DNA of 64,000 nucleotides from Patescibacteria group bacterium (GTDB lineage: Bacteria; Patescibacteriota; Patescibacteriia; JAHJFT01), in assembly GCA_028710985.1 (NCBI GenBank), contig JAQTTB010000001.1, positions 655,073-719,072 on the forward strand, in the 5' to 3' direction. Made by a program: the position numbers and the translations under genes. Positions 1-64,000 of this stretch are shown here, piece after piece. The notes beneath the pieces are model-generated. The model had not been told where the DNA came from, did no database searches, and saw only the letters and a list, made by a program, of their open reading frames with translations. Within the stretch, counting starts at the first letter, position 1; every line of letters starts with the position of its first letter.

Positions 1-2
1 TT

Positions 3-1910
3 TTGTTCTTGAATTGGGCGAGTATTAACAAGAAAGACAATTTATACGTACGTGCAAATGAACGGGATAATAATCTTTCAAGCGTTATTGCTCGCACAAA
101 GGACGAGAGTAGGATAATTTTTCTCGTGATTGATGAGAGCCATCACACCGCGAATAGCGAGAAATCAAAAGAACTCATCCAGGATATTGGACCGAAAATT
201 ACGATTGAAGTTTCGGCTACGCCACAACTCAATAATGCGAACAGGATAGTGGAAGTGGAACTCAAGGACGTGAAAGACGAGGAGATGATCAAGAAAGAAA
301 TTATCATTAATCCGGGTTTTGAAAATTATATTATTGATAAGAAGAAAAGCGATAAAACGGCGGATGAGCTCGTGCTAGAAAGTGCGCTCAAGAAACGCAT
401 TGAATTGCACAAGAAACTAGAAGCCGAGGGATCGGGCGTGAATCCGCTTTTACTCATTCAATTACCGGACGCCATGCAGGGAGTTTCGGACAAAAAAGAC
501 GAAATTATCGCCCTACTCAAGAAATTTGGATATACGACAGAAAACGGACGGCTCGCGATTTATCTTTCCGACAAAGATAACAAAATAAACTTAACGAATA
601 TAGAAAAAAATGAAAACGAAGTGGATGTGATGATATTCAAACAAGCAATCGCGCTCGGTTGGGATTGTCCGCGCGCCACAATTTTGGTTCTATTCAGGCA
701 ATGGCGTGAAGAAAATATTACCTTTTCTATCCAAACGCTTGGTCGTATTATGCGCATGCCGGAACAGAAACATTACAACGATCAGGATTTGAATGTTGGT
801 TATGTATTTACGAGTTTGCAGGATATTAATGTTGCAGAAGATTTGTCTCGTGATTATATTACAACTTTCACGGGGTTTAGAATTAAAAATTATAAAAATC
901 TTAACTTGTTATCTTATCACTCAAAACGTTTCCGTGAGGAGACGCGCCTTTCTTCCGACTTTACCCCGCTTTTCATCGAAGCGGGAAAGAAGCTGAATGT
1001 CAAAGAAAAATTTTCATTCAAACATAGTATTTTAAAAACGAGCTTGATTGCAAGCGGTCGTATTACTGATGCCGACAAGGAGGCGAAAAGCATCGAGAAA
1101 AAAGGAACCCTTGATATTCCTAAAAATGAGGTTGAATTACAAAATGCCTTTGATATGTTCGCACATAATAATCTTGCGCCATTCGCACCGGAACAGCGCT
1201 CGATAGGCCGTATTAAAAGCTCAATATACGCATTGTTTGAAGCAACACGAAACGAGGATGAATGGCCAAAGATTCAAGCCGCCGTTTTAGCGGAGGAAAA
1301 TCGCCAGGTTATGATCGATATTATTAACCTTGCAAAAGAGATGTATCAAGAGGAAGTTGGAAAAGGTAAAAATGAATTGATAAAAAATGAGGAGTCCTGG
1401 AATGTGCCGAAAGTAATAAATTATACCCTCTCTTTTGCGAAGAAAGATTACAAAAAGTCAGTAATACAGCCGTACTATGCGAAAAAAACCGGCGTCGGAA
1501 CAGCGAGTTTATTTGAAGAAGACAGTGAAATCGAAGTTGATTTCATTGACTATTTGGAAAAATCAAAAGCAGTCGGATGGTGGTTTAAGAATGGAAAAAG
1601 CGATACGACATATTTCGCTGTGCCACATGTTGAGCACGGAGTTGAGAAACCATTCTATGTCGATTTTGTGGTAATGCAAAAAGATGGTCGCGTCGGTTTG
1701 TTCGATACAAAGGGTGGAATTACTGCTGAAACAGCGAAATCGCGTGCCGAGGGATTGGCGAAATATATCGTTGAACAAAACAAGAAGGGCAAGAAATTAT
1801 ATGGCGGAATCGTATTGAAAGAAAAAAATAGTTGGCGTTATCACGATGGACTAAAATACGAATACAATCCAAACGATTTAAAAGATTGGAAGTTTTTAGA
1901 TTTAAAATAA
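3..1910 (+). CDS. 5'-truncated helicase-nuclease, type III restriction Res-like (DEAD/DEAH family); start lies outside the window
   Basis: Motif II-like VIDESHH, motif VI-like QTLGRIMRMP, and a C-terminal PD-(D/E)xK-like motif (YVDFVV ... GLFDTKGG). The ORF is open to the window edge. Confidence 0.5.
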   Translation: MFLNWASINKKDNLYVRANERDNNLSSVIARTKDESRIIFLVIDESHHTANSEKSKELIQDIGPKITIEVSATPQLNNANRIVEVELKDVKDEEMIKKEIIINPGFENYIIDKKKSDKTADELVLESALKKRIELHKKLEAEGSGVNPLLLIQLPDAMQGVSDKKDEIIALLKKFGYTTENGRLAIYLSDKDNKINLTNIEKNENEVDVMIFKQAIALGWDCPRATILVLFRQWREENITFSIQTLGRIMRMPEQKHYNDQDLNVGYVFTSLQDINVAEDLSRDYITTFTGFRIKNYKNLNLLSYHSKRFREETRLSSDFTPLFIEAGKKLNVKEKFSFKHSILKTSLIASGRITDADKEAKSIEKKGTLDIPKNEVELQNAFDMFAHNNLAPFAPEQRSIGRIKSSIYALFEATRNEDEWPKIQAAVLAEENRQVMIDIINLAKEMYQEEVGKGKNELIKNEESWNVPKVINYTLSFAKKDYKKSVIQPYYAKKTGVGTASLFEEDSEIEVDFIDYLEKSKAVGWWFKNGKSDTTYFAVPHVEHGVEKPFYVDFVVMQKDGRVGLFDTKGGITAETAKSRAEGLAKYIVEQNKKGKKLYGGIVLKEKNSWRYHDGLKYEYNPNDLKDWKFLDLK

Positions 1911-1912
1911 TT

Positions 1913-2203
1913 ATGACCATCTCTCTAACCGAAATTAAACACTTGGAAGACCTCGCGCGCATTGAGCTTTCTGACAAAGAGCGCAAACTTTATTCCGAAC
2001 AGCTTTCGTCGATTTTGGATTATGTTAACAAATTGCAGGAAGTTGATGTCGCGGGCGTTGAAGCAACCGCGCACGCGAGCGAATCGGAAAATGTCTGGCG
2101 GGAGGACGGGGTTATCGCTTGTCCCAAGGAAGAGCGGGAGCGGATCCTCAAGAACGCGCCCGAGCGCTCGGACGATTTATTCAAAGTAAAATCGGTTTTT
2201 TAG
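1913..2203 (+). CDS. gatC: Asp/Glu-tRNA amidotransferase subunit C
   Basis: The 96-aa product (MTISLTEIKHLEDLARIELSDKE ... SEQLSSILDYVNKL) matches GatC length and sequence pattern and sits immediately upstream of gatA. The ATG at 1913 was chosen over the longer tracked ORF. Confidence 0.85.
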   Translation: MTISLTEIKHLEDLARIELSDKERKLYSEQLSSILDYVNKLQEVDVAGVEATAHASESENVWREDGVIACPKEERERILKNAPERSDDLFKVKSVF

Positions 2204-2204
2204 T

Positions 2205-3635
2205 ATGGAGCCCTGCGAGTTAAATATCCAGGAGGCCCACGCGCGCCTCAAATCCAAAGAATTGAGCGCCGCCGAGCTGACTGATTCCTGCCTCAAAGCG
2301 ATCAAGAAAAAAGACGGAAAAATTTCCGCGTTTCTTGAGGTTTATGAAAAAGAGGCAAAAGAGCGCGCCCGTGAAATTGACGAAAAAATTGCGCGGACCG
2401 GAGAAGTCGGGCCGCTCGAGGGCATTCCAATCGCCATCAAGGACAACATGATGTACACCGGCCATGTTTCTTCCGCCGGTTCAAAAATCCTGGAAAAATA
2501 CCAGGCAACTTATACTGCCACCGCGGTGGAGCGTCTCATCGACGCCGGCGCCGTTATCATCGGCCGGACTAATATGGATGAGTTTGCCATGGGTTCGTCA
2601 ACCGAAAATTCGGCCTACGGACCGACCAAAAATCCCCATGATTTAAAACGCGTGCCCGGCGGATCGTCCGGCGGCTCGGCCGCCGCGGTCAGCGCCAACA
2701 TGTGCCTCGCGGCGCTTGGCTCGGATACCGGCGGTTCAATCCGCGAGCCGGCGGCTTTTTGCGGCGTGGTTGGTCTAAAGCCAACCTATGGCCGTGTTTC
2801 GCGCTCCGGCCTGATTGCCATGGCCTCAAGCCTGGATCAGATCGGCCCGCTTGCCAAGACCGCGCAGGACGCGTCCTGGGCGGCGCGCGCCATCGCCGGC
2901 ATTGATGCCAAAGATTCCACGAGTGTGAATGCCGAACCCATACCCGCCGAATTCCCGGACAATATCAAGGGAATAAAAATCGGCGTGCCGGCCGAATTTT
3001 TCGGCAAAGGGCTGGACTCCGGAGTCGAGAAAGCCGTGCGCCAAGCCATTGCGAAGCTCGAGAAACTCGGCGCCAAGATTATTGACATTAAACTGCCGTA
3101 CACTGAATATGGGCTCGCGGTATATTATATAATCATGCCGTGCGAAGTGAGTTCCAATCTCGCGCGCTTTGACGGCATGCGCTACGGCAAAAGAGAGGCT
3201 GGCAAGAATCTTGCCGAAGTTTATAAAATTACCCGCGGAAAAAATCTCGGTCCCGAGGTGCGCCGCCGCGTCATGCTCGGAACGTACGCACTATCGGCCG
3301 GATATTATGACGCTTATTATACCCGCGCCCAGAAAGTCCGCACACTCATCCGCAATGATTTTAAGGAAGCGTTCAAGAAAGTGGACTGCATCGTCGGCCC
3401 GACCGCGCCGACCGCGGCATTCAAGCTCGGTGAAAAATTCAATGATCCGCTCACTATGTATCTTTCCGACATTTACACCGTCACCGCCAATGTCGCCGGC
3501 GTTCCGGCAATTTCTATTCCCTGCGGCCTGGCGGATAAACTGCCGGTTGGCCTGCAAATTATGGGCAATCATTTTGATGAAAAAACAATTCTGCGCGTCG
3601 CGAATGCGTACGAGCTTGTAGGAAGTAGCTTGTAG
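2205..3635 (+). CDS. gatA: Glu-tRNA(Gln) amidotransferase subunit A (amidase signature family)
   Basis: Amidase signature GGSSGGSAAAV with a Ser-cisSer-Lys context. Length is 476 aa and the gene follows gatC. Confidence 0.9.
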   Translation: MEPCELNIQEAHARLKSKELSAAELTDSCLKAIKKKDGKISAFLEVYEKEAKERAREIDEKIARTGEVGPLEGIPIAIKDNMMYTGHVSSAGSKILEKYQATYTATAVERLIDAGAVIIGRTNMDEFAMGSSTENSAYGPTKNPHDLKRVPGGSSGGSAAAVSANMCLAALGSDTGGSIREPAAFCGVVGLKPTYGRVSRSGLIAMASSLDQIGPLAKTAQDASWAARAIAGIDAKDSTSVNAEPIPAEFPDNIKGIKIGVPAEFFGKGLDSGVEKAVRQAIAKLEKLGAKIIDIKLPYTEYGLAVYYIIMPCEVSSNLARFDGMRYGKREAGKNLAEVYKITRGKNLGPEVRRRVMLGTYALSAGYYDAYYTRAQKVRTLIRNDFKEAFKKVDCIVGPTAPTAAFKLGEKFNDPLTMYLSDIYTVTANVAGVPAISIPCGLADKLPVGLQIMGNHFDEKTILRVANAYELVGSSL

Positions 3636-3667
3636 GTTGTAGGAATTAGGAAGTTAGCTTGTAGGTT

Positions 3668-4036
3668 ATGGAATCAGATATTATTAAAAGTTATCGAGAT
3701 TTGGTTGTTTGGCAGAAGTCAATGGATTTAGTAACCAAGATTTACGAATTGACTGAGCAGTTTCCGAGGTCGGAAATATTCGTTCTCACTGCGCAGATGA
3801 GACGTTGTGCTATATCGATTCCCTCAAATATCGCCGAGGGTAGAAGACGGGGTAGTCGGATTGAATTTCGACGCTTTCTAATTATCGCGTTTGGTTCCGG
3901 GGCCGAACTTGAGACCCAGCTCGAAATAGCTAAGAGATTATCTTTTGGAAAAAATTTTGACTTCAGTGCAATCGAATTATTACTCAATGAAATAATGAAG
4001 ATGCTCAATAAGATGATTGCGACATTGAGCAAGTAG
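3668..4036 (+). CDS. Four-helix-bundle protein of the 23S rRNA intervening-sequence protein family
   Basis: 122 aa with the characteristic LVVWQKS ... IPSNIAEG ... GSGAELETQL pattern. The gene is flanked by imperfect inverted repeats at 3613-3667 and 4034-4080. Confidence 0.7.
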   Translation: MESDIIKSYRDLVVWQKSMDLVTKIYELTEQFPRSEIFVLTAQMRRCAISIPSNIAEGRRRGSRIEFRRFLIIAFGSGAELETQLEIAKRLSFGKNFDFSAIELLLNEIMKMLNKMIATLSK

Positions 4037-4087
4037 GCGTATTTCCTACAAGCTGATTTCCTAACCTCCTAATTCCTAAAACCAAGC

Positions 4088-4558
4088 ATGATTACAGTTG
4101 ACTACTCATATTTCGAAAACACGTCATTAATTGAGCTCCTCATCTATTTCTTGATTGGCGCAATTATTATATTTTTTCTTGTTTGGAGTATTAATTTGCT
4201 TCGTCGTTTTCTCCGCCGACCCGAGCTTGAGGGCCTGGACCGGAAGGGGATTCAAACGCGCTGGCAAGAAATTGAATCCATGCTTGGAAAGGGAAGCGAG
4301 ATGACCGACAAGGTGGCCATTCTTGAAGCCGATAAGCTTTTAGACCACGCGCTCAAAGCCATGGCCATGCCCGGCACCACGCTCGGCGAGCGGCTCAAAG
4401 TCGCGACTTATAAATTTCCCAAGCTTCATCGCGTCTGGTGGTCGCACAAACTACGCAATCAGCTGGTGCACGAAGCGAGTTTCAGCGTCAGCCACCGTTC
4501 CGCCAAGTCGGCGATTGACGGTTTTAAAAACGCGCTCAAAGAACTTGGCGTACTTTAA
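4088..4558 (+). CDS. Hypothetical protein with an N-terminal transmembrane segment
   Basis: 156-aa ORF with one hydrophobic helix (LLIYFLIGAIIIFFLVW). No family was recognised. It is bounded by gcttgtagg-type repeats. Confidence 0.4.
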   Translation: MITVDYSYFENTSLIELLIYFLIGAIIIFFLVWSINLLRRFLRRPELEGLDRKGIQTRWQEIESMLGKGSEMTDKVAILEADKLLDHALKAMAMPGTTLGERLKVATYKFPKLHRVWWSHKLRNQLVHEASFSVSHRSAKSAIDGFKNALKELGVL

Positions 4559-4655
4559 CGAGCCTGCCTACCGGCAGGTAGGCTTGTAGCTTTTTAGCTT
4601 GTAGGAATTTTCCATTCGCAAGCTACCAGCTACAAGCTACCAGCTACAAGCTAGT

Positions 4656-5432
4656 ATGATTCCATATCTTCACCTAACAACCTTTAATCTCGGACCGATT
4701 CAATTTCAAGTCTGGGGAACGTTCGTCGCCCTGGGATTTATTGCCGCGATTTTATGCGCCTGGGTTTTTCTCAAACGCCGCGGTCTGAATCACGAAGCCG
4801 TCTGGGATATCAGTTTCGCCGGCCTTGTCGGCGCGGTCATCGGCGCCCGGCTCGGGCACGTGTTTTTTTACGAATGGCATTATTACGCCGCTCACGCGGC
4901 CGAGATATTTTACGTCTGGAAGCCGGGATATTCTTTTTTCGGCGGCTTGTTCGGAGTGATCGCCGGGTATTTGATTGTCGCCCGGATCAAGAAACTGAAT
5001 TATTTTAAATACGCGGACGCGCTGGCTTTCGCCGCGCCTCTCGGCATCGCGGTCGGGCGAATCGGGTGTTTTTTGATAAATGACCATCCGGGCATACGCA
5101 CCGCGTCGTTTCTGGGCGTTCATTATCCGCTCGGCGACCGTTTTGACCTCGGCCTCCTGGAATCCGCGGCCGCCGCGATCCTGTTCATCATTTTTATTAT
5201 GCTCGCGCGCAAAATGCGGACAACCGGTTTTTTCACCGGGCTGTTTCTTATTATGTATGGCGCAGTGCGTTTTGGCCTTGATTTTTTGCGGATCTGGGAC
5301 GGTCCGGGTGCGGAGGCGCGCTACGCGGGCCTCACACCGGCTCAATATTTTTCCATTGCAATTTTTATTATTGGAATCGCGTTGTTATTAAAACTGCGCG
5401 TAAAAAAAATAAATGTCCAAACACAAGCCTAA
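4656..5432 (+). CDS. lgt: Prolipoprotein diacylglyceryl transferase
   Basis: Lgt signature GRIGCF, multi-pass membrane topology, 258 aa. Confidence 0.85.
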   Translation: MIPYLHLTTFNLGPIQFQVWGTFVALGFIAAILCAWVFLKRRGLNHEAVWDISFAGLVGAVIGARLGHVFFYEWHYYAAHAAEIFYVWKPGYSFFGGLFGVIAGYLIVARIKKLNYFKYADALAFAAPLGIAVGRIGCFLINDHPGIRTASFLGVHYPLGDRFDLGLLESAAAAILFIIFIMLARKMRTTGFFTGLFLIMYGAVRFGLDFLRIWDGPGAEARYAGLTPAQYFSIAIFIIGIALLLKLRVKKINVQTQA

Positions 5433-6951
5433 ACTGCCGTACGTTATCGCGTTCATTACCGGCATGTGTATTATGGCGATTGAACTCACCGCGTCGCGCC
5501 TCTTGGCGCCGTATTTTGGTACATCTCTTTTTGTCTGGACTAATATTATCGCTGTCATCATGCTCGCGCTCGCGATTGGTTACTGGTTCGGCGGCCGCAT
5601 TTCCGAACGCCGTCCGGAGCTGTCGCTGTTGCTGAAGATAATTTTAACTGCCGGACTTTTTTGTTTCATTATTCCATTTGCGGTTGAGCCGCTTTCCATG
5701 GTTGTGCTTAAGGATTTTTCCGGCAGCGCCCCGGCGTCGGTTCTGATTCTCGTTGGTTCATTTTTTTCCACGCTAATTTTATTCTTCGTGCCGATTATGT
5801 TTCTGGGAATGTGCAGCCCTTTCCTGATTAAACTTGCATCGATTTTTGACCACAATATCGGCAACATCTCCGGTCGTATCTTTGCTATCTCCACGGTCGG
5901 CAGTATTGTCGGCACTTTTTTGCCGTCGATTGTATTCATCGCCTGGGTTGGATCAAAAAAGACCGTACTCATCTTTGCTGTTATCCTGATTATGACTGCC
6001 GCCTGGGGTCTGGCCCGGCGGAAGCATTATGCCTGGTTTGGATTTTTTATTTTCGTCGCCGGTCCGTTATTTGCGCCTTCGGCCCTAAGTTACGATCCGT
6101 CCATAATCTATCAAACCGAATCGGTCTACCAGTATATTCAAGTGCGGGAAAGAGAAGGGCTACGCGAATTAATCTACAATGAAGGAACCGGCACGCAATC
6201 GGCTTATCGTCTCGGGTCTGACTTGATCGGCCGGATGTATTTTGATGTTATGTCCGCCATCCCGGCATTTTTTGAGAAGGAAAATATTAAAATTTTAAAT
6301 ATCGGGCTTGCCGGCGGCACGGCTGTTCACGGCATGCTTGAGATTTTTCCGGACAAAGTATTCAATATTGACGGGGTTGAAATTGACGATAAGGTAATCC
6401 AGGTTGCGAAAAAATATTTTGACCTCGATCCAGCCAAGGTAAACATTTTCAATCTGGACGGCCGGATTTTCGCCCGAACCTCGGAAAAAAAATACGATCT
6501 GATTCTGGTCGATGCTTATTCAAACCAGCTTTACATTCCCTGGCACCTGGTAACCGATGAATTTTTCTTTGACCTGGGCAATATTCTTGAACCCCAGGGT
6601 ATTATAGCGCTTAATCTCAATGCCACATCCGAGGAATCCCGGCTTTACCGCGCCATTACCAATACCATGGCTCATAATTTCAAGTATGTTTATACCGCGC
6701 CGGTGGCCGATTCGTTCAATTACATAATTTTTTGCTCCGACGAGCCTCTGGAGTTTGACCGCCTGCTCTCGCACCCGGCCATTGTCGGCCGTCCGGATCT
6801 TTCGGAGATGATCCATTATCTTTCCCTGAATTCAAAATTAGTGAAATTCAATTCAGTCGAAGAGTTGCTCACCGACGACCGCGCTCCGGTTGAGCACATG
6901 ACCGACGCCATGTATTTTGACTATTTCACCAAGGAGCTGCATAAAAAATAA
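5413..6951 (+). CDS. Fused polytopic membrane domain plus spermidine synthase-like (class I methyltransferase fold) protein
   Basis: The N-terminal ~200 aa are strongly hydrophobic. The C-terminal part has a spermidine synthase-like GGTAVHG ... ILVDAYS pattern. Confidence 0.6.
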   Translation: MSKHKPKLPYVIAFITGMCIMAIELTASRLLAPYFGTSLFVWTNIIAVIMLALAIGYWFGGRISERRPELSLLLKIILTAGLFCFIIPFAVEPLSMVVLKDFSGSAPASVLILVGSFFSTLILFFVPIMFLGMCSPFLIKLASIFDHNIGNISGRIFAISTVGSIVGTFLPSIVFIAWVGSKKTVLIFAVILIMTAAWGLARRKHYAWFGFFIFVAGPLFAPSALSYDPSIIYQTESVYQYIQVREREGLRELIYNEGTGTQSAYRLGSDLIGRMYFDVMSAIPAFFEKENIKILNIGLAGGTAVHGMLEIFPDKVFNIDGVEIDDKVIQVAKKYFDLDPAKVNIFNLDGRIFARTSEKKYDLILVDAYSNQLYIPWHLVTDEFFFDLGNILEPQGIIALNLNATSEESRLYRAITNTMAHNFKYVYTAPVADSFNYIIFCSDEPLEFDRLLSHPAIVGRPDLSEMIHYLSLNSKLVKFNSVEELLTDDRAPVEHMTDAMYFDYFTKELHKK

Positions 6952-6959
6952 TCGGGCTT

Positions 6960-7880
6960 ATGCCAACGAATAAAAAAATCTACGATTGCGTAGTAATCGG
7001 CGGGGGACCGGCCGCCCTATCAGCGGCCATTTATCTTGCCCGTCAAAAGATGGATTTTGCATTAATCGCGTCGCAGGCCGGCGGGCAGGTCATTTTCAGC
7101 GAAGAGGTGGGGAATTATTTGGGATTTCGGACAATTTCCGGCGCCGCTCTTATAAAAAATTTCACCAATCATCTTACTGATTATAAAATCATTTTGATTG
7201 AGGGAGAAACCGTGAAACGCGTCTCCCGAAACGGCAAATCATTTATCGTCCGTACTGAAAATGATGCTTATTACTGCCGGACCGTGCTCGTTGCCACCGG
7301 CGAGAAATACCGCGAACTGAATGTTCCTGGCGAAAAAAAATATTTCGGAAAGGGAGTAACTTATTGCGCCACTTGTGATGCTCCGCTTTTTTCCGGCAAG
7401 GATGTTGTGGTGGTGGGCGGAGGCAACTCGGCCATGGAATCGGCTCTTCTTCTCGCCAAACACGCCCGGTCGGTTGCGATTCTCACTATTAATGATGCCC
7501 TCAAGGGCGAAAAACTGCTCATTGAAAGAATCAATCGCGACAGAAGTATTAGAGTAATCGCCGGCGCGAAAACCATCGGCATATTCGGCGATAAATTCGT
7601 GCGGAGTCTGCGCTACGAACAGGACGGCCGGCCGTACGACATCCCAATGCAGGGGATTTTCGTGGAGATCGGCCTGGTGCCGGCCGCTGACTTCATTGAT
7701 TTTGTTAAGAAAAATAAAAAGGGCGAAATTGTTATCAATAAGTACAATGCCGCGAGCGTCCCGGGCATCTGGGCCGCCGGCGATGTCACGGACGTTACTG
7801 TGAAACAGATTGCGGTTAGTGTGGGCGAAGGCGCCAAAGCCGCGGTTCAGATTATCGGATACATTCAAAAAAACGGATAG
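6960..7880 (+). CDS. trxB: Thioredoxin-disulfide reductase (FAD/NAD(P)-dependent)
   Basis: GGGPAA FAD-binding motif, redox-active CATCDAP, second Rossmann motif VVGGGNSA, and AAGDV near the C-terminus. Confidence 0.8.
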   Translation: MPTNKKIYDCVVIGGGPAALSAAIYLARQKMDFALIASQAGGQVIFSEEVGNYLGFRTISGAALIKNFTNHLTDYKIILIEGETVKRVSRNGKSFIVRTENDAYYCRTVLVATGEKYRELNVPGEKKYFGKGVTYCATCDAPLFSGKDVVVVGGGNSAMESALLLAKHARSVAILTINDALKGEKLLIERINRDRSIRVIAGAKTIGIFGDKFVRSLRYEQDGRPYDIPMQGIFVEIGLVPAADFIDFVKKNKKGEIVINKYNAASVPGIWAAGDVTDVTVKQIAVSVGEGAKAAVQIIGYIQKNG

Positions 7881-7943
7881 CATTGCGCTAGCCGATAAAA
7901 TGTGTTATAGTTATTTAATTAAAAAAATTAATCTATTTATTTT

Positions 7944-8690
7944 ATGGCCAAGGAGAATAAAAGTATATTTGGAGAAAATCCAACGTTATCATTTTTTCTA
8001 GGATTATTTGTCGGTCTCGCGTCATTCAGCACCATCGCGGCAATTATTCTGGTTCTGGCGATGTATTCCGGCAATCCGTTAAGTTTCGCCAAGAACGATG
8101 CGGCCGGCGATGCGGTTGCCGCTGGAGCGCAGGAGGCCGTCGCCGCCGAAGAGGACGTCGGAGTCGCCGAGGTTCCGGCAGTGGGTGAAACGGATTATGC
8201 CGTTGGTCCCGAAGACGCATCAATTACACTGATTGAATATTCGGATTTTGAATGTCCGTATTGCCTAAGTTACAAAACCACCATGGATCAGGTGCTCAAG
8301 GACTATGACGGAAAGATTCGTTTCGTTTTCCGTCATTTCCCGCTCTCATTCCATGAGAACGCGCGCGGCGCGGCCATGGCCGCCGAATGTGCCGGCGAGC
8401 AAGGCAAATTTTGGGAAATGTATGAAAAGATTTTTGACGCCAATGCTGATGGAACCATGGGAACCGATGTCTGGAAACAGGCGGCTAAGGAAATCGGGTT
8501 AAATACCGGCGATTTCAATGTCTGTCTTGATGAGAACCGTTACGACAGTAAGATAAACGAGGAAATGCAGACTGGCGCCCAAGCCGGCGTCCGCGGCACT
8601 CCGGCCACATTCATCAACGGCCAGATGGTTTCCGGAGCCCTGCCGATTGCGGATCTTGAAGCGATCTTGGACCAGATTCTGGCACAGTAG
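7944..8690 (+). CDS. DsbA-family thiol:disulfide oxidoreductase with an N-terminal membrane anchor
   Basis: CPYC active site, a thioredoxin-fold pattern and one N-terminal transmembrane helix. Confidence 0.75.
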   Translation: MAKENKSIFGENPTLSFFLGLFVGLASFSTIAAIILVLAMYSGNPLSFAKNDAAGDAVAAGAQEAVAAEEDVGVAEVPAVGETDYAVGPEDASITLIEYSDFECPYCLSYKTTMDQVLKDYDGKIRFVFRHFPLSFHENARGAAMAAECAGEQGKFWEMYEKIFDANADGTMGTDVWKQAAKEIGLNTGDFNVCLDENRYDSKINEEMQTGAQAGVRGTPATFINGQMVSGALPIADLEAILDQILAQ

Positions 8691-8756
8691 ATTGGTAATC
8701 AAAAAGCTCGTCTATACATACATGGACGGGCTTTTTTAGTCAAAGAATCGGTTAAT

Positions 8757-8830
8757 CGGTGAATCAGTGAATCGGGCTTAAATGGTCTAAGCCGGTTCCG
8801 ATCAACCGATTCACCGGTTAACCGATATCC
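8757..8830. repeat. Palindromic element of the ggtgaatc/cggtt family with no gene between its arms
   Basis: Arms atcggttaatcggtgaatc and gattcaccggttaaccgat are near-perfect reverse complements around a ~45-bp hairpin core. The same arm motif flanks the four-helix-bundle gene at 34423. Confidence 0.6.
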
Positions 8831-8847
8831 CGTGTCGCCTTGACGAT

Positions 8848-9035
8848 TTTTAACAGTTGTGATACCGTTGTTCGTGCCGCCCTATGCAACAACAACGCAT
8901 GGGCGGCCCCATGCCAAAACCGGGAGGTGTGACTTGGGGCAGAAAGTAGCGCGCGCCCCTCCGTAGGGAGGAACGAGAAGGATCGGGCAAAAAGATCAAG
9001 GTCTTAGAGTCGCTCCCTGAGCGACTCTATTTTTT
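8848..9035 (+). ncRNA. Candidate small structured RNA: putative promoter, stable hairpins and an intrinsic terminator
   Basis: TTGACG-17nt-TACCGT promoter-like site at 8848-8876. Strong hairpin gccgccctatgc-aacaacaac-gcatgggcggc. It ends with the hairpin gagtcgctccctgagcgactc plus a T-run at 9007-9035. No ORF is present. Confidence 0.3.
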
Positions 9036-9045
9036 ATGAAAAATA

Positions 9046-9074
9046 TTGAAAAATGGCCCAAAATGGGATATAAT
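9046..9074 (+). promoter_or_regulatory. Sigma70-type promoter for the glutaredoxin-like gene
   Basis: TTGAAA (9046-9051), 17-nt spacer, TATAAT (9069-9074). Confidence 0.6.
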
Positions 9075-9100
9075 CACCACATAATAAATAAGCCAAATCT

Positions 9101-9337
9101 ATGAACATTAAGGTCTTTTCCACGCCGACATGCCCTTATTGCGTTCAACTTAAAGAGTTTTTATCCAAGCATGAGCTTAAATACGATGATATTGATGTGT
9201 CCAAGGATTTGGCCGCGGCTCAGGAAATGATCGATAAGTCAGGGCAGATGGCCGTGCCGGTCGCGGAGATTGACGGTCAGATTGTCATTGGTTTTAACAA
9301 GCCTAAAATCATGGAGATTTTAGGAATGGGAGAATAA
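9101..9337 (+). CDS. Glutaredoxin-like / NrdH-like redoxin
   Basis: 78 aa with a CPYC motif near the N-terminus and a glutaredoxin fold pattern. Confidence 0.7.
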   Translation: MNIKVFSTPTCPYCVQLKEFLSKHELKYDDIDVSKDLAAAQEMIDKSGQMAVPVAEIDGQIVIGFNKPKIMEILGMGE

Positions 9338-9343
9338 AATATT

Positions 9344-9532
9344 ATGATTTATAATTGTCCAATGTGCGGAGAGGTATTGGTCCAGGACATCGACATGAAC
9401 TGCATGAAGTGCGGCAGTGAAGGAGTGGAGGAGCGTGGCAATGAGTTTTATTGTCCGGCCTGCAATGAGCTGAATCCGGACGAAGTCCGCATGGTTTGCC
9501 GGCTCTGCGGCTCGGATGAAGTAAGCGTTTAA
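9344..9532 (+). CDS. Small zinc-ribbon protein with four CxxC motifs
   Basis: CPMCGE, CMKCGS, CPACNE and CRLCGS motifs in 62 aa. Confidence 0.5.
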   Translation: MIYNCPMCGEVLVQDIDMNCMKCGSEGVEERGNEFYCPACNELNPDEVRMVCRLCGSDEVSV

Positions 9533-9533
9533 C

Positions 9534-10208
9534 ATGACTGAATTTTTTGTTGTCGCAACCCCGATCGGCAACCTTGAGGACACGAGCCCGCGGGCCGTGC
9601 GAGTTCTTGCCGAAGCCGATTTGATACTTTGCGAAGATACGCGCGTCACGCGCAATCTTCTTGCGCATTTTAAAATAAAAATCCCTGTTGAAAGTTATCA
9701 CCAGCATTCAAAATTTACCAAAGTAAATCATATTAAAGAGATGGTGCGGCGGGGGAAGCGGATTGCCCTGGTTTCGGACGCCGGTACGCCGGGCGTGAGC
9801 GATCCGGGTGGCAAGCTCGTGGAAGAGCTGGTGCGCGAATTCGGTGCTGAAATCAACATCATTCCGGTTCCCGGACCGTGTGCCGCAGTTACGCTTCTCT
9901 CGGCTTCAGGATTTCCGGCGGACAAATTTTTATTTTTGGGATTTCCGCCGCATAAAAAAGCACGGCAGAAATTTTTCAAAGAAGTTGCCGCCGAAGAGCG
10001 GACGGTCGTGTTTTACGAATCAACTCACCGGATCATTAAAGCGCTCGCCGAACTTGAGGAGACAATTGCCGACCGGCCAATCGTGGTCGGCCGCGAGCTC
10101 ACAAAAAAATTTGAAACAATTTACCGCGGCACGGCTGCGGAAATTAAAAGCAGGCTGCAGGCAGGCGTATCAAAAGGAGAATTTGTAATCGTAATCTCTT
10201 CAAAATAA
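9534..10208 (+). CDS. rsmI: 16S rRNA (cytidine1402-2'-O)-methyltransferase
   Basis: Tetrapyrrole-methylase fold with FVVATPIGNLEDTSPRA ... ILCEDTR, typical of RsmI. 224 aa. Confidence 0.85.
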   Translation: MTEFFVVATPIGNLEDTSPRAVRVLAEADLILCEDTRVTRNLLAHFKIKIPVESYHQHSKFTKVNHIKEMVRRGKRIALVSDAGTPGVSDPGGKLVEELVREFGAEINIIPVPGPCAAVTLLSASGFPADKFLFLGFPPHKKARQKFFKEVAAEERTVVFYESTHRIIKALAELEETIADRPIVVGRELTKKFETIYRGTAAEIKSRLQAGVSKGEFVIVISSK

Positions 10209-10209
10209 A

Positions 10210-10628
10210 AATAATCCCCGTTGCTCAACTAGGGTCAAGCAACGGGGAGAGGAAGGAGGACGTGCTGCAGTCTGTGCATCGGTGATCCAGTCGGACAGAG
10301 ATCGGGGCAGGGGGCCACATCCTTTTCGCTCGTCGGGAACATCCCAACGTCTACTTCGGATTATGGCGAACAGGAGTTCTTGCCAGGATTCTTGGCTCAC
10401 AGACCGAAGTCTGAATCGCGTGCCCATGAGAAGGGAATGGCCCAGTGTCCCCGGACGCGGCCGATCGACAAAGCTGCGACCGAACCGATTTTGCATGATA
10501 CGCGTAATGCCATGCTCAAACTACGAGGTGGTGGGACTCGCGGCTTGAGGAATCCCCTTCGCGTAGCAACACATTCCACAGCACACGCAATTATTACACA
10601 ACGATAATATTTTGTCAATGGCGGACCT
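10210..10628 (+). ncRNA. ORF-free GC-rich structured region (~58% GC); candidate RNA gene or long regulatory leader of metG
   Basis: Only short mutually overlapping ORFs in all frames, none protein-like. Multiple stable hairpins, for example ccccgttgc ... gcaacgggg and cagaccgaagtctg. There is a weak resemblance to the T-box motif (GGUGGUGGGACUCGCGG versus AGGGUGGNACCGCG). The identity is unresolved. Confidence 0.35.
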
Positions 10629-12128
10629 ATGAAAAAATTCTATATTACAACGCCGATTTACTATGTAAACAGCAAGCCGCACATCGGCCACGCTTATACC
10701 AACTTCGCGGCCGATGCGGCCGCGCGCTGGCACCGCATGGCCGGGGCGGATGTTTATTTTTTGACCGGCACGGATGAGAACAGCCAGAAGAATGTTGAAG
10801 CCGCGGCCAAGGAGGGCGAAAAAGATATTCAGAAATTCGTTGACCGCATGAGCGCGGTCTGGCAGGAAACCCTTGATTCACTCGGAATGACTCATGATGA
10901 TTTTATCCGCACCACCGAACCGCGGCACAAAGAAGCCGTGGAAAAATTTGTAAAAACAGTCGTTGACGCCGGCGACATATATCAAGGCACCTACGAGGGC
11001 TGGTATTGCGGCGGCTGTGAAGCATTTGTCACCGATTCGGATCTAATTGACGGCAAATGCCCTATCCACCAAAAACCGGTCCAGAAAATCAAGGAAAAAA
11101 ATTATTTTTTCAAACTCACCAAGTATCGGAAACAGCTGCTTAAGCACATTAAGGATAATCCGGATTTTATCCAACCGGTTTCGCGCCGCAACGAAGTGGT
11201 GAGCTATATCAAAGATTTCATGGAAGATGTCAGCATCACCCGCGAAAGCATGGAATGGGGGATAAAGATGCCCGGCGATTCAAAGAGCGTTATTTATGTC
11301 TGGTTTGACGCGCTGATCAATTACATTTCTGCAATCGGATACTTCAATGACCAGAAAAAGTTTAAAAAATACTGGCCCGCCGATGTGCATATCGTGGGCA
11401 AGGATATCATTAAATTTCATTGCGCGCTTTGGCCGGCCATGCTCATGTCCGCCGGCCTTGAACTGCCGAAGCGGATTTTCGCGCACGGATTTTTTACGGT
11501 TGAAGGCCAAAAAATCAGCAAATCCCTAGGAAACGCCGTTGACCCGGTCGAACTCGCGAACAAATACGGCGTAGAGGCCCTGCGCTACTATCTCTTGCGC
11601 GAGATTACCTTCGGCGAGGACGGAGTTTTCTCAATTTCGCGCCTGGAGGAGCGCTATAATAACGATCTCGCAAACGAATTGGGCAATCTTCTCCAGAGAA
11701 CGCTCGCTATGACGGAAAAATACGTTGATTCCAAAGTGCCGGAGTTAGCGGCCGAAAAAATTGAAAACTGGCCGTTAATCATCCAGGCCATGGAAAAATT
11801 AAATTTTTCCGAAGCACTCGATGAAACATGGGAAGTGGTGCGCGAAGCCAACCGTTTCATTGACAGGGAACAACCCTGGCAGCTCGCAAAGATAAATTCC
11901 GAGCGGCTTGCCGCGGTTCTCTACATCCTGCTTGAAACCCTGCGAAATGTCGGCTGGATGCTTCTTGCCGTCATGCCTCAGACCGCGGAAAAAATCTGGA
12001 CCCAGCTCGGACTTGATCCGGCCAAAGAGAAGTCAAAGAAATTTGAAACTGCAATCAAATGGGGTGGCCTCAAATCGGGTACAGCTATCAAAAAAGCGGA
12101 ATCATTATTCCCGCGCCTAAATTCTTAA
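10629..12128 (+). CDS. metG: Methionyl-tRNA synthetase (class I)
   Basis: HIGH motif (HIGHAY), zinc knuckle CGGC ... C ... H, and KMSKS-type KISKSLGN. Confidence 0.9.
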   Translation: MKKFYITTPIYYVNSKPHIGHAYTNFAADAAARWHRMAGADVYFLTGTDENSQKNVEAAAKEGEKDIQKFVDRMSAVWQETLDSLGMTHDDFIRTTEPRHKEAVEKFVKTVVDAGDIYQGTYEGWYCGGCEAFVTDSDLIDGKCPIHQKPVQKIKEKNYFFKLTKYRKQLLKHIKDNPDFIQPVSRRNEVVSYIKDFMEDVSITRESMEWGIKMPGDSKSVIYVWFDALINYISAIGYFNDQKKFKKYWPADVHIVGKDIIKFHCALWPAMLMSAGLELPKRIFAHGFFTVEGQKISKSLGNAVDPVELANKYGVEALRYYLLREITFGEDGVFSISRLEERYNNDLANELGNLLQRTLAMTEKYVDSKVPELAAEKIENWPLIIQAMEKLNFSEALDETWEVVREANRFIDREQPWQLAKINSERLAAVLYILLETLRNVGWMLLAVMPQTAEKIWTQLGLDPAKEKSKKFETAIKWGGLKSGTAIKKAESLFPRLNS

Positions 12129-12159
12129 ATCTAGATTCTAGGTACTAGATTCTAGATAC
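12129..12159. repeat. ctagattctag-type short palindromic repeats immediately upstream of the 12174 gene
   Basis: The sequence tctagattctaggtactagattctagatact is present here. A related copy, gctagattctatattctagattcta, is at 39843-39867. Confidence 0.5.
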
Positions 12160-12173
12160 TAAAATATTTATCT

Positions 12174-12686
12174 ATGACACTTTTTGACGTAATCCTCATC
12201 GTCTGCCTCGCGGGTTTTGTTTTTTACGGCCTGTTTTTCGGCATAGTGCAAACACTCGGCGGCCTTTTTGGCGTGTTTGCCGGCGCGCTGATCGCGAGCC
12301 GCATCTACGAGCCCATCGCCGGGCTTTTTGAACCGTTTTTCTGGGGCAATGAGAACATGTCAAAGGTGGTGTGCTTTATAATTATATTTATTTTGATAAA
12401 CCGGCTCGTCGGATTACTTTTTCACATCCTTGACAAAATATTCGGATTTTTGAAAATTATTCCGTTCATGAAATCAATAAGCAGTTTGCTTGGCGGACTC
12501 GTCGGATTTATTGAAGGTGCTTTTCTTCTCGGCGGAATTCTCTATGTGGCGTCCCGCTATCCGATAATTGACTGGCTAAACCAGTGGATGGTTGATTCAT
12601 CCATTGCCCATTATTTGGTTATGATTTTTAATTTGATATCTCCGCTTCTGCCCGAGGCTGTCAGACAAATTCAGTCCTTAATATAA
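12174..12686 (+). CDS. CvpA-family membrane protein
   Basis: 170 aa with four predicted transmembrane helices and a glycine-rich N-terminal helix pattern typical of CvpA. Confidence 0.55.
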   Translation: MTLFDVILIVCLAGFVFYGLFFGIVQTLGGLFGVFAGALIASRIYEPIAGLFEPFFWGNENMSKVVCFIIIFILINRLVGLLFHILDKIFGFLKIIPFMKSISSLLGGLVGFIEGAFLLGGILYVASRYPIIDWLNQWMVDSSIAHYLVMIFNLISPLLPEAVRQIQSLI

Positions 12687-12690
12687 TGCC

Positions 12691-13551
12691 ATGAACCCAT
12701 TTTTAATTGATACGCACAGCCATCTGAATTTCAGCGCTTTTAAAAATGACGCCGAAATTATCGCTCGTCAGTGTCTGGACCAAAACATCTGGATGATTAA
12801 TGTCGGATCGCAGGCTTCAACTAGCGAACGCGCCGTGCGTTTTGCCGAGCAATTTAGCGAAGGCGTATATGCCGCCGTCGGCCTGCACCCCAGCCACCTT
12901 GTTGACATGGAGGTGGAGGAAGAGGAGGCCAAGTTCGCGGCTCATGCCGAGGATTTTGATCATGACTTTTATAAAAACCTAGCGCAGAGTCCCAAGGTTG
13001 TGGCAATCGGCGAGTCCGGCCTTGATTACCATTACGTACCCGAGCACGAAGAACTCAACGGCGTAAAAACCCGGCAGGCCGATATTTTCCGCCGGCACCT
13101 GGACCTGGCCGATGAACTGAATCTGCCAATTATCATCCACGCGCGTGAGACTTACGGTGCGGTCGCGGAAATAGTTGAGGAATATATAAATCAGGACAAA
13201 TTAAAAAAACGCGGCGTTCTCCATTGCTTCCTCGGCACGTGGGAGGAAGCAGAAAGATTTTTACAATTTGGATTTTTAATTTCTTTCACTGGTATAGTTA
13301 CCTTTGCCCCTAAGCAGTCACAGATTTTTGAGCATTCGGCGCTTGCGGAGACGGTTAAGAATATTCCATTGGACCGCGTCATGGTGGAAACCGACGCGCC
13401 GTTTCTCACGCCCGAACCCCACCGCGGAAAGCGCAATCTGCCGCAATATGTGGTCGAGGTGGCGAAAAAAATCGCGGAAATCAAGGGAATAACCATGGAA
13501 GAAGTGGCGGCCGCGACCACCGCTAACGCTCGCAATTTTTTTGGAATTTAA
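12691..13551 (+). CDS. tatD: TatD-family metal-dependent hydrolase (DNase)
   Basis: N-terminal IDTHSHL and the conserved His/Glu/Asp pattern of TatD. 286 aa. Confidence 0.85.
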   Translation: MNPFLIDTHSHLNFSAFKNDAEIIARQCLDQNIWMINVGSQASTSERAVRFAEQFSEGVYAAVGLHPSHLVDMEVEEEEAKFAAHAEDFDHDFYKNLAQSPKVVAIGESGLDYHYVPEHEELNGVKTRQADIFRRHLDLADELNLPIIIHARETYGAVAEIVEEYINQDKLKKRGVLHCFLGTWEEAERFLQFGFLISFTGIVTFAPKQSQIFEHSALAETVKNIPLDRVMVETDAPFLTPEPHRGKRNLPQYVVEVAKKIAEIKGITMEEVAAATTANARNFFGI

Positions 13552-13562
13552 ACAAGAAAAGT

Positions 13563-14387
13563 ATGCCAAGAAATCCCGAAAATATTTATTCGCCAAGCCC
13601 GGAAGACAGAAAACCGCTTGAAATCGCGCCGGCGAAAGAAATATTCACCGACGAAGAGTATATTAGGTATCGGGAGGGCGCCATCCTGGCAAATCCCCAG
13701 GGCAAAAAATTTCGAATTGAGGGTATAGGCAATGATTTTGAGACCGGTGAAAAGATGTTGGTCGTTGCTAAAGCGGATAAAAGCGTGAAGAATAAGAAAA
13801 CTTATGAATTCATAAAGTCGGATGAGCTTAAAGACTATAAAAGAATTTTGCAGGATTTAGATTATCATGGAGAATATTTTTTGCATCGCCACAAACCAAT
13901 GGCAGTTTACGTGAGGGGATGTGCGCCCAAGAAAAACGCAATAATATTACATGATCAAGGGGGAAAAGATTTTGAAGTGCCGTATGAATCATTTGTAAAA
14001 AATTACTCCGAATTGCCTGATGACTCACACGCTCCGTTCAAGCATACTTGGCTCATGAAAAAGGGGACGCAGGAGCCGGTGTTTATTAGTGATATCGATA
14101 TTGATCGTCAGAGCATTGAAATCGTTGAAATCGTTCGAACGATTGATACAAAAAGCGGAAAATTCAACACAATAATTTTGCCAGATACTAAAAAGCGCAT
14201 CTCTTTTGATGATATGGGTAAGGAGTTCATTAGTGTCCCAAATGGGCCTGAGGAACTAACCTTTTCATTTTCGGATGAGGACGAGGACGCTAAATATGCC
14301 GAGGCGATTGAAGTAGAGGGAACGCGGCTGGATGAACGCGACACCACGGTAGATTCTGACAAACAGGACTGGGAAGATGCCGCGTAG
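13563..14387 (+). CDS. Hypothetical protein with an acidic C-terminus
   Basis: 274-aa ORF with no recognised family, followed by an intrinsic terminator. Confidence 0.5.
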   Translation: MPRNPENIYSPSPEDRKPLEIAPAKEIFTDEEYIRYREGAILANPQGKKFRIEGIGNDFETGEKMLVVAKADKSVKNKKTYEFIKSDELKDYKRILQDLDYHGEYFLHRHKPMAVYVRGCAPKKNAIILHDQGGKDFEVPYESFVKNYSELPDDSHAPFKHTWLMKKGTQEPVFISDIDIDRQSIEIVEIVRTIDTKSGKFNTIILPDTKKRISFDDMGKEFISVPNGPEELTFSFSDEDEDAKYAEAIEVEGTRLDERDTTVDSDKQDWEDAA

Positions 14388-14423
14388 AATCGTTGGGTAG
14401 TTCGCGAATCATCCACAATTTCG

Positions 14424-14454
14424 AAGCGCTCCAAGGGAGCGCTTTTTGTTTTTG
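14424..14454 (+). terminator. Intrinsic terminator
   Basis: Hairpin gaagcgctccaagggagcgctt followed by a T-run. Confidence 0.6.
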
Positions 14455-14471
14455 AACAACCCGCTCGTATT

Positions 14472-14627
14472 GTCATCCTGAGTCCCGACATCCGCGAAGC
14501 GGAATGTCGGGGCGAAGGATCTCACAGTCTCGAGATGAGCGTCCACGGCGCCACCATGGTCATGGCGAGATGCGAGATCCTTCGCCCCTCACCCCTCGAC
14601 AAGCTCGAGGCTCGGGCTCAGGATGAC
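14472..14627. repeat. Inverted pair of GTCATCCTGAG-[hairpin]-CGAAGGATC nested repeat elements
   Basis: Copy a1 at 14472-14523 is on the plus strand and copy a2 at 14574-14627 is on the minus strand. Inner hairpins are tcccgacatccgc-gaag-gcggaatgtcggg and cctcgagcttgtcgagggg. Confidence 0.7.
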
Positions 14628-14650
14628 AATATTATGGATGTGTATGCGAT

Positions 14651-14688
14651 AAAAAAACCGGCCGTCAATCTTGCGATTGAACGGCCGA
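14651..14688 (-). terminator. Intrinsic terminator of the minus-strand GC-rich cassette
   Basis: On the minus strand, hairpin ccggccgttcaatcgcaagattgacggccgg followed by T7. Confidence 0.6.
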
Positions 14689-14704
14689 TGAGAGCGTTAT
14701 CGAT

Positions 14705-14851
14705 TTACGGGAGTGGCGGAAATCGTATGGCCGGTCCCGTTACCGATGCATCGATGGGAATTATGAACCAGAGGATGATCGGCAGAAAGAACATGATGAG
14801 AAATAATACTAGCAAGAGCGGGTAGTCGCGTGGTTTGTCGTTTGGTTGCAT
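14705..14851 (-). CDS. Small hydrophobic peptide (48 aa), translationally coupled downstream of the 14865-15719 gene
   Basis: Strong SD TAGGAGGAA 7 nt upstream of the ATG. The peptide MQPNDKPRDYPLLLVLFLIMFFLPIILWFII is transmembrane-like. It is followed by the terminator at 14651-14688. At 48 aa it is below the ORF-track cutoff. Confidence 0.35.
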   Translation of the reverse strand: MQPNDKPRDYPLLLVLFLIMFFLPIILWFIIPIDASVTGPAIRFPPLP

Positions 14852-14864
14852 CTGCTGCTTCCTC

Positions 14865-15719
14865 CTACTTCGCCCGGACCGCCACGTACCCGCGCGGTAT
14901 GAGCCAGCGCCGCGTCACGAGCTCGTAGTTCACGAGGCCGATGAGGCCGCCCGCGAGCGCGCCGATGATCGCCGAACCCGCGACGTACCCGGCCACCGAA
15001 CCGATGACCGCGTCGGTGAAGCAGAGCGCCCGCCGCTCCGAGTGGATGCGGACGAACACCTGCCAGCCGAAACGTCCGAGGAAGCGGACCAGAGCGACGG
15101 AACCGCGTCCGATCGCCATGATGGATCGTCCCATGAAGCGCAGAATCTCCACCATGGCTCTCGGCGTTCTCTTCATGAGCCACCACATGCCGCGGGGCAG
15201 GTGGTAGAAGAGGACGATGGGCGGGGCTAGACAGTATGCCGCAGTCCACGCGGTTTTTCGATGATGGTCGAGAATTTCGTCGCGTTTTGGTGCTTGGGCA
15301 CATCCGGTGGTATAGAATAACAGTATTACTGTACTGATGCACATGATTGTAGCACCAGTGACGATCTTGAGCACTTCGAACGCTCCTTGAAAAATTTCGA
15401 CCTTAGGTTCGAATATGTCTATCGCAATAAAGAAGATGATGGTCGTTGTTGCAAGATCCAGGAAGAAGCAGAAAAAAGCGACCAAACCCGCCGCAGTGGT
15501 TTTCCAGAAACGCCGATCCGGCCTCCATCCTCTGGCCGCCCGGTACGCCGCCGGGATGACGCCGATGACGCGCCGGAAATCGTAGGCCAGGTAGCCCACG
15601 AGTCCGCCGGTGATGAGCCCGACCCAGATGAGCCAGGGCTTGAGCTCCAGAGCGATGAGCGAGCCAATGAATGCGCCCACGCCACACGCGAACATGATTT
15701 TCCAGGATTCCTTCTTCAC
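14865..15719 (-). CDS. Hypothetical polytopic membrane protein in a GC-rich (~60%) segment
   Basis: 284 aa with several predicted transmembrane helices. GTG start preceded by a strong SD (AAGGAGG with a 6-nt spacer). The composition differs markedly from its neighbours. Confidence 0.55.
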   Translation of the reverse strand: MKKESWKIMFACGVGAFIGSLIALELKPWLIWVGLITGGLVGYLAYDFRRVIGVIPAAYRAARGWRPDRRFWKTTAAGLVAFFCFFLDLATTTIIFFIAIDIFEPKVEIFQGAFEVLKIVTGATIMCISTVILLFYTTGCAQAPKRDEILDHHRKTAWTAAYCLAPPIVLFYHLPRGMWWLMKRTPRAMVEILRFMGRSIMAIGRGSVALVRFLGRFGWQVFVRIHSERRALCFTDAVIGSVAGYVAGSAIIGALAGGLIGLVNYELVTRRWLIPRGYVAVRAK

Positions 15720-15823
15720 GACGAACCTCCTTTTTGGTTGTCAGAGAACAATCAGTCGGTTTCCCGACTTTTCATCACATTATAGTGGAAAAAGCCCATT
15801 TTGTCAAGCCATTCACTCTTATC

Positions 15824-15939
15824 GTCATTGCGAGCCCCGAGCTTGTCGAGGGGCGAAGCAATCCCGTTGCAGGCGCTTCAAAATAGGTACAGGATTGCTT
15901 CGGTCGTCCCGACTGCTGTCGGGACTCTCTCGCAATGAC
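15824..15939. repeat. Inverted pair of GTCATTGCGAG-[hairpin]-CGAAGCAATCC nested repeat elements
   Basis: Copy b1 at 15824-15864 is on the plus strand with inner hairpin ccccgagcttgtcgagggg. Copy b2 at 15892-15939 is on the minus strand with inner hairpin gtcccgacagcagtcgggac. The inner hairpins match those of the a1/a2 pair, with the flanks and cores swapped. Confidence 0.7.
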
Positions 15940-16008
15940 GATAAGAAAAGAAGAAGATAAAGCGTCGGGGCTCTACCCAAATTACCGATTTTTTGTTAAA
16001 ATCAACCC

Positions 16009-16710
16009 ATGAACCTCATGCAAATCTATCGCAACCTCTACCGTCACTTCGGCCCCCAGCATTGGTGGCCGGTTTCAGCTAAAAAGGGGGATAAGGTCTT
16101 TGAAATCTGCGTCGGCGCCATCCTGACCCAGAACACGAATTGGAAAAATGTTGAATTAGCCCTCGCCGGCCTCCGGAAGGCGCGCCTTCTGACCCCGTGC
16201 GCCATTGCCAAATCGCCGGCGCGAAAAATTGAGCGTCTGATCCGGCCGTCCGGGTATTTCCGCCAGAAAGCCAAAAAGCTCAAGATTTTTGCCAAATATA
16301 TCTGCGACAACTATCAGTCCAGCGCGAAAAAGTTTCTGCAAGGCAGTCTGGAAAAAAAGCGGCCCGAACTCCTGTCAATCTGGGGCATCGGACCCGAGAC
16401 GGTTGATTCCATGCTGTTGTATGCCGGAAAAAAGACGACATTCGTGATTGACGCCTACACGCGGCGTTTGTGCAAAGAGCTGGGCATTGAATTTAAAGAT
16501 TACGAAGAATATCGCGCGTATTTTCAAAAACGCCTTCGCCCGAACGTTGAATTGTATAATGAATTTCACGCTTTGATTGTCGCCTGGGGCAAGCTGTTGC
16601 GACAGAACCGTGGGCAAGCGGTCGTATTGCTCAAGATAAAAAAATGCCCGAGGCGGGTGCCAAGGGCTGGGAAAAGGAATAAAGGAGCTAGCGTACGAGA
16701 ACGTCTTTAA
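16009..16710 (+). CDS. HhH-GPD superfamily base-excision DNA repair protein (endonuclease III-like)
   Basis: Helix-hairpin-helix plus Gly/Pro-rich loop pattern (LLSIWGIGPETVDSMLLYA ... VIDAYTRR). 233 aa. Confidence 0.75.
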   Translation: MNLMQIYRNLYRHFGPQHWWPVSAKKGDKVFEICVGAILTQNTNWKNVELALAGLRKARLLTPCAIAKSPARKIERLIRPSGYFRQKAKKLKIFAKYICDNYQSSAKKFLQGSLEKKRPELLSIWGIGPETVDSMLLYAGKKTTFVIDAYTRRLCKELGIEFKDYEEYRAYFQKRLRPNVELYNEFHALIVAWGKLLRQNRGQAVVLLKIKKCPRRVPRAGKRNKGASVRERL

Positions 16711-17158
16711 CGAGCTTGGCGAGGAACGCATCGTCGATCTCGCCCGGATTTGGGCGCTGACGCATTGAGCCGAGGCGGACAATGTCAACGGTTCTTTCAG
16801 AGAGAACAATCGCACGAGTGAATGGAAAATCGTGCCTTAGCGTCCTCACGAATTCGGCAGCCGACTGCTCGGACGATAAGTGTTCGGATATTACCAGATC
16901 AACCGTTGAGATTATTTTTCCGTGCCTCTGATGGTTTGCGTAATCCTCGACAAAGCTGCCGGACATGTCAGCTGGCAAGAGTTCCTTTCCGAGCACCTGC
17001 TTTCCTTGTTCACGTAAAAACATAATGGCCTGGTTGGTGCTATCGGCGCGCAGAACCATGTGGCCGATCGATTCAAGACGTTGCTTCAGACTGATGCCAA
17101 ACGGTTTTTGTTCACTGACCACAAGGATCGTTGCATTGATCGTTGCTTCCCTGGGCAT
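16688..17158 (-). CDS. Receiver-like (pseudo-receiver) domain protein
   Basis: CheY-like topology, but the acidic pocket is SE instead of DD and the phospho-acceptor position reads VISE (Glu instead of Asp). Confidence 0.5.
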   Translation of the reverse strand: MPREATINATILVVSEQKPFGISLKQRLESIGHMVLRADSTNQAIMFLREQGKQVLGKELLPADMSGSFVEDYANHQRHGKIISTVDLVISEHLSSEQSAAEFVRTLRHDFPFTRAIVLSERTVDIVRLGSMRQRPNPGEIDDAFLAKLVKDVLVR

Positions 17159-17299
17159 ACTCCACCTCCTCCTTATTGTTAAAAAACCAAACTAATATTA
17201 TCATATTTCAAAACCCGGCAACAGGCGATTTATACACAAAAAAATCGTCCCGACCGATGGATCGAGACGACAGTATTGAGAGCATGGGCTGGAAGTGGA

Positions 17300-17665
17300 T
17301 CAGGAACGGGGGGATGACATCTGGAGCGCGGCATCGACGGCTTTCGTGAAAGCGTCGAAGTTGAGTGGCTTGGCGAGGTGCTGGGTCCGGTCGTCGGAGG
17401 GCAGTTTGTCGCTTCCTCCGGTCATGAGGATGAACGGCAGGTCGGGACACGTGGCGCGCACGCGCGCGAACAGCTGTTTGCCGTCCATGACCGGCATGTT
17501 CACATCCGAGATGATGAGCGCGGCCGTATCCTTCCAGACCTCGAGCGATCGCAGGGCCTCCTCACCGTTTTCGCACAACACTGTGAGGTTGCCCATGCGC
17601 TTTAAGATGCGCGAGATTGCGTTTCTGATTTCCTGGTCGTCATCCACGACAATGATCAGCGACAT
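17300..17665 (-). CDS. Single-domain response regulator (CheY-like receiver)
   Basis: Canonical receiver residues: VVDDD, ISDVNMP (phospho-acceptor Asp), LMTG and LAKP. 121 aa. Confidence 0.75.
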   Translation of the reverse strand: MSLIIVVDDDQEIRNAISRILKRMGNLTVLCENGEEALRSLEVWKDTAALIISDVNMPVMDGKQLFARVRATCPDLPFILMTGGSDKLPSDDRTQHLAKPLNFDAFTKAVDAALQMSSPRS

Positions 17666-17706
17666 ATGATTCTCCCTTCGTTGATATTAGAAATGCGCGA
17701 AAGATA

Positions 17707-20670
17707 ATGAATCGTACCATGAATAAGCCAATCTGTCAAGATTTGAATCCCGAACAGCGTAAGGCCGTCACCGTGACCGACGGCCCGATTTTGATTGTCG
17801 CCGGCGCTGGCACCGGCAAAACCATGGTTATTACGCGGAAAATATCCCATCTTATCACCGAAGGTTTTGCCCGTCCCGAGGAAATACTCGCCCTCACATT
17901 CACTGACAAAGCGGCCGGCGAAATGGAAGAGCGCGTGGACAAGCTTTTGCCGTACGGGTACTTGGATCTCTGGATTTCTACTTTCCATTCTTTTGCCGAG
18001 CGGGTTCTGAAAAATCATGCGTTAGAAATCGGACTTCCGAATTCATTTCGACTGCTTTCCCAGGTTGATTCCTGGCTCTTGGTGCGCCGGAATCTGGATA
18101 AATTTGACCTTGATTACTGGCAGCCGCGCGGCAATCCGACCAAGTTTATCCGCGCAATGATTGAGCATTTTTCCCGCGCCAAGGACGAGGATCTCTGGCC
18201 CGAAAGTTATCTTGAATATGCCGAGAGCCTAAAGCTCAATAAAGATTCGGATCAGGCCGCGGACCAGGAAGTGAAGCGCGTAAATGAACTTGCCAACGCC
18301 TATCATGTTTATCAAAAATTATTGCTGGATAACGACGCGCTTGATTTCGGCGATCTCATTAATTATACGCTCAAGCTTTTTCGCGAGCGGCCGCATATTC
18401 TGGAGCAATACCGCGCGCAATTTAAATATATTCTGGTGGATGAGTTTCAGGATACTAACTGGGCGCAGTATGAACTCATCAAACTGCTTGCCGCTCCGCG
18501 CAATAACCTGACCGTGGTGGGGGATGATGATCAGTCGATTTACAAATTTCGCGGTGCCTCGCTTTCAAACATTCTGCAGTTTAAAAAAGATTTTCCCGAA
18601 TCCAAAGAGGTGGTGCTTGTCAAAAATTATCGCACGCGCCAGAACATCTTGGATCTGGCTTACGAGTTTATTCAGCGCAACAATCCCAACCGCCTTGAAG
18701 CCCAGCTCAAAAATAAAAATTTAAAAAAGAAAATAAACAAAAAACTGGATGCCCAGTGTCCGGGCGAAGGCCGCGCCGAACATCTGCATTATAAAACCCT
18801 TGAACAGGAGGTGCGCGGCGTTGCCCAAACCATTGCCGAGCTCAAGGCCGGGGACAGTGGTTTGACCTGGGACGATTTTGCCGTGCTCGTTCGTTCAAAT
18901 GACGCGGCTGCTCCATTCTGCAATTATTTTGCCAAACAGGAAATCCCGCATCAGTTTCTGGCGCTCAAGGGCCTTTACACCCGCCCGGTGGTGCGCGACA
19001 TTTTGAGTTTTTTTAAATTACTTGATAATTATCATGAGAGTCCGGCGCTTTATCGCGTCATGTCTTTGCCGGTTTGGAAAATCAGCCAAGCGGATTTGAT
19101 TGAGATGGCCATGGAGGCAAAGCGCAGTTCGTCGTCTCTTTGGGAGGTTGTTAAACGCCACCAGGGCCTTAAGAATCTTTCTGCCGGCGCCCAGGAATCA
19201 CTGCCGCGCCTGATTACCCTGGTTGAGGGTGCAGCCGCGCTTACGCGGGATAAAAGCACGGGCATGGTATTTAAATATTTTTTGGAGCAAAGCGGCTTTT
19301 TGCATTGGCTTGACCATCTGCCCGAGCTTGAAAAGAACCAAAAGATCGGCTGGCTGGAGCAATTCTGGGAGAAAATTAAAAAATTCGAAACCGACAACGT
19401 TGAGTCGCGCCTCTCTGATTTTATGGCGCAGATTGAGTTTGAGCTTGAGGCCGGGGAAGAGGGTTCTTTGCGTTTTGAAGCCGAAGAGGGTCCGGAGATG
19501 GTCCGCATCATGACCATCCACGGCGCCAAGGGGCTGGAATTCAAATATGTTTTTATCGTCAATATGGTGGACCGACGTTTTCCGACCACCGAACGCTCCG
19601 AGGCCATTCCCGTGCCTGATCCACTGGTGAAGGAGATTCTGCCCGCCGGCCAGGACACGCACCTGGAAGAAGAGCGGCGTTTGTTTTACGTGGCCATCAC
19701 CCGCGCGAAAGACGGAGTGTTTTTCACTTCGGCCGATGATTACGGCGGAATTCGCAAAAAGAAAATCTCTCAATTTTTGTTTGAACTCGGCTATTCGGCC
19801 GATGCCAGGGCTGGGGCCGGCCGCCAGTCAAAACTTTCGATTGAAGTACCAGTTCCGGCGCCAAAGCACGAAAAGAAAATAGAATATCCCTTTCCACAAA
19901 AATTCAGCTTCACGCGGCTTGCCGCGTTCCGCACCTGCCCGTTGCAGTATAAATACGCGCATATTCTGAACATTCCGGTATTCGGCAAAGCGGTATTCAG
20001 CTTTGGAAAATCAATGCACGCCGCGCTGGAAAGATTTTTCCGCGAGTGGCTTGCCCAGGGTTCGCAGTCAACGCTTTTTGGCAAAACGTCAGTTAAAAAA
20101 GGCAGCCCCGGCCTGCCGCCTCTTGAAAAATTGCTGGAAATCTATGGCCAGGAATGGATCCCGGCGTGGTATGAAAACCGCGATGAGATGCGCGGGAACA
20201 AAGAAACCGGGCGCCGGGTTCTCAAAAAATACTGGGAAGAGCTGGCCAAGGATCCGCCAAAAACAATTGCCGTGGAGCAGACATTTAATGTCAAATTCGG
20301 CGATTATACTCTTTTTGGAAAAATCGATCGCGTTGACGAACTCGCAAACGGCAATCTGGCTCTGGTTGATTACAAGACCGGCAAAGCAAAGGACGAATTA
20401 AAGGCCGAGGATAAAGAGCAGCTGATCATTTATCAAATTGCCATGGAAGAACCGCGTCTCTTTAACCGCAAAGTAGAAAAATTGGTTTATTATTATCTCG
20501 AGAGCGGAAATCGGCAGGAGTTTGTGGCGAGCGAGAAAGACAAGGAGAGGGTTACGGCCGCTCTCATTGAGCGCATTGAAAAAATAAAAAACAGCGATTT
20601 TCCGCCGGCGCCGAGCGAGCTTTGCCGGCACTGCGACTTTAATTTTATCTGCGATTACCGAAAAATCTGA
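17707..20670 (+). CDS. UvrD/PcrA-family ATP-dependent DNA helicase fused to a C-terminal RecB/Cas4-like PD-(D/E)xK nuclease with a predicted 4Fe-4S cluster
   Basis: Walker A AGAGTGKT, DEFQDT motif II, and helicase motifs through MTIHGAKGLEF. The C-terminal nuclease domain has Cys in FRTCPLQY plus a CRHCDFNFIC triad. 987 aa. Confidence 0.8.
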   Translation: MNRTMNKPICQDLNPEQRKAVTVTDGPILIVAGAGTGKTMVITRKISHLITEGFARPEEILALTFTDKAAGEMEERVDKLLPYGYLDLWISTFHSFAERVLKNHALEIGLPNSFRLLSQVDSWLLVRRNLDKFDLDYWQPRGNPTKFIRAMIEHFSRAKDEDLWPESYLEYAESLKLNKDSDQAADQEVKRVNELANAYHVYQKLLLDNDALDFGDLINYTLKLFRERPHILEQYRAQFKYILVDEFQDTNWAQYELIKLLAAPRNNLTVVGDDDQSIYKFRGASLSNILQFKKDFPESKEVVLVKNYRTRQNILDLAYEFIQRNNPNRLEAQLKNKNLKKKINKKLDAQCPGEGRAEHLHYKTLEQEVRGVAQTIAELKAGDSGLTWDDFAVLVRSNDAAAPFCNYFAKQEIPHQFLALKGLYTRPVVRDILSFFKLLDNYHESPALYRVMSLPVWKISQADLIEMAMEAKRSSSSLWEVVKRHQGLKNLSAGAQESLPRLITLVEGAAALTRDKSTGMVFKYFLEQSGFLHWLDHLPELEKNQKIGWLEQFWEKIKKFETDNVESRLSDFMAQIEFELEAGEEGSLRFEAEEGPEMVRIMTIHGAKGLEFKYVFIVNMVDRRFPTTERSEAIPVPDPLVKEILPAGQDTHLEEERRLFYVAITRAKDGVFFTSADDYGGIRKKKISQFLFELGYSADARAGAGRQSKLSIEVPVPAPKHEKKIEYPFPQKFSFTRLAAFRTCPLQYKYAHILNIPVFGKAVFSFGKSMHAALERFFREWLAQGSQSTLFGKTSVKKGSPGLPPLEKLLEIYGQEWIPAWYENRDEMRGNKETGRRVLKKYWEELAKDPPKTIAVEQTFNVKFGDYTLFGKIDRVDELANGNLALVDYKTGKAKDELKAEDKEQLIIYQIAMEEPRLFNRKVEKLVYYYLESGNRQEFVASEKDKERVTAALIERIEKIKNSDFPPAPSELCRHCDFNFICDYRKI

Positions 20671-20671
20671 T

Positions 20672-20968
20672 ATGCTGATCCACATAAAAAAACTTTTAGA
20701 CGAGGCCGTGAAACGCGCCGGCATCACCCAGAGTGTCAACGCCGCGCGCGTGGTTGAAGAATTCAACCGTGTCTGCCGCGAGCTCTACGGCAAGTTAACC
20801 TGCGACGCGGTGGCTCACGTTTCGTTCCGCAACGGTATCGTGCGCGTTTCCTGCGGGCACGCGGTTGTCGCGCAGAACCTGCAATTCAATAAATCGCGGC
20901 TTATAAATGAAATTAATCGCGGTCTAAAAGCCAAAGCCGTTTCCGGCATAAAAATTACGATTGCCTGA
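20672..20968 (+). CDS. DUF721-family (DciA-like) small protein
   Basis: 98 aa matching the DUF721 pattern (AVAHVSFRNGIVRVSCGHAVVAQNLQF ... INRGL ... KITIA). Confidence 0.5.
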   Translation: MLIHIKKLLDEAVKRAGITQSVNAARVVEEFNRVCRELYGKLTCDAVAHVSFRNGIVRVSCGHAVVAQNLQFNKSRLINEINRGLKAKAVSGIKITIA

Positions 20969-21001
20969 TTCAGACATCCCGGGTCCCGACCTGTCGGGAC
21001 G

Positions 21002-21409
21002 ATGAATCTGTGTTATAATACCGGTATGACATTGCGTGCTTTTATTTTATTCATGCTTCTCGCCACCATAATTTGCTGGTCCGCTTTTTTGATAATAATT
21101 TTTAAAACAAATCCCTACGAAACCGGCGCCCTGGGATTTATTTTTTTCTATGCCAGCCTTTTCTTAAGCCTGATCGGCACGTTGACTGTCGCCGGCATAT
21201 TCGTCCGCATGATTATTCTGAAAAGAGATGATTTTATCTCGCGGCGGGTCGCTGCTTCGTTCCGCCAAGGGGCATTCTTAGCGGCCGTTGCGGTCGCCGG
21301 CCTGTACCTCATGAGCCGGGGCCTTTTAACTTGGTGGAATGTGCTGTTTTTTGTTGCCGGAGTGAGCCTTTTGGAGTTCTTTTTTATCTCAATAAAAAGG
21401 CTAAAATAA
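21002..21409 (+). CDS. Hypothetical membrane protein
   Basis: 135 aa with three to four hydrophobic helices. No family recognised. Confidence 0.4.
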   Translation: MNLCYNTGMTLRAFILFMLLATIICWSAFLIIIFKTNPYETGALGFIFFYASLFLSLIGTLTVAGIFVRMIILKRDDFISRRVAASFRQGAFLAAVAVAGLYLMSRGLLTWWNVLFFVAGVSLLEFFFISIKRLK

Positions 21410-21425
21410 GCCAAATTTTCATATC

Positions 21426-21454
21426 TTGTCAAAACAGGGTCTTCAAGATATAAT
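21426..21454 (+). promoter_or_regulatory. Sigma70-type promoter of mreBCD
   Basis: TTGTCA (21426-21431), 17-nt spacer, TATAAT (21449-21454). Confidence 0.6.
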
Positions 21455-21486
21455 ACTAGTCCGCAGTGTGGACTATATTTTTTAAT

Positions 21487-22548
21487 ATGTTTGAAAAATT
21501 TCTCGGACAATTTTCACGTGATTTGGGCATCGATCTCGGTACGGCGAATACCCTGGTTTATGTTGATAAAAAAGGCATTGTCATCAACGAGCCGTCGGTT
21601 GTGTCCATCAACATGCGCAACAGCCAGATTCTCGCCGTGGGCCGCGAAGCCAAGGAGATGCTCGGCAAAACCCCGCCGCATATCCAGACCGTGAAACCCC
21701 TGGTCAAGGGAATCATTTCCGATTTTGAGGTTACCGAAAAAATGCTGAAATATTTTATTGACAAGGTCCATCAGGATACATTCACTTTCGTGCCGCGTCC
21801 GCGCGTTATCATCGGCGTGCCCATGGAAATTACCGAAGTGGAAAGAAAAGCCGTTGAAGACGCCGCCATCTCGGCCGGCGCCCGCGAAGTGTATCTTGTT
21901 GAGGAACCCATGCTCGCTGCGCTCGGCGCGCGCCTCAATATCACGGATTCGGTCGGCAACATGATTGTTGACATCGGCGGCGGAACTTCCGAAATCGCGG
22001 TAATTTCTCTTTCCGGCGTGGTGACCTGGAAATCATTGGCCATCGCCGGCGACGAATTGAATCGAAACATTGTTCAGTACGCGCGCGACACATTTAATCT
22101 CTTGCTCGGAGAAGTGGTGTCCGAACAGATTAAAATTAAAATCGGTTCGGCCAAGCCCATGGCGGACAATCTGGAGATTGAGATGCGCGGCCGTGATCTC
22201 TTAACCGGCTTGCCCAAAGAAATTATCGTGAATGACGCCCAGATCCGCGAGGCGCTCCGCCGGTCGGTCAATTTGATAATTGATAATATTAAAGCAACGC
22301 TTGAAATAACCCCGCCTGAACTTGTCGCCGATATCTACGAGCGCGGCCTGGTGCTCTCCGGAGGCGGTGCCCTTTTGCGTGGCCTGGACGAATTGATTTC
22401 CGAATCCGCCGATGTTCCGGTTCGCGTGGCCGACGACCCGCTGACTTGCGTCGTGCGCGGCACCGGTATGCTTTTGGATAATCTGCCCCTTCTCCGCGAA
22501 ATCGCATTGCCTTCAACCAACGAGCAGATGGCAAAGAACATGAGATAG
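21487..22548 (+). CDS. mreB: Rod shape-determining protein MreB (actin homolog)
   Basis: Actin-fold phosphate-1 motif DLGTANTLVYV, further DIGGGTSE and LSGGGALLRGL motifs. The start was placed at ATG 21487, downstream of the promoter -10. Confidence 0.9.
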   Translation: MFEKFLGQFSRDLGIDLGTANTLVYVDKKGIVINEPSVVSINMRNSQILAVGREAKEMLGKTPPHIQTVKPLVKGIISDFEVTEKMLKYFIDKVHQDTFTFVPRPRVIIGVPMEITEVERKAVEDAAISAGAREVYLVEEPMLAALGARLNITDSVGNMIVDIGGGTSEIAVISLSGVVTWKSLAIAGDELNRNIVQYARDTFNLLLGEVVSEQIKIKIGSAKPMADNLEIEMRGRDLLTGLPKEIIVNDAQIREALRRSVNLIIDNIKATLEITPPELVADIYERGLVLSGGGALLRGLDELISESADVPVRVADDPLTCVVRGTGMLLDNLPLLREIALPSTNEQMAKNMR

Positions 22549-22559
22549 ATTAATCTGCC

Positions 22560-23390
22560 GTGGTTTGGGCGTTTAATCTCAAGATGAAGAAATCATTTAT
22601 AAAAAGTTCGAATATATTAATTGCAGGCATAATCCTGCTTATTATTTTATCGTTTTTTGGATTTTTTGGGCCGTTTGAAAACGCCATCGCATTTGTGCTG
22701 CGCCCGTTTCAGAGCGCCTATCAGGCTGTGGCGCGCGGCGCTTCGTCGGCTTATGTTTCGGTTTTTCGGCGGGATGAAATCATGGGGCGTCTCAAGGAGC
22801 TCGAGGGTGAAGTGCAGAATCTGGCGGTTGATTATGTGGAGCTTAGTGCCCTGAAGGAAGAAAATGTCCTGCTCAAAAAACAGCTGGACTTCACTGAAGC
22901 CAACGATTACGCCACGGTTTCGGCCAAAGTGCTCACCTATATCAGTTCGCCGCATGAAAAGTACATGGTCATCAACCGCGGGCTCTCTGACGGCATTCAG
23001 GCCGGTTACCCGGTCATTAGCGGCGAAGGCTTGATTATCGGCCGCATCCTGGAGGCCCACGACCACCTTGCCGAAGTGCGGCTCGTTACCGACCCGCGCA
23101 GCAAGATTCCGGTCAAGATTCTCGGCGCCGACAAAACCATCGGCATCGCGAGCGGCTCCTATGGTTCCATTATCCGCATGGAGCTCATTCCGGTGCAGGA
23201 AAATATTAAGGCTGACGACCTGGTCGTCACGTCCAATCTTGAAGAAAATATACCCGCCGGCCTGATCGTCGGCGTGATAAATGAAATCATTGTGTCCGGC
23301 AACGAACCGTTCAAAACCGCGCTCGTCGAGCCGCTTGCCGATTTCTACGCCATCGGCATGATTTCCGTAATAATTCCAAGCCATGATTAG
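22560..23390 (+). CDS. mreC: Rod shape-determining protein MreC
   Basis: N-terminal transmembrane segment, a coiled-coil (LKELEGEVQNL ... LKKQLD) and a C-terminal beta-barrel (GLIIGRI). Its position after mreB supports the call. Confidence 0.75.
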   Translation: MVWAFNLKMKKSFIKSSNILIAGIILLIILSFFGFFGPFENAIAFVLRPFQSAYQAVARGASSAYVSVFRRDEIMGRLKELEGEVQNLAVDYVELSALKEENVLLKKQLDFTEANDYATVSAKVLTYISSPHEKYMVINRGLSDGIQAGYPVISGEGLIIGRILEAHDHLAEVRLVTDPRSKIPVKILGADKTIGIASGSYGSIIRMELIPVQENIKADDLVVTSNLEENIPAGLIVGVINEIIVSGNEPFKTALVEPLADFYAIGMISVIIPSHD

Positions 23391-23901
23391 GGGATTCGCC
23401 ACATTATCGCTTTACGTCCTGCTCGCGCTCCTTGAAATAAGTTTTCTCGCGTCCTTGCCGTATCCGATTAATCTGACGAGTTTGGTGATACCGGTACTCC
23501 TTATATTTATGGTTTCCGGCCACAACCGCGAGGCATGGACATACATTTTCGTAACCGGCATATTGTTTGATATATTTTGTTTCTATTCGATCGGCGCGTA
23601 CATTTTGATTTTTGCGGCCCTGTATCTCTGGGGAAGGAATATTTTTATGAATTACGTATCTAACGCATCGCTTCTCGGCGTTGGGCTTATCGGCAGCGCC
23701 ATGGTCGTGCCGTACTGGCTGCTCCGCCATATTTTGAATTCGTTCGACGGAGGTTTGGAAAAATTTTCCAGCGGGCAGGAGTTCCAGGTCATTCTGACCG
23801 CCATGCTGGTGAACATCGCATTTGTTTTTATTTTTTATTCCCTGTACCGGTTTTTTTCAAAGATGGGCAGGCCGAAAAAAATGGCGTATGGAAAAATATA
23901 A
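23383..23901 (+). CDS. mreD: Rod shape-determining protein MreD-like membrane protein
   Basis: 172 aa with five hydrophobic helices, located after mreC. Confidence 0.55.
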   Translation: MIRGFATLSLYVLLALLEISFLASLPYPINLTSLVIPVLLIFMVSGHNREAWTYIFVTGILFDIFCFYSIGAYILIFAALYLWGRNIFMNYVSNASLLGVGLIGSAMVVPYWLLRHILNSFDGGLEKFSSGQEFQVILTAMLVNIAFVFIFYSLYRFFSKMGRPKKMAYGKI

Positions 23902-24292
23902 AAAACTTGAGCATCCGGCCGATCTGCGCCTCCGCGTTTTTGGCCGCGATATGGCCGAACTTTTTCAAAACGCGCTCTTCGGTATGTTTGAAAGCATTGA
24001 GCCGGATATTGCTTCACGGGATTTGGTGCGCCGCAAAATTCAGGTTCAGGCCGGTGATCCGGAGCTGCTGCTTGTGGATTTTTTGAGCGAAGCTCTGCTT
24101 CAGAGCGACACTCATGACGAGGCGTATCATGATGCCGAAATTGATAATCTTGCCGCTGACTCGGTTACCGCGACCCTGATCGGTTATCCGATCCGCGGTT
24201 TCCGGCAGGAGATAAAAGCCGTTACTTATCATGGATTTAAAATTGAGCAAACGGCCGAGGGGCTCACGGCGGAAATAATTTTTGATATATAA
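23888..24292 (+). CDS. Archease (RtcB activator)
   Basis: N-terminal LEHPADLRLRVFG archease motif, ~135 aa, immediately upstream of rtcB with an overlapping stop and start. Confidence 0.65.
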   Translation: MEKYKKLEHPADLRLRVFGRDMAELFQNALFGMFESIEPDIASRDLVRRKIQVQAGDPELLLVDFLSEALLQSDTHDEAYHDAEIDNLAADSVTATLIGYPIRGFRQEIKAVTYHGFKIEQTAEGLTAEIIFDI

Positions 24293-25745
24293 AATGGATA
24301 TAAAGCAATTAAAACGAATTGAGGATTATCTCTACGAAATTCCGGCGGATTCCCGCCGCGGCATGCTGGTTCCGGCGCGCATTTATGCCACCGCGCGCAT
24401 GCTTGAGGAGATTTCCAGCGACAGTTCTCTCGATCAGCTTATCAACGTTGCCGCGCTCCCGGGTATTCAAAAATATGCGCTCGCCATGCCCGACATTCAC
24501 GAAGGCTACGGATTTCCCATCGGCGGCGTCGCGGCCATGGATTTTTCCGAAGGCGTGGTTTCGCCCGGCGGCGTGGGATATGACATAAACTGCGGCGTGC
24601 GACTTCTCCGGAGCGGATTGAAAGTTGAAGAAATTTCGGAAAAATTAAAATCACTCGCGCATCAGATCAGCCGCGATGTGCCAAGCGGGGTCGGCCGGGG
24701 CGGTGAGATTGTTCTCACTCCCGAAGATCTTGACGAGGTTTTGAAAAAAGGAGTAAAGCGCCTGCTTGAACTTGGCTGGGCGGAAAAAAACGATCTGGAA
24801 AACATTGAAGAAAACGGCTGCATGAAAAACGCGGATCCCGAAGCCGTGAGCGCGCAGGCCAAAAAGCGCGGGCGAGACCAGCTCGGCACGCTCGGCTCAG
24901 GTAATCATTTTTTGGAAATCCAGGCGGTTGATCAAATCTACGACGAGCCGCTTGCCAAAGAACTCGGCATTGAAACCGGCCGCGTTATGGTGATGATTCA
25001 CACCGGCTCGCGCGGCTTGGGCCATCAGGTCTGCACGGATTATGTAAAAATCATGGCGCCAAAACTCGCGAAATGGGGGATTGAGCTCCCGGACCGCGAG
25101 CTTGCCTGCGCCCCGATTTCATCCCCCGAAGGGAAAAGCTATCTTGCGGCCATGGCCGCGGCCGCGAACTTTGCCTGGTCAAACCGCCAGATGATTACGC
25201 ACCTTATCCGCAATGCCTGGAAGCGCATCCTTGAACCCGCCGGGCTCGATCCGCGGCTTGATACAGTCTATGATGTTGCCCACAATATTGCTAAAATTGA
25301 AGAGCACATAATCAAGGACAAAAAAGTTAAACTTTGCGTGCACCGCAAGGGCGCGACGCGCGCCTTTGGTCCGGGCCGGCCCGAGCTCAACGAGCTCTAC
25401 CGGCGCATCGGACAGCCGGTGCTGATTCCCGGAACCATGGGAACCTCATCGTATCTGCTCATGGGCACGGAAATGGCGGAAAAAACCACCTTTGGTACGG
25501 TGTGCCACGGCGCCGGCCGCCGCATGAGCCGGCACGAGGCCAAACGCAGAATCACCGGCCCCGAAGTGCGCAAAGAGCTTGAATCGCGCGGCATTATTGT
25601 CGAATGCGCTTCATCCGCCGGTCTGGCCGAAGAAGCGCCGCTCGCATACAAGGACGTGGATGAAGTGGTGGACGTTGTCGTGCGCGCCGGATTGGCTAAA
25701 CGCGTTGCGAAGTTAAAGCCAATTGCCGTGATTAAGGGAGGGTAG
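24282..25745 (+). CDS. rtcB: RNA-splicing ligase RtcB (3'-phosphate/5'-hydroxyl RNA ligase)
   Basis: Conserved metal and GTP site motifs: GYDINCG, HTGSRGLGHQ, HNIA ... and GTVCHGAGR. 487 aa. Confidence 0.9.
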   Translation: MIYKMDIKQLKRIEDYLYEIPADSRRGMLVPARIYATARMLEEISSDSSLDQLINVAALPGIQKYALAMPDIHEGYGFPIGGVAAMDFSEGVVSPGGVGYDINCGVRLLRSGLKVEEISEKLKSLAHQISRDVPSGVGRGGEIVLTPEDLDEVLKKGVKRLLELGWAEKNDLENIEENGCMKNADPEAVSAQAKKRGRDQLGTLGSGNHFLEIQAVDQIYDEPLAKELGIETGRVMVMIHTGSRGLGHQVCTDYVKIMAPKLAKWGIELPDRELACAPISSPEGKSYLAAMAAAANFAWSNRQMITHLIRNAWKRILEPAGLDPRLDTVYDVAHNIAKIEEHIIKDKKVKLCVHRKGATRAFGPGRPELNELYRRIGQPVLIPGTMGTSSYLLMGTEMAEKTTFGTVCHGAGRRMSRHEAKRRITGPEVRKELESRGIIVECASSAGLAEEAPLAYKDVDEVVDVVVRAGLAKRVAKLKPIAVIKGG

Positions 25746-25790
25746 GAGACAGTTCAATGAATTTTTTTTACTTTCATTACATAATGCGCA

Positions 25791-26963
25791 ATGGAAAAAC
25801 AAGCATTACAACCAAACATTATTTTCAGACTCGTATTAGCAAAAACGCTCTTCAAGAGTGGTTTAGAGTGTTGCGATACCGGAGTGGATATTTACAATTT
25901 TTCTCATGGGTTGATCGCTCTGCACGATGCTCTGGACAATTTTTCGGGTGCGATAGCATCAATTTTGAATATTGCTCTTAGTCGGCCCAGTAAATTTATT
26001 GATACGTTAGATTCAATTGAGCAATACGAGAAAAAATCTAATTCAAATTTCGTATTAACGAGTAGGAATGAATTATACCAGCTCAACACTCTTCGTAATA
26101 GTATTAAGCACCAAGGAATTGTTCCCGATATCAAACACGCCAAGGCATTGATAGAGCCGATTGTTAAATTTTTCAAAGAATATTCCCGTTATTATTTCGA
26201 CCTAGAATGGGATATTATTAGCCTGGCGGATTTGATAAAAAATGACACTACGAAAAATGCACTTAATAAAGTTGAGAAATTTATTGGCCGTGGTCAACAT
26301 AAAGAAGCATTGAACGAAATGGCTATTATAAAATTTCAAGTATTTGATGAACAACATATTCGAGCAAAACTTGATTCACGATTGGCGGCCTACTACCTAG
26401 AAACGGCAAACATTGAAAAGCTAAGAATGGCTAAAAATATATTTCCTAAGCGAGAAATATTAGTTTCAGACACTGACCAACGTACTCGGCTTCTTGAATG
26501 GGGTATCGATAGTGGTCAGATGCAGAAATTCGAAGATTTAACCGCGGAAGTTGGTATTAATAACGTGAATGATTGGGAGTATGTGTTAAGGCACGGTAGC
26601 GCCTGGGGAAGACCCAACTGGACTAGGGAAATCTCAATTTTCTGTTTCGATTTTTTGATAGATGCCATTATTAAACACCAGCGTAAAGATTATGGAGTAA
26701 GGCAGGTGGTCATTCCATGGCTCATTCATATAAGGGCGCGAGAAGAAATTAAATTGTATGTTGATGATAAAGAAATATACTCTATTTCAAAAGGCGAAGA
26801 ACGCGTTGCGCTAATTCCCGGTAGGGTAGATGATGGCTGGGAAATTTTCGAAAATAAAGATCGCTTGTTGGTTCTTATGGATAAAGATGGCAGTGCGAGC
26901 AATATGATTTCGGGCTTCTTCAATGAGGGAGATGAGGACAAAATTGAAATTCTAGGAAAGTAA
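25791..26963 (+). CDS. Hypothetical protein with an N-terminal HEPN-like Rx4H motif, in an AT-rich island
   Basis: 390 aa. The motif LRNSIKHQG at about residue 103 matches the HEPN R-x4-6-H signature in the position expected for a ~120-aa N-terminal HEPN domain. GC is about 35% against ~55% in flanking rtcB. Confidence 0.45.
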   Translation: MEKQALQPNIIFRLVLAKTLFKSGLECCDTGVDIYNFSHGLIALHDALDNFSGAIASILNIALSRPSKFIDTLDSIEQYEKKSNSNFVLTSRNELYQLNTLRNSIKHQGIVPDIKHAKALIEPIVKFFKEYSRYYFDLEWDIISLADLIKNDTTKNALNKVEKFIGRGQHKEALNEMAIIKFQVFDEQHIRAKLDSRLAAYYLETANIEKLRMAKNIFPKREILVSDTDQRTRLLEWGIDSGQMQKFEDLTAEVGINNVNDWEYVLRHGSAWGRPNWTREISIFCFDFLIDAIIKHQRKDYGVRQVVIPWLIHIRAREEIKLYVDDKEIYSISKGEERVALIPGRVDDGWEIFENKDRLLVLMDKDGSASNMISGFFNEGDEDKIEILGK

Positions 26964-27132
26964 TTTTTCTCAAGGATGGGCATGGAAAGATAAATAGAAT
27001 AATCAGTAATCAAAGATAGTTTGATGAGAATATGATTTATAAAAACCGCTCCTAAGCAGAGTCAAACTCTAGTTATTCTAATGCGCATAACATAGCTAGG
27101 GCTTTAAGATTCATCCGCAAAATTAAATTTTT

Positions 27133-27648
27133 ATGCAAACAAAACGATTAACAGCCGATGAAATCATCACACTGAATGATTTTCCGGTGCACAACGGGCA
27201 GATATTGAAAATATTTTTTATTATATTTAGAAAAAAATGTTCTAAAATTATTCCACCTTGCCCTATAATGGATGTATCCTTGGTACTTCCTTTTTTCTCG
27301 GCCAAGCTTAAAAATCTATTTTTAAAATTTAGAATCAAGAACCCCCAAGCAAAATATTTTTTACTCGATGGTAGTCACAAAACAACCGCGGCGGCACTAA
27401 CCGGATCGCGAATTCCAGTAATGATTTTAAAAAATAACAAAGACATACAAGAAGCCAAGCAAATGGTAAAAATAGGCGATTTATTTAGTTTGACGGTAGC
27501 GAATACTATGAAAAATAACGCCATTGAATTGAAAAATCATTTTAACAAGAAAAAATATTTTCAAACAGTAAATGAGAAAACTCAAATAATGGTAAAGAAA
27601 AAAGTCATTCCCCGGTATATGATTGATTATTACAAGAAGCATAAATAA
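27133..27648 (+). CDS. Hypothetical protein with a ParB/Srx-like DGxH[KR]xxAA motif
   Basis: 171 aa. LLDGSHKTTAAAL resembles the ParB/sulfiredoxin-fold signature (DG.HR..A). AT-rich. Confidence 0.4.
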   Translation: MQTKRLTADEIITLNDFPVHNGQILKIFFIIFRKKCSKIIPPCPIMDVSLVLPFFSAKLKNLFLKFRIKNPQAKYFLLDGSHKTTAAALTGSRIPVMILKNNKDIQEAKQMVKIGDLFSLTVANTMKNNAIELKNHFNKKKYFQTVNEKTQIMVKKKVIPRYMIDYYKKHK

Positions 27649-27651
27649 TTC

Positions 27652-28173
27652 TTGAGCAATAATTTTAACAGCATGGGTTACTATATTATCATCCGTGGAC
27701 CACTGGGTTGCGGTAAATCAACAATATCCGAGAAACTCGCTCATATTCTTGACGCTAAATATATTGGAATGGACGAGGTGCTAGAAAAACACGGGCTTGA
27801 TAAAATGCCGCCCGACGCACCCTGCATCCCAGCGGAAAACTTTATTAAAGCAAACGAAATTATCGTGCCAGAAGCTAAGCAGCTTTTAGACGCCGGCAAA
27901 ATAGTTATTTTTGATGCGTGCTTCTATCATAGAGAAGTAATTGAGCACCTCTTGAAGAATCTTCTTTATGAACATTACATTTTTACGCTAAGGGCACCGC
28001 CGGAGCTCTGCATTAAAAGAGATAGCGAGCGTCATAAAACCCATGGTGAAGGCGCGGCATTAGCCGTTCATTCGCTCGTTTCTCGGTTTGATTATGGCAA
28101 TATTATTGACGTTACCGGAAGCCTCGAAGACGCATTGAAAGATATTCTTTCCTATTTGCCTTTAAAAAATTAA
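27652..28173 (+). CDS. P-loop NTPase / small-molecule or polynucleotide kinase-like (AAA_33, zeta-toxin or Pnk-like)
   Basis: Walker A GPLGCGKST, Walker B-like VIFDACF. At ~170 aa it is typical of standalone kinases. Confidence 0.6.
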   Translation: MSNNFNSMGYYIIIRGPLGCGKSTISEKLAHILDAKYIGMDEVLEKHGLDKMPPDAPCIPAENFIKANEIIVPEAKQLLDAGKIVIFDACFYHREVIEHLLKNLLYEHYIFTLRAPPELCIKRDSERHKTHGEGAALAVHSLVSRFDYGNIIDVTGSLEDALKDILSYLPLKN

Positions 28174-28187
28174 CTCGCTTACAACGT

Positions 28188-28538
28188 ATGGAAGAAAAAC
28201 AAATTACCACAATGAAGGATGCGCAGAAATTACTCAAATTTTTTGCCGAGCGTAATAATTGGAAAGATGTTCCGAATGTTGATAAGTTTGACCATCTGCA
28301 CGAGGAATTGATTGAGATGTCTCAACATTTGAGATATAAATCAGAAGAAGAACGCAATAAATTCGTTGAGGATAATAAAGAGATTTTTATTGATGGTATC
28401 GGCGATTTGTTTTTCGGAACGTGTCGTCTTGCCAATCAACTTGGTGTAGATATTGAAGAAGCTTTCAATTTGGTAAAGAAAGAAATTCTAGGAAAATATA
28501 ATCATAAAAATCCAGAAAATAATTTAACAGCAGATTAA
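28188..28538 (+). CDS. MazG-like all-alpha NTP pyrophosphohydrolase (YpjD-like small form)
   Basis: LHEELIEMSQHL and IDGIGDLFFGTCRLANQLGVDIEEAF align with the EExxE ... E.D metal-binding helices of MazG/YpjD. 116 aa. Confidence 0.6.
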   Translation: MEEKQITTMKDAQKLLKFFAERNNWKDVPNVDKFDHLHEELIEMSQHLRYKSEEERNKFVEDNKEIFIDGIGDLFFGTCRLANQLGVDIEEAFNLVKKEILGKYNHKNPENNLTAD

Positions 28539-28603
28539 AAAATCGTTCTTTGATACAAATACTTTTAAAGAATTGGACTCAATGACAAAATAAGGAGGAA
28601 CCC

Positions 28604-28804
28604 ATGATCTCGAGCCAGAAATTACTGGATATGGTGGCAACCGAGGCCCTTTCATCGGACACTCATCGATGCCATCGATGTGGACGCACATTTTCACCCA
28701 ACGAAGATGGTTGTCCGTTCTGCGGCACGAATGCACCCGTTTCACCAATCCCCGAGCTGCCAAAACCGGGGACCGGATCAGGGGAAGATGAAGAAAACAA
28801 GTGA
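28604..28804 (+). CDS. Small zinc-ribbon protein
   Basis: HRCHRCG ... CPFCG motifs and a strong SD AAGGAGG upstream. Confidence 0.5.
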   Translation: MISSQKLLDMVATEALSSDTHRCHRCGRTFSPNEDGCPFCGTNAPVSPIPELPKPGTGSGEDEENK

Positions 28805-28886
28805 TTCAATTCACTCCTGGGGGAAGTCGGATAATGGCTTCCCCAATTCTCTAAGAGTATTTGTCGCTCAACAAATTCGTAGCTAT

Positions 28887-29525
28887 ATGATCTACAAAAA
28901 CCGCTCCGAAGCGGGCAAGGCCTTAGCCAAGGAGATTAAGACAATCAAAAAGCTCGGGGAATGCGTTGTCGTGGCTTTGCCGCGCGGCGGAGTGGTGCTT
29001 GGTGCGGAAATTGCCAGGGCCATGAAATTGCCGCTTGACATTGTGGTGCCGCGCAAAATCGGCGCTCCGGAAAATCCGGAATTTGCCGCCGGCGCCATTG
29101 CCGAAGACGGCGAGTTTATTGCCAATCCGGACGCCGGAAAAATTGAAAAAGATTATCTGGAAAAAGAAATTGAAAAAGAGAAGCAGGAATCCAGCCGCCG
29201 CCTTAAGACATACCGCGGCGACCGGCCAGTGCGTCAATTTGAGGGCAAGACCATCCTGCTCGTGGACGACGGAATCGCCACCGGCCTCACTATGATTGCC
29301 GCCATCCGGACTCTCCGCAAAATGGGTGTGAAAAAAATTATTATCTGCGTGCCGGTCTCGGCCCAGGATTCGTATAACCGCATCAACCCCATGGTTGAGC
29401 GCGTCATCTGCCCGTCGGTCCCGTTTCTATTCGGGGCCGTGGGCCAGTTTTACCGCGAGTTTCCGCAGGTTGAAGACAACGAAGTCGTTGAATTAATGTC
29501 ATTAGTATATGAAAACCGCGCCTAA
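28887..29525 (+). CDS. Type I phosphoribosyltransferase-domain protein
   Basis: N-terminal MIYKNRSEAG ... and PRPP-binding VLLVDDGIATGLTM. The start was moved to ATG 28887; the longer tracked ORF overlaps the preceding gene. Confidence 0.75.
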   Translation: MIYKNRSEAGKALAKEIKTIKKLGECVVVALPRGGVVLGAEIARAMKLPLDIVVPRKIGAPENPEFAAGAIAEDGEFIANPDAGKIEKDYLEKEIEKEKQESSRRLKTYRGDRPVRQFEGKTILLVDDGIATGLTMIAAIRTLRKMGVKKIIICVPVSAQDSYNRINPMVERVICPSVPFLFGAVGQFYREFPQVEDNEVVELMSLVYENRA

Positions 29526-30417
29526 AATAATATTCAGCCTCGGAACCCATCCCCAGCTTGAGAAAAAGATTTTTAAATTACTGAATTTCGAAATCGGTCA
29601 ATTTGAAGACCGGGTTTTTGGCAATCACGAATATTATGCCCGGATCAAAAGCGATGTAAAAAATAAAATTTGCATTTTACTTGCTGTGATTACCGAGCCG
29701 GTTGGCGAGTTTATGAAACTGCTCGTTATCGTAAACGCCTTTAAATCAAACGGTGCAAAAAAGATTGCCGTCGTTATGCCGTACTTTATATATTCGCGCC
29801 AGGACCGCGTGGATAAGCCAGGCGCGCCGGTAACGCGCGATCTCGCGGCCAATCTCCTGGCCTCGGCCGGCGCCGACCGGATTATCACGGTTGACTTGCA
29901 CAATCCGTCCGGGCTGGGAATCATAAAAAAAATTATTAATTTGTCACCCCTCGGGTCAATGCCTCCGGCAGTCAAAAATTATGTTGATTCATCCTGGACA
30001 ATTGCCGCCCCTGATCATGGCGCAGTCAAGCGCGCCCGGGATCTCGCCGCCGTTCTGAAAATTAAAAAAATTATTGAACTTACAAAAGCGCGGCCGCGTC
30101 CTGGCGAGGCGCGCATTGTCGGCATCACCGGAGCCCCGGCCAAGGACCAGAAGATCCTGATCGTTGACGATATGATTGATTCCGGCGGAACGCTTATCCA
30201 GGCAGCGAATTTCCTGAAGGAGCGCGGCGCTATGCAGATTGCCGCGGTCTGCACGCACGGGATTTTTTCCGGTGCCGCGGCCGATTCAATAAATCGTTCG
30301 GTTATCAAAAAGGTTTTCGCTTCTGAAAGCCTGCCGCAGTGCCCCAAATGTTCGGGCAAGATTTCTTATTATCCGATTGACAGCCTCATCGCGCAGGGCA
30401 TAAAAAAACATGTATAA
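29509..30417 (+). CDS. prs: Ribose-phosphate pyrophosphokinase (PRPP synthetase)
   Basis: Prs motifs including DLHNP and the PRPP loop ILIVDDMIDSGGTL. 302 aa. Confidence 0.9.
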   Translation: MKTAPKIIFSLGTHPQLEKKIFKLLNFEIGQFEDRVFGNHEYYARIKSDVKNKICILLAVITEPVGEFMKLLVIVNAFKSNGAKKIAVVMPYFIYSRQDRVDKPGAPVTRDLAANLLASAGADRIITVDLHNPSGLGIIKKIINLSPLGSMPPAVKNYVDSSWTIAAPDHGAVKRARDLAAVLKIKKIIELTKARPRPGEARIVGITGAPAKDQKILIVDDMIDSGGTLIQAANFLKERGAMQIAAVCTHGIFSGAAADSINRSVIKKVFASESLPQCPKCSGKISYYPIDSLIAQGIKKHV

Positions 30418-32422
30418 TTTTTTCAGAAAAAAAAGTTTTTCCAGCCCGGATCCTTCGGATCCGTTTGTTATTAAATATGATGTGAGCGGTGGCGCGCTCC
30501 CGCATCGGCTGGATAAATTTACCATTGACCATGATATCGGCGCCGAAGCGAGTATGTCTTCCAGCGAGGAAAACAAGTATATTGGCGTCACGATTTCGTC
30601 CAAAAAAATTAAATTTTTTGCCATTGCCATCATTGCGGTTGTCTTTGTTCTGGTCGTGCGATCCGCGTATTTGCAGGTCGGCCTGGGTGATTATTATTCC
30701 GAACTGGCCGAGGGCAATCGCATCAGAATTAAGCAGATACCGTCGCTTCGCGGCGTTATTTACGACCGTTCGGGAAAGATGCTTGTAAAAAATGACTCTT
30801 CTTTCGCGTTGGCCGTGACGCCGCTTGATTTACCGCGCGACAAAACCGCGCGCGAGCAGGCGATTGCCGGCATTGTTGCCGAATTCGGCCTGAACGCCGA
30901 CGAAGTCAGTAAAACCCTGGAAGAGTTTCCATGGAATTACAGCCAGCCAGTAATTGTAAAAACAGACCTTGTCTATGAAGAGGCGCTGGTGGTGTATCTG
31001 AAAACCGGCGACTTTCCGGGTATCAGCGTCACCACGGATACGCGGCGTGACTACTTAGCGGCGCAGGATGTTGAAAGTTTTTCGCACCTAATTGGATATA
31101 TGGGGCGTATTAATGACAAGGAATATGAATCTCTGCAAGCAGAGGATTATCTGCGCGGCGACAAAATCGGCAAGTCCGGGCTGGAGGCGACACATGAGCG
31201 CGAACTGCGCGGGTATTACGGCAAGAAAAAGATTGAAGTTGACGCCTTCGGAATTGAGACAAAAATAATCAGCCAGGAGGACCGGGTTGACGGAAACAAC
31301 CTCTATCTCTCAATTGATTATTCCCTGCAGAAGGAAGTGGAAACAATACTTAATTCCCAACTTGCCGCATACGGAAAATCAAAAGGGGCGGTGATTATCA
31401 TGGATCCGCGAAACGGCGAGATATTGAGTTTGGTTAGCACGCCGGGATATGACAATAATTTGTTTGCCGGCGGCATTTCCACCGAGGATTATCAAAACCT
31501 AATCAGCGATCCGGACAACCCGTTATTCAATCGCGCCGTATCGGGCGAATATCCCTCGGGTTCAACTTTTAAATTAGTTGTTGCCGCGGCCGGGCTTGAA
31601 GAGGGGATTATCTCACCCGCAACAACCGTAATGAGTACGGGCGGACTGCTGATCGGCAAATGGTTTTTTCCGGACTGGAAAGCCGGCGGCCACGGCTTGA
31701 CCGACGTTTACAAAGCCCTGGCGGATTCGGTCAATACTTTTTTCTATTATATTGGCGGCGGTTTTGAGGATTTCGAGGGCCTGGGCGTCAAACGGCTGAC
31801 CGAGTACGCGCAAAAGTTTGGCATCGGCAATCCGACCGGCATCGACCTGCCTGGCGAGGCCAGCGGGCTCTTGCCGTCTCCGGAATGGAAAAAGAAAACC
31901 AAAAAAGAGCAGTGGTACATCGGCGATACCTATCATTACGCCATCGGCCAGGGTGATTTGTTGGTTACCCCGCTTCAGGTCGCGGTGTATACTTCGATTT
32001 TCGCGAATGGCGGCACGCTGTACCAGCCGCACATTGTCCATCAGATTGAGGATGTGCTGACTCACAGGCTCACGACCGTCCCGCCGGTAACTATAAATAA
32101 TCAGGTGGCAAATCCGGAGAATATCCAGGTTGTTCGCGCCGGCATGCGCTATGGCGTGACCGAGGGAAGCTCGCGGCGGCTTTCCACACTGCCCGTATCA
32201 ATAGCCGGTAAGACTGGAACCGCCCAATGGAGCACGACGCGCGATCCCCATGCCTGGTTTACGGGCTTTGCTCCGTACAACAATCCCGAGATTGTCGTGA
32301 CCGTGCTCGTTGAGGAGGGCGGCGAGGGCAGCGAGGTGGCTGTTCCTATTGCCTATGACATTTTTTTATGGTATTTTAATAATTATAAAAAGAGCCAAAT
32401 TGAAGTTATAAATTTGGATTAA
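30410..32422 (+). CDS. mrdA: Penicillin-binding protein 2 (peptidoglycan D,D-transpeptidase)
   Basis: N-terminal transmembrane segment, a PBP dimerisation domain, and transpeptidase SxxK (GSTFK), SxN and KTGT motifs. Confidence 0.85.
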   Translation: MYNFFRKKSFSSPDPSDPFVIKYDVSGGALPHRLDKFTIDHDIGAEASMSSSEENKYIGVTISSKKIKFFAIAIIAVVFVLVVRSAYLQVGLGDYYSELAEGNRIRIKQIPSLRGVIYDRSGKMLVKNDSSFALAVTPLDLPRDKTAREQAIAGIVAEFGLNADEVSKTLEEFPWNYSQPVIVKTDLVYEEALVVYLKTGDFPGISVTTDTRRDYLAAQDVESFSHLIGYMGRINDKEYESLQAEDYLRGDKIGKSGLEATHERELRGYYGKKKIEVDAFGIETKIISQEDRVDGNNLYLSIDYSLQKEVETILNSQLAAYGKSKGAVIIMDPRNGEILSLVSTPGYDNNLFAGGISTEDYQNLISDPDNPLFNRAVSGEYPSGSTFKLVVAAAGLEEGIISPATTVMSTGGLLIGKWFFPDWKAGGHGLTDVYKALADSVNTFFYYIGGGFEDFEGLGVKRLTEYAQKFGIGNPTGIDLPGEASGLLPSPEWKKKTKKEQWYIGDTYHYAIGQGDLLVTPLQVAVYTSIFANGGTLYQPHIVHQIEDVLTHRLTTVPPVTINNQVANPENIQVVRAGMRYGVTEGSSRRLSTLPVSIAGKTGTAQWSTTRDPHAWFTGFAPYNNPEIVVTVLVEEGGEGSEVAVPIAYDIFLWYFNNYKKSQIEVINLD

Positions 32423-32430
32423 ATTATATT

Positions 32431-32895
32431 ATGTCAAACCCGTATTATCTTTCCAAAGAAGCACTCGCTAAGCTCAAGGAGGAGCTGGATTACCTAAAAA
32501 AGGTCAAGCGGAAAGAAGTCGCCGAAAAGATCCAGGCCGCCATCGCGCTCGGCGATCTTTCGGAGAACGCCGAATATCATGATGCCAAGGACGAACTCGG
32601 CATGCTTGAAGGCAAGATTTCGGTGATTGAGGATCAGATTAAAAACGCGGTTATCATTGAAGAAAAGCATGCGGCCGGCGATGCCGTGGCAATCGGCAGC
32701 GAGGTAATACTTGAAACCGACGGCACTAAGCTAAGGTACCGTATCGTCGGACCGAATGAGGCCGATCCGGCCCACGGGCTCATTTCCAACGAAACGCCCT
32801 TGGCGCACGCTATGCTCGGCCATCGCGCCGGCGAGAGCATCGAATTTGAGGCGCCGTCCGGAAAAAAGATTTATCGTATTTTGGAAATTGGTTAA
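32431..32895 (+). CDS. greA: Transcription elongation factor GreA
   Basis: N-terminal coiled-coil with DLSENAEYHDAK (acidic tip) and a C-terminal FKBP-like domain. 154 aa. Confidence 0.9.
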   Translation: MSNPYYLSKEALAKLKEELDYLKKVKRKEVAEKIQAAIALGDLSENAEYHDAKDELGMLEGKISVIEDQIKNAVIIEEKHAAGDAVAIGSEVILETDGTKLRYRIVGPNEADPAHGLISNETPLAHAMLGHRAGESIEFEAPSGKKIYRILEIG

Positions 32896-32904
32896 AACAA
32901 TAAT

Positions 32905-34365
32905 ATGGCAAACGAAGAACAAGTCAGAATTGATAAGCTCCAAAAAATTCGCGAGCAGGGGATTGAACCCTATCCGTCGGCGGCCCCGAGGACCCATGCC
33001 ATAGCCGCGATCTTGGAGAATTTTTCAAAACTTGAAAATGATAAAGCCCAGGTGACGGCCGCCGGCCGCCTGCGCACCGTTCGCGGCCACGGCGGATTGA
33101 TTTTTGCGCATCTCGAGGACGCCACCGGCCGGATGCAGGTTGTTTTCAAAAAAGACGAACTCGGCGAAAAGAAACACAGGCTTTTTACCCAGCTTATCGA
33201 CCCGGCGGATTTTATTTCCGTGACCGGGCCGCTTTTTATAACGCAAAAAGGCGAGCAGTCGATTCTGGCAAAAGATTTCACCCTGATTTCCAAGGCTCTT
33301 CTGCCATTGCCGGAAAAATGGCACGGCCTTCAGGATATTGAAAAAAGATACCGCCAGCGCTATCTTGATCTGCTTTCCAACCCCGAAGTCCGGGAAATTT
33401 TTCAAAAAAGATGCCTCGTCATAAAAACCCTGCGCCGCCTTCTTGACGAACAGGGCTTTATTGAAGTGGAAACCCCCATGCTCCAGGCCATTCCCGGCGG
33501 CGCGACCGCCCGTCCGTTCGTGACGCATCATCACGCCCTGGATCAGGACATGTATCTGCGCATCGCGCCCGAACTCTTTCTCAAACGCCTGATTATCGGC
33601 GGCTATGAAAAAGTTTATGAGCTCGGCCGGCAATTCCGCAACGAGGGCATAGACTGGCAGCACAATCCCGAATTCACCAGCCTTGAATTTTATTGGGCGT
33701 ATAAAAATTATGAAGATCTCATGGAATTTACCGAGCAGTTAATTTCCAAAGTCGTAAAAGAAGTGAACGGTTCAATGAAAATCATGTACCGCGAAGCGGA
33801 GATCGATTTTTCTCCGCCGTGGCCGCGCAAAAAGTTTCATGACGCCATTCTGGAAAATTCCAGCCTGGATATTGATAAACTAAACGATAAAGATCTCGTC
33901 AAAGAGATGAAAAATTTGAAAATTGATTCCGACTACAAGGCCGGCCGCGGAAAATTGCTTGATGATTTATATAAAGATACGGTCCGCGCCAAGATTGTCC
34001 AGCCGACAATTATTTATGACTATCCGGTTGAAATGGAACCGCTCGCTAAAAAATGTCAGGACGATCCGAATTATGTTCAGAGATTCCAGCCCATTGTCTG
34101 CGGCATGGAGCTTCTCAAAGCATATTCCGAGCTAAATGACCCCGGGGATCAGCTGGAACGCTTCCGTGAGCAGCAGAAAATGCGCGAGAAAGGGGATGAA
34201 GAGGCGCAGATGATTGACCAGGATTTTATTGAAGCCCTGAAGCACGGCCTGCCGCCAACCGCCGGCTGGGGCCTGGGCGTTGATCGATTCGTCGCGATTT
34301 TGACCAATCAGCCGAATTTAAAGGATGTGATACTGTTTCCAACGCTAAAAGCCGAGAAGGAATAG
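32905..34365 (+). CDS. lysS: Lysyl-tRNA synthetase (class II)
   Basis: N-terminal OB anticodon-binding domain and class II motifs 1-3 (FIEVETPMLQ, YELGRQFRNEG, GLGVDRF). Confidence 0.9.
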   Translation: MANEEQVRIDKLQKIREQGIEPYPSAAPRTHAIAAILENFSKLENDKAQVTAAGRLRTVRGHGGLIFAHLEDATGRMQVVFKKDELGEKKHRLFTQLIDPADFISVTGPLFITQKGEQSILAKDFTLISKALLPLPEKWHGLQDIEKRYRQRYLDLLSNPEVREIFQKRCLVIKTLRRLLDEQGFIEVETPMLQAIPGGATARPFVTHHHALDQDMYLRIAPELFLKRLIIGGYEKVYELGRQFRNEGIDWQHNPEFTSLEFYWAYKNYEDLMEFTEQLISKVVKEVNGSMKIMYREAEIDFSPPWPRKKFHDAILENSSLDIDKLNDKDLVKEMKNLKIDSDYKAGRGKLLDDLYKDTVRAKIVQPTIIYDYPVEMEPLAKKCQDDPNYVQRFQPIVCGMELLKAYSELNDPGDQLERFREQQKMREKGDEEAQMIDQDFIEALKHGLPPTAGWGLGVDRFVAILTNQPNLKDVILFPTLKAEKE

Positions 34366-34422
34366 CAAATATCGGTGAATCAGTGAATTGGTGAATCGGT
34401 TTATAAAACCATTATATTTCCC

Positions 34423-34812
34423 ATGAGCCATTCAATGAAATTTAGTGATCTGGAAATATGGAAAATCGGATTCAAGTCGCTATCGGAAATCTACGCGTTA
34501 ATTAAAAACTTTCCTAAATTTGAACAGTTCGCGTTAGCTAGCCAGTCAATTAGATCAGCAAATTCGATCATTGCCAATATCGCTGAAGCTCATGGTAGAT
34601 ATTTTTTCAACGACAAGATACGGATATTGTATATCGCACGCGCCGAGGCCGAAGAGGTTCAGAGTCATTTAATGGTAGCTTGCTCGCAAGAATATATTTC
34701 AAAAGAAATTGCCAACCAGTTAATTGAAAGATATGAAGTTCTTATTAAAAAAATCAATTCATATATTTCATACCTGTCGCAGAAACGTCCTGACTCACCG
34801 ATTAACCGATAA
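34423..34812 (+). CDS. Four-helix-bundle protein of the 23S rRNA intervening-sequence protein family
   Basis: 129 aa with the same family pattern as 3668-4036 (IWKIGFKSLSEIY ... NIAEAHGRY ... AEAEEVQSHL). It is flanked by inverted repeats of the ggtgaatcggtt family at 34371-34402 and 34797-34823. Confidence 0.7.
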   Translation: MSHSMKFSDLEIWKIGFKSLSEIYALIKNFPKFEQFALASQSIRSANSIIANIAEAHGRYFFNDKIRILYIARAEAEEVQSHLMVACSQEYISKEIANQLIERYEVLIKKINSYISYLSQKRPDSPINR

Positions 34813-34824
34813 CCGATTCACCGT

Positions 34825-35235
34825 ATGATTAAAGTCATGGTTTTCGGCACCTTTGAAGGCGTCCATCCTGGACATAAGAATTTTTTTGAGCAGGCAAAAA
34901 AACACGGTGATTATCTCATTGCCGTGGTCGGCCGCGATAAAACCGTGGAGAAGCTCAAGGGCCAACGGCCCGAATTTTCCGAAGTGGAGCGCAAGAATTT
35001 AGTCTCGCAGGTCCCGGGCGTGGATTTGACTGTGCTCGGTAAATACCGAAATAAATTTGAGATTATTGCCGATCACCGGCCGGACGTTATCTGCCTTGGC
35101 TACGACCAAAACAGCTTTGTTGAAAATATAGAATATGAAGTTAAGAAAATGGGGCTCGCGACAAAGATCGTCCGTCTGAAATCCTACCACCCGGAAATCT
35201 ACAAGTCTTCGCTGTTGAAGAAACATAAAAAGTAA
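34825..35235 (+). CDS. Cytidylyltransferase-family nucleotidyltransferase (RibL / glycerol-3-phosphate cytidylyltransferase-like)
   Basis: FGTFEGVHPGH (HxGH) nucleotidyltransferase motif. 136 aa. Confidence 0.65.
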   Translation: MIKVMVFGTFEGVHPGHKNFFEQAKKHGDYLIAVVGRDKTVEKLKGQRPEFSEVERKNLVSQVPGVDLTVLGKYRNKFEIIADHRPDVICLGYDQNSFVENIEYEVKKMGLATKIVRLKSYHPEIYKSSLLKKHKK

Positions 35236-35247
35236 ATCATCTCATTC

Positions 35248-35272
35248 GTCATTCCCGCGAAGGCGGGAATCC
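35248..35272. repeat. GTCATTCCCGCGAAGGCGGGAATCC palindromic mini-repeat (single copy)
   Basis: Perfect 8-bp stem ATTCCCGC/GCGGGAAT with a GAAG loop. It is the core form of the repeat family also seen at 14472, 15824 and 47806. Confidence 0.7.
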
Positions 35273-35314
35273 AGGTGCAATAATCGGGCAGAAAGTATTT
35301 AAAAATAAAATATT

Positions 35315-36580
35315 ATGTTAGATATAAAATTTATCCGCGAAAATCCGGACAAAGTTATAAAAGCGCTGGCAACCCGCGGGTATAAGGCTGACATCAAATC
35401 AATTTTGAAAATCGACGACAAGCGCCGTGAATTTTTGCATAAAATCGAACAGGCCAAAGCCGAGCAAAACAATGTTAGTAAAGAAATTGGCAAGATGAGC
35501 AGTAAAGATAAGAAAGCCGCCCTCGCGCGGATGAAAAAAGTTAAAGATTCGGTCCGTAGCGAAGAGGAAAAGCTTGAAAAAGTAGAATCCGAACTCGCGG
35601 TCAAGCTGGTTGATTTGCCCAACATTCCGCTTGAGGATGTGCCGGTCGGCAAGGATGAATCATTTAATGTAGTTCTGCGCGGCGATGAGCCGCCCAAAGC
35701 CCTGGGCTTTGAGCCCAAGGATCACATCGCCCTTGGCGAATCCCTGGACCTGATTGACGTTGAGCGCGCCGCCAAAGTATCGGGTTCGCGTTTTTGTTAT
35801 TTAAAAAATCAAGCTGTGATGCTGCAGTTCGCTCTCGCGCGCTATGCCGTGGACACGGCTGCGGAACAGGGATTCATGCCCATGATTCCGCCGGTTCTTA
35901 TAAAGCACGAGGCAATGCGGGCCATGGGCTATCTTGAGCACGGCGGCGATGAGGAGACCTATCAATTCGAAGAAGATAATTTGATTCTTGTGGGCACGTC
36001 CGAGCAATCCGGCCTGCCGTATCACATGAATGAGACTTTGGACGAAAAAGAATTGCCCAAACGCTACATTTGCTATTCAACCTGCTTCCGCCGCGAAGCC
36101 GGAAGCTACGGCAAAGACGTGCGCGGCATTTTGCGCGTGCATCAGTTTGATAAACTGGAAATGCTTTCCGTCACCGCGCCGGAAAAATCTCGCGCCGAGC
36201 ACGAGCTCATAATTTCGATTCAGGAAAAACTGGTCAAGGGCCTGGGGCTGCCGTATCGCGTGGTCGCGCTCTGCACCGGCGATCTCGGCGCGCCTTCGGC
36301 CAAAACAATTGATATTGAAACCTGGATGCCGTCGCAGAAGCGCTTCCGCGAAACCCACTCATCGTCCAATTGTACGGATTTCCAGGCGCGTCGTCTTAAT
36401 CTGCGCTGCAAGACAAAGTCCGGCAATGTCTTTTGCCACACCCTGAACGGCACGGCCTTTGCCATGGGCCGCATCCTGATCGCCATTCTGGAAAACTTCC
36501 AGCAAAAAGACGGGTCAATAAACATTCCCGAGGTATTGCACAAGTATCTTGATTTCACAAAAATTCCATTCGGCAAATAA
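35315..36580 (+). CDS. serS: Seryl-tRNA synthetase
   Basis: N-terminal coiled-coil arm and class II catalytic motifs. 421 aa. Confidence 0.9.
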   Translation: MLDIKFIRENPDKVIKALATRGYKADIKSILKIDDKRREFLHKIEQAKAEQNNVSKEIGKMSSKDKKAALARMKKVKDSVRSEEEKLEKVESELAVKLVDLPNIPLEDVPVGKDESFNVVLRGDEPPKALGFEPKDHIALGESLDLIDVERAAKVSGSRFCYLKNQAVMLQFALARYAVDTAAEQGFMPMIPPVLIKHEAMRAMGYLEHGGDEETYQFEEDNLILVGTSEQSGLPYHMNETLDEKELPKRYICYSTCFRREAGSYGKDVRGILRVHQFDKLEMLSVTAPEKSRAEHELIISIQEKLVKGLGLPYRVVALCTGDLGAPSAKTIDIETWMPSQKRFRETHSSSNCTDFQARRLNLRCKTKSGNVFCHTLNGTAFAMGRILIAILENFQQKDGSINIPEVLHKYLDFTKIPFGK

Positions 36581-36599
36581 ATTCATTCTTTATTGTCAT

Positions 36600-36675
36600 T
36601 CAAGGCGGGGCTAGAGAGCCCCGCCTATTATTAATAAATTTTTTATAAATAGGTGGGGCTCTCCAGCCCCACCGA
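36600..36675. repeat. Inverted pair of GC-rich hairpins (ggcggggctagagagccccgcc and ggtggggctctccagccccacc)
   Basis: The two hairpins are near reverse complements, separated by an AT-rich spacer, at the left edge of the GC-rich paralog cassette. Confidence 0.55.
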
Positions 36676-36773
36676 AAATAAAAAAATCCGGCCCAGCAGG
36701 GGTCGGATGTGCGGTTGGGGAAAGAACATGGGGGCGTCTATCGTTCGGCCAAGCCTCAGCCGGCCGAATCGCG

Positions 36774-37670
36774 CTATTCGGGGTCGGCTTCGCCTAGGCA
36801 GTGCTTGCGTAGGTAGGCGAGAAGGTCTTGCAATGCGGCCGGTGATGCTGCCCGTGACACTACTTTATCGTCGGCTTCAATTATCAGCTTCCTGACGCTG
36901 TCCTTGTCGCCGCGTGCATGAGCCGCGAGAACACCATCCATCCATCCGGTAAAAGAAAATGGAAATACTTCTCCGCAGCTTTTCATGGTGGTGTATATCA
37001 GACCGAATGTGATGGGATCCAGCGGAATCACGCCCGGCTTGGGCTCGGCCTTGGTCATCTGGTTCAGCAGGTCGTACAGGATGTCGGTGATTTTCGCGGC
37101 ATCCTTGTATGGTGTCGATGACGTATCCCAATACCGGGGGTTTACCTTCGGTAAGAACTCGGCTAATATCTCATCTCGATGCCATGGATGGCCGCACAAG
37201 GCGGTATCGAGGATGGCGCAGAGTCCGTCCATGAAACGAATCTTCAGTTCCTTGTCCCTCTGATCATTGATGGTTAATACGATCTTGAGAAGGTCGCGGA
37301 GCGGGATGTGGCCGGCCGGTGCAGACGGGTTGGCCGCCACGGCAGTTTCCGTCCCGGGGAAGCGTCCGATGGCGTTGAAGATCTTCTGGAGCAGGGCGGC
37401 GGGGATCGGATCGCCCTTGTGCGCGCCCTCGCGTGAGACCAGATTCTCATCCTGGTCGGTGTCAACGGCGAGCCGGTTCTCAACCGACTTCCGGTCGCCG
37501 ACCATGAACTCGGCGATGGAGATTTCCACCTTGTCGCGGTTGCCCTGGCGGCTTCCGCTCTTGGTGACGCGGAAGTAAGGATTGCCCTGGGCGTCGCAGT
37601 TTTCCTTTGAAACCTGCAGGGCATAGAGACGGGCGGTCTCTTCGGGGTTGAGGTCGATTCTCAAAAACAT
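36774..37670 (-). CDS. Hypothetical protein, paralog 1 of a tandem pair
   Basis: 298 aa. The C-terminal ~90 aa align with the 37874-38512 product (AEPKPGVIPLDP ... AYLRKHCLGE versus AEPKPTAIPLTAD ... AHLRKHCLGE). GC-rich. Confidence 0.55.
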   Translation of the reverse strand: MFLRIDLNPEETARLYALQVSKENCDAQGNPYFRVTKSGSRQGNRDKVEISIAEFMVGDRKSVENRLAVDTDQDENLVSREGAHKGDPIPAALLQKIFNAIGRFPGTETAVAANPSAPAGHIPLRDLLKIVLTINDQRDKELKIRFMDGLCAILDTALCGHPWHRDEILAEFLPKVNPRYWDTSSTPYKDAAKITDILYDLLNQMTKAEPKPGVIPLDPITFGLIYTTMKSCGEVFPFSFTGWMDGVLAAHARGDKDSVRKLIIEADDKVVSRAASPAALQDLLAYLRKHCLGEADPE

Positions 37671-37873
37671 GGGCTCCTCCTTGCCTGGCCGACCGTTGAG
37701 CGACTGCCCAAAGGTCCCGACACTGCGGGACAGGCCAAGACATTACAATCTAGCAATAAACTTGATGTTTGTCAATATATGGGTGGGGTGCTAATAAACC
37801 TCGCCGCGTGGTAAATAAAAAAATCCGGCCCAAGGGGGTCGGAAGTGTGGAAGGGAGAAGGAGCGATGATTAG

Positions 37874-38512
37874 CTATGTGGTTTTGCCGGGCATGGGTTC
37901 GGCGGGCGTCTCGGTCTCGCCCAGGCAGTGCTTGCGCAGGTGGGCGACGATCAGTTTGAAATAGAGATCATCCTTCAGCTCGCTGTTCAGAGCACCGGCC
38001 CGATCTAACTGAAGGCGCAGGTCAGGGTCATTCTCGTAATAGCGTACAATGATTCCAACCAGCCAAGCCCCAAAAGTATGGGGATGATACTCGAGCGGCA
38101 GTGTGCTGATGGCGTGAAGCGCGCGTACGAAGTCAGCGGTGAGCGGAATAGCAGTCGGCTTGGGCTCGGCCGTGGCCGCGTTTTCGTCCGCCACGGATTC
38201 TGGAAAGATATCCAGCGCGTCAGCGAGCTTGCGCCAGTATACGGGCGGAAGCGGCTTGAAGAGCATGACTTCCTTATCTTCCTCCCGATACCCGACCGCC
38301 AGCTCTAAGGTGACTGAGTATTCCAGAAGTTTGCCCCTCTTCACGCTTAGAACGTCCACGAACTTGGTTAATGGGAAGTTATATTCGCTGAAGCTCTTTC
38401 CGGCCGGCGCGGGCGGCTCTCGGTTCATGGCCATGTCCACGAATTTGAGAAGCTCGGCCAGCTGTTTGCCCGTGAGTTCCTTTTTAACGATCATGGTTTC
38501 TCCGTCTGGCAT
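37874..38512 (-). CDS. Hypothetical protein, paralog 2 of a tandem pair
   Basis: 212 aa, homologous over its full length to 36774-37670. It has the same promoter-like upstream motif and a terminator paralogous to that of paralog 1. Confidence 0.55.
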   Translation of the reverse strand: MPDGETMIVKKELTGKQLAELLKFVDMAMNREPPAPAGKSFSEYNFPLTKFVDVLSVKRGKLLEYSVTLELAVGYREEDKEVMLFKPLPPVYWRKLADALDIFPESVADENAATAEPKPTAIPLTADFVRALHAISTLPLEYHPHTFGAWLVGIIVRYYENDPDLRLQLDRAGALNSELKDDLYFKLIVAHLRKHCLGETETPAEPMPGKTT

Positions 38513-38589
38513 TTCATGGACACCGTCCAGGGTTCCGATACCATCGGAACAGGCCAGAATAGGTAAACATTAAAATAAACCTTGATTTT

Positions 38590-38705
38590 TGTCAAGAAAT
38601 AAGCTAAAATATCGAATGTCCAATGCCTGAATGTCTAATGTCTAACCCGATTAATTATTGAGTCATTGGGCATTATTTAGGCATTCGCTATTAGGCATTA
38701 GTCAT
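38590..38705. repeat. Imperfect palindrome built from aatgtc/taggcatt units
   Basis: gaatgtccaatgcctgaatgtctaatgtctaa ... cattgggcattatttaggcattcgctattaggcatt; the left half is close to the reverse complement of the right half. Confidence 0.5.
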
Positions 38706-38707
38706 TT

Positions 38708-39835
38708 ATGAAAGTTTGGGTCGAAATTATCAAAAACAACCTCATATACAATCTCCAAACCTTTCGGTCAATTATTGGTCCCAAGGTTGCTTTAATGTCC
38801 GTGGTTAAATCCAATGCCTACGGCCATGGCATGATTGAAGTTGCAAAAATCGCCGAACCGCACGCCGACTGGTTTGGCGTTGATTCAATTGACGAAGCCT
38901 TGGCCCTCAAAGCCGCCGGTATTGCTAAGCCCATTTTGATTCTCGGTTACACCATGAATGGCCGCTTGACCGATGTGGTTGAAAACGGATTTGCGCAAAC
39001 GGTTTACAACCGGGACACAATCAAAAATCTCGGAGAACTTTCGAAAAAAATAAATAAAAAAGTAAATCTGCATTTTAAAATTGAAACTGGTACTTCCCGG
39101 CAGGGGATTGGGGAGACGGATCTCATGGATCGGATCGCGATTGTCAAACAATATTCCAATCTCGTGATTCAGGGATTGTCCACGCATTACGCCAACATCG
39201 AAGATACAACGGATCACAGCTTTGCGAAGTCGCAGCTGGAAAAATTCAATGACGCAATAAAAAAATTATCCGAACAGGGGATTGAGGTGCCGATGAAGCA
39301 TACGGCCTGTTCGGCGGCCACGATTTTATTTCCGGAGACGCATTTTGACCTGGTGCGCGTCGGCATTTCCCAGTACGGCCTGTGGTCGTCCAAGGAAACA
39401 TTTGTGTCCGCGAACGGCGAGGCCCGGAAAATCGATTTAAAGCCGGTTTTAACCTGGAAAACCGTGGTTAGCCAGGTAAAGAGCGTGCCCGTCAGTACGC
39501 CCGTCGGCTACGGCCTGACCGAAAAAGTAAGCCGGGATTCGCGCCTCGCGGTTCTGCCCATTGGCTACTGGGACGGCTTTGACCGCCGTCTATCCAGCGT
39601 GGGCAATGTTTTGATCCGCGGCAAGCGCTGCAAAGTCCTTGGCCGCGTCTGCATGAATATGATCATCGTTGATGCCACCGATCTGCCGGAAATTAAGGCT
39701 GAAGACGAAGTCGTTCTGATCGGCCGCCAGGGCAGCGAAGAAATCACGGCCGATGAAATGGCGCAAAAAATCAGCTCAATCAACTACGAAGTGGTCACTA
39801 GAATTAATCCGTTGATTAAAAGAAAAATCGTTTAA
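38708..39835 (+). CDS. alr: Alanine racemase
   Basis: PLP-lysine motif VVKSNAYGHG and the two-domain TIM-barrel plus beta architecture. 375 aa. Confidence 0.9.
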   Translation: MKVWVEIIKNNLIYNLQTFRSIIGPKVALMSVVKSNAYGHGMIEVAKIAEPHADWFGVDSIDEALALKAAGIAKPILILGYTMNGRLTDVVENGFAQTVYNRDTIKNLGELSKKINKKVNLHFKIETGTSRQGIGETDLMDRIAIVKQYSNLVIQGLSTHYANIEDTTDHSFAKSQLEKFNDAIKKLSEQGIEVPMKHTACSAATILFPETHFDLVRVGISQYGLWSSKETFVSANGEARKIDLKPVLTWKTVVSQVKSVPVSTPVGYGLTEKVSRDSRLAVLPIGYWDGFDRRLSSVGNVLIRGKRCKVLGRVCMNMIIVDATDLPEIKAEDEVVLIGRQGSEEITADEMAQKISSINYEVVTRINPLIKRKIV

Positions 39836-39876
39836 ATATTGCGCTAGATTCTATATTCTAGATTCTAATTATAACC

Positions 39877-40806
39877 ATGATAAAGGACTTTAAAGTCGCA
39901 AAGCATTTCAAAAAACACCGCCTTCTTGATCATTCGCGCCGCGTTGGCCGTTACAAAAATCCGCTTTTTGCCCAGCGCGCCGACCAGATTTTAAAATTGC
40001 GCAAGGTTAAAAAGCGCATCATCATTGTCGCGGTTATTGTCGCGGTTTGCGCTCTGTTTTATTTTTTTATCATCGGGCCGTATTTTTATATATCAAAAGT
40101 ATCGGTTGAGGGAATCAATACTATCAAGGGCCAGGAACTCCAGAAATTGGTTGAAGAATTTTTAAACACGCGCCGTTATTTAGTTTTGCCAAATCAGAAT
40201 ATTTTATTTATGGACACTGGTCGCCTGCGTCGCGAGATAGGGGAGAACTACGTGTTGGATGATTTAAAAATAAAGAGGAAATTACCAAATGAATTAATAT
40301 TGCAGATTCAGGAACGTGCGTCAGACTCCATTCTGTCTATTGGCGGAAATTATTATTATTTGGATTCCCGTGGTATTATTTTGCGACGCTTGAGTGAGGC
40401 AGAGATTTATCCCGGTCTTTCGGCCGGTCCGTTTAGCGGAGACCTGCCGGAATTCAAAAATATTATTGACGAAAGAACTTTGCCGTTAATCTATGTATTG
40501 ACTCCAGGCGATGTACAGATTGGCCAGCAGTTCATGAATTTTGAATGTTACGACAAAATACTCGGATCTCAGTATATTCTGACCATGAACACGCCATATA
40601 CCATTAAATATTTTAAAATAAACGATTTAAACGTCAGGTGGTTCAAGCTGGTAACCGTCGATGGTTGGGAAATACATCTTGATTTGGACAAGAATTTGCA
40701 AACGCAGATTGTAAAAGTTTACACTTTTATAAAGGAAGAAAAATTAAATCCGTCCGATTATCAATATTTCAATGCGCGTTATGAAGATAAGATATATTAT
40801 AAGTAG
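39877..40806 (+). CDS. FtsQ/DivIB-like cell-division protein (POTRA domain)
   Basis: Single N-terminal transmembrane helix followed by a POTRA-like pattern (ISKVSVEGINTIKGQEL ... NILFMD ... ELILQIQER). Confidence 0.5.
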   Translation: MIKDFKVAKHFKKHRLLDHSRRVGRYKNPLFAQRADQILKLRKVKKRIIIVAVIVAVCALFYFFIIGPYFYISKVSVEGINTIKGQELQKLVEEFLNTRRYLVLPNQNILFMDTGRLRREIGENYVLDDLKIKRKLPNELILQIQERASDSILSIGGNYYYLDSRGIILRRLSEAEIYPGLSAGPFSGDLPEFKNIIDERTLPLIYVLTPGDVQIGQQFMNFECYDKILGSQYILTMNTPYTIKYFKINDLNVRWFKLVTVDGWEIHLDLDKNLQTQIVKVYTFIKEEKLNPSDYQYFNARYEDKIYYK

Positions 40807-40875
40807 GGTTTTGATAGGTATATAGTGTCGCATAAGATACATTGTGCGACGCTAGATATATGTAAAAACAATACA

Positions 40876-40913
40876 AAATACGGCCTCCCCTCGCGGGTAC
40901 GGCCGTATTTTTT
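40876..40913. terminator. Bidirectional intrinsic terminator between convergent genes
   Basis: aaaatacggcc-tcccctcgcgggt-acggccgtatttttt, with an A-run and a T-run on either side of the hairpin. Confidence 0.65.
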
Positions 40914-40926
40914 ATTTGAAAACAAT

Positions 40927-42198
40927 CTATTGATTAATCAAATAATCCAGCGGATTTGTCGGGATTCCGTTTTTGCGAACTTCAAAGTGCAAATGCGGTC
41001 CGGTTGAGAGTCCGGCGCCCGGTGTGCCGGGCATTCCCCCGGAAAGGCCGATTATGTCTCCCCTCTCCACGAATTCATCAACCTTAACACTAATCTTTGA
41101 AAAATGTCCGTAAACCGTGGAAATGCCATTGGCATGAAGAATCATGACAAAGTTGCCGTACATTTTGCCCTGCTTGGCCCAGACAACATATCCCGGGGCC
41201 GCAGCGGCCACCGGAGTCCCCTGGTACACGCGCAAATCAATGCCTGAGTGTTCAAACAAATAACGGAACGGATAAGTCGGGTCATGAAAATATGCGGTTA
41301 TGCCGCGTGCCGGACTCACCGGCCAGGAAAGCAGCGTGTCCGCTCCGCCGGAAAAAGCCTTATCCATGGCTTCTATCTTTTCGCGGAGAGTATCTTCAAG
41401 CGAAGAAACCTGATTATCAATATATTGTTTTTCCTGTCGGATGTTATTCAGCAATTCGCGGTACATGCTCTCGGATGATTGAGTATCCTCAATAAGAATA
41501 TTTTTCAGATTAAACTCTTCAAAAAGACTTTCCTGATTAAGTTCAAGTTGGATTTTTGATGCTTCGAGCTGAGTTTTTTTAGTCTCGCGAAGTGACCGCT
41601 TGGTTTCAAGATCGGTTTTCAGGCCTTTGATTTCCTCAACCGATGTCTGTAAATCGGCCTGGATGTCTTCCAGATACTTAATTTGATCAAAAAATTCGGA
41701 AAATGAATCATTCGCCAGCAGCACCTCGAGATATGTGCGCTGGTCCAGCTTGTTAATCCGTTGGATCAGTTTAGTGAGAGACTCTTTTTGTTTTGATATC
41801 AATTCTTCTTTTTCGGCAATTTGCTTTTCTAACAGCGAAAGCTCCAGGTTGATTCCTTCAAGTTCGGTTTTAACGATTTGAATATCCAATTCGGCCTTGG
41901 CAATGCGATTCTCGACCATTTCCATCTGTTCTTGCAATGAAGATATTTCCGACTGCTTGGATACGATTTTTTGCTTGTAAATTTCCATCTGCTGAGACAG
42001 ATTGTCAACAAGGTCCTGCTTTTCCTTCACCTGCTCGTTGAGAGCCTCGATTTCATCCTTGTTCGGCGATGATCCTTCTTCGCTCGATATGCTCACTACG
42101 CCATTCTGCGCGAATGCCTGATTGAAATCAACAAAAATTAAAACCGCTGCGATTATCAAAATCAGGCATTTATAATATTTTGAATGGATTCTTTTCAT
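40927..42198 (-). CDS. M23-family peptidoglycan metalloendopeptidase with an N-terminal coiled-coil (EnvC-like)
   Basis: Signal or transmembrane segment, a long coiled-coil, and C-terminal M23 motifs HSGIDL ... HLHFEV. Confidence 0.8.
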   Translation of the reverse strand: MKRIHSKYYKCLILIIAAVLIFVDFNQAFAQNGVVSISSEEGSSPNKDEIEALNEQVKEKQDLVDNLSQQMEIYKQKIVSKQSEISSLQEQMEMVENRIAKAELDIQIVKTELEGINLELSLLEKQIAEKEELISKQKESLTKLIQRINKLDQRTYLEVLLANDSFSEFFDQIKYLEDIQADLQTSVEEIKGLKTDLETKRSLRETKKTQLEASKIQLELNQESLFEEFNLKNILIEDTQSSESMYRELLNNIRQEKQYIDNQVSSLEDTLREKIEAMDKAFSGGADTLLSWPVSPARGITAYFHDPTYPFRYLFEHSGIDLRVYQGTPVAAAAPGYVVWAKQGKMYGNFVMILHANGISTVYGHFSKISVKVDEFVERGDIIGLSGGMPGTPGAGLSTGPHLHFEVRKNGIPTNPLDYLINQ

Positions 42199-43697
42199 GA
42201 TTCAAGTTTAGAGATCGCTTCCTGGATGCGCTGCAATGAAATTTTTTTGCCCAGTATTTCGGCGATGTTAAACGGCGGTGGTGATTTTTCAAGTCCAGAG
42301 AGAGCTACCCTCATCGGCCAAAGCACAGGGCCGTTTTGGAGATTGTTTTGCATAATCCAATCTTTGATTGTCTGCTCCAGGTTCTCGGCAATAAATTCGT
42401 CTTCGGGTATGGGTTCCATTAGAGCGAGCAGACCGCGCAGATTTTCAGCGGCTTCGAGCGGGGTCATTTTTTTCCAAACGAGCAGTTCTTTATCATAGTG
42501 TAGCGATTTTTTGAAGAAAAGCCCAGAATCATCGGCAATGTCTTTGAGCGTATTCGCGCGTTCGCGCATGAGCATGACAATCTTCGCGAGCCAGTCAAGT
42601 TTTTCTTCGGCCTCCGGGGCGTCAATCAGCTGATTTGCGATAAAATACGGGACGCACAGGCGCGTCAGTTCCATGGGGTCTTTTCCGCGGATATAGTGGT
42701 TATTGAGCCAGTTGAGTTTTTCCACGTTGAATACCGCGCCGGATTTATTGATGTTCCGGAGATCAAATCGTTTCATAAGTTCAATCCGCGGATATATTTC
42801 GCGCTCTGAACTCGGATTCCAGCCGAGCAGAGCCACGAAGTTTATGATTGCCTCGGGCAGATAGCCGTTTTTTGCATAATCGCTCACCGCCACGTCTCCC
42901 TGGCGCTTGGAGAGCTTGCTACGGTCGGGATTTAACAGCAGCGGCAGATGCGCGAATTGCGGCGGTTTCCAGCCGAATGCCTTGTACAGAAGAATATGTT
43001 TGGGCGTGGACGGCATCCACTCATCCCCGCGGATCACGTGCGTGATGCGCATGAGATAATCATCAATCACATTGGCCAGATGATAGGTCGGAAAGCCGTC
43101 GGATTTTATAAGTACCTGATCATCAAGTTCGGAGTTTTTAAATTCAATGTCGCCGTGGATAATGTCATTAAATTTAGTCGTCCCCTGCTCCGGCACGCGG
43201 AGACGGATGACGTGCGGAATATTTTGTTTCAATTTTGCATCCACGTCCGCGGCCTTGAGGTCGCGGCAAAGTCCGTCATATCTCGGCGGCTGTTTTTTTT
43301 GGATTTGATCTTCGCGCATTGCCCGTAAACGGTCTTCAGTGCAAAAGCAATAATATGCCCTGCCTTGGGCAATCAGATCCTGGGCATGCCTTTTATATAA
43401 ATCAAGGCGTTCCGACTGGCGATAAGGCCCGAATTTGCCGGTTTGATCAACCTCGCCGTCACGAAGCACCATTCCTTCGTCAGGCATGAGATCGGCCCAC
43501 CCAAGGCTCTCCAAAATATTTTTTTCGCCGCCGGCCACGGTCCGCGTCTGATCCGTATCCTCAATTCTGAGAATAAACGTTCCCCCGCTGCGCCGCGCGA
43601 AAAGCCAGTTATAAAGCGCGGTGCGCAGGCTGCCAATATGAAGAAGACCGGTCGGACTGGGCGCGAATCTGACCCTTACTTTTTTCTTGAAAAACAT
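42195..43697 (-). CDS. gltX: Glutamyl-tRNA synthetase
   Basis: FAPSPTGLLHIG (HIGH) and KLSKR (KMSKS) motifs. 500 aa. Confidence 0.9.
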   Translation of the reverse strand: MFFKKKVRVRFAPSPTGLLHIGSLRTALYNWLFARRSGGTFILRIEDTDQTRTVAGGEKNILESLGWADLMPDEGMVLRDGEVDQTGKFGPYRQSERLDLYKRHAQDLIAQGRAYYCFCTEDRLRAMREDQIQKKQPPRYDGLCRDLKAADVDAKLKQNIPHVIRLRVPEQGTTKFNDIIHGDIEFKNSELDDQVLIKSDGFPTYHLANVIDDYLMRITHVIRGDEWMPSTPKHILLYKAFGWKPPQFAHLPLLLNPDRSKLSKRQGDVAVSDYAKNGYLPEAIINFVALLGWNPSSEREIYPRIELMKRFDLRNINKSGAVFNVEKLNWLNNHYIRGKDPMELTRLCVPYFIANQLIDAPEAEEKLDWLAKIVMLMRERANTLKDIADDSGLFFKKSLHYDKELLVWKKMTPLEAAENLRGLLALMEPIPEDEFIAENLEQTIKDWIMQNNLQNGPVLWPMRVALSGLEKSPPPFNIAEILGKKISLQRIQEAISKLES

Positions 43698-44440
43698 AAT
43701 CTTGTTTTTATAACTAAATAGGTGAAGATAATTATGGCTTTATAAATTCGCGGCAGACGGATCATGGGCTCTTGGGCGAGCCGCCAGAGCCATTCCAGGC
43801 CGGTTTTGCGCATTATTTTCGGCGCTCTTCTTATTCTACCGCAAATAAAGTCAAAAGTCCCGCCCACGCCGATTGCGAGCTTAACCGACGGCAGGCGTGC
43901 CTTAAAATCGTTAATGAATTTTTCCTGCCACGGGTGCCCCCGTCCGATTATTAGTATACTCGGATTTGCGGATGCGATTTTTTCAATCAGCCCAGTCTCA
44001 ATCTCCCACTCACCTGCAAATTTCGCGAGCCGTCCGCCCGACTCGGCTCCGCAGATGTTAATTCCCGGAAAAGTGTCTTTGATAATTTCGGCAGTTCGTT
44101 TGGCGATTCCCGGCAGTCCGCCGAGCAAAAAAACCGGCTGATTTCGTTTTTTCGCGAGTTCCAAAATGTCCCAAACCAGATCCGCGCCGGAAACGCGGTT
44201 GATTTTGCCAAGTCCCAGAATCGTGGCGGCCATAATTATGCCGAATCCGTCGCTCACCGCAATATCCGCGCGGTTTAAAATATCGCGGAATTCGGTGTCG
44301 TTCTGCGCGTCAACAATCATTTCCGGATTCGGAGTGACGATATAGTGAAATCCAGTGGAAGTCAAAAAGCTTTCCGTCTTGCTGATCAGCGCGTCGCGCT
44401 CGAGATTATCAAGATTAATGCCAAGAATATTAATTTTCAT
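43676..44440 (-). CDS. WecB/TagA/CpsF-family glycosyltransferase
   Basis: 254 aa with a family pattern resembling N-acetylmannosaminyltransferase. Confidence 0.75.
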   Translation of the reverse strand: MKINILGINLDNLERDALISKTESFLTSTGFHYIVTPNPEMIVDAQNDTEFRDILNRADIAVSDGFGIIMAATILGLGKINRVSGADLVWDILELAKKRNQPVFLLGGLPGIAKRTAEIIKDTFPGINICGAESGGRLAKFAGEWEIETGLIEKIASANPSILIIGRGHPWQEKFINDFKARLPSVKLAIGVGGTFDFICGRIRRAPKIMRKTGLEWLWRLAQEPMIRLPRIYKAIIIFTYLVIKTRLCFSRKK

Positions 44441-44984
44441 GTTTCAGTTCAAAACTTTTTATAATCGTGTATTCCGCGCCGTCTGCCTCAAGATTGCTCT
44501 GCATTAGTTCAAAGCTCCGGACCGTCCACGCGAGCCCGGGAACTTCCGGCAGATCCAAATTGAGCCGTGTGCCGGAATCTTTGTTGCGTGCCACGGTCAG
44601 GTGAGTCCGCCACGGCCGGCGGTCAATTTCAAATCCGGCCCGTTCAAGCTGGCGGCCGATTTCGGTTTGTATGTCGGCAAGAGAATTTTCAGTTCCAAGG
44701 CCGATGAATACAACGCGCGGGAATTCAAGATCCGGAAACCCGCCCCAATCCCCTGTCTGTATTTTTGAGCCGCTAAATTGACCGGCGGCATGTTCGCCGA
44801 TCTTGATAATTCTTTCAATGTCATCCTGCTCCAGTTCGCCTAAAAAATGCAGAGTCAGGTGCACGGATTGCGGCTTAACCCAGCGCAGACCGGGAAAATC
44901 ATTGTCTTCGCGCGCCCTTGTCAGAATCGGAGCCAATTCACGCTTGATTTCATCCGGCAAATTAATGGCCAAAAATACTCTCAT
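44430..44984 (-). CDS. thpR: RNA 2',3'-cyclic phosphodiesterase (2H family, LigT/ThpR)
   Basis: Two HxT/S motifs (HLTLHF and HLTVAR). The start was placed at MRVFLAINLP. Confidence 0.7.
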   Translation of the reverse strand: MRVFLAINLPDEIKRELAPILTRAREDNDFPGLRWVKPQSVHLTLHFLGELEQDDIERIIKIGEHAAGQFSGSKIQTGDWGGFPDLEFPRVVFIGLGTENSLADIQTEIGRQLERAGFEIDRRPWRTHLTVARNKDSGTRLNLDLPEVPGLAWTVRSFELMQSNLEADGAEYTIIKSFELKHEN

Positions 44985-45014
44985 ACAGGCATATTTTAGC
45001 AAAAATAAACGGGT

Positions 45015-45043
45015 TTGACAATATAAAAAGTTTATATTATAGT
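45015..45043 (+). promoter_or_regulatory. Sigma70-type promoter of clpB
   Basis: TTGACA (45015-45020), 17-nt spacer, TATAGT (45038-45043). Confidence 0.55.
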
Positions 45044-45047
45044 GGAT

Positions 45048-45074
45048 TTAGCACTCTAACGCTCTAACTGCTAA
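45048..45074 (+). promoter_or_regulatory. CIRCE-like inverted repeat (candidate HrcA operator) overlapping the clpB transcription start
   Basis: TTAGCACTC-N9-AACTGCTAA against the CIRCE consensus TTAGCACTC-N9-GAGTGCTAA. The left half is perfect and the right half matches 6 of 9. Confidence 0.45.
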
Positions 45075-45098
45075 AAATTAACCATCTATTTTTTTGCT

Positions 45099-47747
45099 AT
45101 GTTACCGCAAAATTTTACTACCAAGTCGCAGGAAGCCCTGCAAAATGCCCACATGCTCGCCTCCGAAGCCGGCCAGGTTCAGCTTGAACCGCTTCATCTT
45201 CTCCTCGCTCTCATTGAGCAGGAAGAAGGCGTGGTTGTGAATGTCTTGAAAAAACTGAATATCAGCCCGGATGAGATAAAAGCACTGGTTCGTTCCGAGC
45301 TCTCGGCAATGCCCCGCGTTCAGTCTCCGGAGCGCATGGCCGGCGGCGTTGGCCAGATCTATGTCTCTCCTGGCCTTTTTAAGGTTATAAAACAGGCCGA
45401 AAAAGAAGCCAAGGATTTTAAAGATGACTATATTTCCACCGAACATATTTTGCTCGGCCTCATTCAGGTGAAAAGCGAGGCCCAGGAAATCCTGGCTGAA
45501 TTTGGGGTTAACTATGACCAGGTTCTCAAGGCCCTGAAAGACGTGCGCGGCACGCAAAAGGTTGATTCGCCCGAACCCGAATCGCGATACCAGACAATTG
45601 AAAAATACTGCGTCAATCTGACCCAGATGGCGCGCCAGGAAAAGCTGGACCCAATTGTCGGCCGCGATCAGGAAATCCGGCGCGTTATGCAGGTATTGTC
45701 CCGCCGGACCAAGAATAATCCGGTCCTGATCGGCGAAGCCGGAACCGGCAAAACCGCGATTGTTGAGGGCCTGGCGCAAAGAATTATCGCCGGCGATGTT
45801 CCGGAAAGCCTTAAAAATAAAGAAATCGTTTCATTGGACCTCGGGTCGCTTGTCGCGGGCACCAAATTCCGCGGCGAGTTTGAAGACCGCCTCAAAGCGC
45901 TGATTAAAGAAGTCAAGGATTCAGAAGGAAAAATTATTTTATTCATGGATGAACTCCATACCCTGGTCGGCGCCGGCACTTCGGAGGGCAGCTCGCTTGA
46001 TGCGTCAAATATGCTCAAGCCCTCGCTCGCCCGCGGCGAACTCAAGGCAATCGGCGCGACCACTCTCCGTGAATATCAAAAGCACATTGAAAAGGACCAG
46101 GCCCTGGAACGCCGCTTCCAGCCGGTATTTGTGGCCGAACCTTCGGTTGATGACACCATCGCCATTCTCCGCGGCATCAAGGAAAAATACGAAGTCCACC
46201 ACGGCGTGCGCATCACCGACCCGGCGATTATCGCGGCCGCGGAATTATCATCGCGCTATATTACCGACCGGTTTTTACCGGACAAGGCCGTTGATTTGAT
46301 CGATGAAGCCGCTTCGGCCCTGCGCATGGATATTGATTCCATGCCCGAAGAGCTGGATAAGTCAAAACGCCAGATTGTGAAGCTGGAAATCGAAAAACGC
46401 GCCCTTTCCAAAGAAGACGACAAGCGCTCCAAGGCGCGCCTCAAGGAACTTGAAAAAGATCTCGCCGAACTCAAGGAAAAATCATCCGAATTCGAGCTTG
46501 CCTGGAAATCGGAAAAAGATGTTATCCAGAATTTTCGTGAAATTAAGAAAAAGCTGGATGTTTTAAAGCAGGAATCCGATATCAAGGAAAGAAAGGGCGA
46601 CCTTGAGGCCGTGGCCAAGATTCGCTATGCTGAAATCCCCCGCCTGCAGAAAGAAGCCAAGGAACAGGAAAAGCGCCTGCGCGACCTTCAAAAAAACCGC
46701 GGCCTGCTCAAAGAGGAAGTCACGGAAGAAGACATTGCCACGGTTGTTTCGCGCTGGACCGGCATTCCGGTCGCCAAAATGCTGGAAACCGAAGCCGGCA
46801 AGCTGGTGCGGCTCGAGGATGAGCTCGGCAAGCGCGTCATCGGCCAGCGGGAAGCCATTGTTGCCGTTTCAAACGCCATCCGCCGTTCGCGCGCCGGCAT
46901 CGCCGAAGAGCAGCGCCCGATCGGTTCGTTTATCTTTCTCGGGCCGACCGGCGTGGGCAAAACCGAGCTCGCCCGGGCCTTGGCCGAATTTCTATTTAAC
47001 GATTCCGACGCCCTGATCCGCATGGATATGTCCGAATACATGGAAAAGCACAGCATCTCCAAAATGATTGGTTCGCCGCCGGGCTATGTGGGTTATGACG
47101 AAGGCGGCCAGCTTACCGACACAATCCGCCGCCGCCCTTACTCGGTTATTCTTTTTGACGAAATCGAAAAAGCCCACCCGGATGTGTTTAATATGCTTTT
47201 GCAGATTTTGGAAGACGGCCGTCTGACCGATGCCAAGGGGCGGGTCGCGAATTTCAAAAACACGATTATCATCATGACATCAAACGTGGGCTCGGAGTTT
47301 ATCCTCAATATTTCAACCAAGAAAGGCCGCATTGGTTTTGAAGACGCCGAAGAGCGCACCGAATCGTCCGACTACGCGGAAATGCGTACGCGCGTCATGG
47401 AAATGCTTAAAGAAAATTTCAAGCCCGAGTTCCTGAACCGCGTTGACGATATCATCATCTTCCATTCCCTCTCCCCCGCCGATATCGCGGCGATTGTTGA
47501 GCTGCAGATTGAAAATGTGCGCCGGCGCATCGCCAAAAAGAATATCAATATAAAAATGACCGAAAAGGTAAAAAAACACCTGTCCGAAAAGGGTTACGAT
47601 CCGTCCTTCGGCGCGCGTCCCCTGAAGCGCCTCATCCAGACCGAAATCCTCAATCCCCTGGCCATGGCCATTATCCAGGGCAAGGTTAAAGAGGATGAAT
47701 CCGTGGTTATTGATCTGGACCGGAGCGGCAAAGTGGTGTTCAAATAA
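45099..47747 (+). CDS. clpB: Chaperone ClpB (two AAA+ domains with a middle coiled-coil)
   Basis: Two Walker A motifs (GEAGTGKT and GPTGVGKT), a coiled-coil M-domain, and ~880 aa. Confidence 0.9.
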
Positions 47748-47805
47748 ATCTTTTCCATTACCGAAACGTTAATCAGATAGGCATGGCGGTTGAATTCAAG
47801 CTACT

Positions 47806-47882
47806 GGATTCCCGCTTTCGCGGGAATGACGATGAGCGGTGTATTCCGTTTTTTTCGTCATTCCCGCGCAGGCGGGAATCCA
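47806..47882. repeat. Inverted pair of GTCATTCCCGCG(N)AGCGGGAATCC mini-repeats
   Basis: Copy d1 at 47806-47830 is on the minus strand. Copy d2 at 47857-47882 is on the plus strand. They are separated by a short spacer ending in T7. Confidence 0.7.
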
Positions 47883-47960
47883 CAGTGTAAAAGCACATTA
47901 TCTCTAAATAATTTATAGTCAGACATAAAGTACGAAATGAGAGAGTCTCTCACTATCGTC

Positions 47961-47989
47961 TTGACACGGCGAGTAAAACGTGATAATAT
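47961..47989 (+). promoter_or_regulatory. Sigma70-type promoter for a small transcription unit
   Basis: TTGACA, 17-nt spacer, TAATAT. Confidence 0.55.
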
Positions 47990-48070
47990 TTCATGTGGTC
48001 AAGATGCGGCACTACTCCTTGGTGTATGGGGACGCCCAAGAAAGATAACCCCAAACCACTGGAGGAACCC

Positions 48071-48259
48071 ATGACTCGTTTCAAAGGTCTGTCCCTTGAG
48101 GAAAGACGGAGACTATACCTCCGGCCTATGTCTGAGCGGGCGGCCGAACAATTACGAAATGCGAGTCTTTCCTCTGCATGGCTCTGGCGATATCGTCGGG
48201 ACCCTTTGGAGGAGGAAAAAGAGGAGCAATCCTCTGAATCCGAATCCAAACCCGAGTAA
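48071..48259 (+). CDS. Small hypothetical protein (62 aa) with its own promoter, SD and terminator
   Basis: SD GGAGG 7 nt upstream of the ATG. Product MTRFKGLSLEERRRLYLRPMSERAAEQLRN ... with an acidic, serine-rich tail. Intrinsic terminator at 48287-48317. Confidence 0.35.
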   Translation: MTRFKGLSLEERRRLYLRPMSERAAEQLRNASLSSAWLWRYRRDPLEEEKEEQSSESESKPE

Positions 48260-48374
48260 CCTCATCCGACCGTCTTCCCCGACCTCGCGCGTCACCCCTG
48301 GGTGGCGTGCTTTTTTTATTGCCAAATTTGGAGAATTTTGCTATAATTTAAGCGCAAATTATTAAAAACTTATC

Positions 48375-49784
48375 ATGAAAACGATGCTAAAAATCGCCAA
48401 TTTTACAGTAATAATTTCATTTTTATTGCTGCCCCTCTCCCCGGCTCTGGCCGCGGAATTCAATCCCAATTATGTCATCAGTGACGACGATATGACCGAG
48501 TACTCCTCAATGGGGCTGGTTGATGTTCAGAATTTCCTGGAGAGAAAAAGCAGCTATCTTGCCAATTATGTTACCCTGGACACGGATGGTTCAATCCGCC
48601 GCGCTTCGGAAATTATTTTCCGCATCGCCAATTTGTATTTTATAAATCCGCAGTTTCTTCTCGCACTGATTCAAAAGGAGCAGAGCCTGGTTGAAGACCC
48701 GGCACCGACCGAGAAGCAGCTTGACTGGGCCGCCGGTTACGGAGTTTGCGACGACTGCACCACCGACGATCCGGCCATTCAGCGCTGGCGTGGTTTCGCC
48801 AAACAGGTCCGTTCGTCGGCCATGCAGTTCCGCGAAGGTTATCTCACCGACCTCGCTCAGATCGGCCGTACCAACGCCGGCCTGGCGCCTGGCGAAGTGA
48901 CTGTAATTGACGGTCAGCTCGTGACGCCGGTCAATAACGCAACCGCGTCGCTTTATTCCTACACCCCGCATCTTGAGGGCAACGAGAACCTGTGGCGCAT
49001 CTGGCAGCGCTGGTTTACTTTAATGTATCCGGACGGCTCCTTGCTTCAGGCCCAGGGGGAAGATGGTGTTTGGCTGATTCAGTACGGGCAAAAACGCGCT
49101 TTCCTGTCAAAGGCGGCTTTGCTCTCAAGATATGACATCGGTAAAATTATTTCCGTATCCCAATCCGACCTTGACCGTTACGAAGACGGAAAACCCATTA
49201 AATTCGCCAACTATTCGCTGATCCGGTCGCCGCGCGGCACCGTGTTTCTTATTGACGGTGACAACCGGCGCGGCATTGTGTCCTGGGAAACGTTCCGCGC
49301 CATCGGCTTTAATGCGGATGAAATCATCAATGTGACCTGGGAGGATATCAACATGTACGCAGAGGGAGATGCCATTACCATGGAAAGTGTTTATCCGAGC
49401 GGCGCGCTTTTGCAGAACAAATTGACCGGCGGAGTATATTGGGTGCAGGATGCGAAAAAATATCCAATTTGGTCACGTGAAATTTTGAAGGCAAATTATC
49501 CTTATTATACGATCACGGCGGTTTTACCGGCTGAGCTTGATAAATACGAAACCCAGACGCCGGCCAAGTTCCGCGACGGCGAACTCGTTAAAGCCAAAGG
49601 CGATCCCGGAGTCTACGTTGTGAGCGAGGGCGCGATTCGTCCGATTCCTTCAGCCGAAATATTCGAGCGCATGGGATACAAGTGGGAAAATATCATTGAA
49701 ACTTCGGCTAAAGCCCTCTCCCTTCACCCAATCGGCGAACCTTTATATCTGATTACCGGCGAAGTTGAAACAGCCGGCCAATAA
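48375..49784 (+). CDS. Secreted hypothetical protein with internal repeats
   Basis: N-terminal signal peptide (ends LSPALA-AE). Repeated G-x-x-G-V-[YW] ... I/V motifs in the C-terminal half. Confidence 0.5.
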   Translation: MKTMLKIANFTVIISFLLLPLSPALAAEFNPNYVISDDDMTEYSSMGLVDVQNFLERKSSYLANYVTLDTDGSIRRASEIIFRIANLYFINPQFLLALIQKEQSLVEDPAPTEKQLDWAAGYGVCDDCTTDDPAIQRWRGFAKQVRSSAMQFREGYLTDLAQIGRTNAGLAPGEVTVIDGQLVTPVNNATASLYSYTPHLEGNENLWRIWQRWFTLMYPDGSLLQAQGEDGVWLIQYGQKRAFLSKAALLSRYDIGKIISVSQSDLDRYEDGKPIKFANYSLIRSPRGTVFLIDGDNRRGIVSWETFRAIGFNADEIINVTWEDINMYAEGDAITMESVYPSGALLQNKLTGGVYWVQDAKKYPIWSREILKANYPYYTITAVLPAELDKYETQTPAKFRDGELVKAKGDPGVYVVSEGAIRPIPSAEIFERMGYKWENIIETSAKALSLHPIGEPLYLITGEVETAGQ

Positions 49785-49785
49785 A

Positions 49786-49905
49786 CCCGTCCCTGCGGCA
49801 ATGCCGCAGGGCACCAGGGCGGGTTTTTTAGACAAAGTGTCGGCTCCGCCGACCTTATCAAGCATAATTGCCCCGATAGTCATCGGGGCATCTAATAAAT
49901 CTTTA
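49786..49905 (+). repeat. Copy 1 of a ~120-bp composite element (terminator hairpin plus two further hairpins); inverted partner at 60636-60760
   Basis: Near-identical reverse complement of 60636-60760. Contains cccgtccctgcggcaatgccgcagggcaccagggcgggtttttt, then gtcggctccgccgac and gccccgatagtcatcggggc hairpins, and ends ~20 nt before the 49908 start codon. Confidence 0.7.
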
Positions 49906-49907
49906 CT

Positions 49908-50699
49908 ATGATTGTTTTTGCATCTTTCTGTCCCCATCCCCCCATTCTTATCCCGAGCATCGGCAAGGAAAATACCGTTAAGCTGAAAAAAACTGCCGAT
50001 GCATATGGTCAGCTTGAACAGGGTTTTACTGCCAGCCGGCCGGATACAGTGGTAATCGTTAGTCCCCATGGTATTGTCTACAAAGACGCTTTTTCAATAA
50101 ATCTTTGTGATAATTTTTTCGGCGGATTTGAAGAATTCGGAGATTTTTCAATAAAAACCGAATACCCTGCCGATTATTTGACGATTGAACGCGCTCAACG
50201 CCATTTGCGGAACCGTAAAATCGCCGTCAAACTTGATACATGCGCCAAGCTTGATCACGGCGTGACCGTGCCGCTTTATCTCCTGGCAAAGAATTGGACG
50301 AATTTTAAACTAGTGCCGATTGTCTATTCCGGACAAGGATTGAAAAGCCATTTTGAATTCGGTCAGGAGCTCAAGGAAGCGCTCGCCGAATCTAACGATC
50401 GGGTTGCCGTGATTGCTTCCGGCGACCTGTCGCACTCGCTCACGAGCGATGCCCCGGCCGGTTACAATGAATTCGGAAAACAGTTTGACGACAAGATTCT
50501 TGAGCTGGTGGCGAACCAAAACAGCGCCGCCATGATTGGCATTAATGAAAAAATGATCGACGGCGCGCATGCATGCGGCCTTCGTTCGCTCGTAATGCTT
50601 TTCGGGATATTGCACGGAACCGAATGCCAGTCCGAAATACTTTCCTACGAAGCGCCATTTGGCGTCGGATATCTCGTGTGCCGCTTTAAATTTGCTTAA
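49908..50699 (+). CDS. AmmeMemoRadiSam system protein B (Memo1-like, class III extradiol dioxygenase fold)
   Basis: 263 aa matching the MEMO1-family pattern (SPHG ... DLSH). Confidence 0.7.
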   Translation: MIVFASFCPHPPILIPSIGKENTVKLKKTADAYGQLEQGFTASRPDTVVIVSPHGIVYKDAFSINLCDNFFGGFEEFGDFSIKTEYPADYLTIERAQRHLRNRKIAVKLDTCAKLDHGVTVPLYLLAKNWTNFKLVPIVYSGQGLKSHFEFGQELKEALAESNDRVAVIASGDLSHSLTSDAPAGYNEFGKQFDDKILELVANQNSAAMIGINEKMIDGAHACGLRSLVMLFGILHGTECQSEILSYEAPFGVGYLVCRFKFA

Positions 50700-50701
50700 C
50701 T

Positions 50702-52597
50702 ATGTATGCCAAGGTAGCGCCTAGCTATCGCATGCCTCTTGAACTGGACGTTTTTGATTATCTGGTTCCAAGAGAACTGGAATCCGTGCTCAAGCCGGGT
50801 TTTTTTGTAATGGTGCCATTTCGTGGCCGGTTGATCCAGGGCGTTGTTTGGGAATTAAGCGGCACGCCGTCGATTAAAAGCGAAAAGATTTTGTCAATCC
50901 ATTCTGCGATTACGCGGCAGGAGCTGTTTGATGAATCGGATTTAAAACTTCTTGAATACGCGGCCGAATATTATCTTGTATCCAAGGGCGCGTTGGTAAA
51001 GGCCGTGATACCGGATGCGCCTAAGCGATTCCGGGAGGAGCCTTTAAATGATTCACGCGGCAGCCAAAATATTGCCGCCGGATTCGGCCCATCCCCTCTC
51101 CTTGATCGCCTGGCCGTCAAACCGGCTTTGTTTTTATATCAGGACAAGCGTCGGATGCTTGAAGAAATCAGAAATTGGATTGCTGATAAATTCAGCGCGA
51201 AAAATCAATTTTTGATTCTTGAACCGCAGATTAAATCCATTGAACAAACCGCGGCTTACCTCAATGAATCATTCCCTGGCGCGGTCGCGAGTCTGCACAG
51301 CGGCCTTTCCAGAGGGTCGTATTGGAAAAACTGGATTGATTTCGCGTGCGGAAAAAAATCAATCCTGGTAGCGTCCCGCGTTGGAATATTCGCGCCGTCG
51401 GCGAATTTAACGGCCATATTCGTTATTGATGAAGAAATGCCGGATTTTAAGCAATATGATCAAAATCCGCGCTATGATGCCCGGTCGCTCGCTCTCAAAG
51501 TCAGCGAATCACGGAAAATACCGGCCGTCTTTTGTACCGGCGCGCCTCGGCTAGAAACATGGCATGCCGCAAAGAACCAGGGCTGGTTGGTTATTGAGCA
51601 GAAGGGCAAGGATTCAGCCGTTTCAACGATTGACTTGAAGTTTGAAAGGCAGACGCATAATTTTTCCCTGCTGTCCGACCGTTTGCTTCAGGCCGGGCTG
51701 GGGGCTTTACAAAATCATCAAAAAGTGCTACTTTTCTTTAATCGCCGCGGCTGGGCAACGAGCACGATTTGCCGCGATTGCGGTTATGCCTATTTGTGCC
51801 CTGAATGCCAAATTCCGCAGATTGCGCACAAAAACCGCCTGGTATGCCATCATTGCGGCGAGAGCCGCGATATTCCCCTCGCCTGCGACAAATGCGGCGG
51901 AACAAATATTAAGATGGTCGGCGCCGGTACCGAAACGCTCGAACGGGAAATAAAAGAATCATTTGGAAATTACCGCATTCTCCGCCTGGATAAAGATGTT
52001 GACACGCCGATCCGTTACAATCTGGACGACTATGACGTTATTCTGGGCACCAATTATCTTGTCAAAGAATATTACGGCGAAATTCTGCAACAAAAAATCG
52101 GCGTGGTGGGAATAATCAATTCGGATAATTTATTCAACATTCCCGACTTTCGTTCAACCGAAAGGGCGTGGCAGGAAATCCGGAAGATTAGGAACCTAGC
52201 CGGCGCGCTTGGCGCGGAGATATTTATTCAGACAATGAGGCCGGATAATAAGGTTCTACAAAGCGTTGATTCGCCGGATAATTTTTTCCGAGACGAAATC
52301 GCGGCGCGTCAGTCATTTAATTACCCCCCATTCACCAAGCTCATTAAGCTGATCATTCAGAATACAAACGAAGAATTGGCCCAAGGTTTGGCGCAAAGGA
52401 TTTATGCCGAGCTTGGCGCACTCGTCCAAAAAGGCGCAGAAATACTCGGGCCGTACCCGGCAACTCCGAAAAAAATCCGCGGCCAGTTCAGGATTCTTAT
52501 CACTCTTAAGATTCCACGCGATATGGACAAGAATTTTCTAAAAACATACGCAAATGATATAATTATCGATGTTGACCCGGAATTTATACTAAGTTAA
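50702..52597 (+). CDS. priA: Primosomal protein N-prime (PriA)-like, with a degenerate Walker A
   Basis: PriA architecture with an N-terminal 3'-BD, a zinc-binding CRDCGYAYLCPECQ ... CHHCG ... CDKCGG region and a C-terminal domain. The position of GxGKT reads LFLYQDKRR. Confidence 0.7.
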   Translation: MYAKVAPSYRMPLELDVFDYLVPRELESVLKPGFFVMVPFRGRLIQGVVWELSGTPSIKSEKILSIHSAITRQELFDESDLKLLEYAAEYYLVSKGALVKAVIPDAPKRFREEPLNDSRGSQNIAAGFGPSPLLDRLAVKPALFLYQDKRRMLEEIRNWIADKFSAKNQFLILEPQIKSIEQTAAYLNESFPGAVASLHSGLSRGSYWKNWIDFACGKKSILVASRVGIFAPSANLTAIFVIDEEMPDFKQYDQNPRYDARSLALKVSESRKIPAVFCTGAPRLETWHAAKNQGWLVIEQKGKDSAVSTIDLKFERQTHNFSLLSDRLLQAGLGALQNHQKVLLFFNRRGWATSTICRDCGYAYLCPECQIPQIAHKNRLVCHHCGESRDIPLACDKCGGTNIKMVGAGTETLEREIKESFGNYRILRLDKDVDTPIRYNLDDYDVILGTNYLVKEYYGEILQQKIGVVGIINSDNLFNIPDFRSTERAWQEIRKIRNLAGALGAEIFIQTMRPDNKVLQSVDSPDNFFRDEIAARQSFNYPPFTKLIKLIIQNTNEELAQGLAQRIYAELGALVQKGAEILGPYPATPKKIRGQFRILITLKIPRDMDKNFLKTYANDIIIDVDPEFILS

Positions 52598-52598
52598 T

Positions 52599-53075
52599 AT
52601 GCCAGTCTTAAAAATCTTTACTCACCCGAGCGCTTACTTACGAACCAACAGTTCGCGCGTCAAGAAGAAATATTTGGAAATCGATGAAGCCCAGCGGTTT
52701 ATTGATTCTATGATTGAGACAATGCACGCGGCTAAGGGTATCGGTCTCGCCGCTCCGCAGGTGGGTAAAAACATTAGAATAATCGTTGCCATGGACGGCG
52801 AAAAGCCGCTCGTATTTATTAATCCAAAACTTTATCGCAAGTCTTTGCGTAAGGTTGAGGTGGAGGAAGGCTGCCTCTCCCTGCCCGGCGTCTGGGGCAT
52901 GGTAAAACGCCACGCCGCGTTGTCGGTTTCCGCTACGGACCGGAAGGGTAAAAAATTCCGTATGCGCGCCAAGGGCGGCATGCTCCCAATCATCTTGCAG
53001 CACGAAGTAGATCATTTAAACGGTATTTTGTTTATTGATCGCATTAAGAAATGTTCGTCTCTCCCAACGAAATAA
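52599..53075 (+). CDS. def: Peptide deformylase
   Basis: GIGLAAPQVG, EGCLSLPG and HEVDHLNG motifs. Confidence 0.9.
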   Translation: MPVLKIFTHPSAYLRTNSSRVKKKYLEIDEAQRFIDSMIETMHAAKGIGLAAPQVGKNIRIIVAMDGEKPLVFINPKLYRKSLRKVEVEEGCLSLPGVWGMVKRHAALSVSATDRKGKKFRMRAKGGMLPIILQHEVDHLNGILFIDRIKKCSSLPTK

Positions 53076-53077
53076 AC

Positions 53078-54025
53078 ATGGTAGAATCCACAAAACCATT
53101 ACGTGTAATATTTATGGCCACGCCGGCATTCACCCTGCCGGTGTTTGAGGTTTTGACGCAGGACAAGCGATTTGAGATTATCGCGGTTTATACCCAGCCG
53201 GATAAGCCAGCCGGACGCCACGCCATTCCCCTGCCCCCGGCCGTAAAGCTCCGGGCATCGCGCCATGATATACCGGTCTTTCAGCCCGAGAAGTTCAATA
53301 ATCCGACCACCATCCGCCAGATCGAACTTCTGGAGCCGGATATAATTCTTGTTTTTGCCTACAGCCACTTTTTGCCCAAGGAGGTGCTCGCCATCCCCAA
53401 GTTCGGCTGCGTGAACATCCATCCTTCGCTTCTGCCGCGCTGGCGCGGTCCGTCGCCGGTCGCCTTTGCTATATTGAACGGCGATAAAGAAACTGGCGTA
53501 ACTTTCATGCTCATGAATGAAAGGATGGACCAGGGGCCCGTAATTTTGCGATTTCGCGCGCCCATCGCTCCGGCAGATAACCGAGAAGATCTGACCGCCC
53601 GCCTGTCTGTTTTGGCCGCAGAAAGATTACCGTCCGTATTGATTGACTGGACCGAAGGAAAAATCAAAGCACAGCCGCAGGAAGAAAATAATGCCACATA
53701 TTCAAAACTTCTGTCGCGTCCGGACGGCAGGATTGACTGGAAAAAAACCGCGGTGGAGATTGAACGCCAAATTCGTGCCTTCTCGCCGTGGCCGGGCGCG
53801 TTTTGTTCCTGGGGCGGCAAACAGCTGAAGATATTGAAGTCTTCCATTGATTCAACGGCGACACTTCCGCCCGGTCAGGCGCGTATCGCAAATAAAAATT
53901 TGATTGTCGGAACCGCTCGCCAAGATATAAAAATTCTTGCCCTTCAACCCGAGGGCAAGAAACCCATGAATATTAAAGATTTTTTGAATGGCGGTCCGAA
54001 GATTGACGGCTCGATATTATCCTGA
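53078..54025 (+). CDS. fmt: Methionyl-tRNA formyltransferase
   Basis: N-terminal formyltransferase domain (HPSLLPRWRG) plus a C-terminal domain. The start was set at ATG 53078, abutting the def stop. Confidence 0.9.
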   Translation: MVESTKPLRVIFMATPAFTLPVFEVLTQDKRFEIIAVYTQPDKPAGRHAIPLPPAVKLRASRHDIPVFQPEKFNNPTTIRQIELLEPDIILVFAYSHFLPKEVLAIPKFGCVNIHPSLLPRWRGPSPVAFAILNGDKETGVTFMLMNERMDQGPVILRFRAPIAPADNREDLTARLSVLAAERLPSVLIDWTEGKIKAQPQEENNATYSKLLSRPDGRIDWKKTAVEIERQIRAFSPWPGAFCSWGGKQLKILKSSIDSTATLPPGQARIANKNLIVGTARQDIKILALQPEGKKPMNIKDFLNGGPKIDGSILS

Positions 54026-55480
54026 CGTCCGATCGCGTTCCAGATAGCACGACATGAGGAGAAGGTAGCCGATTCCCAGCGGATGGTTGAGATACGGCGT
54101 AAAAAAATTCGTAATAAATAAAACAACAAGCCCGATCGTAAGGGCCAGCGGCATGACATTGTCGCTGTTTTTTAAATATGCTACGATTCCGGTTTTTCCC
54201 AACCGTACCATTAGCCAGAGATAGGCCGCGATTCCGAGTATGCCGATTTTATACCAGATGTCCAAAAGCCCCCACTCCATGGCTGAAGTGGTATATTCGC
54301 CGGTCGGATATTCGGCGCGAACGCGCGGGTCGTTTGAAATATAGGTAACCTGGGCGCCAAAACCCTGTCCCAGAAAAGGTTCGTTGATTATCCCCTGCCA
54401 CAATACGGGCAGGAGATTCCAACGGCTGGAAGCCGCGGCTTCGGCTCCGATATCCGCTCGTTCAAGAAGCATCGTGCCAAGTGAGCCGGCCCCCGGCGTG
54501 GGAATCGGAAATTTAACCACGGCGGCGATTAGCATGAATCCAATGCAAAGTGCGAGTAGCCCGAGCGTGGCGCGGCCGATAATCCGTAAAAAAGATATTT
54601 TCCTAATCAGGGCGAAAATAAAAATGATTGGCAGAGAAACCGCGGCGCCAAGCCAAAAGCTGCGCGACAAACTAATTAAAACAACCGCCGCGCCGACCGA
54701 CATGAATATAATCAGCAGTTTTTTTTCCAGTGGATTGAGCTTGTCGCGGTGAAGAATAAGAATCGCGACAAGTATGGAGAGCCCAATCAATGGATAAATT
54801 TGTGATTGGAAAAATACGCGAAAAATATTTGACATCATGAGCGTAATTTCACCAACGCCGGTGTTGCGGATCCAGTGGTAAAGAGGCCAGACGGCCCACT
54901 CAATGTTGTGTGAGAAGAAGTAAAGAACCAGCATTGTTTTTGCGGAAAGCCAGATATAAGAGGCGGCCGCCGCGGTCCAGAGACGGTTCCAGGTATAATC
55001 ACCGCTAAGGAATTCATACCAGATCGGCAGATATAAGAAGAAAATATAGGCGTTAAAATCAAAAAATATATTTGATAATCCGTTTTTTCGAAGCAGGGCA
55101 TTAATAAGGCCGACGATTAGAAATGCAAAAAATATAAGATAAGGAACAAGAAACTTAGAGTGGAGAAACTTGATCCGGCGGGTCATGATAACACCGGTAA
55201 GCCATAGTGCGGCCATTATGCCAAAAATCACCATGCGGCCGGAAATCATGTAACCATTTATATCCATGTGAAAAAGATATCCCATGCCGCCGATAAAAAG
55301 TTCAATCGCGGATATTACCGCCGCGGTGCGCGGGTTGACCACGCCGACGCATGAAAATAGAACCGCAAGGGCAATAAAGCCCGCGATATTGAGATAATTT
55401 GGCGAATAATACAGAGCAAAAGAAACAATTTCAAAAGTTGCGATGTAGAGAATTACTGTCCAGAAAGTTTTTTTGTCCAT
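54017..55480 (-). CDS. O-antigen ligase/polymerase-like (Wzy/WaaL family) polytopic membrane protein
   Basis: About 12 transmembrane helices with a large periplasmic loop. The start was trimmed to MDKKTFWTVILY (ATG at 55480), abutting the upstream GT2 stop. Confidence 0.55.
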   Translation of the reverse strand: MDKKTFWTVILYIATFEIVSFALYYSPNYLNIAGFIALAVLFSCVGVVNPRTAAVISAIELFIGGMGYLFHMDINGYMISGRMVIFGIMAALWLTGVIMTRRIKFLHSKFLVPYLIFFAFLIVGLINALLRKNGLSNIFFDFNAYIFFLYLPIWYEFLSGDYTWNRLWTAAAASYIWLSAKTMLVLYFFSHNIEWAVWPLYHWIRNTGVGEITLMMSNIFRVFFQSQIYPLIGLSILVAILILHRDKLNPLEKKLLIIFMSVGAAVVLISLSRSFWLGAAVSLPIIFIFALIRKISFLRIIGRATLGLLALCIGFMLIAAVVKFPIPTPGAGSLGTMLLERADIGAEAAASSRWNLLPVLWQGIINEPFLGQGFGAQVTYISNDPRVRAEYPTGEYTTSAMEWGLLDIWYKIGILGIAAYLWLMVRLGKTGIVAYLKNSDNVMPLALTIGLVVLFITNFFTPYLNHPLGIGYLLLMSCYLERDRTSG

Positions 55481-55481
55481 A

Positions 55482-56351
55482 TTAAATTTTTGATTGGGTT
55501 CTTGGTTTGACGTGTAAAAAATTTGCGATATAAGCAAGCGCCATGCTTTTGGGTGAAAGAAGGGCAAGCAGTAGGTAGTCATAAATCGGATGATATAAAC
55601 GAAAATAAATAAGCATTCCCCGGATAAACTTTTTTTGCTTTGCCGGACTCGCGACTTGGGCAAAGCTCCTTCCCTCGTGGTGGACCACGCGGGTGGATGG
55701 AGTATAAAATATTTTCTTTCCGGCCAGGGCGGCTCGTTTGCACAAATCCACATCCTCCCACCAAAGTGGAAATTTTTCATTCCAGCTTCCAAATTGCCGG
55801 AATTCTCTCGATCGGCTGTAAACAAATGCGCCCATGATGTTTTCAACCGGCTGTTCAACGGAATAATCAAAATCTTTGGCAAGATAATTTTTGATTGCCG
55901 GCAGCCATGAGAACAGGTGATGCAATTTTAGCATTATTAAAGCCTGTGACCAAAAATCAGGTAGGCGTTTAATGTTGTTTTGGCGCGTTCCATCGCCATA
56001 TGTAAGTGTCGTAGTGGCGATGAATACATCAGGGTGGGAATCTATGAAAGCACGCATTTTGATAAGCGTATTTTCCGTAAATTCCATGTCAGGATTCATA
56101 AAAAGCACATGATCGCCCGCGGCTTTAGCCAGGCCCATGTTATTGGCTCTGGAGAAACCGGCATTAAAATCATTTGTAATGATTTTGACATTCGGGAATT
56201 CGGAACGGACCATTTCGGCCGTACCGTCGTGAGAATTGTTGTCAACAACGATAATTTCATATTCAACGTCCTGTGAATACGAAACTATGCTCGCGAGGCA
56301 CGCCTTGAGCAAATTTTTTACGTTCCAACTGACAATAATTACGGAAGTCAT
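55482..56351 (-). CDS. Family 2 glycosyltransferase
   Basis: VIIVSWN ... VVDNNSHD ... DxD-type GT-A motifs. Confidence 0.75.
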   Translation of the reverse strand: MTSVIIVSWNVKNLLKACLASIVSYSQDVEYEIIVVDNNSHDGTAEMVRSEFPNVKIITNDFNAGFSRANNMGLAKAAGDHVLFMNPDMEFTENTLIKMRAFIDSHPDVFIATTTLTYGDGTRQNNIKRLPDFWSQALIMLKLHHLFSWLPAIKNYLAKDFDYSVEQPVENIMGAFVYSRSREFRQFGSWNEKFPLWWEDVDLCKRAALAGKKIFYTPSTRVVHHEGRSFAQVASPAKQKKFIRGMLIYFRLYHPIYDYLLLALLSPKSMALAYIANFLHVKPRTQSKI

Positions 56352-57046
56352 GGCAGTTTATGTTTCTGTTTGATAATTTTTTCGGCAGCGCGGTATTTCT
56401 GCACCGAAGGAAGAAAACCAAAAAATTTCCAATACGCAAAGGACGGAAGCCATTCGCTCATATTGTGGCGATGGCGCGGCTTTATGGTAAATAAGACTTC
56501 GTCAATCCACCATCCCCTGTTTTTATTTTTAAGCATGGTAAGCCACAAATCCCAGTCCTGAAAGCGCGTGATATTCTCGTCAAAGCGCGGAAAATCAAAA
56601 CGTCGGATAAGCGAGGTGGTATGTATAAAATTCATGGCGCCAAGCCTTTTGTCGTTGAACGGAAAAAGTTTAAACAATTTAAAACCAAACCTGAATGAAC
56701 TATAGGCATAAGAATATTCCGGCCGATCTTTTAACGATTGCAACATGGCGTCAAGCATGTCAGGAGACATTTGGACGTCGGCATCGCAAAATATTACATA
56801 ATCTCCGGAGGATGCGTCAAATCCGCGGTTTCTCGCAGCATTGGCGCCGCGGTTTTCCTGGTTAATTAGTTTAATTTTGTTAAGATGCGGTGCAATCGCG
56901 GCGTCAAACGCGTCGGTAGAGCCGTCGTTGACGACGATAATTTCATAATCTGAAAAAGTCTGGCGATAAATCGAATCCAGGCAAGGCCCGATCTCCTCGC
57001 GATGATTAAATACAGGTATAATTATACTGATTACAGGTTTATCCAT
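56348..57046 (-). CDS. Family 2 glycosyltransferase
   Basis: ISIIIPVFN ... VVNDGSTD GT-A motifs. Confidence 0.75.
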   Translation of the reverse strand: MDKPVISIIIPVFNHREEIGPCLDSIYRQTFSDYEIIVVNDGSTDAFDAAIAPHLNKIKLINQENRGANAARNRGFDASSGDYVIFCDADVQMSPDMLDAMLQSLKDRPEYSYAYSSFRFGFKLFKLFPFNDKRLGAMNFIHTTSLIRRFDFPRFDENITRFQDWDLWLTMLKNKNRGWWIDEVLFTIKPRHRHNMSEWLPSFAYWKFFGFLPSVQKYRAAEKIIKQKHKLP

Positions 57047-58178
57047 ATGTATGGCCGCTCAGGAAAAGTCGTAATTTTTCGGTTTCTTTACGCCATTGAA
57101 AATCATTTTCGGCACGAACGCGGCCATTTTCACCGAGTGTTTTGGCCCATTCGCGGTCGGTCATTAAATCATTTATGGCCTGATAAATATCATTCGTATC
57201 GTTCGGATTCACCAGTAAACCGGTTTGCCGGTCAATCACCGCTTCTGGTACGCCGCCGCTCCTTCCGCCAACCACGGGCAAACCAAAAAGATTTGCCTCA
57301 AGATAGACCATGCCAAAGCCTTCCACGTCCGGTCCAATTTGGCGCGAAGGCAGGGCAAATACTTCGGCAATCGAATAAAACTTGCTCATGTCCTGGTCGC
57401 TTACACTGCCGGCGAATCGTACGAGATTATGAATTTTTAAATCATCAACAATTTTGGCGAGCCGGTTGATATCCGGGCCGTCGCCCACGATTACGTAGAT
57501 GATATCCTTAAATTTTTCGTAGAGGCGGGGCAGGCATTCCAGCACCTTATCAATCCCCTTTCGTTCAACTAAACGAGCCACGGAAAGTAGCACGCGCTTT
57601 TCGGAAAGACCATATTTTGCAACCACGTCGTAGGTTTCAATAGTTTCGCGGTTCGGTACAAATGCTGGGCAGGGATAAACAACCAAAACCTTGCTGTCGG
57701 GTACGCCGAGTCCACTGATTAAGCCGCGAGTGTACTCGCTATTTACCACGATTCCGGAAGCTTTATTCAGAATTTTTATCAAGCGCTGCTTTTTTTGGGG
57801 CGTCGCCTGAGCCTTGAGTATATCCAATCCATGGCAGAACACGGCATAGCGTAATTTAAGTGTTTGGTTCAGTCGATATGCGATATAGCCAACCGGCAGC
57901 ACGTGCGAAATATGCAACATCGTAATCTTGTGTTTTTTTACCAATGTTTTGACGCGAAAATAGAGCATCAGCCAGTGAGGCCAGATATAAGATGTCAGAA
58001 GATTGCCGCGCATGATTTTATACGCGCAGGTCGCGTCATATTCCTGTGAACCTTTTGTCTTCGGAGCGAGCACAAAAACCTTGTCGCTCGGCAGCCGCGA
58101 ATACAAATTCGCCAGATAGTTCGCAATTCCGCCTTTTTGCGGCGGAAACTCAAGAGTTATCAGCAGGCTCTTATCCAT
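57039..58178 (-). CDS. Family 4 (GT-B, group 1) glycosyltransferase
   Basis: C-terminal EGFGMVYLEANLFGLPVVG motif typical of GT4. Confidence 0.75.
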   Translation of the reverse strand: MDKSLLITLEFPPQKGGIANYLANLYSRLPSDKVFVLAPKTKGSQEYDATCAYKIMRGNLLTSYIWPHWLMLYFRVKTLVKKHKITMLHISHVLPVGYIAYRLNQTLKLRYAVFCHGLDILKAQATPQKKQRLIKILNKASGIVVNSEYTRGLISGLGVPDSKVLVVYPCPAFVPNRETIETYDVVAKYGLSEKRVLLSVARLVERKGIDKVLECLPRLYEKFKDIIYVIVGDGPDINRLAKIVDDLKIHNLVRFAGSVSDQDMSKFYSIAEVFALPSRQIGPDVEGFGMVYLEANLFGLPVVGGRSGGVPEAVIDRQTGLLVNPNDTNDIYQAINDLMTDREWAKTLGENGRVRAENDFQWRKETEKLRLFLSGHTYG

Positions 58179-58180
58179 GG

Positions 58181-59632
58181 TTAGGGATTATTTTTATTAA
58201 ATAATAGGCCGGTAATCTCCTTAACATCATTCTTGTCCCACCCCCGAACGATGTAGAGCACTAAGAAATAGACAATCGCACCAAGTGGAACGAGCAGAAT
58301 AAAGTGTAACTGTTCCTTGAGAGCGAGAATGACGATGGCCATAACGAGGCCGCTCAGAAATGTCTTGATAAAACATGAGAATATGGGACGCAGGCTAAAG
58401 CCGATATATTTTTTACCATAATAAATTCCGGCGACGGCCATGAACGTGAAGCTAATCAAGCCGGAAATTGCCGCGCCAACTGCAAAAAATCGTGGGACTA
58501 AAATTGCATTAAGAGCAACGTTGATGACCATCGTCGCGATCATGATTGCGGTTTTGGTTGTTTGGCGGTCGCATGCATTGAGTAGGGATCCGACCGGAAA
58601 ATCGACGAAGATGGCAAAGAGTACAAATATCAAAATTTGAAGCGGAAGGATTGAGTTAAAAAAATCCGGACCATAGAAAGCAATTACGATTTTATCCGCC
58701 AGCGCCCAGACGCCGAAACAAATTGGGATTGAAATGGCGCTCATGTATCTGACCGATTGCGTGAAAGTGTGAATAAGCTTTTCGCGGTTGAATTTCCAAT
58801 GCTCGGATAATACTGGATAGAGGCCGGCAACGAAAGCCATGGGAATAAACTGGAAAGCATAAGTTAGTTTGTAGGCGATGCTGTACCACCCCACATAAGC
58901 GTCGCCGGCAAGAAGTGAGAGTAATATAGAATCGATGTAGGAGTAAATTTTCACTGATACGCCGGCGATTGCAAACGGCAGGGCAATTTTAAAAGTCTTT
59001 CTCAAGAATGTAAAATCCAATTCCCACCGTGGCAAAATACCAGCGCGTTTTTTGAGCAGAAAGAGTACATAGATAATATGGAACAAACTTCCGGCAAGCA
59101 GGGCTAATATCAATATCGGCAGGGAGCGGTGAATTAGCAGAGAGGCGGTACCCAGTCCGACGATAATAATTTCGCAGATAAAAATTCCCAGGGCTTCGTA
59201 ACTCAGGATTTTTAAACCTCGGAAAATGCCATAAAACGTCATGTGAAATGAGTCGGCGACCATCACCAGGAGCGCGAGATAGACAAGCAGGGTGGTGAGG
59301 CTGTCGTATCCCATTATATTGATTACCACGGCGGCGACAATCGCGGTTGCCGCGGCCATAAAGAGCTTGATGCTGAAAATATTGTTGAGATATTTCGGTA
59401 TCAAACTGTGATCGCGGGCCGTTTCCCGGATAAGCACCGAATTAAGCCCAAAATCAACAAAAATGGAAAATATCGTGGTAAATGAGAGGGCGAGAAAATA
59501 TTTTCCCGTCCATTCCACGCCGACCATTCGCGCAATTAGGGCAAAATAGATGAATGCAAGTACTTTCTGCCCGATTGCCGCAAGGGTCAAATAGAATGTA
59601 TTTTTAGCAAGATTCGCCGCCATAATTACCAC
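58181..59632 (-). CDS. Wzx-type oligosaccharide flippase (MOP superfamily)
   Basis: 483 aa with about 12-14 transmembrane helices and a polysaccharide biosynthesis protein pattern. Confidence 0.7.
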   Translation of the reverse strand: MVIMAANLAKNTFYLTLAAIGQKVLAFIYFALIARMVGVEWTGKYFLALSFTTIFSIFVDFGLNSVLIRETARDHSLIPKYLNNIFSIKLFMAAATAIVAAVVINIMGYDSLTTLLVYLALLVMVADSFHMTFYGIFRGLKILSYEALGIFICEIIIVGLGTASLLIHRSLPILILALLAGSLFHIIYVLFLLKKRAGILPRWELDFTFLRKTFKIALPFAIAGVSVKIYSYIDSILLSLLAGDAYVGWYSIAYKLTYAFQFIPMAFVAGLYPVLSEHWKFNREKLIHTFTQSVRYMSAISIPICFGVWALADKIVIAFYGPDFFNSILPLQILIFVLFAIFVDFPVGSLLNACDRQTTKTAIMIATMVINVALNAILVPRFFAVGAAISGLISFTFMAVAGIYYGKKYIGFSLRPIFSCFIKTFLSGLVMAIVILALKEQLHFILLVPLGAIVYFLVLYIVRGWDKNDVKEITGLLFNKNNP

Positions 59633-59716
59633 TATTTTACACTAAATTTATAATAAATCCAAGCTTTCTAAATCAAAACCCCCGGCAACGCGGCCAGGGG
59701 TTTATGTTAATCAATT

Positions 59717-60253
59717 TTAGCGTTTGGACCATTGCGGGGCACGTCTGGCACGTTTGAGGCCAGGTTTCTTTCGTTCCTTAACGCGTGAATCACGCGTGAG
59801 AAATCCCGGTTTCTTAAGACTGGATTTTAATTCAGGATTAAGTGCAATAATTGATCGGGCGATGCCGAGTCTCACCGCTTCGGATTGGCCATGTTTGCCC
59901 CCGCCAGAAACCTTTGCGGTAATATCCACGCTCCCCTCAAGTCCGACAGTCTTTAGCGGATCATTGACGCAGATTTGCTGTGAAGCGACCGTGAAGTATT
60001 CAATCAAGGGTTTATCATTGATCGTGATGCTCCCCTTTCCCGGCTGGTAGAGTCGAACTTGCGCGATGGCGCATTTGCGTCGTCCGATAGCACGAATGTA
60101 TTTGCCGGATTTAGTGGCAGCAGCTTTTGACTCAGCCGGTTTTTCAATCTTTACATCTTCCTTTTTTAAAATTACCGGATGTTTTTTGACAGTTTTCCTT
60201 GGAGATTTAGCAGTGGTTTTAGTTGTTTTCTTTGTAGCTTTCTTCACTGGCAT
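59717..60253 (-). CDS. rpsI: 30S ribosomal protein S9 with a Lys-rich N-terminal extension
   Basis: C-terminal GGGKHGQSEAVRLGIARS ... LTRDSRVKERKK ... KRARRAPQWSKR. The N-terminal ~60 aa are lysine-rich. Confidence 0.9.
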   Translation of the reverse strand: MPVKKATKKTTKTTAKSPRKTVKKHPVILKKEDVKIEKPAESKAAATKSGKYIRAIGRRKCAIAQVRLYQPGKGSITINDKPLIEYFTVASQQICVNDPLKTVGLEGSVDITAKVSGGGKHGQSEAVRLGIARSIIALNPELKSSLKKPGFLTRDSRVKERKKPGLKRARRAPQWSKR

Positions 60254-60255
60254 AA

Positions 60256-60627
60256 TTATTTTGCTTTACCAAAAGTTATTCTTCGCAATCGAACGGTGCG
60301 GTAGCTGTTTTTCGGCAGCATTCGGGTAATTGTATTTTTAATAATTTTCTCAAATTGTCCGGTCGAAACAAGCGTTTTAAGAGGCATGGATTTCAAACCA
60401 CCCGGATAGAAAGTGTGATGCAGATATTGCTTTTGTTCTATTTTGTTGCCGGTAAATTTTAGCTTTTCGGCATTTACGATATGAACAAAGTCGCCGGCAT
60501 CAATATGAGGCGCATAATCCGGTTTGTGTTTGCCCTGCAGCAAAAAAGCCGCTTTGGAAGCAAGGCGTCCAACCGACTGGTCGGCGGCATCAAGTTTAAT
60601 TGTATTGCGGATAATTCTCTTCGCCAT
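60256..60627 (-). CDS. rplM: 50S ribosomal protein L13
   Basis: L13 pattern (LGRLAS ... HIDAGDFVHIVNAEKL ...), 123 aa, upstream of rpsI. Confidence 0.9.
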   Translation of the reverse strand: MAKRIIRNTIKLDAADQSVGRLASKAAFLLQGKHKPDYAPHIDAGDFVHIVNAEKLKFTGNKIEQKQYLHHTFYPGGLKSMPLKTLVSTGQFEKIIKNTITRMLPKNSYRTVRLRRITFGKAK

Positions 60628-60635
60628 ATTTATTA

Positions 60636-60760
60636 GTGGCCCCGATGACTATCGGGGCAATTATGTTTGATAAGGTCGGCGGAGCCGACACTTTTTCTAA
60701 AAAACCCGCCCTGATACCACGCGGCAAAGCCGCGGGGTCGGGTTTATTTAATCAGCTCAA
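60636..60760 (-). repeat. Copy 2 of the ~120-bp composite element, lying between rplQ and rplM
   Basis: Reverse complement of 49786-49905 with a few mismatches. Read on the minus strand it sits in the same position relative to the rplM start as copy 1 does to the 49908 gene. Confidence 0.7.
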
Positions 60761-61097
60761 TTTGCACAATTTCCGCGGAATCGCCTTTGCGGAATCCGAG
60801 TTTAGTCATTCGGGTATAACCGCCGTTTCTATCCTTGTAGCGGACAGCAAGGTCTTCAAAGATTTTTTTCACCGGGTTTTCGATATAGAAAAATTTGTGG
60901 GCCTGGCGCCGGGATGCGAGCGTACCATGTTTGCCGAGAGTGATCATCTTGTCAACCAGCGGCTTGATAACGCGCGCTTTGGCCTTGGTTGTCTTTACCT
61001 TTTCGTAAAGAATGAGACTCGAAACCAGATTTCTAAGCAGGGCTTCTCGCGGAGCTTTTTTTCTGTCCAGGGTTTTATTTTTAACTCGGTGCCTCAT
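60744..61097 (-). CDS. rplQ: 50S ribosomal protein L17
   Basis: MRHRVKNKTLDRKKAPREALLRNLVSSLILYEKVKTT, the L17 pattern. Confidence 0.9.
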   Translation of the reverse strand: MRHRVKNKTLDRKKAPREALLRNLVSSLILYEKVKTTKAKARVIKPLVDKMITLGKHGTLASRRQAHKFFYIENPVKKIFEDLAVRYKDRNGGYTRMTKLGFRKGDSAEIVQIELIK

Positions 61098-61100
61098 AAA

Positions 61101-61931
61101 TTATTTCTTTTTTGCAGTTTTCTTCGCAACTTTCTTTTTTGTAGATTTTTTTTCTTCTTTTTCCTCGGTCGTTACGGCTTCGGGTTCGGTAATTTCAGAT
61201 GGCTTTTCTTGCTCCAGAATAACCTGCTCGTGCGCTGGCGGTATGCCGCGCGTTTGAAGTACGGTGAAGTAGTCGAGCAAGATCGCAACGCTCTGATTGA
61301 CTGCCTCTTCCGGCGTGATGGTTCCGTCAGTTTCGATATTCATCACCAGCTTATCATAGTCGGTGATTTCACCGACGCGGGTATTTTCAACCTTAAATCC
61401 GACATTGAGAACCGGGCTGTATAGTGCGTCCATGGCAATATGACCGACCTCAAGGTTAGATTTATCGCGTTCCTCGATTGGCAGATAGCCGCGTCCGCGA
61501 TTAGCCATTATCTCCATTTCGAGAGCGGAATCCTTATCGGTTAATTCCGCAATATATAAATCATCATTGATAATTTCAATATCCGAGTTTTTTTCAATAT
61601 CCTTGGCTTTAACTACGCCGGCGCCCTTGGCCTTAATGACGAGCCTCACTGGCTCATCGGTAAATACTTTGAGCCGGAGCTGCTTCAGATTGAGAATAAT
61701 GCCCAATGCGTCCTCTTTGACGCCTTTAATTGGGCTAAATTCGTGTTGTACGCCCTTAATTTTAACGGCGTAACATGCAGCGCCGGGCAGGGATGATAGA
61801 AGGACCCTCCTTAATGCATTGCCCACGGTTGTACCATAACCCTGGAAGCAAGGTTCGACGGTCAAAACCGCGTCGTTCTTGCCGGTTCCCGGAGCTATGA
61901 TTATTTTATTTGGCAATAAAATCTCCTTCAT
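61101..61931 (-). CDS. rpoA: DNA-directed RNA polymerase alpha subunit (N-terminal domain; no recognisable alpha-CTD)
   Basis: Alpha-NTD pattern (IAPGTGKNDAVLTVEP ... GYGTTVGNALRRVLLSS). 276 aa ending in an EKKEKKSTKKKVAKKTAKKK tail. Confidence 0.85.
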   Translation of the reverse strand: MKEILLPNKIIIAPGTGKNDAVLTVEPCFQGYGTTVGNALRRVLLSSLPGAACYAVKIKGVQHEFSPIKGVKEDALGIILNLKQLRLKVFTDEPVRLVIKAKGAGVVKAKDIEKNSDIEIINDDLYIAELTDKDSALEMEIMANRGRGYLPIEERDKSNLEVGHIAMDALYSPVLNVGFKVENTRVGEITDYDKLVMNIETDGTITPEEAVNQSVAILLDYFTVLQTRGIPPAHEQVILEQEKPSEITEPEAVTTEEKEEKKSTKKKVAKKTAKKK

Positions 61932-61946
61932 AATAAAATTTAATAT

Positions 61947-62576
61947 TTAGCGGGAATAAAACTCAATGATAAATTTTGGATCAAACGGTTGCTTCAGTTC
62001 CTCGCCCTCGGGGTATGAAAGCATCTTGCCTTCAAGTTTTTCGACATCGATGAAGAGCCAGCTCGGCGTTTCGTGTTTCTTTAGCTGATCATGAAGATTC
62101 TCAAAGATTTTCTTGGAGGCCTTGGAGGGGTCAATCGTAATAACGTCATTGGGTTTGAGGGCGACGGAGGGTATATCATTCTTATGCCCGTTGATATTAA
62201 ACATGCCGTGATTAACCATCTGACGGGCCATGGCTCGCGATTTTGCAAGACCGAGTCGGAAAACCACGTTGTCAAAACGAGTTTCGAGCAGGCGTACCAT
62301 AATTTCGCTTGAATTACCCTTGATTCTCCGCGCATTTTCGTAATATTTTCTAAACTGGGCTTCAAGAAGGCCGTAGAGACGCTTGGCCTTTTGTTTTTCT
62401 CGCAACTGTAGGCCGTAACCCGACATGCGTCCGGTGCCCTTGGCGCCGTGTGCTCCGGGCGGAAAATTGCGTTTGAGAATCGCGCATTTTGCCGTACCGC
62501 AACGCTCACCCTTGAGGAAGAGTTTTTCACCCTGGCGGCGGCACATTCTGCATTTTGAACCGGTTGTTGTTGCCAT
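61947..62576 (-). CDS. rpsD: 30S ribosomal protein S4
   Basis: N-terminal zinc-ribbon-like CRMCRRQGEKLFLKGERC and an S4 domain (RLDNVVFRLGLA). Confidence 0.9.
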   Translation of the reverse strand: MATTTGSKCRMCRRQGEKLFLKGERCGTAKCAILKRNFPPGAHGAKGTGRMSGYGLQLREKQKAKRLYGLLEAQFRKYYENARRIKGNSSEIMVRLLETRFDNVVFRLGLAKSRAMARQMVNHGMFNINGHKNDIPSVALKPNDVITIDPSKASKKIFENLHDQLKKHETPSWLFIDVEKLEGKMLSYPEGEELKQPFDPKFIIEFYSR

Positions 62577-62581
62577 ATTGA

Positions 62582-62989
62582 TTAGACCTTTCTCGCTCTC
62601 GGCTTTCGGCAGCCGTTGTGAGGAATTGGGGTAATATCTTTAATTGATAATACATTCAGACCGTTTGCGTTCAGCGATCGGATGGCGGATTCGCGGCCGG
62701 CGCCGACTCCCTGGACGTAAACGTTCACTTCCTTGAGTCCGTATGGCGCGACTTTATCGCATACATTCTTACCGATGATCGTTGCGGCAAACGGTGTCGC
62801 CTTTTTTGGTCCCTTGAATCCGCAAAGTCCGGCGCTTGACCACGCGAGCACATTGCCGTTCAGATCGGTAAGGGTAATGAGCGTATTGTTGTATGTTGCC
62901 TGAACGTAACCGCGTCCATGGCTGATTTGGCGGATGATTTTTTTCTTTTTTCGAGGCTTAGCCTCTGTTTTTTCTTTTTTTTCTTCCAT
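62582..62989 (-). CDS. rpsK: 30S ribosomal protein S11
   Basis: S11 pattern (GRGYVQATYNNTLITLTD ... FKGPKKATPFAA). Confidence 0.9.
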   Translation of the reverse strand: MEEKKEKTEAKPRKKKKIIRQISHGRGYVQATYNNTLITLTDLNGNVLAWSSAGLCGFKGPKKATPFAATIIGKNVCDKVAPYGLKEVNVYVQGVGAGRESAIRSLNANGLNVLSIKDITPIPHNGCRKPRARKV

Positions 62990-62995
62990 ATTTTT

Positions 62996-63385
62996 TTATG
63001 TCTTCAGACCGCTTGGTTTCCTGCCGCTGCCCATGGTCTTGCGCGGACCCTTCCTGGTCCGGGCATTGGTCTTTGTTCTCTGGCCGCGAACCGGAAGATT
63101 CTTAGCATGTCTTGAACCGCGGTAGCAGCCGATATCCTTAAGGCGCTTGATGCCCGATTGTATGTCGCGTTTTAATTCGCCCTCAATCACCAGCTCTTTT
63201 TCAATAATGGTGCGGATTTTTGAAATCTCATCTTCCGTTAATTCAGATGTTTTCTTATCGGGATTAATTCCGGTTTTTTTTAAAACGCGGCCCGATGTTG
63301 AACGGCCGACGCCGTAAATCGAAGTCAGCGCGATCTCAATCCTTTTATTTAACGGTAAGTTGATGTTTGCAATTCTGACTGCCAT
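62996..63385 (-). CDS. rpsM: 30S ribosomal protein S13
   Basis: [11 protein letters not shown] ... [11 protein letters not shown], the S13 pattern. Confidence 0.9.
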
Positions 63386-63389
63386 AAAT

Positions 63390-63503
63390 TTATCCCTGTC
63401 TCTGTTTATGTTTAGGATTTTTGCAGATAACGTGAATACGCCTGTTGCGTCTCACAATTTTGCAATCGCGGCATATTTTTTTTACAGAGGCTCTGACCTT
63501 CAT
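63390..63503 (-). CDS. rpmJ: 50S ribosomal protein L36
   Basis: Manual translation of the minus strand gives [37 protein letters not shown] (37 aa, C-x2-C ... C ... H zinc ribbon). This is below the ORF-track cutoff. Confidence 0.85.
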
Positions 63504-63553
63504 ACTCACAAAAATAATTAAACAGCCGGATAAAGCTGGTTTGTTTACTCTAT

Positions 63554-63769
63554 CTAGAATCGGTAGGTAATCCTACCCTTGGTGAGATCGTAAGGAGTCA
63601 TCTCTACTCTGACTTCATCGCCCGGTAGAATGCGGATTTTATTAATTCTCATCCTTCCCGAGAGATGGCCGAGTATCTCGTGGCCGCTTTCAAGCTGTAT
63701 CTTGAATGTCGCGGCCGGTAAAAGCTCTATGACCCTGCCTTTCATTTCTATAAAATCGTTGCCGCTCAT
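63554..63769 (-). CDS. infA: Translation initiation factor IF-1
   Basis: [35 protein letters not shown] ... [25 protein letters not shown], an S1-like IF-1 pattern. The start was trimmed to ATG 63769 with the SD GGGGGA. Confidence 0.85.
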
Positions 63770-64000
63770 AGAGTCCCCCGTTTTGTTTGCATCATAATGA
63801 AGTGCGCGTATTATAACAGAGTAATATTTTTTTGACAAGTTTGCCTATATTCTAGCGGATTTATGAATAATCGTCAAGTGTTTTTAAGTTAAAAAAACTT
63901 GAGATATTTTTTGGCTAATTTTAGCCAAAATTACTCAAGTTTCGCTTTAATTCGTCTTATGCCCGATGAGCTGGCTTCTTCTTTCATGATAAAAAATTTG

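Follow-up and report, generated by a model that had tools for sequence, protein, structure and literature searches.

In this Patescibacteria (CPR) chromosome, the AT-rich segment at positions 25746–28603 of the 64-kb window (the whole stretch of DNA analyzed here) is probably not a four-gene machine but a mosaic that arose by horizontal acquisition on at least two independent occasions. One part would be a solitary HEPN conflict gene (P1), the other an imported block for nucleotide or metabolite phosphotransfer and house-cleaning (P2, P3, and P4). A single system is not favored because the P1 loci of other genomes share no neighbor, the P2 loci lack P1 and close P4 relatives, and the P4 loci lack relatives of P1, P2, and P3. 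P2 and P3, however, are found as a pair repeatedly, in DPANN archaea as well as CPR bacteria. As the block lies beside a phosphoribosyltransferase (PRTase) gene and prs, the locus was read as a nucleotide salvage and sanitation neighborhood, which would fit a salvage-dependent organism. In this genome all four genes point the same way with short gaps and could be co-transcribed, so that they may still work together here despite the comparative data.

Composition, flanks, and repeats

An earlier note on this DNA had described four same-strand ORFs with the motifs LRNSIKHQG, LLDGSHKTTAA, and GPLGCGKST in a low-GC segment, and all of these were found as described. The segment extends from the rtcB stop codon to a GC-rich Zn-ribbon ORF. 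Positions 25750–28560 have a GC content of 36.0%, compared to a mean of 48.7% (SD 2.5%) and a minimum of 41.7% for the other 2.8-kb windows (z = −5.1). The edges are sharp in 100-nt windows, with a drop no more than 100 nt from the rtcB stop and a recovery at about 28600. The direct flanks have a GC content of 54–56%, in line with the value of about 55% given for them previously, but the entire window has 48%.

The upstream native flank consists of the archease gene (23888–24292, + strand; PF01951) and rtcB (24294–25745, + strand; 483 aa, PF01139, GC 0.557). Downstream, the PRTase gene (28887–29525, + strand; Pribosyltran, 2.2e-21) is followed by prs (29509–30417, + strand; Pribosyltran_N, 1.7e-26). 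GC3 values are 0.35, 0.33, 0.40, and 0.28 for P1 to P4 versus 0.63 for rtcB, 0.64 for the PRTase gene, 0.55 for prs, and 0.62 for mreB; the deviation therefore sits at synonymous sites and not in amino acid content alone. A foreign origin was concluded from this contrast (0.28–0.40 versus 0.55–0.64) together with the z-score. In most hosts, relatives of P1, P2, and P4 have a lower GC content than the DNA around them (median −4 to −7.5 points), and the GC dip is therefore partly intrinsic to these genes and not proof of recent transfer.

A 28-nt direct repeat has its left copy in the P1–P2 spacer (27030–27057, + strand) and its right copy at 28885–28912 (+ strand), where it covers the start codon and first 8 codons of the PRTase gene (MIYKNRSEA). 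The left copy reads ATG ATT TAT AAA AAC CGC TCC TAA (MIYKNRS and a stop) and is a relic of the PRTase start. The copies are identical at 25/28 nt and are the sole two matches in the 64-kb window (0 expected), with a local alignment score of 41, whereas 200 shuffles reached 24 at most. Together with the GC3 contrast, this repeat bears out the earlier proposal of horizontal acquisition.

The direct repeat brackets P2, P3, and P4 and leaves P1 outside, so at least two insertions are needed. A block of ~1.86 kb (27030–28884), bounded by the repeat, would have brought in P2, P3, and P4. The native-looking, GC-rich Zn-ribbon ORF (28604–28804, + strand; 66 aa, GC 52–55%, weak matches to Zn_ribbon_15 and DZR) also lies inside this block, and a simple model of one insert between two att copies thus fails to explain it. 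The ORF is itself bracketed by a 22-nt inverted repeat (28555–28576 and 28843–28864; 20/22 nt complementary), which is unique in the window (0 expected).

A scan of 25500–29100 against Rfam gave no credible match, and scans for promoters and terminators were at or below chance. Exact-protein look-ups for P1, P2, and archease, aimed at strains without the island, returned the same genome alone, from two sequencing runs. Literature searches turned up nothing specific on the four-gene combination or on HEPN proteins in Patescibacteria.

The four predicted proteins

P1 (25791–26963, + strand; 390 aa) starts 45 nt past rtcB. Its HEPN domain (residues ~1–140) is followed by a helical middle part (~145–300) and a beta-rich, weakly SH3-like C-terminus (~310–390). 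The AF2 model has a pLDDT of 85.5 overall, of 87–96 across most of residues 11–130, and of 80 at residues 61–70. The best Foldseek matches were HEPN proteins, namely AF_0298 (2hsb, TMt 0.74, probability 1.00) and HepT (5yep, 6m6u, and 7ae8, probability 0.93–0.99), with E-values of only 0.3–0.6, which are modest because the query has 390 aa. The stretch LRNSIKHQG contains R102-N-S-I-K-H107, i.e., Rx4H. All 26 close members have R102 and H107, and D46, R102, and H107 are the sole invariant columns in 58 distant members (18–36% identity), in agreement with the HEPN assignment made earlier. The HEPN superfamily has a conserved Rx4-6H motif, in which the arginine is usually followed by a polar residue (PMC3710099).

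At E ≤ 1e-3, the P1 superfamily comprises 2,481 cluster representatives (~2,500 clusters at 50% identity). P1 matched phrog_37995 (3.3e-11) and no Pfam or PADLOC family; its family profile gave only noise against PDB sequences, and distant members showed weak matches to Pfam HEPN and to Csx1, Csm6, and Cas13a HEPN models. Relatives of P1 lie beside an integrase and Hypoth_Ymh at one locus, beside a TIR/SEFIR protein at another, and beside "abortive infection family" and PIN genes on a Streptomyces plasmid. With its HEPN fold and its invariant Rx4H pair and Asp, P1 belongs as a stand-alone gene to a large HEPN family that has no name. It would act as a metal-independent endoribonuclease whose dimer forms a composite HEPN active site and leaves 2',3'-cyclic phosphate and 5'-OH ends. 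Because no partner gene is conserved, we propose a built-in regulator or sensor, possibly formed by the middle domain and the beta-rich C-terminus. P1 may thus be a single-gene effector of the conflict, stress, or abortive-infection type.

P2 (27133–27648, + strand; 171 aa) has the fold of the N-terminal ParB domain and of sulfiredoxin, as previously assigned, with a helical C-terminal extension (residues ~126–170); only ~80–94 of its residues align to ParB-type structures. Its LLDGSHKTTAA stretch belongs to the invariant loop D79-G80-x-H82-x-T84-T85-A86, in which homologs have Ser or Thr at position 81 and Lys or Arg at position 83, and which aligns with the FGGCHRYAA loop of sulfiredoxin. 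At the sequence level, P2 gave nothing at E ≤ 1 against PF02195 (ParBc) and the rest of Pfam, precomputed Pfam domains are absent for all 72 homologs, and the family profile gave only noise against PDB sequences, with no likeness to any solved ParB/Srx member. P2 does not have the make-up of a canonical ParB CTP clamp (HTH DNA-binding domain, C-terminal dimerization domain, and GERR(x)R box II): there is no HTH match and the loop reads DGSHK. A Pfam-based survey of the ParB-CTPase fold (PMC12704722) probably missed this family, since it has no PF02195 match. P2 would bind a nucleotide via D-G-[ST]-H-[KR]-T-T-A, equivalent to the ATP-binding FGGCHR of sulfiredoxin, and may perform or assist a coupled phosphotransfer, in other genomes with an APH-fold kinase instead.

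P3 (27673–28173, + strand; 166 aa) is a P-loop kinase of the PSTK/KTI12/AAA_33 type. Its ORF is open from TTG 27652 (173 aa); gene callers place the start at ATG 27673 (MGYYIIIRGPLG), and all 11 homologs have an equivalent start. The P2–P3 gap is therefore 24 nt and not the 3 nt given earlier, while the 14-nt gap between P3 and P4 was confirmed. P3 matched AAA_33 above the cut-off (1.8e-10; 41.7 bits, cut-off 27), and the family profile matched L-seryl-tRNA(Sec) kinase (3a4l, 9e-8, positions 4–137). All 12 family members matched TIGR03574 far below its cut-off (23.6 bits for P3 versus 290.5). The Walker A motif GPLGCGKST is part of the family invariants G9-x2-G12-x-G14-K15, D34, D81, and R116-D117-x2-R120, which agrees with the kinase assignment. 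Homologs are 48–57% identical across CPR and DPANN; one has a Zeta_toxin match (0.0066), and there are fusions to GrpB and to an N-terminal domain with a CX5R(S) motif. The latter domain had no Pfam match, so that "phosphatase" is a motif-level guess. P3 would transfer the ATP gamma-phosphate to a hydroxyl, with a small metabolite (nucleoside-like or other) as a likelier acceptor than an RNA end; its PSTK/PNK-like features are as compatible with a nucleic acid end as with a small molecule.

P4 (28188–28538, + strand; 116 aa) is probably a MazG/YpjD-like all-alpha NTP pyrophosphohydrolase, as the earlier note had it: among PDB sequences it matched YpjD (2gta, 6.6e-5) and a nucleotide pyrophosphohydrolase (5ie9, 1.2e-4), and its acidic residues are conserved. 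Matches to Pfam MazG-like and NCBIfam mazG models were weak and all below the gathering cut-offs. There are at least 724 homologs, of which the best 120 listed, named "NTP pyrophosphatase (non-canonical NTP hydrolase)" by JGI, are 75–93% identical across bacteria and archaea. H36, H38, E39, E40, E43, D69, and D73 are invariant. The putative metal-binding set includes EExxE (E39-E40-x-x-E43) and D73, and the fourth acid is D69 and not Glu. By analogy to its family, P4 would be a stand-alone house-cleaning enzyme that converts non-canonical (d)NTPs to (d)NMP and PPi, with Mg2+ held by E39, E40, E43, D69, and D73.

Gene neighborhoods and alternative explanations

About 160 related loci were compared (6 independent P1, 69 P2, and 80 P4 loci); the P2 loci came from GTDB species genomes. 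P4 is a lone gene in its 80 other loci (71–94% identical, from CPR bacteria and DPANN archaea), with no P1, P2, or P3 relative nearby, and neither P1 nor a close P4 relative lies near P2 in the 69 P2 genomes. Across the only six P1 neighborhoods, no neighbor is conserved at E < 1e-4. The proposed trio at 27133–28538 did not recur; P2–P3 adjacency alone did, with a P3-type kinase within 300 nt of P2 in 10/69 species genomes.

An APH-fold kinase (PF01636, 2e-20) is found within 300 nt of P2 at 13/69 loci, and one or the other kinase type at 22/69. About two thirds of the P2 loci have no adjacent kinase, so P2 must also function by itself or with partners encoded elsewhere. P2 and the neighboring kinase gene frequently overlap by 4 nt, the P2–P3 pair occurs in both gene orders and orientations, and one locus has the row APH-P2-P3. 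P2 relatives are spread over 69 species genomes, about three quarters of them archaeal (29–76% identity), and P2 and P3 sit among housekeeping genes, e.g., for aminoacyl-tRNA synthetases and peptidases. Among loci in large contigs, the one with the closest P2 (76% identity) reads dCMP deaminase-P2-NUDIX-P3-deaminase-MazG-like; its 113-aa MazG-like gene is a distant P4 relative (E about 1e-3) and was not counted as P4 synteny. The 171-aa gene that follows a P1 homolog at another locus was rejected as a P2 partner, being unrelated to P2 (E = 87).

Tentatively, P2 may be the core of an undescribed phosphotransfer module that is horizontally shared by DPANN archaea and CPR bacteria and coupled to a PSTK-like and/or an APH-fold kinase. 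It could be a small-molecule kinase of a new kind that uses ATP or ADP, or a subunit that handles nucleotides, similar to SerK/SbnI with another substrate, and would serve salvage in ultra-small symbionts. The coupling of one small protein to kinases of two unrelated folds, frequently with 4-nt overlaps, could also indicate a toxin-antitoxin-like pair, in which the kinase (P-loop, zeta-like, or APH/HipA-like) is a toxin swapped between genomes and P2 the shared antidote. The AAA_33 group has the same P-loop kinase fold as zeta toxins, and the pair has been transferred between domains. We consider this unlikely, given the many P2 genes without a neighboring kinase, the strong conservation of both proteins in housekeeping surroundings, the P3 fusions to GrpB and the CX5R(S) domain, which point to metabolism, and no PADLOC match.

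The segment might instead be the remnant of a phage or other virus that carried a nucleotide-metabolism cassette, as had been suggested before. Foreign composition, the flanking repeat, and PHROG matches (P1 to phrog_37995, P3 to kinase families, and P4 to MazG families) speak for it. It was weakened by the searches and is now improbable: scans of IMG/VR yielded no relative of P1–P4, a weak negative because they used narrow peptide patterns; the 50,697 GenBank phage records gave no DNA match and no P1 protein match; the segment contains neither an integrase nor a structural gene; and P2 and P4 relatives occur in ordinary chromosomal contexts.

HEPN products with 2',3'-cyclic phosphate and 5'-OH ends are substrates of RtcB. 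An RNA damage and repair cassette around rtcB-archease, in which P1 cuts, RtcB reseals, and P3 processes the 5'-OH ends, would account for the position of P1 directly behind rtcB. The P3 Walker A motif, Asp, and RxxxR are common to polynucleotide and tRNA kinases, and the possible phosphatase fusion of one homolog recalls PNK-phosphatases. However, rtcB and archease have native GC in contrast to the foreign island, they are absent from the other P1, P2, and P3 loci listed, and RtcB works without a 5' kinase, which makes such a cassette quite improbable.

That all four genes form one new nucleotide-targeting defense or toxin system, with a HEPN effector and ParB/Srx, kinase, and MazG modules, is very improbable and largely refuted by synteny. 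In its favor, the genes are co-oriented and tightly packed in one foreign island, HEPN, ParB/Srx, kinase, and MazG domain types each occur in known defense systems, and some P1 relatives lie beside TIR, Abi, or PIN genes. Against it, the four- or three-gene set recurs at 0/69 P2 and 0/80 P4 loci, the direct repeat parts P1 from the rest, P3 and P4 are conserved across CPR and DPANN unlike fast-evolving defense genes, and PADLOC-DB v2 matched no named anti-phage system (zero matches for P1, P2, and P4; for P3 Walker-A-length matches alone, best 3.1e-4 over residues 8–38, i.e., P-loop noise).

The favored mosaic reading removes a candidate "new defense system" that was based on the co-location of genes in one genome, and illustrates how unrelated acquisitions can together make up a compositional island. 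Two modest leads emerge. One is a large HEPN family that neither Pfam nor PADLOC models; its members occur as single genes in variable regions, in some cases near TIR, Abi, or PIN genes. The other is a ParB/Srx-fold protein without sequence-family assignment that is repeatedly and tightly coupled to two kinase folds in DPANN and CPR. With the MazG-like P4 71–94% identical across two domains, this second lead and P4 are relevant to the gene pool that ultra-small symbionts share and to their salvage metabolism.

Comparison with known protein families

P1 shares the four-helix core with Rx4-6H on the last helix with HepT/SO_3166, AF_0298, and the HEPN families of PMC3710099. An acidic residue on helix 2 (D46 in P1) is common to P1 and HEPN toxins, and TMt values to HepT and AF_0298 are 0.5–0.74. 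In HepT, a tyrosine is AMPylated by MntA. P1 is set apart from HepT by its 390 aa and two extra domains. It also differs from MntA-HepT in having no MNT or other conserved partner gene: an MNT nucleotidyltransferase antitoxin gene is neither adjacent to P1 in the window nor conserved at the six P1 loci. Moreover, Pfam and PADLOC HEPN models do not recognize it.

Like YpjD-subgroup MazG proteins (2gta, 5ie9), P4 has a single MazG-like domain of ~115 aa in which EExxE is followed by two acidic residues ahead of the last helix. Its second motif is D-G-I-G-D compared to the MazG-type E-E-x-G-D, and its family is unusually conserved. P3 has the Walker A GxxGxGK[ST], the Asp after strand 2, and the R-D-x-x-R lid of PSTK, KTI12, and AAA_33, kinases related to polynucleotide kinase and zeta toxin. 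Unlike PSTK, it ends after the kinase core at 166 aa, without the tRNA-binding C-terminal domain, and its scores miss every NCBIfam cut-off by far.

In Srx, in the free serine kinase SerK, and in SbnI, the ParB/Srx fold serves as an ATP-binding module (PMC12704722). In P2, S81 (Ser or Thr in relatives) takes the position of the catalytic Cys of the sulfiredoxin FGGCHR motif. Unlike sulfiredoxin and SerK/SbnI, P2 has an extra helical part at the C-terminus, and it is genomically coupled to kinases, a coupling undescribed for Srx or SerK.

Composition and boundaries of the AT-rich island

Four plus-strand genes lie in an AT-rich island at approximately 25750–28560, in the local order mreB-mreC-mreD-archease-rtcB, P1-P2-P3-P4, Zn-ribbon ORF-PRTase-prs-PBP2. 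They encode a 390-aa HEPN-type protein (P1, 25791–26963), a 171-aa ParB/Srx-fold protein (P2, 27133–27648), a P-loop kinase (P3, 27673–28173), and a 116-aa MazG/YpjD-like NTP pyrophosphohydrolase (P4, 28188–28538). P1 and P2 are identical to the NCBI proteins PHW53_03355 and PHW53_03360 from a Patescibacteria (CPR) MAG (744,538-bp contig). All four ORFs and the motifs quoted in the earlier note were recovered, and its ORF layout was correct except for the start of P3. This is almost certainly the ATG at 27673 (166 aa), on which gene calls and all homologs agree, leaving 24 nt between P2 and P3.

The deviant composition is real and strong: the segment has 36.0% GC vs. 48.7 ± 2.5% in the other 2.8-kb windows (z = −5.1), the lowest of which reaches 41.7%. 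Similarly, GC3 is 0.28–0.40 in P1-P4 vs. 0.55–0.64 in rtcB, PRTase, prs, and mreB, and the GC transitions at ~25740 and ~28600 are sharp. An AT-excess over the flanks is common to the relatives of P1, P2, and P4 in the majority of hosts (median offsets of −7.5, −4.4, and −6.7 points, respectively), and the gap of about −13 to −17 at the window locus lies at the extreme end of this range. The foreign origin proposed for the island was borne out.

Two further low-GC patches (~38–40%) were observed in the window. One, at 3–1910, contains a 635-aa ORF whose sole match is to the ResIII C-terminal model, and the other, at 39877–40806, encodes an FtsQ-type POTRA protein. Additionally, a 129-aa protein of the 23S rRNA-intervening-sequence family (PF05635, 1.5e-28; weak bAvd-like match) is encoded at 34423–34812.

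A 28-nt direct repeat (25/28 identical) occurs in two copies only in the 64 kb, where none is expected. The left copy (27030–27057) lies in the P1-P2 spacer and forms a 7-codon relic closed by a stop, and the right copy (28885–28912) lies at the 5' end of the PRTase gene, taking in its start codon and first eight codons. P2, P3, and P4 consequently fall inside a repeat-bounded block of ~1.86 kb and P1 outside it, which argues for separate insertion events. No recombinase or integrase gene is present between the copies. The block also contains a GC-rich 66-aa Zn-ribbon ORF (28604–28804), located between the AT-rich genes and PRTase and flanked on both sides by a unique 22-nt inverted repeat (20/22 complementary, 28555–28864). 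The inverted repeat could mark a miniature element, or else form an RNA stem over a long range.

Neighbourhoods of the relatives

The proposal that P1-P4 form one defence or toxin system was not supported by the neighbourhoods of their relatives. A search with P2 returned 72 relatives, and a separate scan of one genome per species gave 69 P2 loci; none of these 69 contains a relative of P1 or a close relative of P4. Likewise, no relative of P1, P2, or P3 was detected near P4 homologs in 80 metagenome loci, 24 of which extend at least 1.5 kb to either side, and no gene is common to six independent P1 neighbourhoods (the window, L013, L015, L017, L171, and L173; BLASTP E<1e-4).

Approximately three quarters of the P2 loci are in archaeal MAGs, labelled mostly as Woese-, Nano-, Pace-, or Aenigmarchaeota; the others are labelled CPR, Chloroflexota, or, in a few cases, something else. 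A kinase gene adjoins P2 at 22 of the 69 loci, with a P3-family kinase within 300 nt at 10 and an APH-fold, choline-kinase-like kinase (PF01636, 2e-20) within the same distance at 13. The P2-P3 pair was seen in both orders and both orientations, APH genes occur on either side and either strand of P2, and 4-nt overlaps are common at these loci. In the DPANN MAGs, among them L021, L055, L058, L062, L065, and L077, there is often a 4-nt overlap between the APH or choline-kinase-like gene and the beginning of the P2 homolog. All three genes cluster at L021 and stand in a row at L055 (APH 3943–4857, P2 4890–5399, P3 5396–5917).

Among P2 relatives on long contigs, the closest (76% identity; L004, the same locus as L019) lies in another CPR genome within the row dCMP deaminase-P2-NUDIX-P3-deaminase-113-aa weak MazG-like protein (5468–8314). 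This row gives a nucleotide-sanitation theme, and its MazG-like gene is not orthologous to P4. Two unannotated proteins of ~165 aa each follow. Neither P3 nor P4 is close to the P2 relative of L169 (77% identity), near which two 162-aa genes were noted.

Among the P1 neighbourhoods, L013 carries an integrase, Hypoth_Ymh, and an Imm5-like gene, L015 a LexA-methyltransferase and a muramidase, and L171 ORFans, while a TIR/SEFIR protein adjoins the P1-family gene on the CPR-type contig L173 (5550–6491). On Streptomyces plasmids, distant P1 relatives have as neighbours either two 'abortive infection family' genes plus PIN (L176, 1486–3323) or DUF4231 with a zeta toxin close by (L175, 2433–3329). 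Given such neighbours and the lack of a common gene, P1 behaves as a solitary gene carried in variable regions; its setting has a flavour of biological conflict and includes no antitoxin-like partner.

The neighbours of P4 are variable and include guanylate-kinase-like, NUDIX, RNR-like fragment, and CobA-like genes. P4 is most likely a ubiquitous MazG-type house-cleaning gene of CPR and DPANN. Most likely, the island represents two separate acquisitions. One would have brought a solitary HEPN RNase-type conflict gene (P1), the other an imported P2-P3 phosphotransfer pair and the house-cleaning gene P4, placed beside PRTase-prs. We infer the mechanisms of all four proteins from fold, motifs, and context.

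Folds and conserved residues

The four fold assignments of the earlier note were supported. P1 matched no Pfam, NCBIfam, or PADLOC model; in PHROG it matched phrog_37995 of unknown function (3.3e-11, residues 9–302). A k-mer-seeded search returned 35 relatives, every taxon-labelled one from Patescibacteria. An exhaustive profile search, cut at E≤1e-3, gave 2,481 cluster representatives (1,406 of them at ≤1e-10), most spanning profile positions ~5–300 with variable C-termini. Among 58 members (18–36% identity), the sole invariant columns are D46, R102, and H107; R102 and H107 are the HEPN Rx4H pair, and D46 is the acidic residue that commonly accompanies it. In the AF2 model (pLDDT 85.5), a helical bundle at the N-terminus is followed by a middle domain, also helical, and by a C-terminus rich in beta structure. 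Foldseek matched the bundle best to the HEPN protein AF_0298 (TMt 0.74, prob 1.00), and also to HepT of SO_3166 and of MntA-HepT (prob 0.93–0.99); the C-terminus gave weak SH3-like matches alone. Weak matches to Pfam HEPN, and to the HEPN portions of the Csx1, Csm6, and Cas13a models, came from a few distant members. Fold and motif thus both identify P1 as a HEPN protein, with predicted RNase activity.

P3 is a P-loop kinase, matching AAA_33 above the Pfam cut-off. All 12 family members matched TIGR03574 far under the cut-off, and their profile matched L-seryl-tRNA(Sec) kinase structures (~1e-7) over almost the whole core. The Walker A motif, D34, D81, and R116-D117-x-x-R120 are invariant. P3 of the window bacterium shares 48–57% identity with DPANN archaeal homologs and is nearest to archaeal forms by E-value and the shared motif IPAxNFIKA. 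Fusions to a GrpB domain (PF04229, 3.2e-34; L033, 1930–2943) and to an N-terminal CX5R(S)-motif domain with no Pfam match (L025, 6503–7390) were found.

P4 showed weak MazG matches in Pfam and NCBIfam. Among proteins of solved structure, it matched best to B. subtilis YpjD (6.6e-5) and the nucleotide pyrophosphohydrolase 5ie9 (1.2e-4). The best 120 of at least 724 homologs, from both CPR and DPANN, share 75–93% identity; H36, H38, E39, E40, E43, D69, and D73 are invariant. Homologs P0108–P0227 (loci L088–L167) share 71–94% identity over many CPR bacteria and DPANN archaea. For a cross-domain family such identity is unusually high, and it suggests that transfer has been frequent, that constraint is very strong, or both.

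P2 matched no family in Pfam, NCBIfam, PADLOC, or PHROG; D79, G80, H82, T84, T85, A86, D104, and K149 are invariant among its relatives. Its structure matches are of the sulfiredoxin/ParB type, with fold-comparison values of 8.6 and 7.5 for sulfiredoxin, 7.2 for Atu1540, 7.1 for PadC and KorB, 6.6 for SbnI and free serine kinase, and 6.4 for pNOB8 ParB-N, and Foldseek agreed. In Srx, SerK, and SbnI the ParB/Srx fold serves as an enzymatic module that binds ATP (PMC12704722). The anchor of that survey was PF02195, a model to which P2 shows no match. Compared to ParB clamps, P2 lacks the HTH and dimerisation parts. In human sulfiredoxin (sequence matched to the PDB entry), the loop F-G-G-C-H-R-Y-A-A aligns with L-D-G-S-H-K-T-T-A of P2, and the next strand, ETIPAKLV, matches SRIPVMIL. 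The His-basic pair is retained, whereas the catalytic Cys is replaced by Ser/Thr; P2 therefore shares the fold of sulfiredoxin but is not a sulfiredoxin.

Follow-up and report, generated by a model that had tools for sequence, protein, structure and literature searches.

In the 64-kb stretch of DNA that we analyzed (the window), two genes, A and B, lie in tandem on the minus strand between serS and alr. Each belongs to a complete expression unit that comprises a promoter, a leader of about 55 nt, a strong Shine-Dalgarno (SD) sequence, the open reading frame, and an intrinsic terminator with a back-up hairpin, and this unit is present twice (Table 1).

Table 1. Features of the two expression units and their borders, in positions of the window. 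Promoters, leaders and terminators are predictions.
Feature	Start	End	Strand	Description
Gene A	36774	37670	minus	298 aa; N-domain (1-106), helical module M2 (about 120-205), AEPKPGVIPL linker, C-module ending LRKHCLGE
Gene B	37874	38494	minus	206 aa; diverged N-domain, AEPKPTAIPL linker, one helical C-module ending LRKHCLGE
Linker-coding joint of A (AEPKPGVIPL)	37020	37049	minus	counterpart in B at 38170-38141
C-terminal joint of A (LRKHCLGE)	36789	36812	minus	counterpart in B at 37939-37916
A promoter	37747	37775	minus	-35 TTGACA (37775-37770), 17-nt spacer with CAAG, TG-extended -10 TAGATT (37752-37747)
B promoter	38567	38595	minus	-35 TTGACA (38595-38590), 17-nt spacer with conserved CAAG, -10 TAATGT (38572-38567); consensus match
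A leader RNA	37684	37739	minus	three-way junction: P1 CUUGGCC/GGCCAGG, P2 GUCCCG/CGGGAC, P3 UUGGGC/GCUCAA; starts 7 nt after -10
B leader RNA	38505	38558	minus	three-way junction: P1 UCUGGC/GCCAGA, P2 GUUCCGAU/AUCGGAAC, P3 UGGAC/GUCCA; starts 8 nt after -10
A intrinsic terminator	36680	36707	minus	UCCGACCC-CUGC-UGGGCCGGA then U7
B intrinsic terminator	37817	37843	minus	UCCGACCC-CCU-UGGGCCGGA then U7
Back-up terminator-like hairpin after A	36652	36673	minus	GGUGGGGCU-GGAG-AGCCCCACC then U/A-rich tail
Decayed copy of the back-up hairpin of A	37782	37811	minus	from alignment of the two downstream regions
serS terminator-like hairpin	36604	36625	plus	GGCGGGGCU-AGAG-AGCCCCGCC; inverted twin of hairpin 36652-36673
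Heptamer palindrome	38608	38706		TAGGCATT-type; AATGYCY-type repeats; between alr start codon (38708) and B promoter

Two tandem units between serS and alr

A preliminary description of this DNA, made from the letters alone, had listed both minus-strand reading frames, and both are present. It had placed the start of B at 38512, for a product of 212 aa; the ATG at 38494 is the most likely start, because it has an SD sequence GGAG (38503-38500) 6 nt upstream, gives an N-terminus (MIVKKEL) that resembles the MFLRIDL and MFIKMKL of relatives, and agrees with one public gene call. The two proteins are paralogs, as had been proposed: BLASTP aligns them over ~190 residues with 25% identity (E=6e-10). 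Their homology had been said to run along the full length, and it does, since B can be aligned with the relative P0006 from one end to the other (E=1.9e-9). The 37 nt around the LRKHCLGE joint are 86% identical between A and B. Gene A is a real coding sequence, judged by a dN/dS of 0.26-0.41 against its 90%-identical relative in locus L004.

The promoter pattern has exactly two matches in the 64 kb, at 38595-38574 (0 mismatches) and at 37775-37754 (3 mismatches, owing to a 1-nt indel), where about 0.02 would be expected by chance, which upholds the earlier report of a duplicated promoter motif. By consensus, with a perfect TTGACA as -35, a 17-nt spacer and TAGATT or TAATGT as -10, both would be near-consensus sigma-70-type promoters (TTGACA-like -35, spacer of 16-18 nt, TATAAT-like -10), and the same layout is found in the related loci L005, L019 and L020. 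Downstream, 30-65 nt past each stop codon, lies a predicted intrinsic terminator (UCCGACCC..GGGCCGGA followed by U7). The two terminators had been called paralogous, and they do have an exact 20-nt stretch, AAATAAAAAAATCCGGCCCA, in common; the stem of the A terminator, which contains a conserved A.C mismatch, also occurs in L004, L005, L006 and L022. Because a decayed copy of the back-up hairpin follows B, the duplicated unit reached beyond the terminator. The proposal that whole transcription units were repeated thus holds for promoter, leader, reading frame and terminator, and even for the second downstream hairpin.

The same description had pictured a discrete GC-rich cassette bounded by inverted-repeat hairpins. 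The hairpin pair at the left, which is unique in the window, and the palindrome at the right are both real features; the bounding role assigned to them does not stand. Of the left hairpins, which form a convergent terminator pair, one serves serS and the other backs up the terminator of A. The right palindrome consists of seven heptamer copies in two inverted blocks (about 3-4 per orientation); L019 and L020 lack it at the corresponding place and L005 has a different palindrome there, and it is a genome-specific border feature outside the conserved unit. In addition, five other related organisms carry the family in this alr-serS gap, which speaks against a discrete cassette. As for composition, A (57.2% GC) and B (56.5%) are indeed richer in GC than their surroundings, the 59 long reading frames of the window averaging 48.1 +/- 5.4%, but the segment reaches 56.2% rather than the 58-60% first given. 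Two other genes of the window (14865-15719 and 17300-17665) reach 60% GC, so that A and B are high without being unique.

A rare modular protein family at a conserved position

That the preliminary description did not recognize the protein family fits what we found. A, B and their relatives have no match in Pfam, NCBIfam or PADLOC, and the family has none in PHROGs, in the PDB or by fold. A word-indexed search of 5.8 billion clusters returned 4 proteins of the family, and among 1.84 billion representatives, searched exhaustively with a profile, there were 7 matches, only 6 of which are real relatives. AlphaFold models of two of the proteins are poor (pLDDT 57 and 54, with the N-domain below 50); they contain helical-bundle modules and are assignable to no fold. 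From these searches, the family appears to be undescribed, very rare and lineage-restricted.

The proteins begin with an alpha/beta domain of about 105 aa that ends in PIPxxLLxxIFNAIGRFP. This N-domain is followed by one to four helical-bundle modules with Pro-rich AEPKPxxIPL linkers between them, and the usual end of the protein is (Y/F)(L/F)R(K/R)(H/N)CLGE. Local alignments detect modules M1, M2 and M3 in differing combinations across the proteins, with gene A arranged as N-M2-M3 and gene B as N'-M3. The proteins have no hydrophobic segment and are mildly acidic (pI 5.6; range for protein and N-domain 5.6-6.3). Through gene A, locus L004 and the window have 90.6% identity; at the position of B, L004 carries a non-homologous gene in which only the 30-nt linker (97%) and a 26-nt LRKxCL segment are in common. 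Module exchange between close relatives at the conserved joints is in this way partly shown. Neither the modular architecture nor the high GC3 of the whole family had been noticed in the preliminary description.

The family locus is flanked by alr in L005, L019 and L020 and by serS in L005, L006, L019 and L022, so that the position is common to six organisms in total, all related Patescibacteria. Identity between these organisms is 76-79% for alr, 60-72% for serS and 31-68% for the N-domain, whose divergence is similar to that of serS. We found no copy or fragment of the segment elsewhere in the 64-kb window, no relative in phage, plasmid and viral collections (IMG/VR included), no integrase or transposase in or next to the segment in the window, and no recombinase reading frame between 33 and 42 kb of the window. 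With unrelated border palindromes, no further copies and a position fixed in relatives, the locus does not behave as a transposable element, MITE or integron cassette, and appears to be passed on with the genome and not to be mobile. High GC3 accompanies the family in all host genomes; in L019, for example, the family genes have 55% GC and a GC3 of 0.68, and their flanks 35-42% GC and a GC3 of 0.34-0.44. An IS200-like Y1 transposase gene adjoins the locus in L022. The large gene of L019, L020 and L022 has its stop codon overlapped by a small conserved gene (87-93 aa) that has no homolog in the window. As for a diversity-generating retroelement target, which would call for a template repeat that matches a variable region with adenine-specific differences and for a reverse transcriptase nearby, the 64 kb hold no repeat of any part of the segment outside it, and a 23S-rRNA-IVP / bAvd-like gene is found at 34423-34812 of the window.

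A structured leader RNA

In 5/5 promoters the closing stem of the leader, P1, begins 7-8 nt past the -10 box, and the leader would therefore lie at the inferred mRNA 5' end or directly beside it. At its other end, the SD sequence follows P1 by 1-2 nt; for A the SD is AAGGAGG (37682-37676), 1 nt past P1.

Six leaders, representing five distinct sequences, were aligned, the main alignment being hand-fitted to the structure. In this alignment 93.9% of cells pair, and 12/19 pairs are changed on both sides; 0/500 shuffles match these values, and when partners are shifted by 1-3 columns, pairing drops to 25-47% of cells. A second, model-made alignment, likewise structure-fitted, gives 95.4% paired cells and double changes in 9/19 pairs, with support for P3 falling to one double-changed pair. 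RNAalifold, run on an unfitted MAFFT alignment, recovered P1. Minimum free energy folding forms P1, P2 and P3 unaided in 5/5 distinct leaders, and the single-sequence folding energies are unexceptional (z from -0.35 to -2.0). A covariance model scores the A leader at 48 bits (E=4e-10) and the B leader at 26 bits (E=1e-4). The compensatory changes expected of a structured cis-acting leader are thus present in five distinct sequences under structure-fitted alignment.

The leader is also better conserved than the coding sequence beside it. Between the window and L004, 3/105 nt of promoter plus leader differ, and the adjacent coding sequence has a dS of 0.16-0.27. The A leader and that of L005 have 84% identity, rising to 95% where columns are paired, against only 49% at third codon positions of the 70 codons beside them. 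Only two unpaired positions, a U in J1/2 and a G in L3, keep the same base in all six leaders, and J3/1 reads CGGUC, GAAA, UGUAAA or UCAGAAAA.

Rfam 15 at its gathering threshold returned no match in the whole window. At E<=10 the region gave only spurious miRNA-type matches on the terminator hairpin pair and none on the leaders, and the leaders of L005, L019 and L020 had no match at E<=1. Nor did we find a conserved SD-sequestering pairing or a terminator/antiterminator pair in the leader. A competing helix, CUGUCC x GGGCAG, is possible in 92% of cells and has no double changes; it excludes P2 and P3, which fits a switch better than a static stabilizer. We propose the leader, which the preliminary description had overlooked, as a candidate new cis-acting RNA motif.

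Interpretation and comparison with known systems

We favor, at somewhat better than even confidence, the view that this is a vertically inherited alr-serS locus of a narrow Patescibacteria clade that encodes fast-evolving, soluble, modular proteins under strong, stable and independent expression with a conserved cis-acting leader. Each unit would be built for strong, independent and stable expression, and the leader would most likely protect the 5' end of the mRNA, bind a trans-acting factor, or do both; metabolite sensing is less likely. Diversification of the proteins would, as the sequences partly show, come from modules that are gained, lost or exchanged at the conserved linker and at the C-terminal motif plus terminator. 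That the linker and C-terminal segments stay alike between the tandem copies suggests gene conversion between them; purifying selection on these short patches would explain the likeness equally well. As to its role, we would guess that the protein is abundant and cytoplasmic and acts as an adaptor or scaffold in an interaction that changes rapidly.

Stem-loops at the 5' end that stabilize mRNA have been described for the Escherichia coli ompA leader and the Bacillus subtilis aprE leader (studies listed in the references of the review PMC3997798). The units described here resemble these in that pairing starts at the inferred 5' end or one or two nucleotides from it, the structure is followed by a strong SD, and a strong terminator closes the unit. 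They differ in having a three-helix junction with partial sequence conservation instead of a single hairpin, and here the stabilizing role is a proposal. Three helices and the conservation of CCUUUGG and GCAG are not needed for a plain 5' stabilizer.

Two other roles for the leader were weighed. In one, which we hold to be unlikely, it is an autoregulatory operator to which the N-domain of the encoded protein binds, repressing translation. As in ribosomal-protein operons, the structured leader sits beside the SD and is conserved along with the encoded protein; what is conserved in every unit is the leader and the N-domain, and the two diverge in step, with B and P0007 the most diverged in N-domain and leader alike. 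With the SD within 1-2 nt of P1, a bound protein would block the ribosome, and the N-domain stretch FRVTKSGSRQGNRDK is basic. Yet simple common descent also predicts joint divergence, the protein and its N-domain as a whole are mildly acidic, the search for an RNA-binding domain was negative, and the fold is assignable to none; unlike ribosomal-protein leaders, this one has no Rfam match and precedes non-ribosomal proteins without a recognized RNA-binding domain. A metabolite-binding riboswitch of a new class, controlling translation or stability, seems improbable. It would account for a three-way junction with compensatory changes that no Rfam family explains, for unpaired stretches that are conserved in the closer relatives, and for a mutually exclusive alternative helix that can form in all six leaders; size (about 55-65 nt), P1/P2/P3 topology and covariation-supported helices are shared with the purine riboswitch. 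Against it, the junctions are short and variable and their nucleotides poorly conserved once diverged members are included, the leader has no conserved SD sequestration, terminator/antiterminator pair or other conserved expression platform, the alternative helix lacks double changes, and the downstream genes are neither metabolic nor transport genes. With only two invariant unpaired positions, a variable J3/1, no expression platform and no match even at E<=10, we rejected the purine-type three-way-junction riboswitch itself.

For the locus as a whole, it is improbable that foreign GC-rich DNA was acquired horizontally between serS and alr as a mobile cassette delimited by inverted repeats. GC and GC3 above the flanks in every genome, palindromes at both borders and the transposase gene of L022 would suit such an origin, but the same locus in six organisms, N-domain divergence that tracks that of serS, the lack of an integrase or transposase beside the segment in the window, and the absence of other copies there and of relatives in IMG/VR, phages and plasmids argue against it, as do borders unrelated in sequence, of which the left is a terminator pair and the right is not conserved. 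Foreign DNA inherited for so long should also have drifted towards host composition, and the high GC3 therefore calls for another cause. One candidate cause belongs to a reading that we regard as possible though unlikely, in which the locus is dedicated to diversification: recombination between module cassettes, at the DNA joints of the linker and of the C-terminal motif with the terminator, would remodel an abundant soluble protein, GC-biased gene conversion would produce the GC3 excess across the family, and a three-way-junction leader of a new class, responsive to a ligand or to the protein itself, would set expression. In polymorphic toxin loci, a conserved demarcation motif (VENN in CdiA, for example) precedes C-terminal domains that vary. 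The present family is like them in its conserved N-terminal part, in its exchangeable modules after a short motif that is conserved at the DNA level too, and in the small overlapping downstream gene of some relatives. A conflict system (polymorphic toxin with immunity, toxin-antitoxin, anti-phage or anti-host factor) whose C-terminal modules are exchanged after a demarcation motif would explain these features, the swaps between close relatives, and proteins that evolve faster than their neighbors; we nevertheless doubt it strongly. Neither A, B nor their relatives fit a known anti-phage defense or toxin-antitoxin model, PADLOC, Pfam, NCBIfam and PHROGs being without a match; the family has no secretion-associated or toxin domain, and its modules are modeled as plain helical bundles with no recognizable catalytic motif. 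The extreme C-terminus is conserved, unlike that of polymorphic toxins, dN/dS is below 1, the small partner gene has no homolog in the window, where no immunity-like partner was found, and A and B are predicted to be separately transcribed paralogs, not a toxin-antidote pair.

The genomes of Patescibacteria are tiny, most of their lineage-specific genes lack an explanation, and to our knowledge very few regulatory RNAs have been described in them. The locus analyzed here forms a compact unit, apparently with strong expression, in which conservation is higher in the non-coding parts than in the coding sequence. Should these readings fail, A and B would be an ordinary pair of orphan paralogs. 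If recombination causes the GC3 excess, the locus would be a clean natural case of GC-biased gene conversion at a single locus in AT-rich bacteria, and a dedicated diversification locus, if that reading were true, would represent a novel type of variable-protein system among ultrasmall episymbiotic bacteria. The promoter, leader and terminator set could serve in genetic tools for Patescibacteria.

Two tandem transcription units between serS and alr

The window is a fragment of a Patescibacteria (CPR) genome, and three public contigs of the same organism, which is present in sequencing runs SRR22315506, SRR22315508 and SRR22315509, are 100% identical to it. Two minus-strand genes, A and B, lie in tandem between serS and alr; the product of the larger ORF, A, is annotated at NCBI as 'MAG: hypothetical protein PHW53_03415 [Patescibacteria group bacterium]'. 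The two are paralogous, as the preliminary description had proposed, with 25% identity over ~190 residues by BLASTP (E=6e-10) and both AEPKP..IPL and LRKHCLGE falling inside the alignment. The ATG at 38494, in place of 38512, is most likely the start of B, because it has a GGAG Shine-Dalgarno (SD) sequence 6 nt upstream and gives an N-terminus, MIVKKEL, with homologues MFLRIDL and MFIKMKL in the relatives. With such corrections of coordinates the original observation was confirmed; of its interpretation, paralogues with duplicated whole transcription units stands and a hairpin-bounded mobile cassette does not.

Features of the A/B segment and its flanks (window coordinates)
Feature	Position	Strand	Remark
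serS	35315-36580	+	flank of the segment
serS-side hairpin	36604-36625	+	inverted twin of 36673-36652
Second hairpin, unit A	36673-36652	-	
Terminator, unit A	36707-36680	-	
Gene A CDS	37670-36774	-	298 aa
SD AAGGAGG, unit A	37682-37676	-	
Leader, unit A	37739-37684	-	
Alternative helix arms, A leader	~37733-37726 x ~37702-37697		approximate; alignment A5 columns 14-20 x 43-49
-10 box TAGATT, unit A	37752-37747	-	TG-extended; consensus match
-35 box TTGACA, unit A	37775-37770	-	consensus match
Second hairpin, decayed copy, unit B	37811-37782	-	aligns with second hairpin of A
Terminator, unit B	37843-37817	-	
Gene B ORF as listed	38512-37874	-	212 aa
Gene B CDS, most likely start	38494-37874	-	SD and N-terminal homology
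SD GGAG, unit B	38503-38500	-	
Leader, unit B	38558-38505	-	
-10 box TAATGT, unit B	38572-38567	-	consensus match
-35 box TTGACA, unit B	38595-38590	-	consensus match
alr	38708-39835	+	other flank of the segment

The promoter pattern noted earlier before both genes occurs exactly twice in the 64 kb, against 0.02 expected, and the terminators of A and B have an exact 20-mer in common. Downstream of B, the decayed hairpin can be aligned to the second hairpin of unit A, and the repeated unit therefore spanned promoter to past the terminator. Five independent promoters (window A and B and the relatives' loci L005, L019 and L020) all have TTGACAAA-N3-4-CAAG, a perfect -35 box and a 17-nt spacer. 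The conserved CAAG, part of a short palindrome that includes the -35 box, is a possible operator.

The border repeats are real, comprising the hairpins at 36604-36625 and 36652-36673 and the TAGGCATT-type palindrome at 38608-38706, but they do not bound a mobile cassette. Both left hairpins read GGYGGGGCU-NNNN-AGCCCCRCC followed by an A/T-rich tail, and they form a convergent terminator pair serving serS and the A/B segment. The palindrome, built of heptamer repeats, lies between the alr start codon and the cassette promoter, where L005 has a different, imperfect palindrome (82-147 of that locus). In L019 and L020 the alr ATG is ~35 nt from the cassette -35 box, so that there the promoters of alr and the cassette must overlap.

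Elsewhere in the window, two multi-hairpin palindromic elements of ~130-165 nt (14468-14631 and 15817-15946) stand either side of a minus-strand gene (15719..14865). Their outer stems of 18 nt are 94-100% complementary, a 26-nt segment is common to both in inverted orientation (92%), and neither matches Rfam at E<=0.1. The gene has 60% GC, GC3 of 0.75 and its own TTGACA-17-TATAAT promoter, and encodes a 284-aa membrane-like protein with no Pfam match. This region, 14468-15946, is closer in appearance to a repeat-bounded cassette than is the A/B locus.

A structured leader RNA

The upstream regions of A and B are alignable beyond the promoter, and the same element is recognisable in L004, L005, L006 (partial), L019 and L020. 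This leader, a previously undescribed RNA, is the best-supported new feature of the locus to judge from sequence comparison. All five distinct leaders self-fold into a three-way junction of ~55 nt with a closing stem (P1) and two hairpins (P2, P3), at unexceptional folding energies (z -0.35 to -2.0). In the main structural alignment, made by hand with padding Ns from six leaders (five distinct sequences) and fitted to the structure, standard pairs occupy 93.9% of pair cells and 12 of 19 pairs show two-sided changes. P2, for example, is GUCCCG/CGGGAC in A, GUUCCG/CGGAAC in B and GCUGG/CCAGC in L019, and P1 occurs as CUUGGCC/GGCCAGG, CUUGGU/ACCAAG and AUCCGG/CCGGAU. None of 500 column shuffles reached the observed pairing values, and sliding the partners by 1-3 columns left pairing in just 25-47% of cells. 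A covariance model from the hand alignment, run over 141 kb that included the chance-match loci, found true leaders only; its own alignment gave 95.4% pairing and 9 double-changed pairs, just one of them in P3. RNAalifold on an unfitted MAFFT alignment recovered P1 with 3-4 double changes.

Searched with the covariance model and filters off, the window showed no copies beyond the two known. The leader matched no Rfam family even at E<=10, ARAGORN and Rfam were without finding for known RNA classes, and inspection by eye did not support hammerhead, tRNA-like or T-box readings. Pattern scans gave 5 uninspected matches in GTDB species representatives, judged chance from their unrelated hosts, and 7 chance matches in JGI metagenome contigs, all inside unrelated coding sequence.

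In all five promoters P1 begins 7-8 nt past the -10 hexamer, so the stem would start at about +1 of the mRNA; the SD comes 1-2 nt after P1. L004 and the window differ at 3 of the 105 positions of promoter plus leader, with a dS of 0.16-0.27 in adjacent coding sequence. Identity of the A and L005 leaders is 84%, rising to 95% in paired columns, as compared with 49% at third positions of the 70 best-conserved codons next to them.

The role of the leader would be of a known kind, that of a cis-acting 5' element, and it is most likely a 5'-terminal stabiliser, a factor-binding site, or both. Precedents for a 5' stabiliser are the ompA and aprE leaders (references in PMC3997798). We rank autoregulation by the encoded protein second and a metabolite riboswitch last. 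Against a riboswitch, just two unpaired positions are invariant, the junction strand from P3 to P1 is variable (CGGUC, GAAA, UGUAAA, UCAGAAAA), and among the five distinct leaders no conserved alternative pairing masks the SD. Three helices, CCUUUGG and GCAG conserved among the closer relatives' leaders, and an alternative helix nevertheless favour something more than a passive hairpin. This helix, CUGUCC x GGGCAG, is possible in 92% of cells over the six leaders and cannot coexist with P2 and P3; as it has no double or compensatory changes, it may reflect mere sequence conservation.

A small family of modular proteins

The protein family fits no known kind. When 5.8 billion clusters were searched by word index, 4 proteins were returned with A as query, 4 with the family alignment and, with B, B alone. 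A profile search with HMMER, exhaustive over 1.84 billion representatives, gave 7 matches, 6 of them real (P0002, P0003, P0004, P0006, P0007 and P0008). In agreement with the preliminary description, which had not recognised the family, scans of A, B, the six relatives and the small partner genes found nothing significant in Pfam, NCBIfam, PADLOC or PHROGs. Against PDB sequences, profiles of the family and C-module alignments gave chance matches only (E>=0.02, de novo designed helical bundles). No relative was found by a protein-pattern scan of GTDB species representatives, by four scans of IMG/VR, or by tblastn in phage and plasmid collections.

Alignments and local BLAST define four building blocks. 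The N-domain of ~105 aa, MF(L/I)(R/K)IDLNP..TARLYAL..FR(V/I)TK.GSR..DKVEIS..EF...PIPxxLLxxIFNAIGRFP, has a diverged form, N', in B, P0007 and P0008. Of the helical modules, M1 is carried by P0003, P0007 and the upstream gene of L004, and M2 by A, P0002 and P0003, with two copies in P0008. The C-terminal M3, W..G...AY..GD...L...(Y/F)(L/F)R(K/R)(H/N)CLGE, is found in A, B, P0006 and P0007, and P0008 ends in a diverged form of it. The linkers between modules are Pro-rich, of the AEPKPxxIPL type. AlphaFold2 gave poor models overall (pLDDT 57 and 54), with the modules as helical bundles (pLDDT 70-87) and the N-domain as a low-confidence alpha/beta unit; fold searches gave generic helical matches only. 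No hydrophobic segment occurs in the proteins, which are mildly acidic (pI 5.6). The dN/dS of A versus L004, 0.26-0.41, is that of a real coding gene under moderate constraint.

Family members, their loci and GC3
Protein	Locus	Architecture	Gene arrangement	GC3, cassette genes	GC3, flanking genes
A	window	N-M2-M3			
B	window	N'-M3			
P0002		N-M2			
P0003	L005	N-M1-M2	alr start codon one side, serS 3' end other side	0.62	0.55
P0004	L006		serS 3' end adjoining		
P0006	L019	N-M3	ftsQ-like, alr, family gene + 93-aa gene, serS, CTP-transferase-like gene (order as in window)	0.67-0.68	0.34-0.44
P0007	L020, L021	N'-M1-M3	alr, family gene + small gene (87-88 codons on contigs)	0.67 (L020)	0.51 (L020)
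P0008	L022		family gene, 93-aa gene, IS200-like Y1 transposase gene, serS	0.58-0.66	0.31-0.51

At the DNA level, window A and B share three short patches only: 20-34 nt at the linker (82-95%), 37 nt at the C-terminal motif (86%) and 36-39 nt at the terminator (87-89%, 20 nt exact). L004, a close relative, has 90.6% nucleotide identity to the window over a stretch that starts at the stop codon in the B-position gene and reaches codon ~206 of A; its A-type gene is without the C-module. Apart from 30 nt of the linker (97% to that of A) and 26 nt of the LRKxCL motif, the B-position gene of L004 has no sequence relation to window B; both its tandem genes finish with ..TDTTP, and over 40 nt the two terminators show 95% identity. 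The CCGACCC/GGGCCGG stem of the terminator, A.C mismatch included, recurs in L005, L006 and L022 despite unalignable coding sequence. These patterns fit module exchange at conserved joints together with homogenised ends of tandem copies, and selection on the linker, C-terminal and terminator segments is an alternative explanation of their conservation.

Three relatives have a small partner gene 3' of the family gene (L019 2935-3216, L022 1416-1697, L020 2962-3222), whose start overlaps or abuts the family gene's stop codon. The products are rich in Cys and His, 40-80% identical, and 93 aa long in L019 and L022, the L020 copy being cut by the contig end after 87 codons. They have no Pfam or NCBIfam match and no homologue in the window; the possibility that they are free-standing C-modules was rejected (hhalign probability 0.3%).

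Descent and base composition

DNA was fetched around all six relatives, and every locus that reaches a neighbour gene has the same synteny. This shared alr/serS synteny, with the left hairpins being convergent terminators, speaks against a mobile cassette. Between these organisms alr is 76-79% identical, serS 60-72% and the N-domain 31-68%, the rest of the protein being mostly unalignable. The simplest reading is that the locus is vertically inherited and fast-evolving rather than a recent insertion, because N-domain identity parallels serS identity (68% and 71% for window versus L005, 56% and 60% for window versus L019). It is a clade-specific, syntenic, fast-diversifying orphan locus with a structured leader RNA. 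Both the leader motif and a GC3 that does not follow the host genome are genuine and open to testing, but the family is tiny and the covariation comes from five sequences.

In L022 an IS200-like Y1 transposase gene (1789-2343, weak Pfam match) lies between the cassette and serS, and may mark the intergenic gap as insertion-permissive. Between lysS and the CTP-transferase-like gene of the window is an AT-rich plus-strand gene (34423-34812, 36.7% GC) whose product is a 23S-rRNA-intervening-sequence protein; a second, bAvd-like match is weaker (E=2.4e-6) and falls short of the Pfam cut-off. bAvd proteins go with diversity-generating retroelements.

The segment had been described as GC-rich, which holds (A 57.2% and B 56.5% GC versus 48.1 +/- 5.4% for 59 long window ORFs) although it is not unique in the window. 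GC3 is 0.71 in A and 0.70 in B, against 0.545 +/- 0.088 for the same ORFs, and judging from the relatives high GC3 is a host-independent property of the family, not of the window genome. Simple foreign origin is a poor explanation of the excess because the evidence favours vertical descent. As a mark of high expression it was rejected, since ribosomal-protein genes in the window reach just 0.41-0.54, and so was selection on mRNA structure, with z of -2.8 for A and -2.1 for B versus -1.4 to -4.1 for seven control genes in synonymous shuffles. The candidate causes are GC-biased gene conversion at a recombination-prone locus and selection against AU-rich RNase sites.

The top GC3 of the window, 0.80, belongs to a lone response-regulator receiver gene (17300-17665, minus strand, 59.6% GC) in mostly plus-strand surroundings. 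A three-ORF AT-rich block at 25791-28173 (31-42% GC versus the 48% window mean) is an anomaly opposite to that of A and B.

Follow-up and report, generated by a model that had tools for sequence, protein, structure and literature searches.

A 120-nt repeat with a terminator-like hairpin at two gene junctions of a Patescibacteria genome

The 64-kb window analyzed in this study (a stretch of 64,000 nucleotides from the 744-kb genome of a Patescibacteria group bacterium) contains two similar spacers on opposite strands, each directly upstream of genes that the cell is expected to need, namely priA-def-fmt and rplM-rpsI. What these spacers are, how they came to lie there and how the genes behind them are expressed are the questions addressed here.

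The repeat pair and its predicted structure

Exact comparison showed that copy A (49780–49899, plus strand) and copy B (60629–60748, minus strand) are 120-nt reverse complements that align without gaps and with 12 mismatches. Thus, the near-perfect inverted repeat of about 120 nt that a sequence-only reading had described was borne out. An inverted-repeat scan returned the arms 49780–49900 and 60628–60748 (121 nt, 90% complementary), which were the sole long inverted repeat found within the window. The mismatches were distributed unevenly, with 8 in element positions 11–35, which cover the inner part of the terminator-like hairpin, and only 4 across the other 85 nt. Likewise, the 70 nt on the 3′ side of the T-run had 4 mismatches vs. 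8 in the hairpin region. The longest identical run was 28 nt. Sub-patterns of 25–26 nt with up to 3 mismatches were found only at A and B, where 0.00 occurrences were expected by chance in the window, and no third copy was found inside it. The element had no plausible ORF, and the peptide common to two ORFs of the window is an antisense translation of the element. The two ORFs are spurious and, as the sequence-only reading had noted, share this peptide only by reading through the repeat.

Read from 5′ to 3′, the element begins with an A-tract, a two-tier GC-rich hairpin and a T-tract, continues with two short perfect palindromes and ends in an AU-rich stretch. In copy A, the left AATAAA (49780–49785) includes the TAA stop codon of a 469-aa ORF and provides the A-tract of the hairpin. 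The two-tier hairpin and its T6 run (49783–49829) form an intrinsic-terminator-like module, as judged from RNA folding and covariation, in which an outer stem, AAACCCGT paired with GCGGGTTT, encloses an inner stem, CCCTGCGGC-AAT-GCCGCAGGG. They are followed by palindrome 2 (GTCGGC-TCC-GCCGAC, 49839–49853), the hexamer CATAAT (49863–49868), palindrome 3 (GCCCCGAT-AGTC-ATCGGGGC, 49870–49889) and the right AATAAA (49894–49899). Copy B has the same parts on the minus strand: the left AATAAA (60743–60748), which includes the TAA stop codon of rplQ, the two-tier hairpin with T6 (60699–60745), palindrome 2 (60675–60689), CATAAT (60660–60665), palindrome 3 (60639–60658) and the right AATAAA (60629–60634). 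Relative to A, the inner stem of B carries a compensatory change from T-A to C-G. Thus, the three hairpins proposed earlier are all present, and the 5′ part of the element resembles an intrinsic terminator, as had been proposed, with a GC-rich stem-loop followed by T6. RNA folding yielded z-scores of −6.1 for A and −3.9 for B, and sequence and fold together predict a stem-loop directly before a U-tract in both copies. Intrinsic terminators are also used natively, as the terminator of clpB is at the same position in the window and in a relative (L105). No terminal inverted repeats were found, as the left end (AATAAACCCGTCCC...) did not match the reverse complement of the right end (TTTATTAGATGCCCCG...), and the only inverted repeats inside the element were its internal hairpins. 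Instead, the direct repeat AATAAA bounds both copies.

Each copy occupies an entire intergenic spacer and begins 2 nt before the TAA stop codon of the upstream gene. Copy A lies between the 469-aa ORF (stop codon at 49782–49784) and a LigB/Memo-like gene (ATG at 49908) that is followed by priA, def and fmt, and copy B lies between rplQ (stop codon at 60744–60746) and rplM (ATG at 60625–60627), which is followed by rpsI. The distances from the end of the repeat to the downstream ATG are 8 nt for A and 1 nt for B. Pfam searches confirmed the gene context given before, with LigB/Memo, PriA, Def and Fmt on the plus strand and L13 and S9 on the minus strand, and identified the L17 gene upstream of copy B. 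Both copies are co-oriented with their flanking genes and hence have the same orientation relative to them, as had been observed.

Junctions in relatives and further copies

The junction between the 469-aa ORF and the Memo gene was only 3–5 nt in L105–L107, which are from one species, and in L115, which is from a second species, and synteny around this site was identical to that of the window in all of them. Similarly, the junction between rplQ and rplM was 4 nt in L108 and 1 nt in L109. Among about 40 Patescibacteria loci, the rplQ-rplM spacer ranged from about −4 to 47 nt vs. 116 nt in the window. Comparison of these junctions thus shows that the two spacers are derived and arose by insertion of a single small repeat element, and that both junctions lie inside operons. 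The nearest empty sites, which come from relatives at 60–69% identity, are compatible with a 6-bp target-site duplication and with none, so that AATAAA may have arisen by duplication of the target site or may just belong to the element itself. In a relative with 87% identity (L104), the contig begins exactly at the AATAAA upstream of the Memo gene. This contig start is no more than a hint of a filled/empty polymorphism, as a strain SNP 30 nt downstream would give an equal break.

The same comparison bears on the suggestion that the repeats are the ends of an ancient inversion, or its substrates. The 120-nt inverted repeats are 90% identical and bracket two convergent gene blocks, an arrangement that would suit an inversion of the intervening 10.7-kb segment. 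Relatives without the element, however, show the gene order clpB, 469-aa ORF, Memo, priA, def and fmt, converging on Wzy...flippase-rpsI, which is the same order and orientation as in the window on both sides. Because these relatives share the gene order but have junctions of 1–5 nt, the difference at both sites is insertion and not the edge of an inversion. Moreover, the longest identical run is merely 28 nt and, although A and B are on opposite strands, GC skew has neither a switch nor a terminus across the segment between them. The inversion is thus very unlikely, and the comparisons with L105 and L115 do not support it.

Assembly breakpoints point in the same direction. The Logan k=31 contigs from three samples, which were 100% identical to the window, broke at 49809/10, 49832, 60658 and 60665, and the window alone predicts none of these breaks. 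In simulation, one extra copy that combines the left part of A with the right part of B and has different flanks reproduced all four breakpoints exactly, whereas a simulated inversion allele produced breaks at 49861, 49834 and 60694 instead. The modeled copy shares sequence with A from exactly 49780 and matches B up to exactly 60629. We infer that a third copy with other flanks probably exists in this genome, in addition to the two that are seen directly in the 64-kb window.

An autoregulatory RNA similar to the L13 leader, or another cis-regulatory RNA common to both operons, had also been suggested. Copy B is highly structured and directly upstream of rplM, as such a leader would be. The window, however, had 0 matches in an Rfam search at gathering thresholds, and the E-value mode returned only unrelated matches that were far below threshold and differed between A and B. 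In addition, relatives lack the leader, as their rplM follows rplQ after 1–4 nt, and the element is also found ahead of an unrelated operon. A leader of this kind is therefore highly improbable here.

A profile search with the antisense peptide identified P0260 and P0261, which led to two other metagenome contigs, L116 and L117/L118. Both carry the left module of the element, i.e., the two-tier hairpin and a short palindrome, and that of L116 was 76% identical to A over 74 nt by manual count on the alignment. These diverged members are bounded at both ends by AATAAA (L116) or GTAAA (L117). The member in L116 lies 45 nt past a stop codon, with about 500 nt separating it from the next gene, and the one in L117 is in a divergent spacer. 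Thus, the earlier observation that each copy abuts an operon start holds for A and B but not for the family. The suggested check of hairpin covariation was positive: in the alignment of the four members, 93.5% of cells were paired and both sides had changed in 4 pairs, vs. 0–2 in slid controls, with compensatory changes at two pairs of palindrome 2. On the basis of this alignment, the two-tier hairpin and palindrome 2 are shown to be maintained by compensatory changes in the four members. AAA...TTT was invariant among them, but the T6 run was restricted to the window copies. Since L116 and L117 have TTT in its place, termination may not be a conserved function. The right-hand part of the element was not significantly common to either distant member; for L116 vs. 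A/B, 81 of 500 shuffles scored as well as the real alignment.

Other searches for further copies returned little. An exact 23-mer had 0 matches in the GTDB species genomes, pattern scans of IMG/VR had 0 matches and blastn against phages and plasmids had none. The hairpin-3 pattern matched 19 loci in JGI metagenomes, all of which matched the hairpin alone, as expected by chance. Searches with nhmmer and a covariance model over ~0.95–1.0 Mb of collected loci identified only A, B and L116.

Expression of the downstream genes

As both copies are directly upstream of essential genes (rplM-rpsI and priA-def-fmt), they must permit the expression of these genes. A scan with the sigma-70 consensus found no promoter in A or B. 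By eye, the best candidate in the element is TCGGCT-17-CATAAT, in which CATAAT is the best −10-like hexamer; it matches the consensus at 8 of 12 positions and has a poor −35 (TCGGCT), and would be a hypothetical weak promoter. By comparison, the operon promoters of this genome at 45015, 48319 and 63838 are near-consensus, matching at 11 of 12 positions. The CATAA(T/A) sequences of L116 and L117 were considered as support for a promoter and then dropped, as their position varies and is outside or at the edge of the elements. Two routes of expression may be envisaged. The terminator-like hairpin might only attenuate transcription, so that the downstream genes would be reached by read-through. 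Alternatively, transcription might restart at the weak internal promoter, which would place hairpin 3 at the 5′ end of the mRNA. We lean slightly toward attenuation and read-through, because the element has nothing comparable to the near-consensus operon promoters of the genome.

These results also bear on whether the element is a composite terminator/promoter cassette that evolved in the host, similar to the PeSL cassettes of phages. Homologous or microhomology-mediated recombination (gene conversion), rather than dedicated transposition, would have carried copies of such a cassette from one intergenic site to another, and the cassette would be kept for insulating upstream transcription and restarting it for the downstream essential genes. 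Consistent with this reading, the copies fill the spacer exactly from stop to start codon, are co-oriented with the genes and both have CATAAT, and they agree better over the 70 nt that follow the T-run than over the hairpin region. The AATAAA ends could act as microhomology, and terminator/promoter cassettes of the PeSL type are documented (PMC4122927). However, the best promoter of the element falls short of those of the genome's own operons, and the members in other genomes lack T6 and lie either in a divergent spacer or well away from start codons. Moreover, the part conserved across genomes is the hairpin with palindrome 2 and not the putative promoter. We therefore consider this origin unlikely.

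Nature of the element and comparison with known systems

Our results suggest that A and B are probably copies of a small non-autonomous, non-coding insertion element with an intrinsic-terminator-like hairpin, which belongs to the SPRITE/bcr1-like class of interspersed repeats. Such an element would spread by inserting at (A/G)TAAA motifs or by recombining with them. This motif is asymmetric and often found at the sense-strand end of genes, which would explain the orientation common to the copies. Pfam searches of every sizeable ORF found no transposase or recombinase in the window, including the Y1 (RAYT/TnpA) transposase associated with REP/REPIN or IS200/IS605-derived hairpin elements. The mobilizing enzyme would thus be encoded outside the window. 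A more specific proposal, which we regard as possible though doubtful, is a stop-codon-seeking mobile cassette of candidate-phyla-radiation bacteria that inserts at (A/G)TAAA over TAA stop codons and brings both a terminator and a restart signal. The restart signal would comprise a weak promoter, a 5′ stabilizing hairpin and an AU-rich initiation region, the last of which would fit a genome without Shine-Dalgarno sequences. If so, such a cassette could divide operons, the ribosomal-protein super-operon included, into new transcription units and cause no polar damage.

Patescibacteria have reduced genomes, for which small interspersed repeats have hardly been reported, and a full-text literature search found none for this group. 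The element splits two ancestral operons immediately before essential genes, and at one of them it interrupts the rplQ-rplM junction, which is otherwise invariant. It thus offers a concrete, testable case of how operons can tolerate a repeat that bears a terminator, and such a repeat may rewire transcription units in minimally regulated organisms. In practical terms, repeats of this kind fragment k-mer assemblies and generate spurious ORFs.

Similar to SPRITE, the insertion element favored here is a small (<200 bp) non-coding interspersed repeat whose core is a long, terminator-like hairpin between an A-tract and a T-tract, which is found in A and B as a GC-rich hairpin within AAA...TTTTTT. 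Neither of them has substantial terminal inverted repeats or a known transposase partner, and both are close to the 3′ ends of genes. SPRITE, however, is enriched between convergent genes and has been argued to be disruptive between co-transcribed genes, whereas A and B are inside operons upstream of essential genes. The enrichment downstream of genes, above all between convergent ones, was not seen in this family, as A and B are between co-directional genes of former operons, L117 is in a divergent spacer and only L116 follows a gene end. The element also differs from SPRITE in its two additional palindromes and its AATAAA direct repeats. No sequence relationship between them is expected, as they are from different phyla.

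According to the account in PMC6542083 (citing Okstad 2004 and Kristoffersen 2011), bcr1–bcr18 of the Bacillus cereus group are non-autonomous repeats of 100–400 bp, whose mobility is tied to the AT-rich motif TTTAT (reverse complement ATAAA) and for which a mechanism like site-specific recombination has been proposed. The AATAAA or GTAAA bounds of the element merely resemble this motif and, compared with bcr as described there, the element differs in sequence and host phylum and has an apparently low copy number. Similar to the element, the PeSL of T4-type phages are short repeated intergenic cassettes that start with a terminator stem-loop just upstream of the next gene, and they act as portable recombination points (PMC4122927, PMC2839356). 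PeSL, however, have a recognizable early promoter and are found in phage genomes, whereas the element is on a bacterial chromosome and has no consensus promoter after its stem-loop. MITEs, such as the Correia elements, are also small, non-coding and intergenic, with stable RNA structure, and can affect the expression of neighboring genes (PMC2649163, PMC10969869). They are defined by IS-related terminal inverted repeats, of which the element has none. The element itself is new, but the class of bacterial small interspersed repeats to which it is compared is already familiar.

Sequence and gene context of the repeat

A repeat search across the 64-kb window returned a single long inverted pair, 49780-49900 versus 60628-60748 (121 nt, 90% complementary). 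When compared base by base, copy A (49780-49899, + strand) and copy B (60629-60748, - strand) aligned without gaps over 120 nt each and had 12 mismatches, of which eight were in element positions 11-35 and four were spread across the other 85 nt. The ~120-bp inverted repeat claimed in the sequence-only reading is thus real. With 3 mismatches allowed, 25-26-nt sub-patterns of the element were absent elsewhere in the window (0.00 expected). Both copies started and ended with AATAAA; the left end was AATAAACCCG, followed by a hairpin, and the right end was CTAATAAA. No terminal inverted repeats were found in the element. Moreover, folding predicted three hairpins per copy (z = -6.1 for A and -3.9 for B), in agreement with the composition described earlier. 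Hairpin 1 was predicted to be two-tier and GC-rich, with an AAA/UUU closing followed by U6, hairpin 2 to possess 6 bp (GUCGGC-UCC-GCCGAC) and hairpin 3 to possess 8 bp (GCCCCGAU-AGUC-AUCGGGGC). The element matched no phage or plasmid sequence by blastn, and no transposase or recombinase was found by Pfam among the window genes.

The flanking genes named in the sequence-only reading were confirmed by Pfam. The + strand carries a functionally uncharacterised 469-aa ORF, followed by the genes for a LigB/Memo-like protein, PriA, Def and Fmt. The order on the - strand is S13, S11, S4, RpoA, L17, copy B, L13, S9, a flippase, three glycosyltransferases and a Wzy-like protein, and the two blocks converge near 54.0 kb. 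Copies A and B each fill the entire intergenic spacer, in sense orientation relative to both neighbours. The first base of each copy lies 2 nt ahead of the upstream gene's TAA stop, and the distance from the copy's end to the downstream ATG is 8 nt for A and 1 nt for B.

The host is a Patescibacteria (CPR) bacterium, and its genes have no Shine-Dalgarno sequences and carry AU-rich leaders. The housekeeping genes in the window likewise lacked upstream Shine-Dalgarno motifs and had AU-rich leaders, such as AAATAATTT-ATG. Many gene pairs in the window were 0-5 nt apart, which suggests coupled or S1-type initiation. RpoA was only 276-288 aa long in the window (61101-61931, -) and in two relatives (L108, 1805-2671; L109, 8867-9700), and in all three Pfam matched only the N-terminal and insert domains. 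Because RpoA is short and Pfam showed no alpha C-terminal domain, UP-element recognition by this domain may be absent in the lineage. In addition, ribosomal protein S9 (59717-60253, -) was 178 aa long with an N-terminal extension of ~56 aa before the Pfam domain; its length in relatives was 176-197 aa.

Insertion at two sites and other repeats of the window

In relatives with 60-69% identical proteins, the gene order was unchanged from clpB through rpsI. Their 469-aa ORF and Memo gene were 3-5 nt apart, with the junction GGTAAT TAA TAT ATG in three relatives (L105, L106 and L107) and GAA TAA TATCT ATG in a fourth (L115). Similarly, the rplQ-rplM gap was 4 nt in L108 and 1 nt in L109, and in ~40 GTDB Patescibacteria loci this spacer was estimated at about -4 to 47 nt, versus 116 nt in the window. 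Judged from these junction sequences, the element is an addition at two tight, operon-internal junctions. Since genomes without the element keep identical gene order, it marks no inversion, contrary to the proposal that the copies are the ends of an ancient inversion. The Logan contig of an 87% relative (L104, SRR12594517) starts exactly at AATAAAGAATAACT-ATG (1-30), upstream of the Memo gene. This start may stem from a filled/empty polymorphism at that target or from a strain SNP 30 nt downstream.

In Logan k=31 public assemblies, the strain was present at 100% identity in three samples, and its contigs always ended within the element: the 469-aa ORF contig at 49809/10, the internal contig at 49832 and 60658, and the rplQ contig at 60665. 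The de Bruijn graph was simulated under three models. The window alone predicted no break, since A and B are nowhere identical over more than 28 nt, and an inversion allele gave break positions that differ from those seen. One extra copy, modelled as the left part of A (49780-49861) joined to the right part of B (60694-60629) with other flanks, gave breaks at exactly 49809, 49832, 60658 and 60665. The outer limits of the implied shared segments fall exactly on the outermost bases of the left and right AATAAA. The simulations thus argue strongly, if indirectly, for three or more copies with the unit AATAAA...AATAAA. The modelled third copy has three differences from A on the right and nine from B on the left, suggesting a simple history of copies.

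Another hairpin repeat family in the window, TCGTCATTCCCGC-N4-GCGGGAATCC, is unrelated to the element and looks REP-like; it has three copies, at 35243-35275, 47800-47830 and 47853-47885, versus a chance expectation of 0.09. Two of its copies are mutually inverted within the clpB/469-aa ORF spacer, and Logan contigs break at 47853-47857 too. This spacer (47748-48374) is 628 nt in the window versus 107 nt in L105, and its extra ~500 nt, which looks like a foreign insert, contains the two hairpins and a ~62-aa ORF (48071-48259, +). The ORF has a near-consensus promoter (TTGACA-17-TAATAT at 47961), its own terminator and a strong GGAGGA Shine-Dalgarno sequence, which host genes lack; it had no Pfam match. 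Moreover, a AGCTTGTAGG-rich inverted repeat of 34 nt (82% complementary; 3609-3642 and 4623-4656) flanks a 156-aa ORF (4088-4558) without a Pfam family. Two adjacent ORFs (36774-37670 and 37874-38512, both -), also without Pfam families, share DNA stretches 82-86% identical and look like tandem paralogues.

Diverged members and possible function

Pattern scans returned no match in GTDB DNA or IMG/VR and only chance matches to the hairpin in JGI metagenomes. Searching 1.84 billion protein representatives with a profile built from the element's antisense translation identified two tiny ORFs, and the metagenome contigs of both carry diverged members. The member on L116 (AATAAACCCGACCCTGCGCTCTTGGCGCAGGGTATCAGGGCGGGTTT...ATCGGCTCCGCCGAT; - strand, 5142 to about 5005) shared 76% identity with A across 74 nt, ended at a further AATAAA and lay 45 nt past a gene end. 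The member on L117/L118 (AGTAAACCCCTCCCCGCGGCAAGACCGCGGGGCATCAGGGCGGGTTT...TGCGGCTCCGCCGCT) lay upstream of recO, in a spacer between divergent genes. On L117 (2460-2700, - strand), the first unit is followed by a tandem second unit, with GTAAA between them; in the second, the sequence between two GGGGCAT sites is missing, making it an internal-deletion derivative.

When the four sequences were aligned, pairing held in 93.5% of cells. Four pairs, two each in the inner stem and hairpin 2, had both partners changed, versus 0-2 such pairs in slid controls; the family thus shares a conserved hairpin module that covaries. The invariant blocks AAACCC, CAGGGCGGGTTT and CGGCTCCGCCG exceed, by sequence comparison, the conservation required of a generic terminator. 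The T6 run was found in the window copies only, and the right-hand part was not significantly conserved across the family.

By its sequence, the 5' module of A and B is a textbook intrinsic terminator, and the clpB terminator exemplifies native use of such terminators in this genome. The element must be permissive for expression, because essential genes lie 3' of both copies. A sigma-70 consensus scan found no consensus promoter within it; the best candidate, TCGGCT-17-CATAAT, had 8/12 matches versus 11/12 at real operon starts of the genome, such as TTGCCA-17-TATAAT at 48319, which is conserved in L105. Downstream genes would be expressed because termination is incomplete or because transcription restarts at the putative weak CATAAT promoter; in the latter case the mRNA would begin with hairpin 3, followed by an AU-rich leader typical of the genome. 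Attenuation with read-through is slightly more likely than restart, because the element has no good promoter. An L13-leader-like structure had also been suggested; no known RNA family in Rfam matched the element, and it did not qualify as an L13 leader. Overall, the earlier description of the feature stood, and its interpretation held only in part.

Spread and relation to known repeats

We infer that the element is non-autonomous. Its spread may have involved (A/G)TAAA motifs, either as insertion sites or as partners in recombination. These motifs are asymmetric and often overlap sense-strand TAA stops, which would explain why copies are co-oriented with the upstream gene. The element is of moderate interest, as small repeats are hardly described in the host phylum. 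Its two copies divide operons just 5' of essential genes, and its ends overlap stop codons.

The element is a new family inside the known class of bacterial small repeats. It is not a classical MITE, as the defining terminal inverted repeats are missing, and membership was likewise rejected for L13 leaders and for inversion-bounding repeats. SPRITE of S. pneumoniae, a terminator-like interspersed repeat (PMC3049150), is closest in kind: it ends in A/T-tracts, lacks real terminal inverted repeats and has no known partner. For bcr1-type repeats of B. cereus, mobility is tied to TTTAT, the reverse complement of ATAAA (PMC6542083). The PeSL terminator/promoter cassettes of T4-type phages (PMC4122927) would be a functional analogue if a promoter is present.
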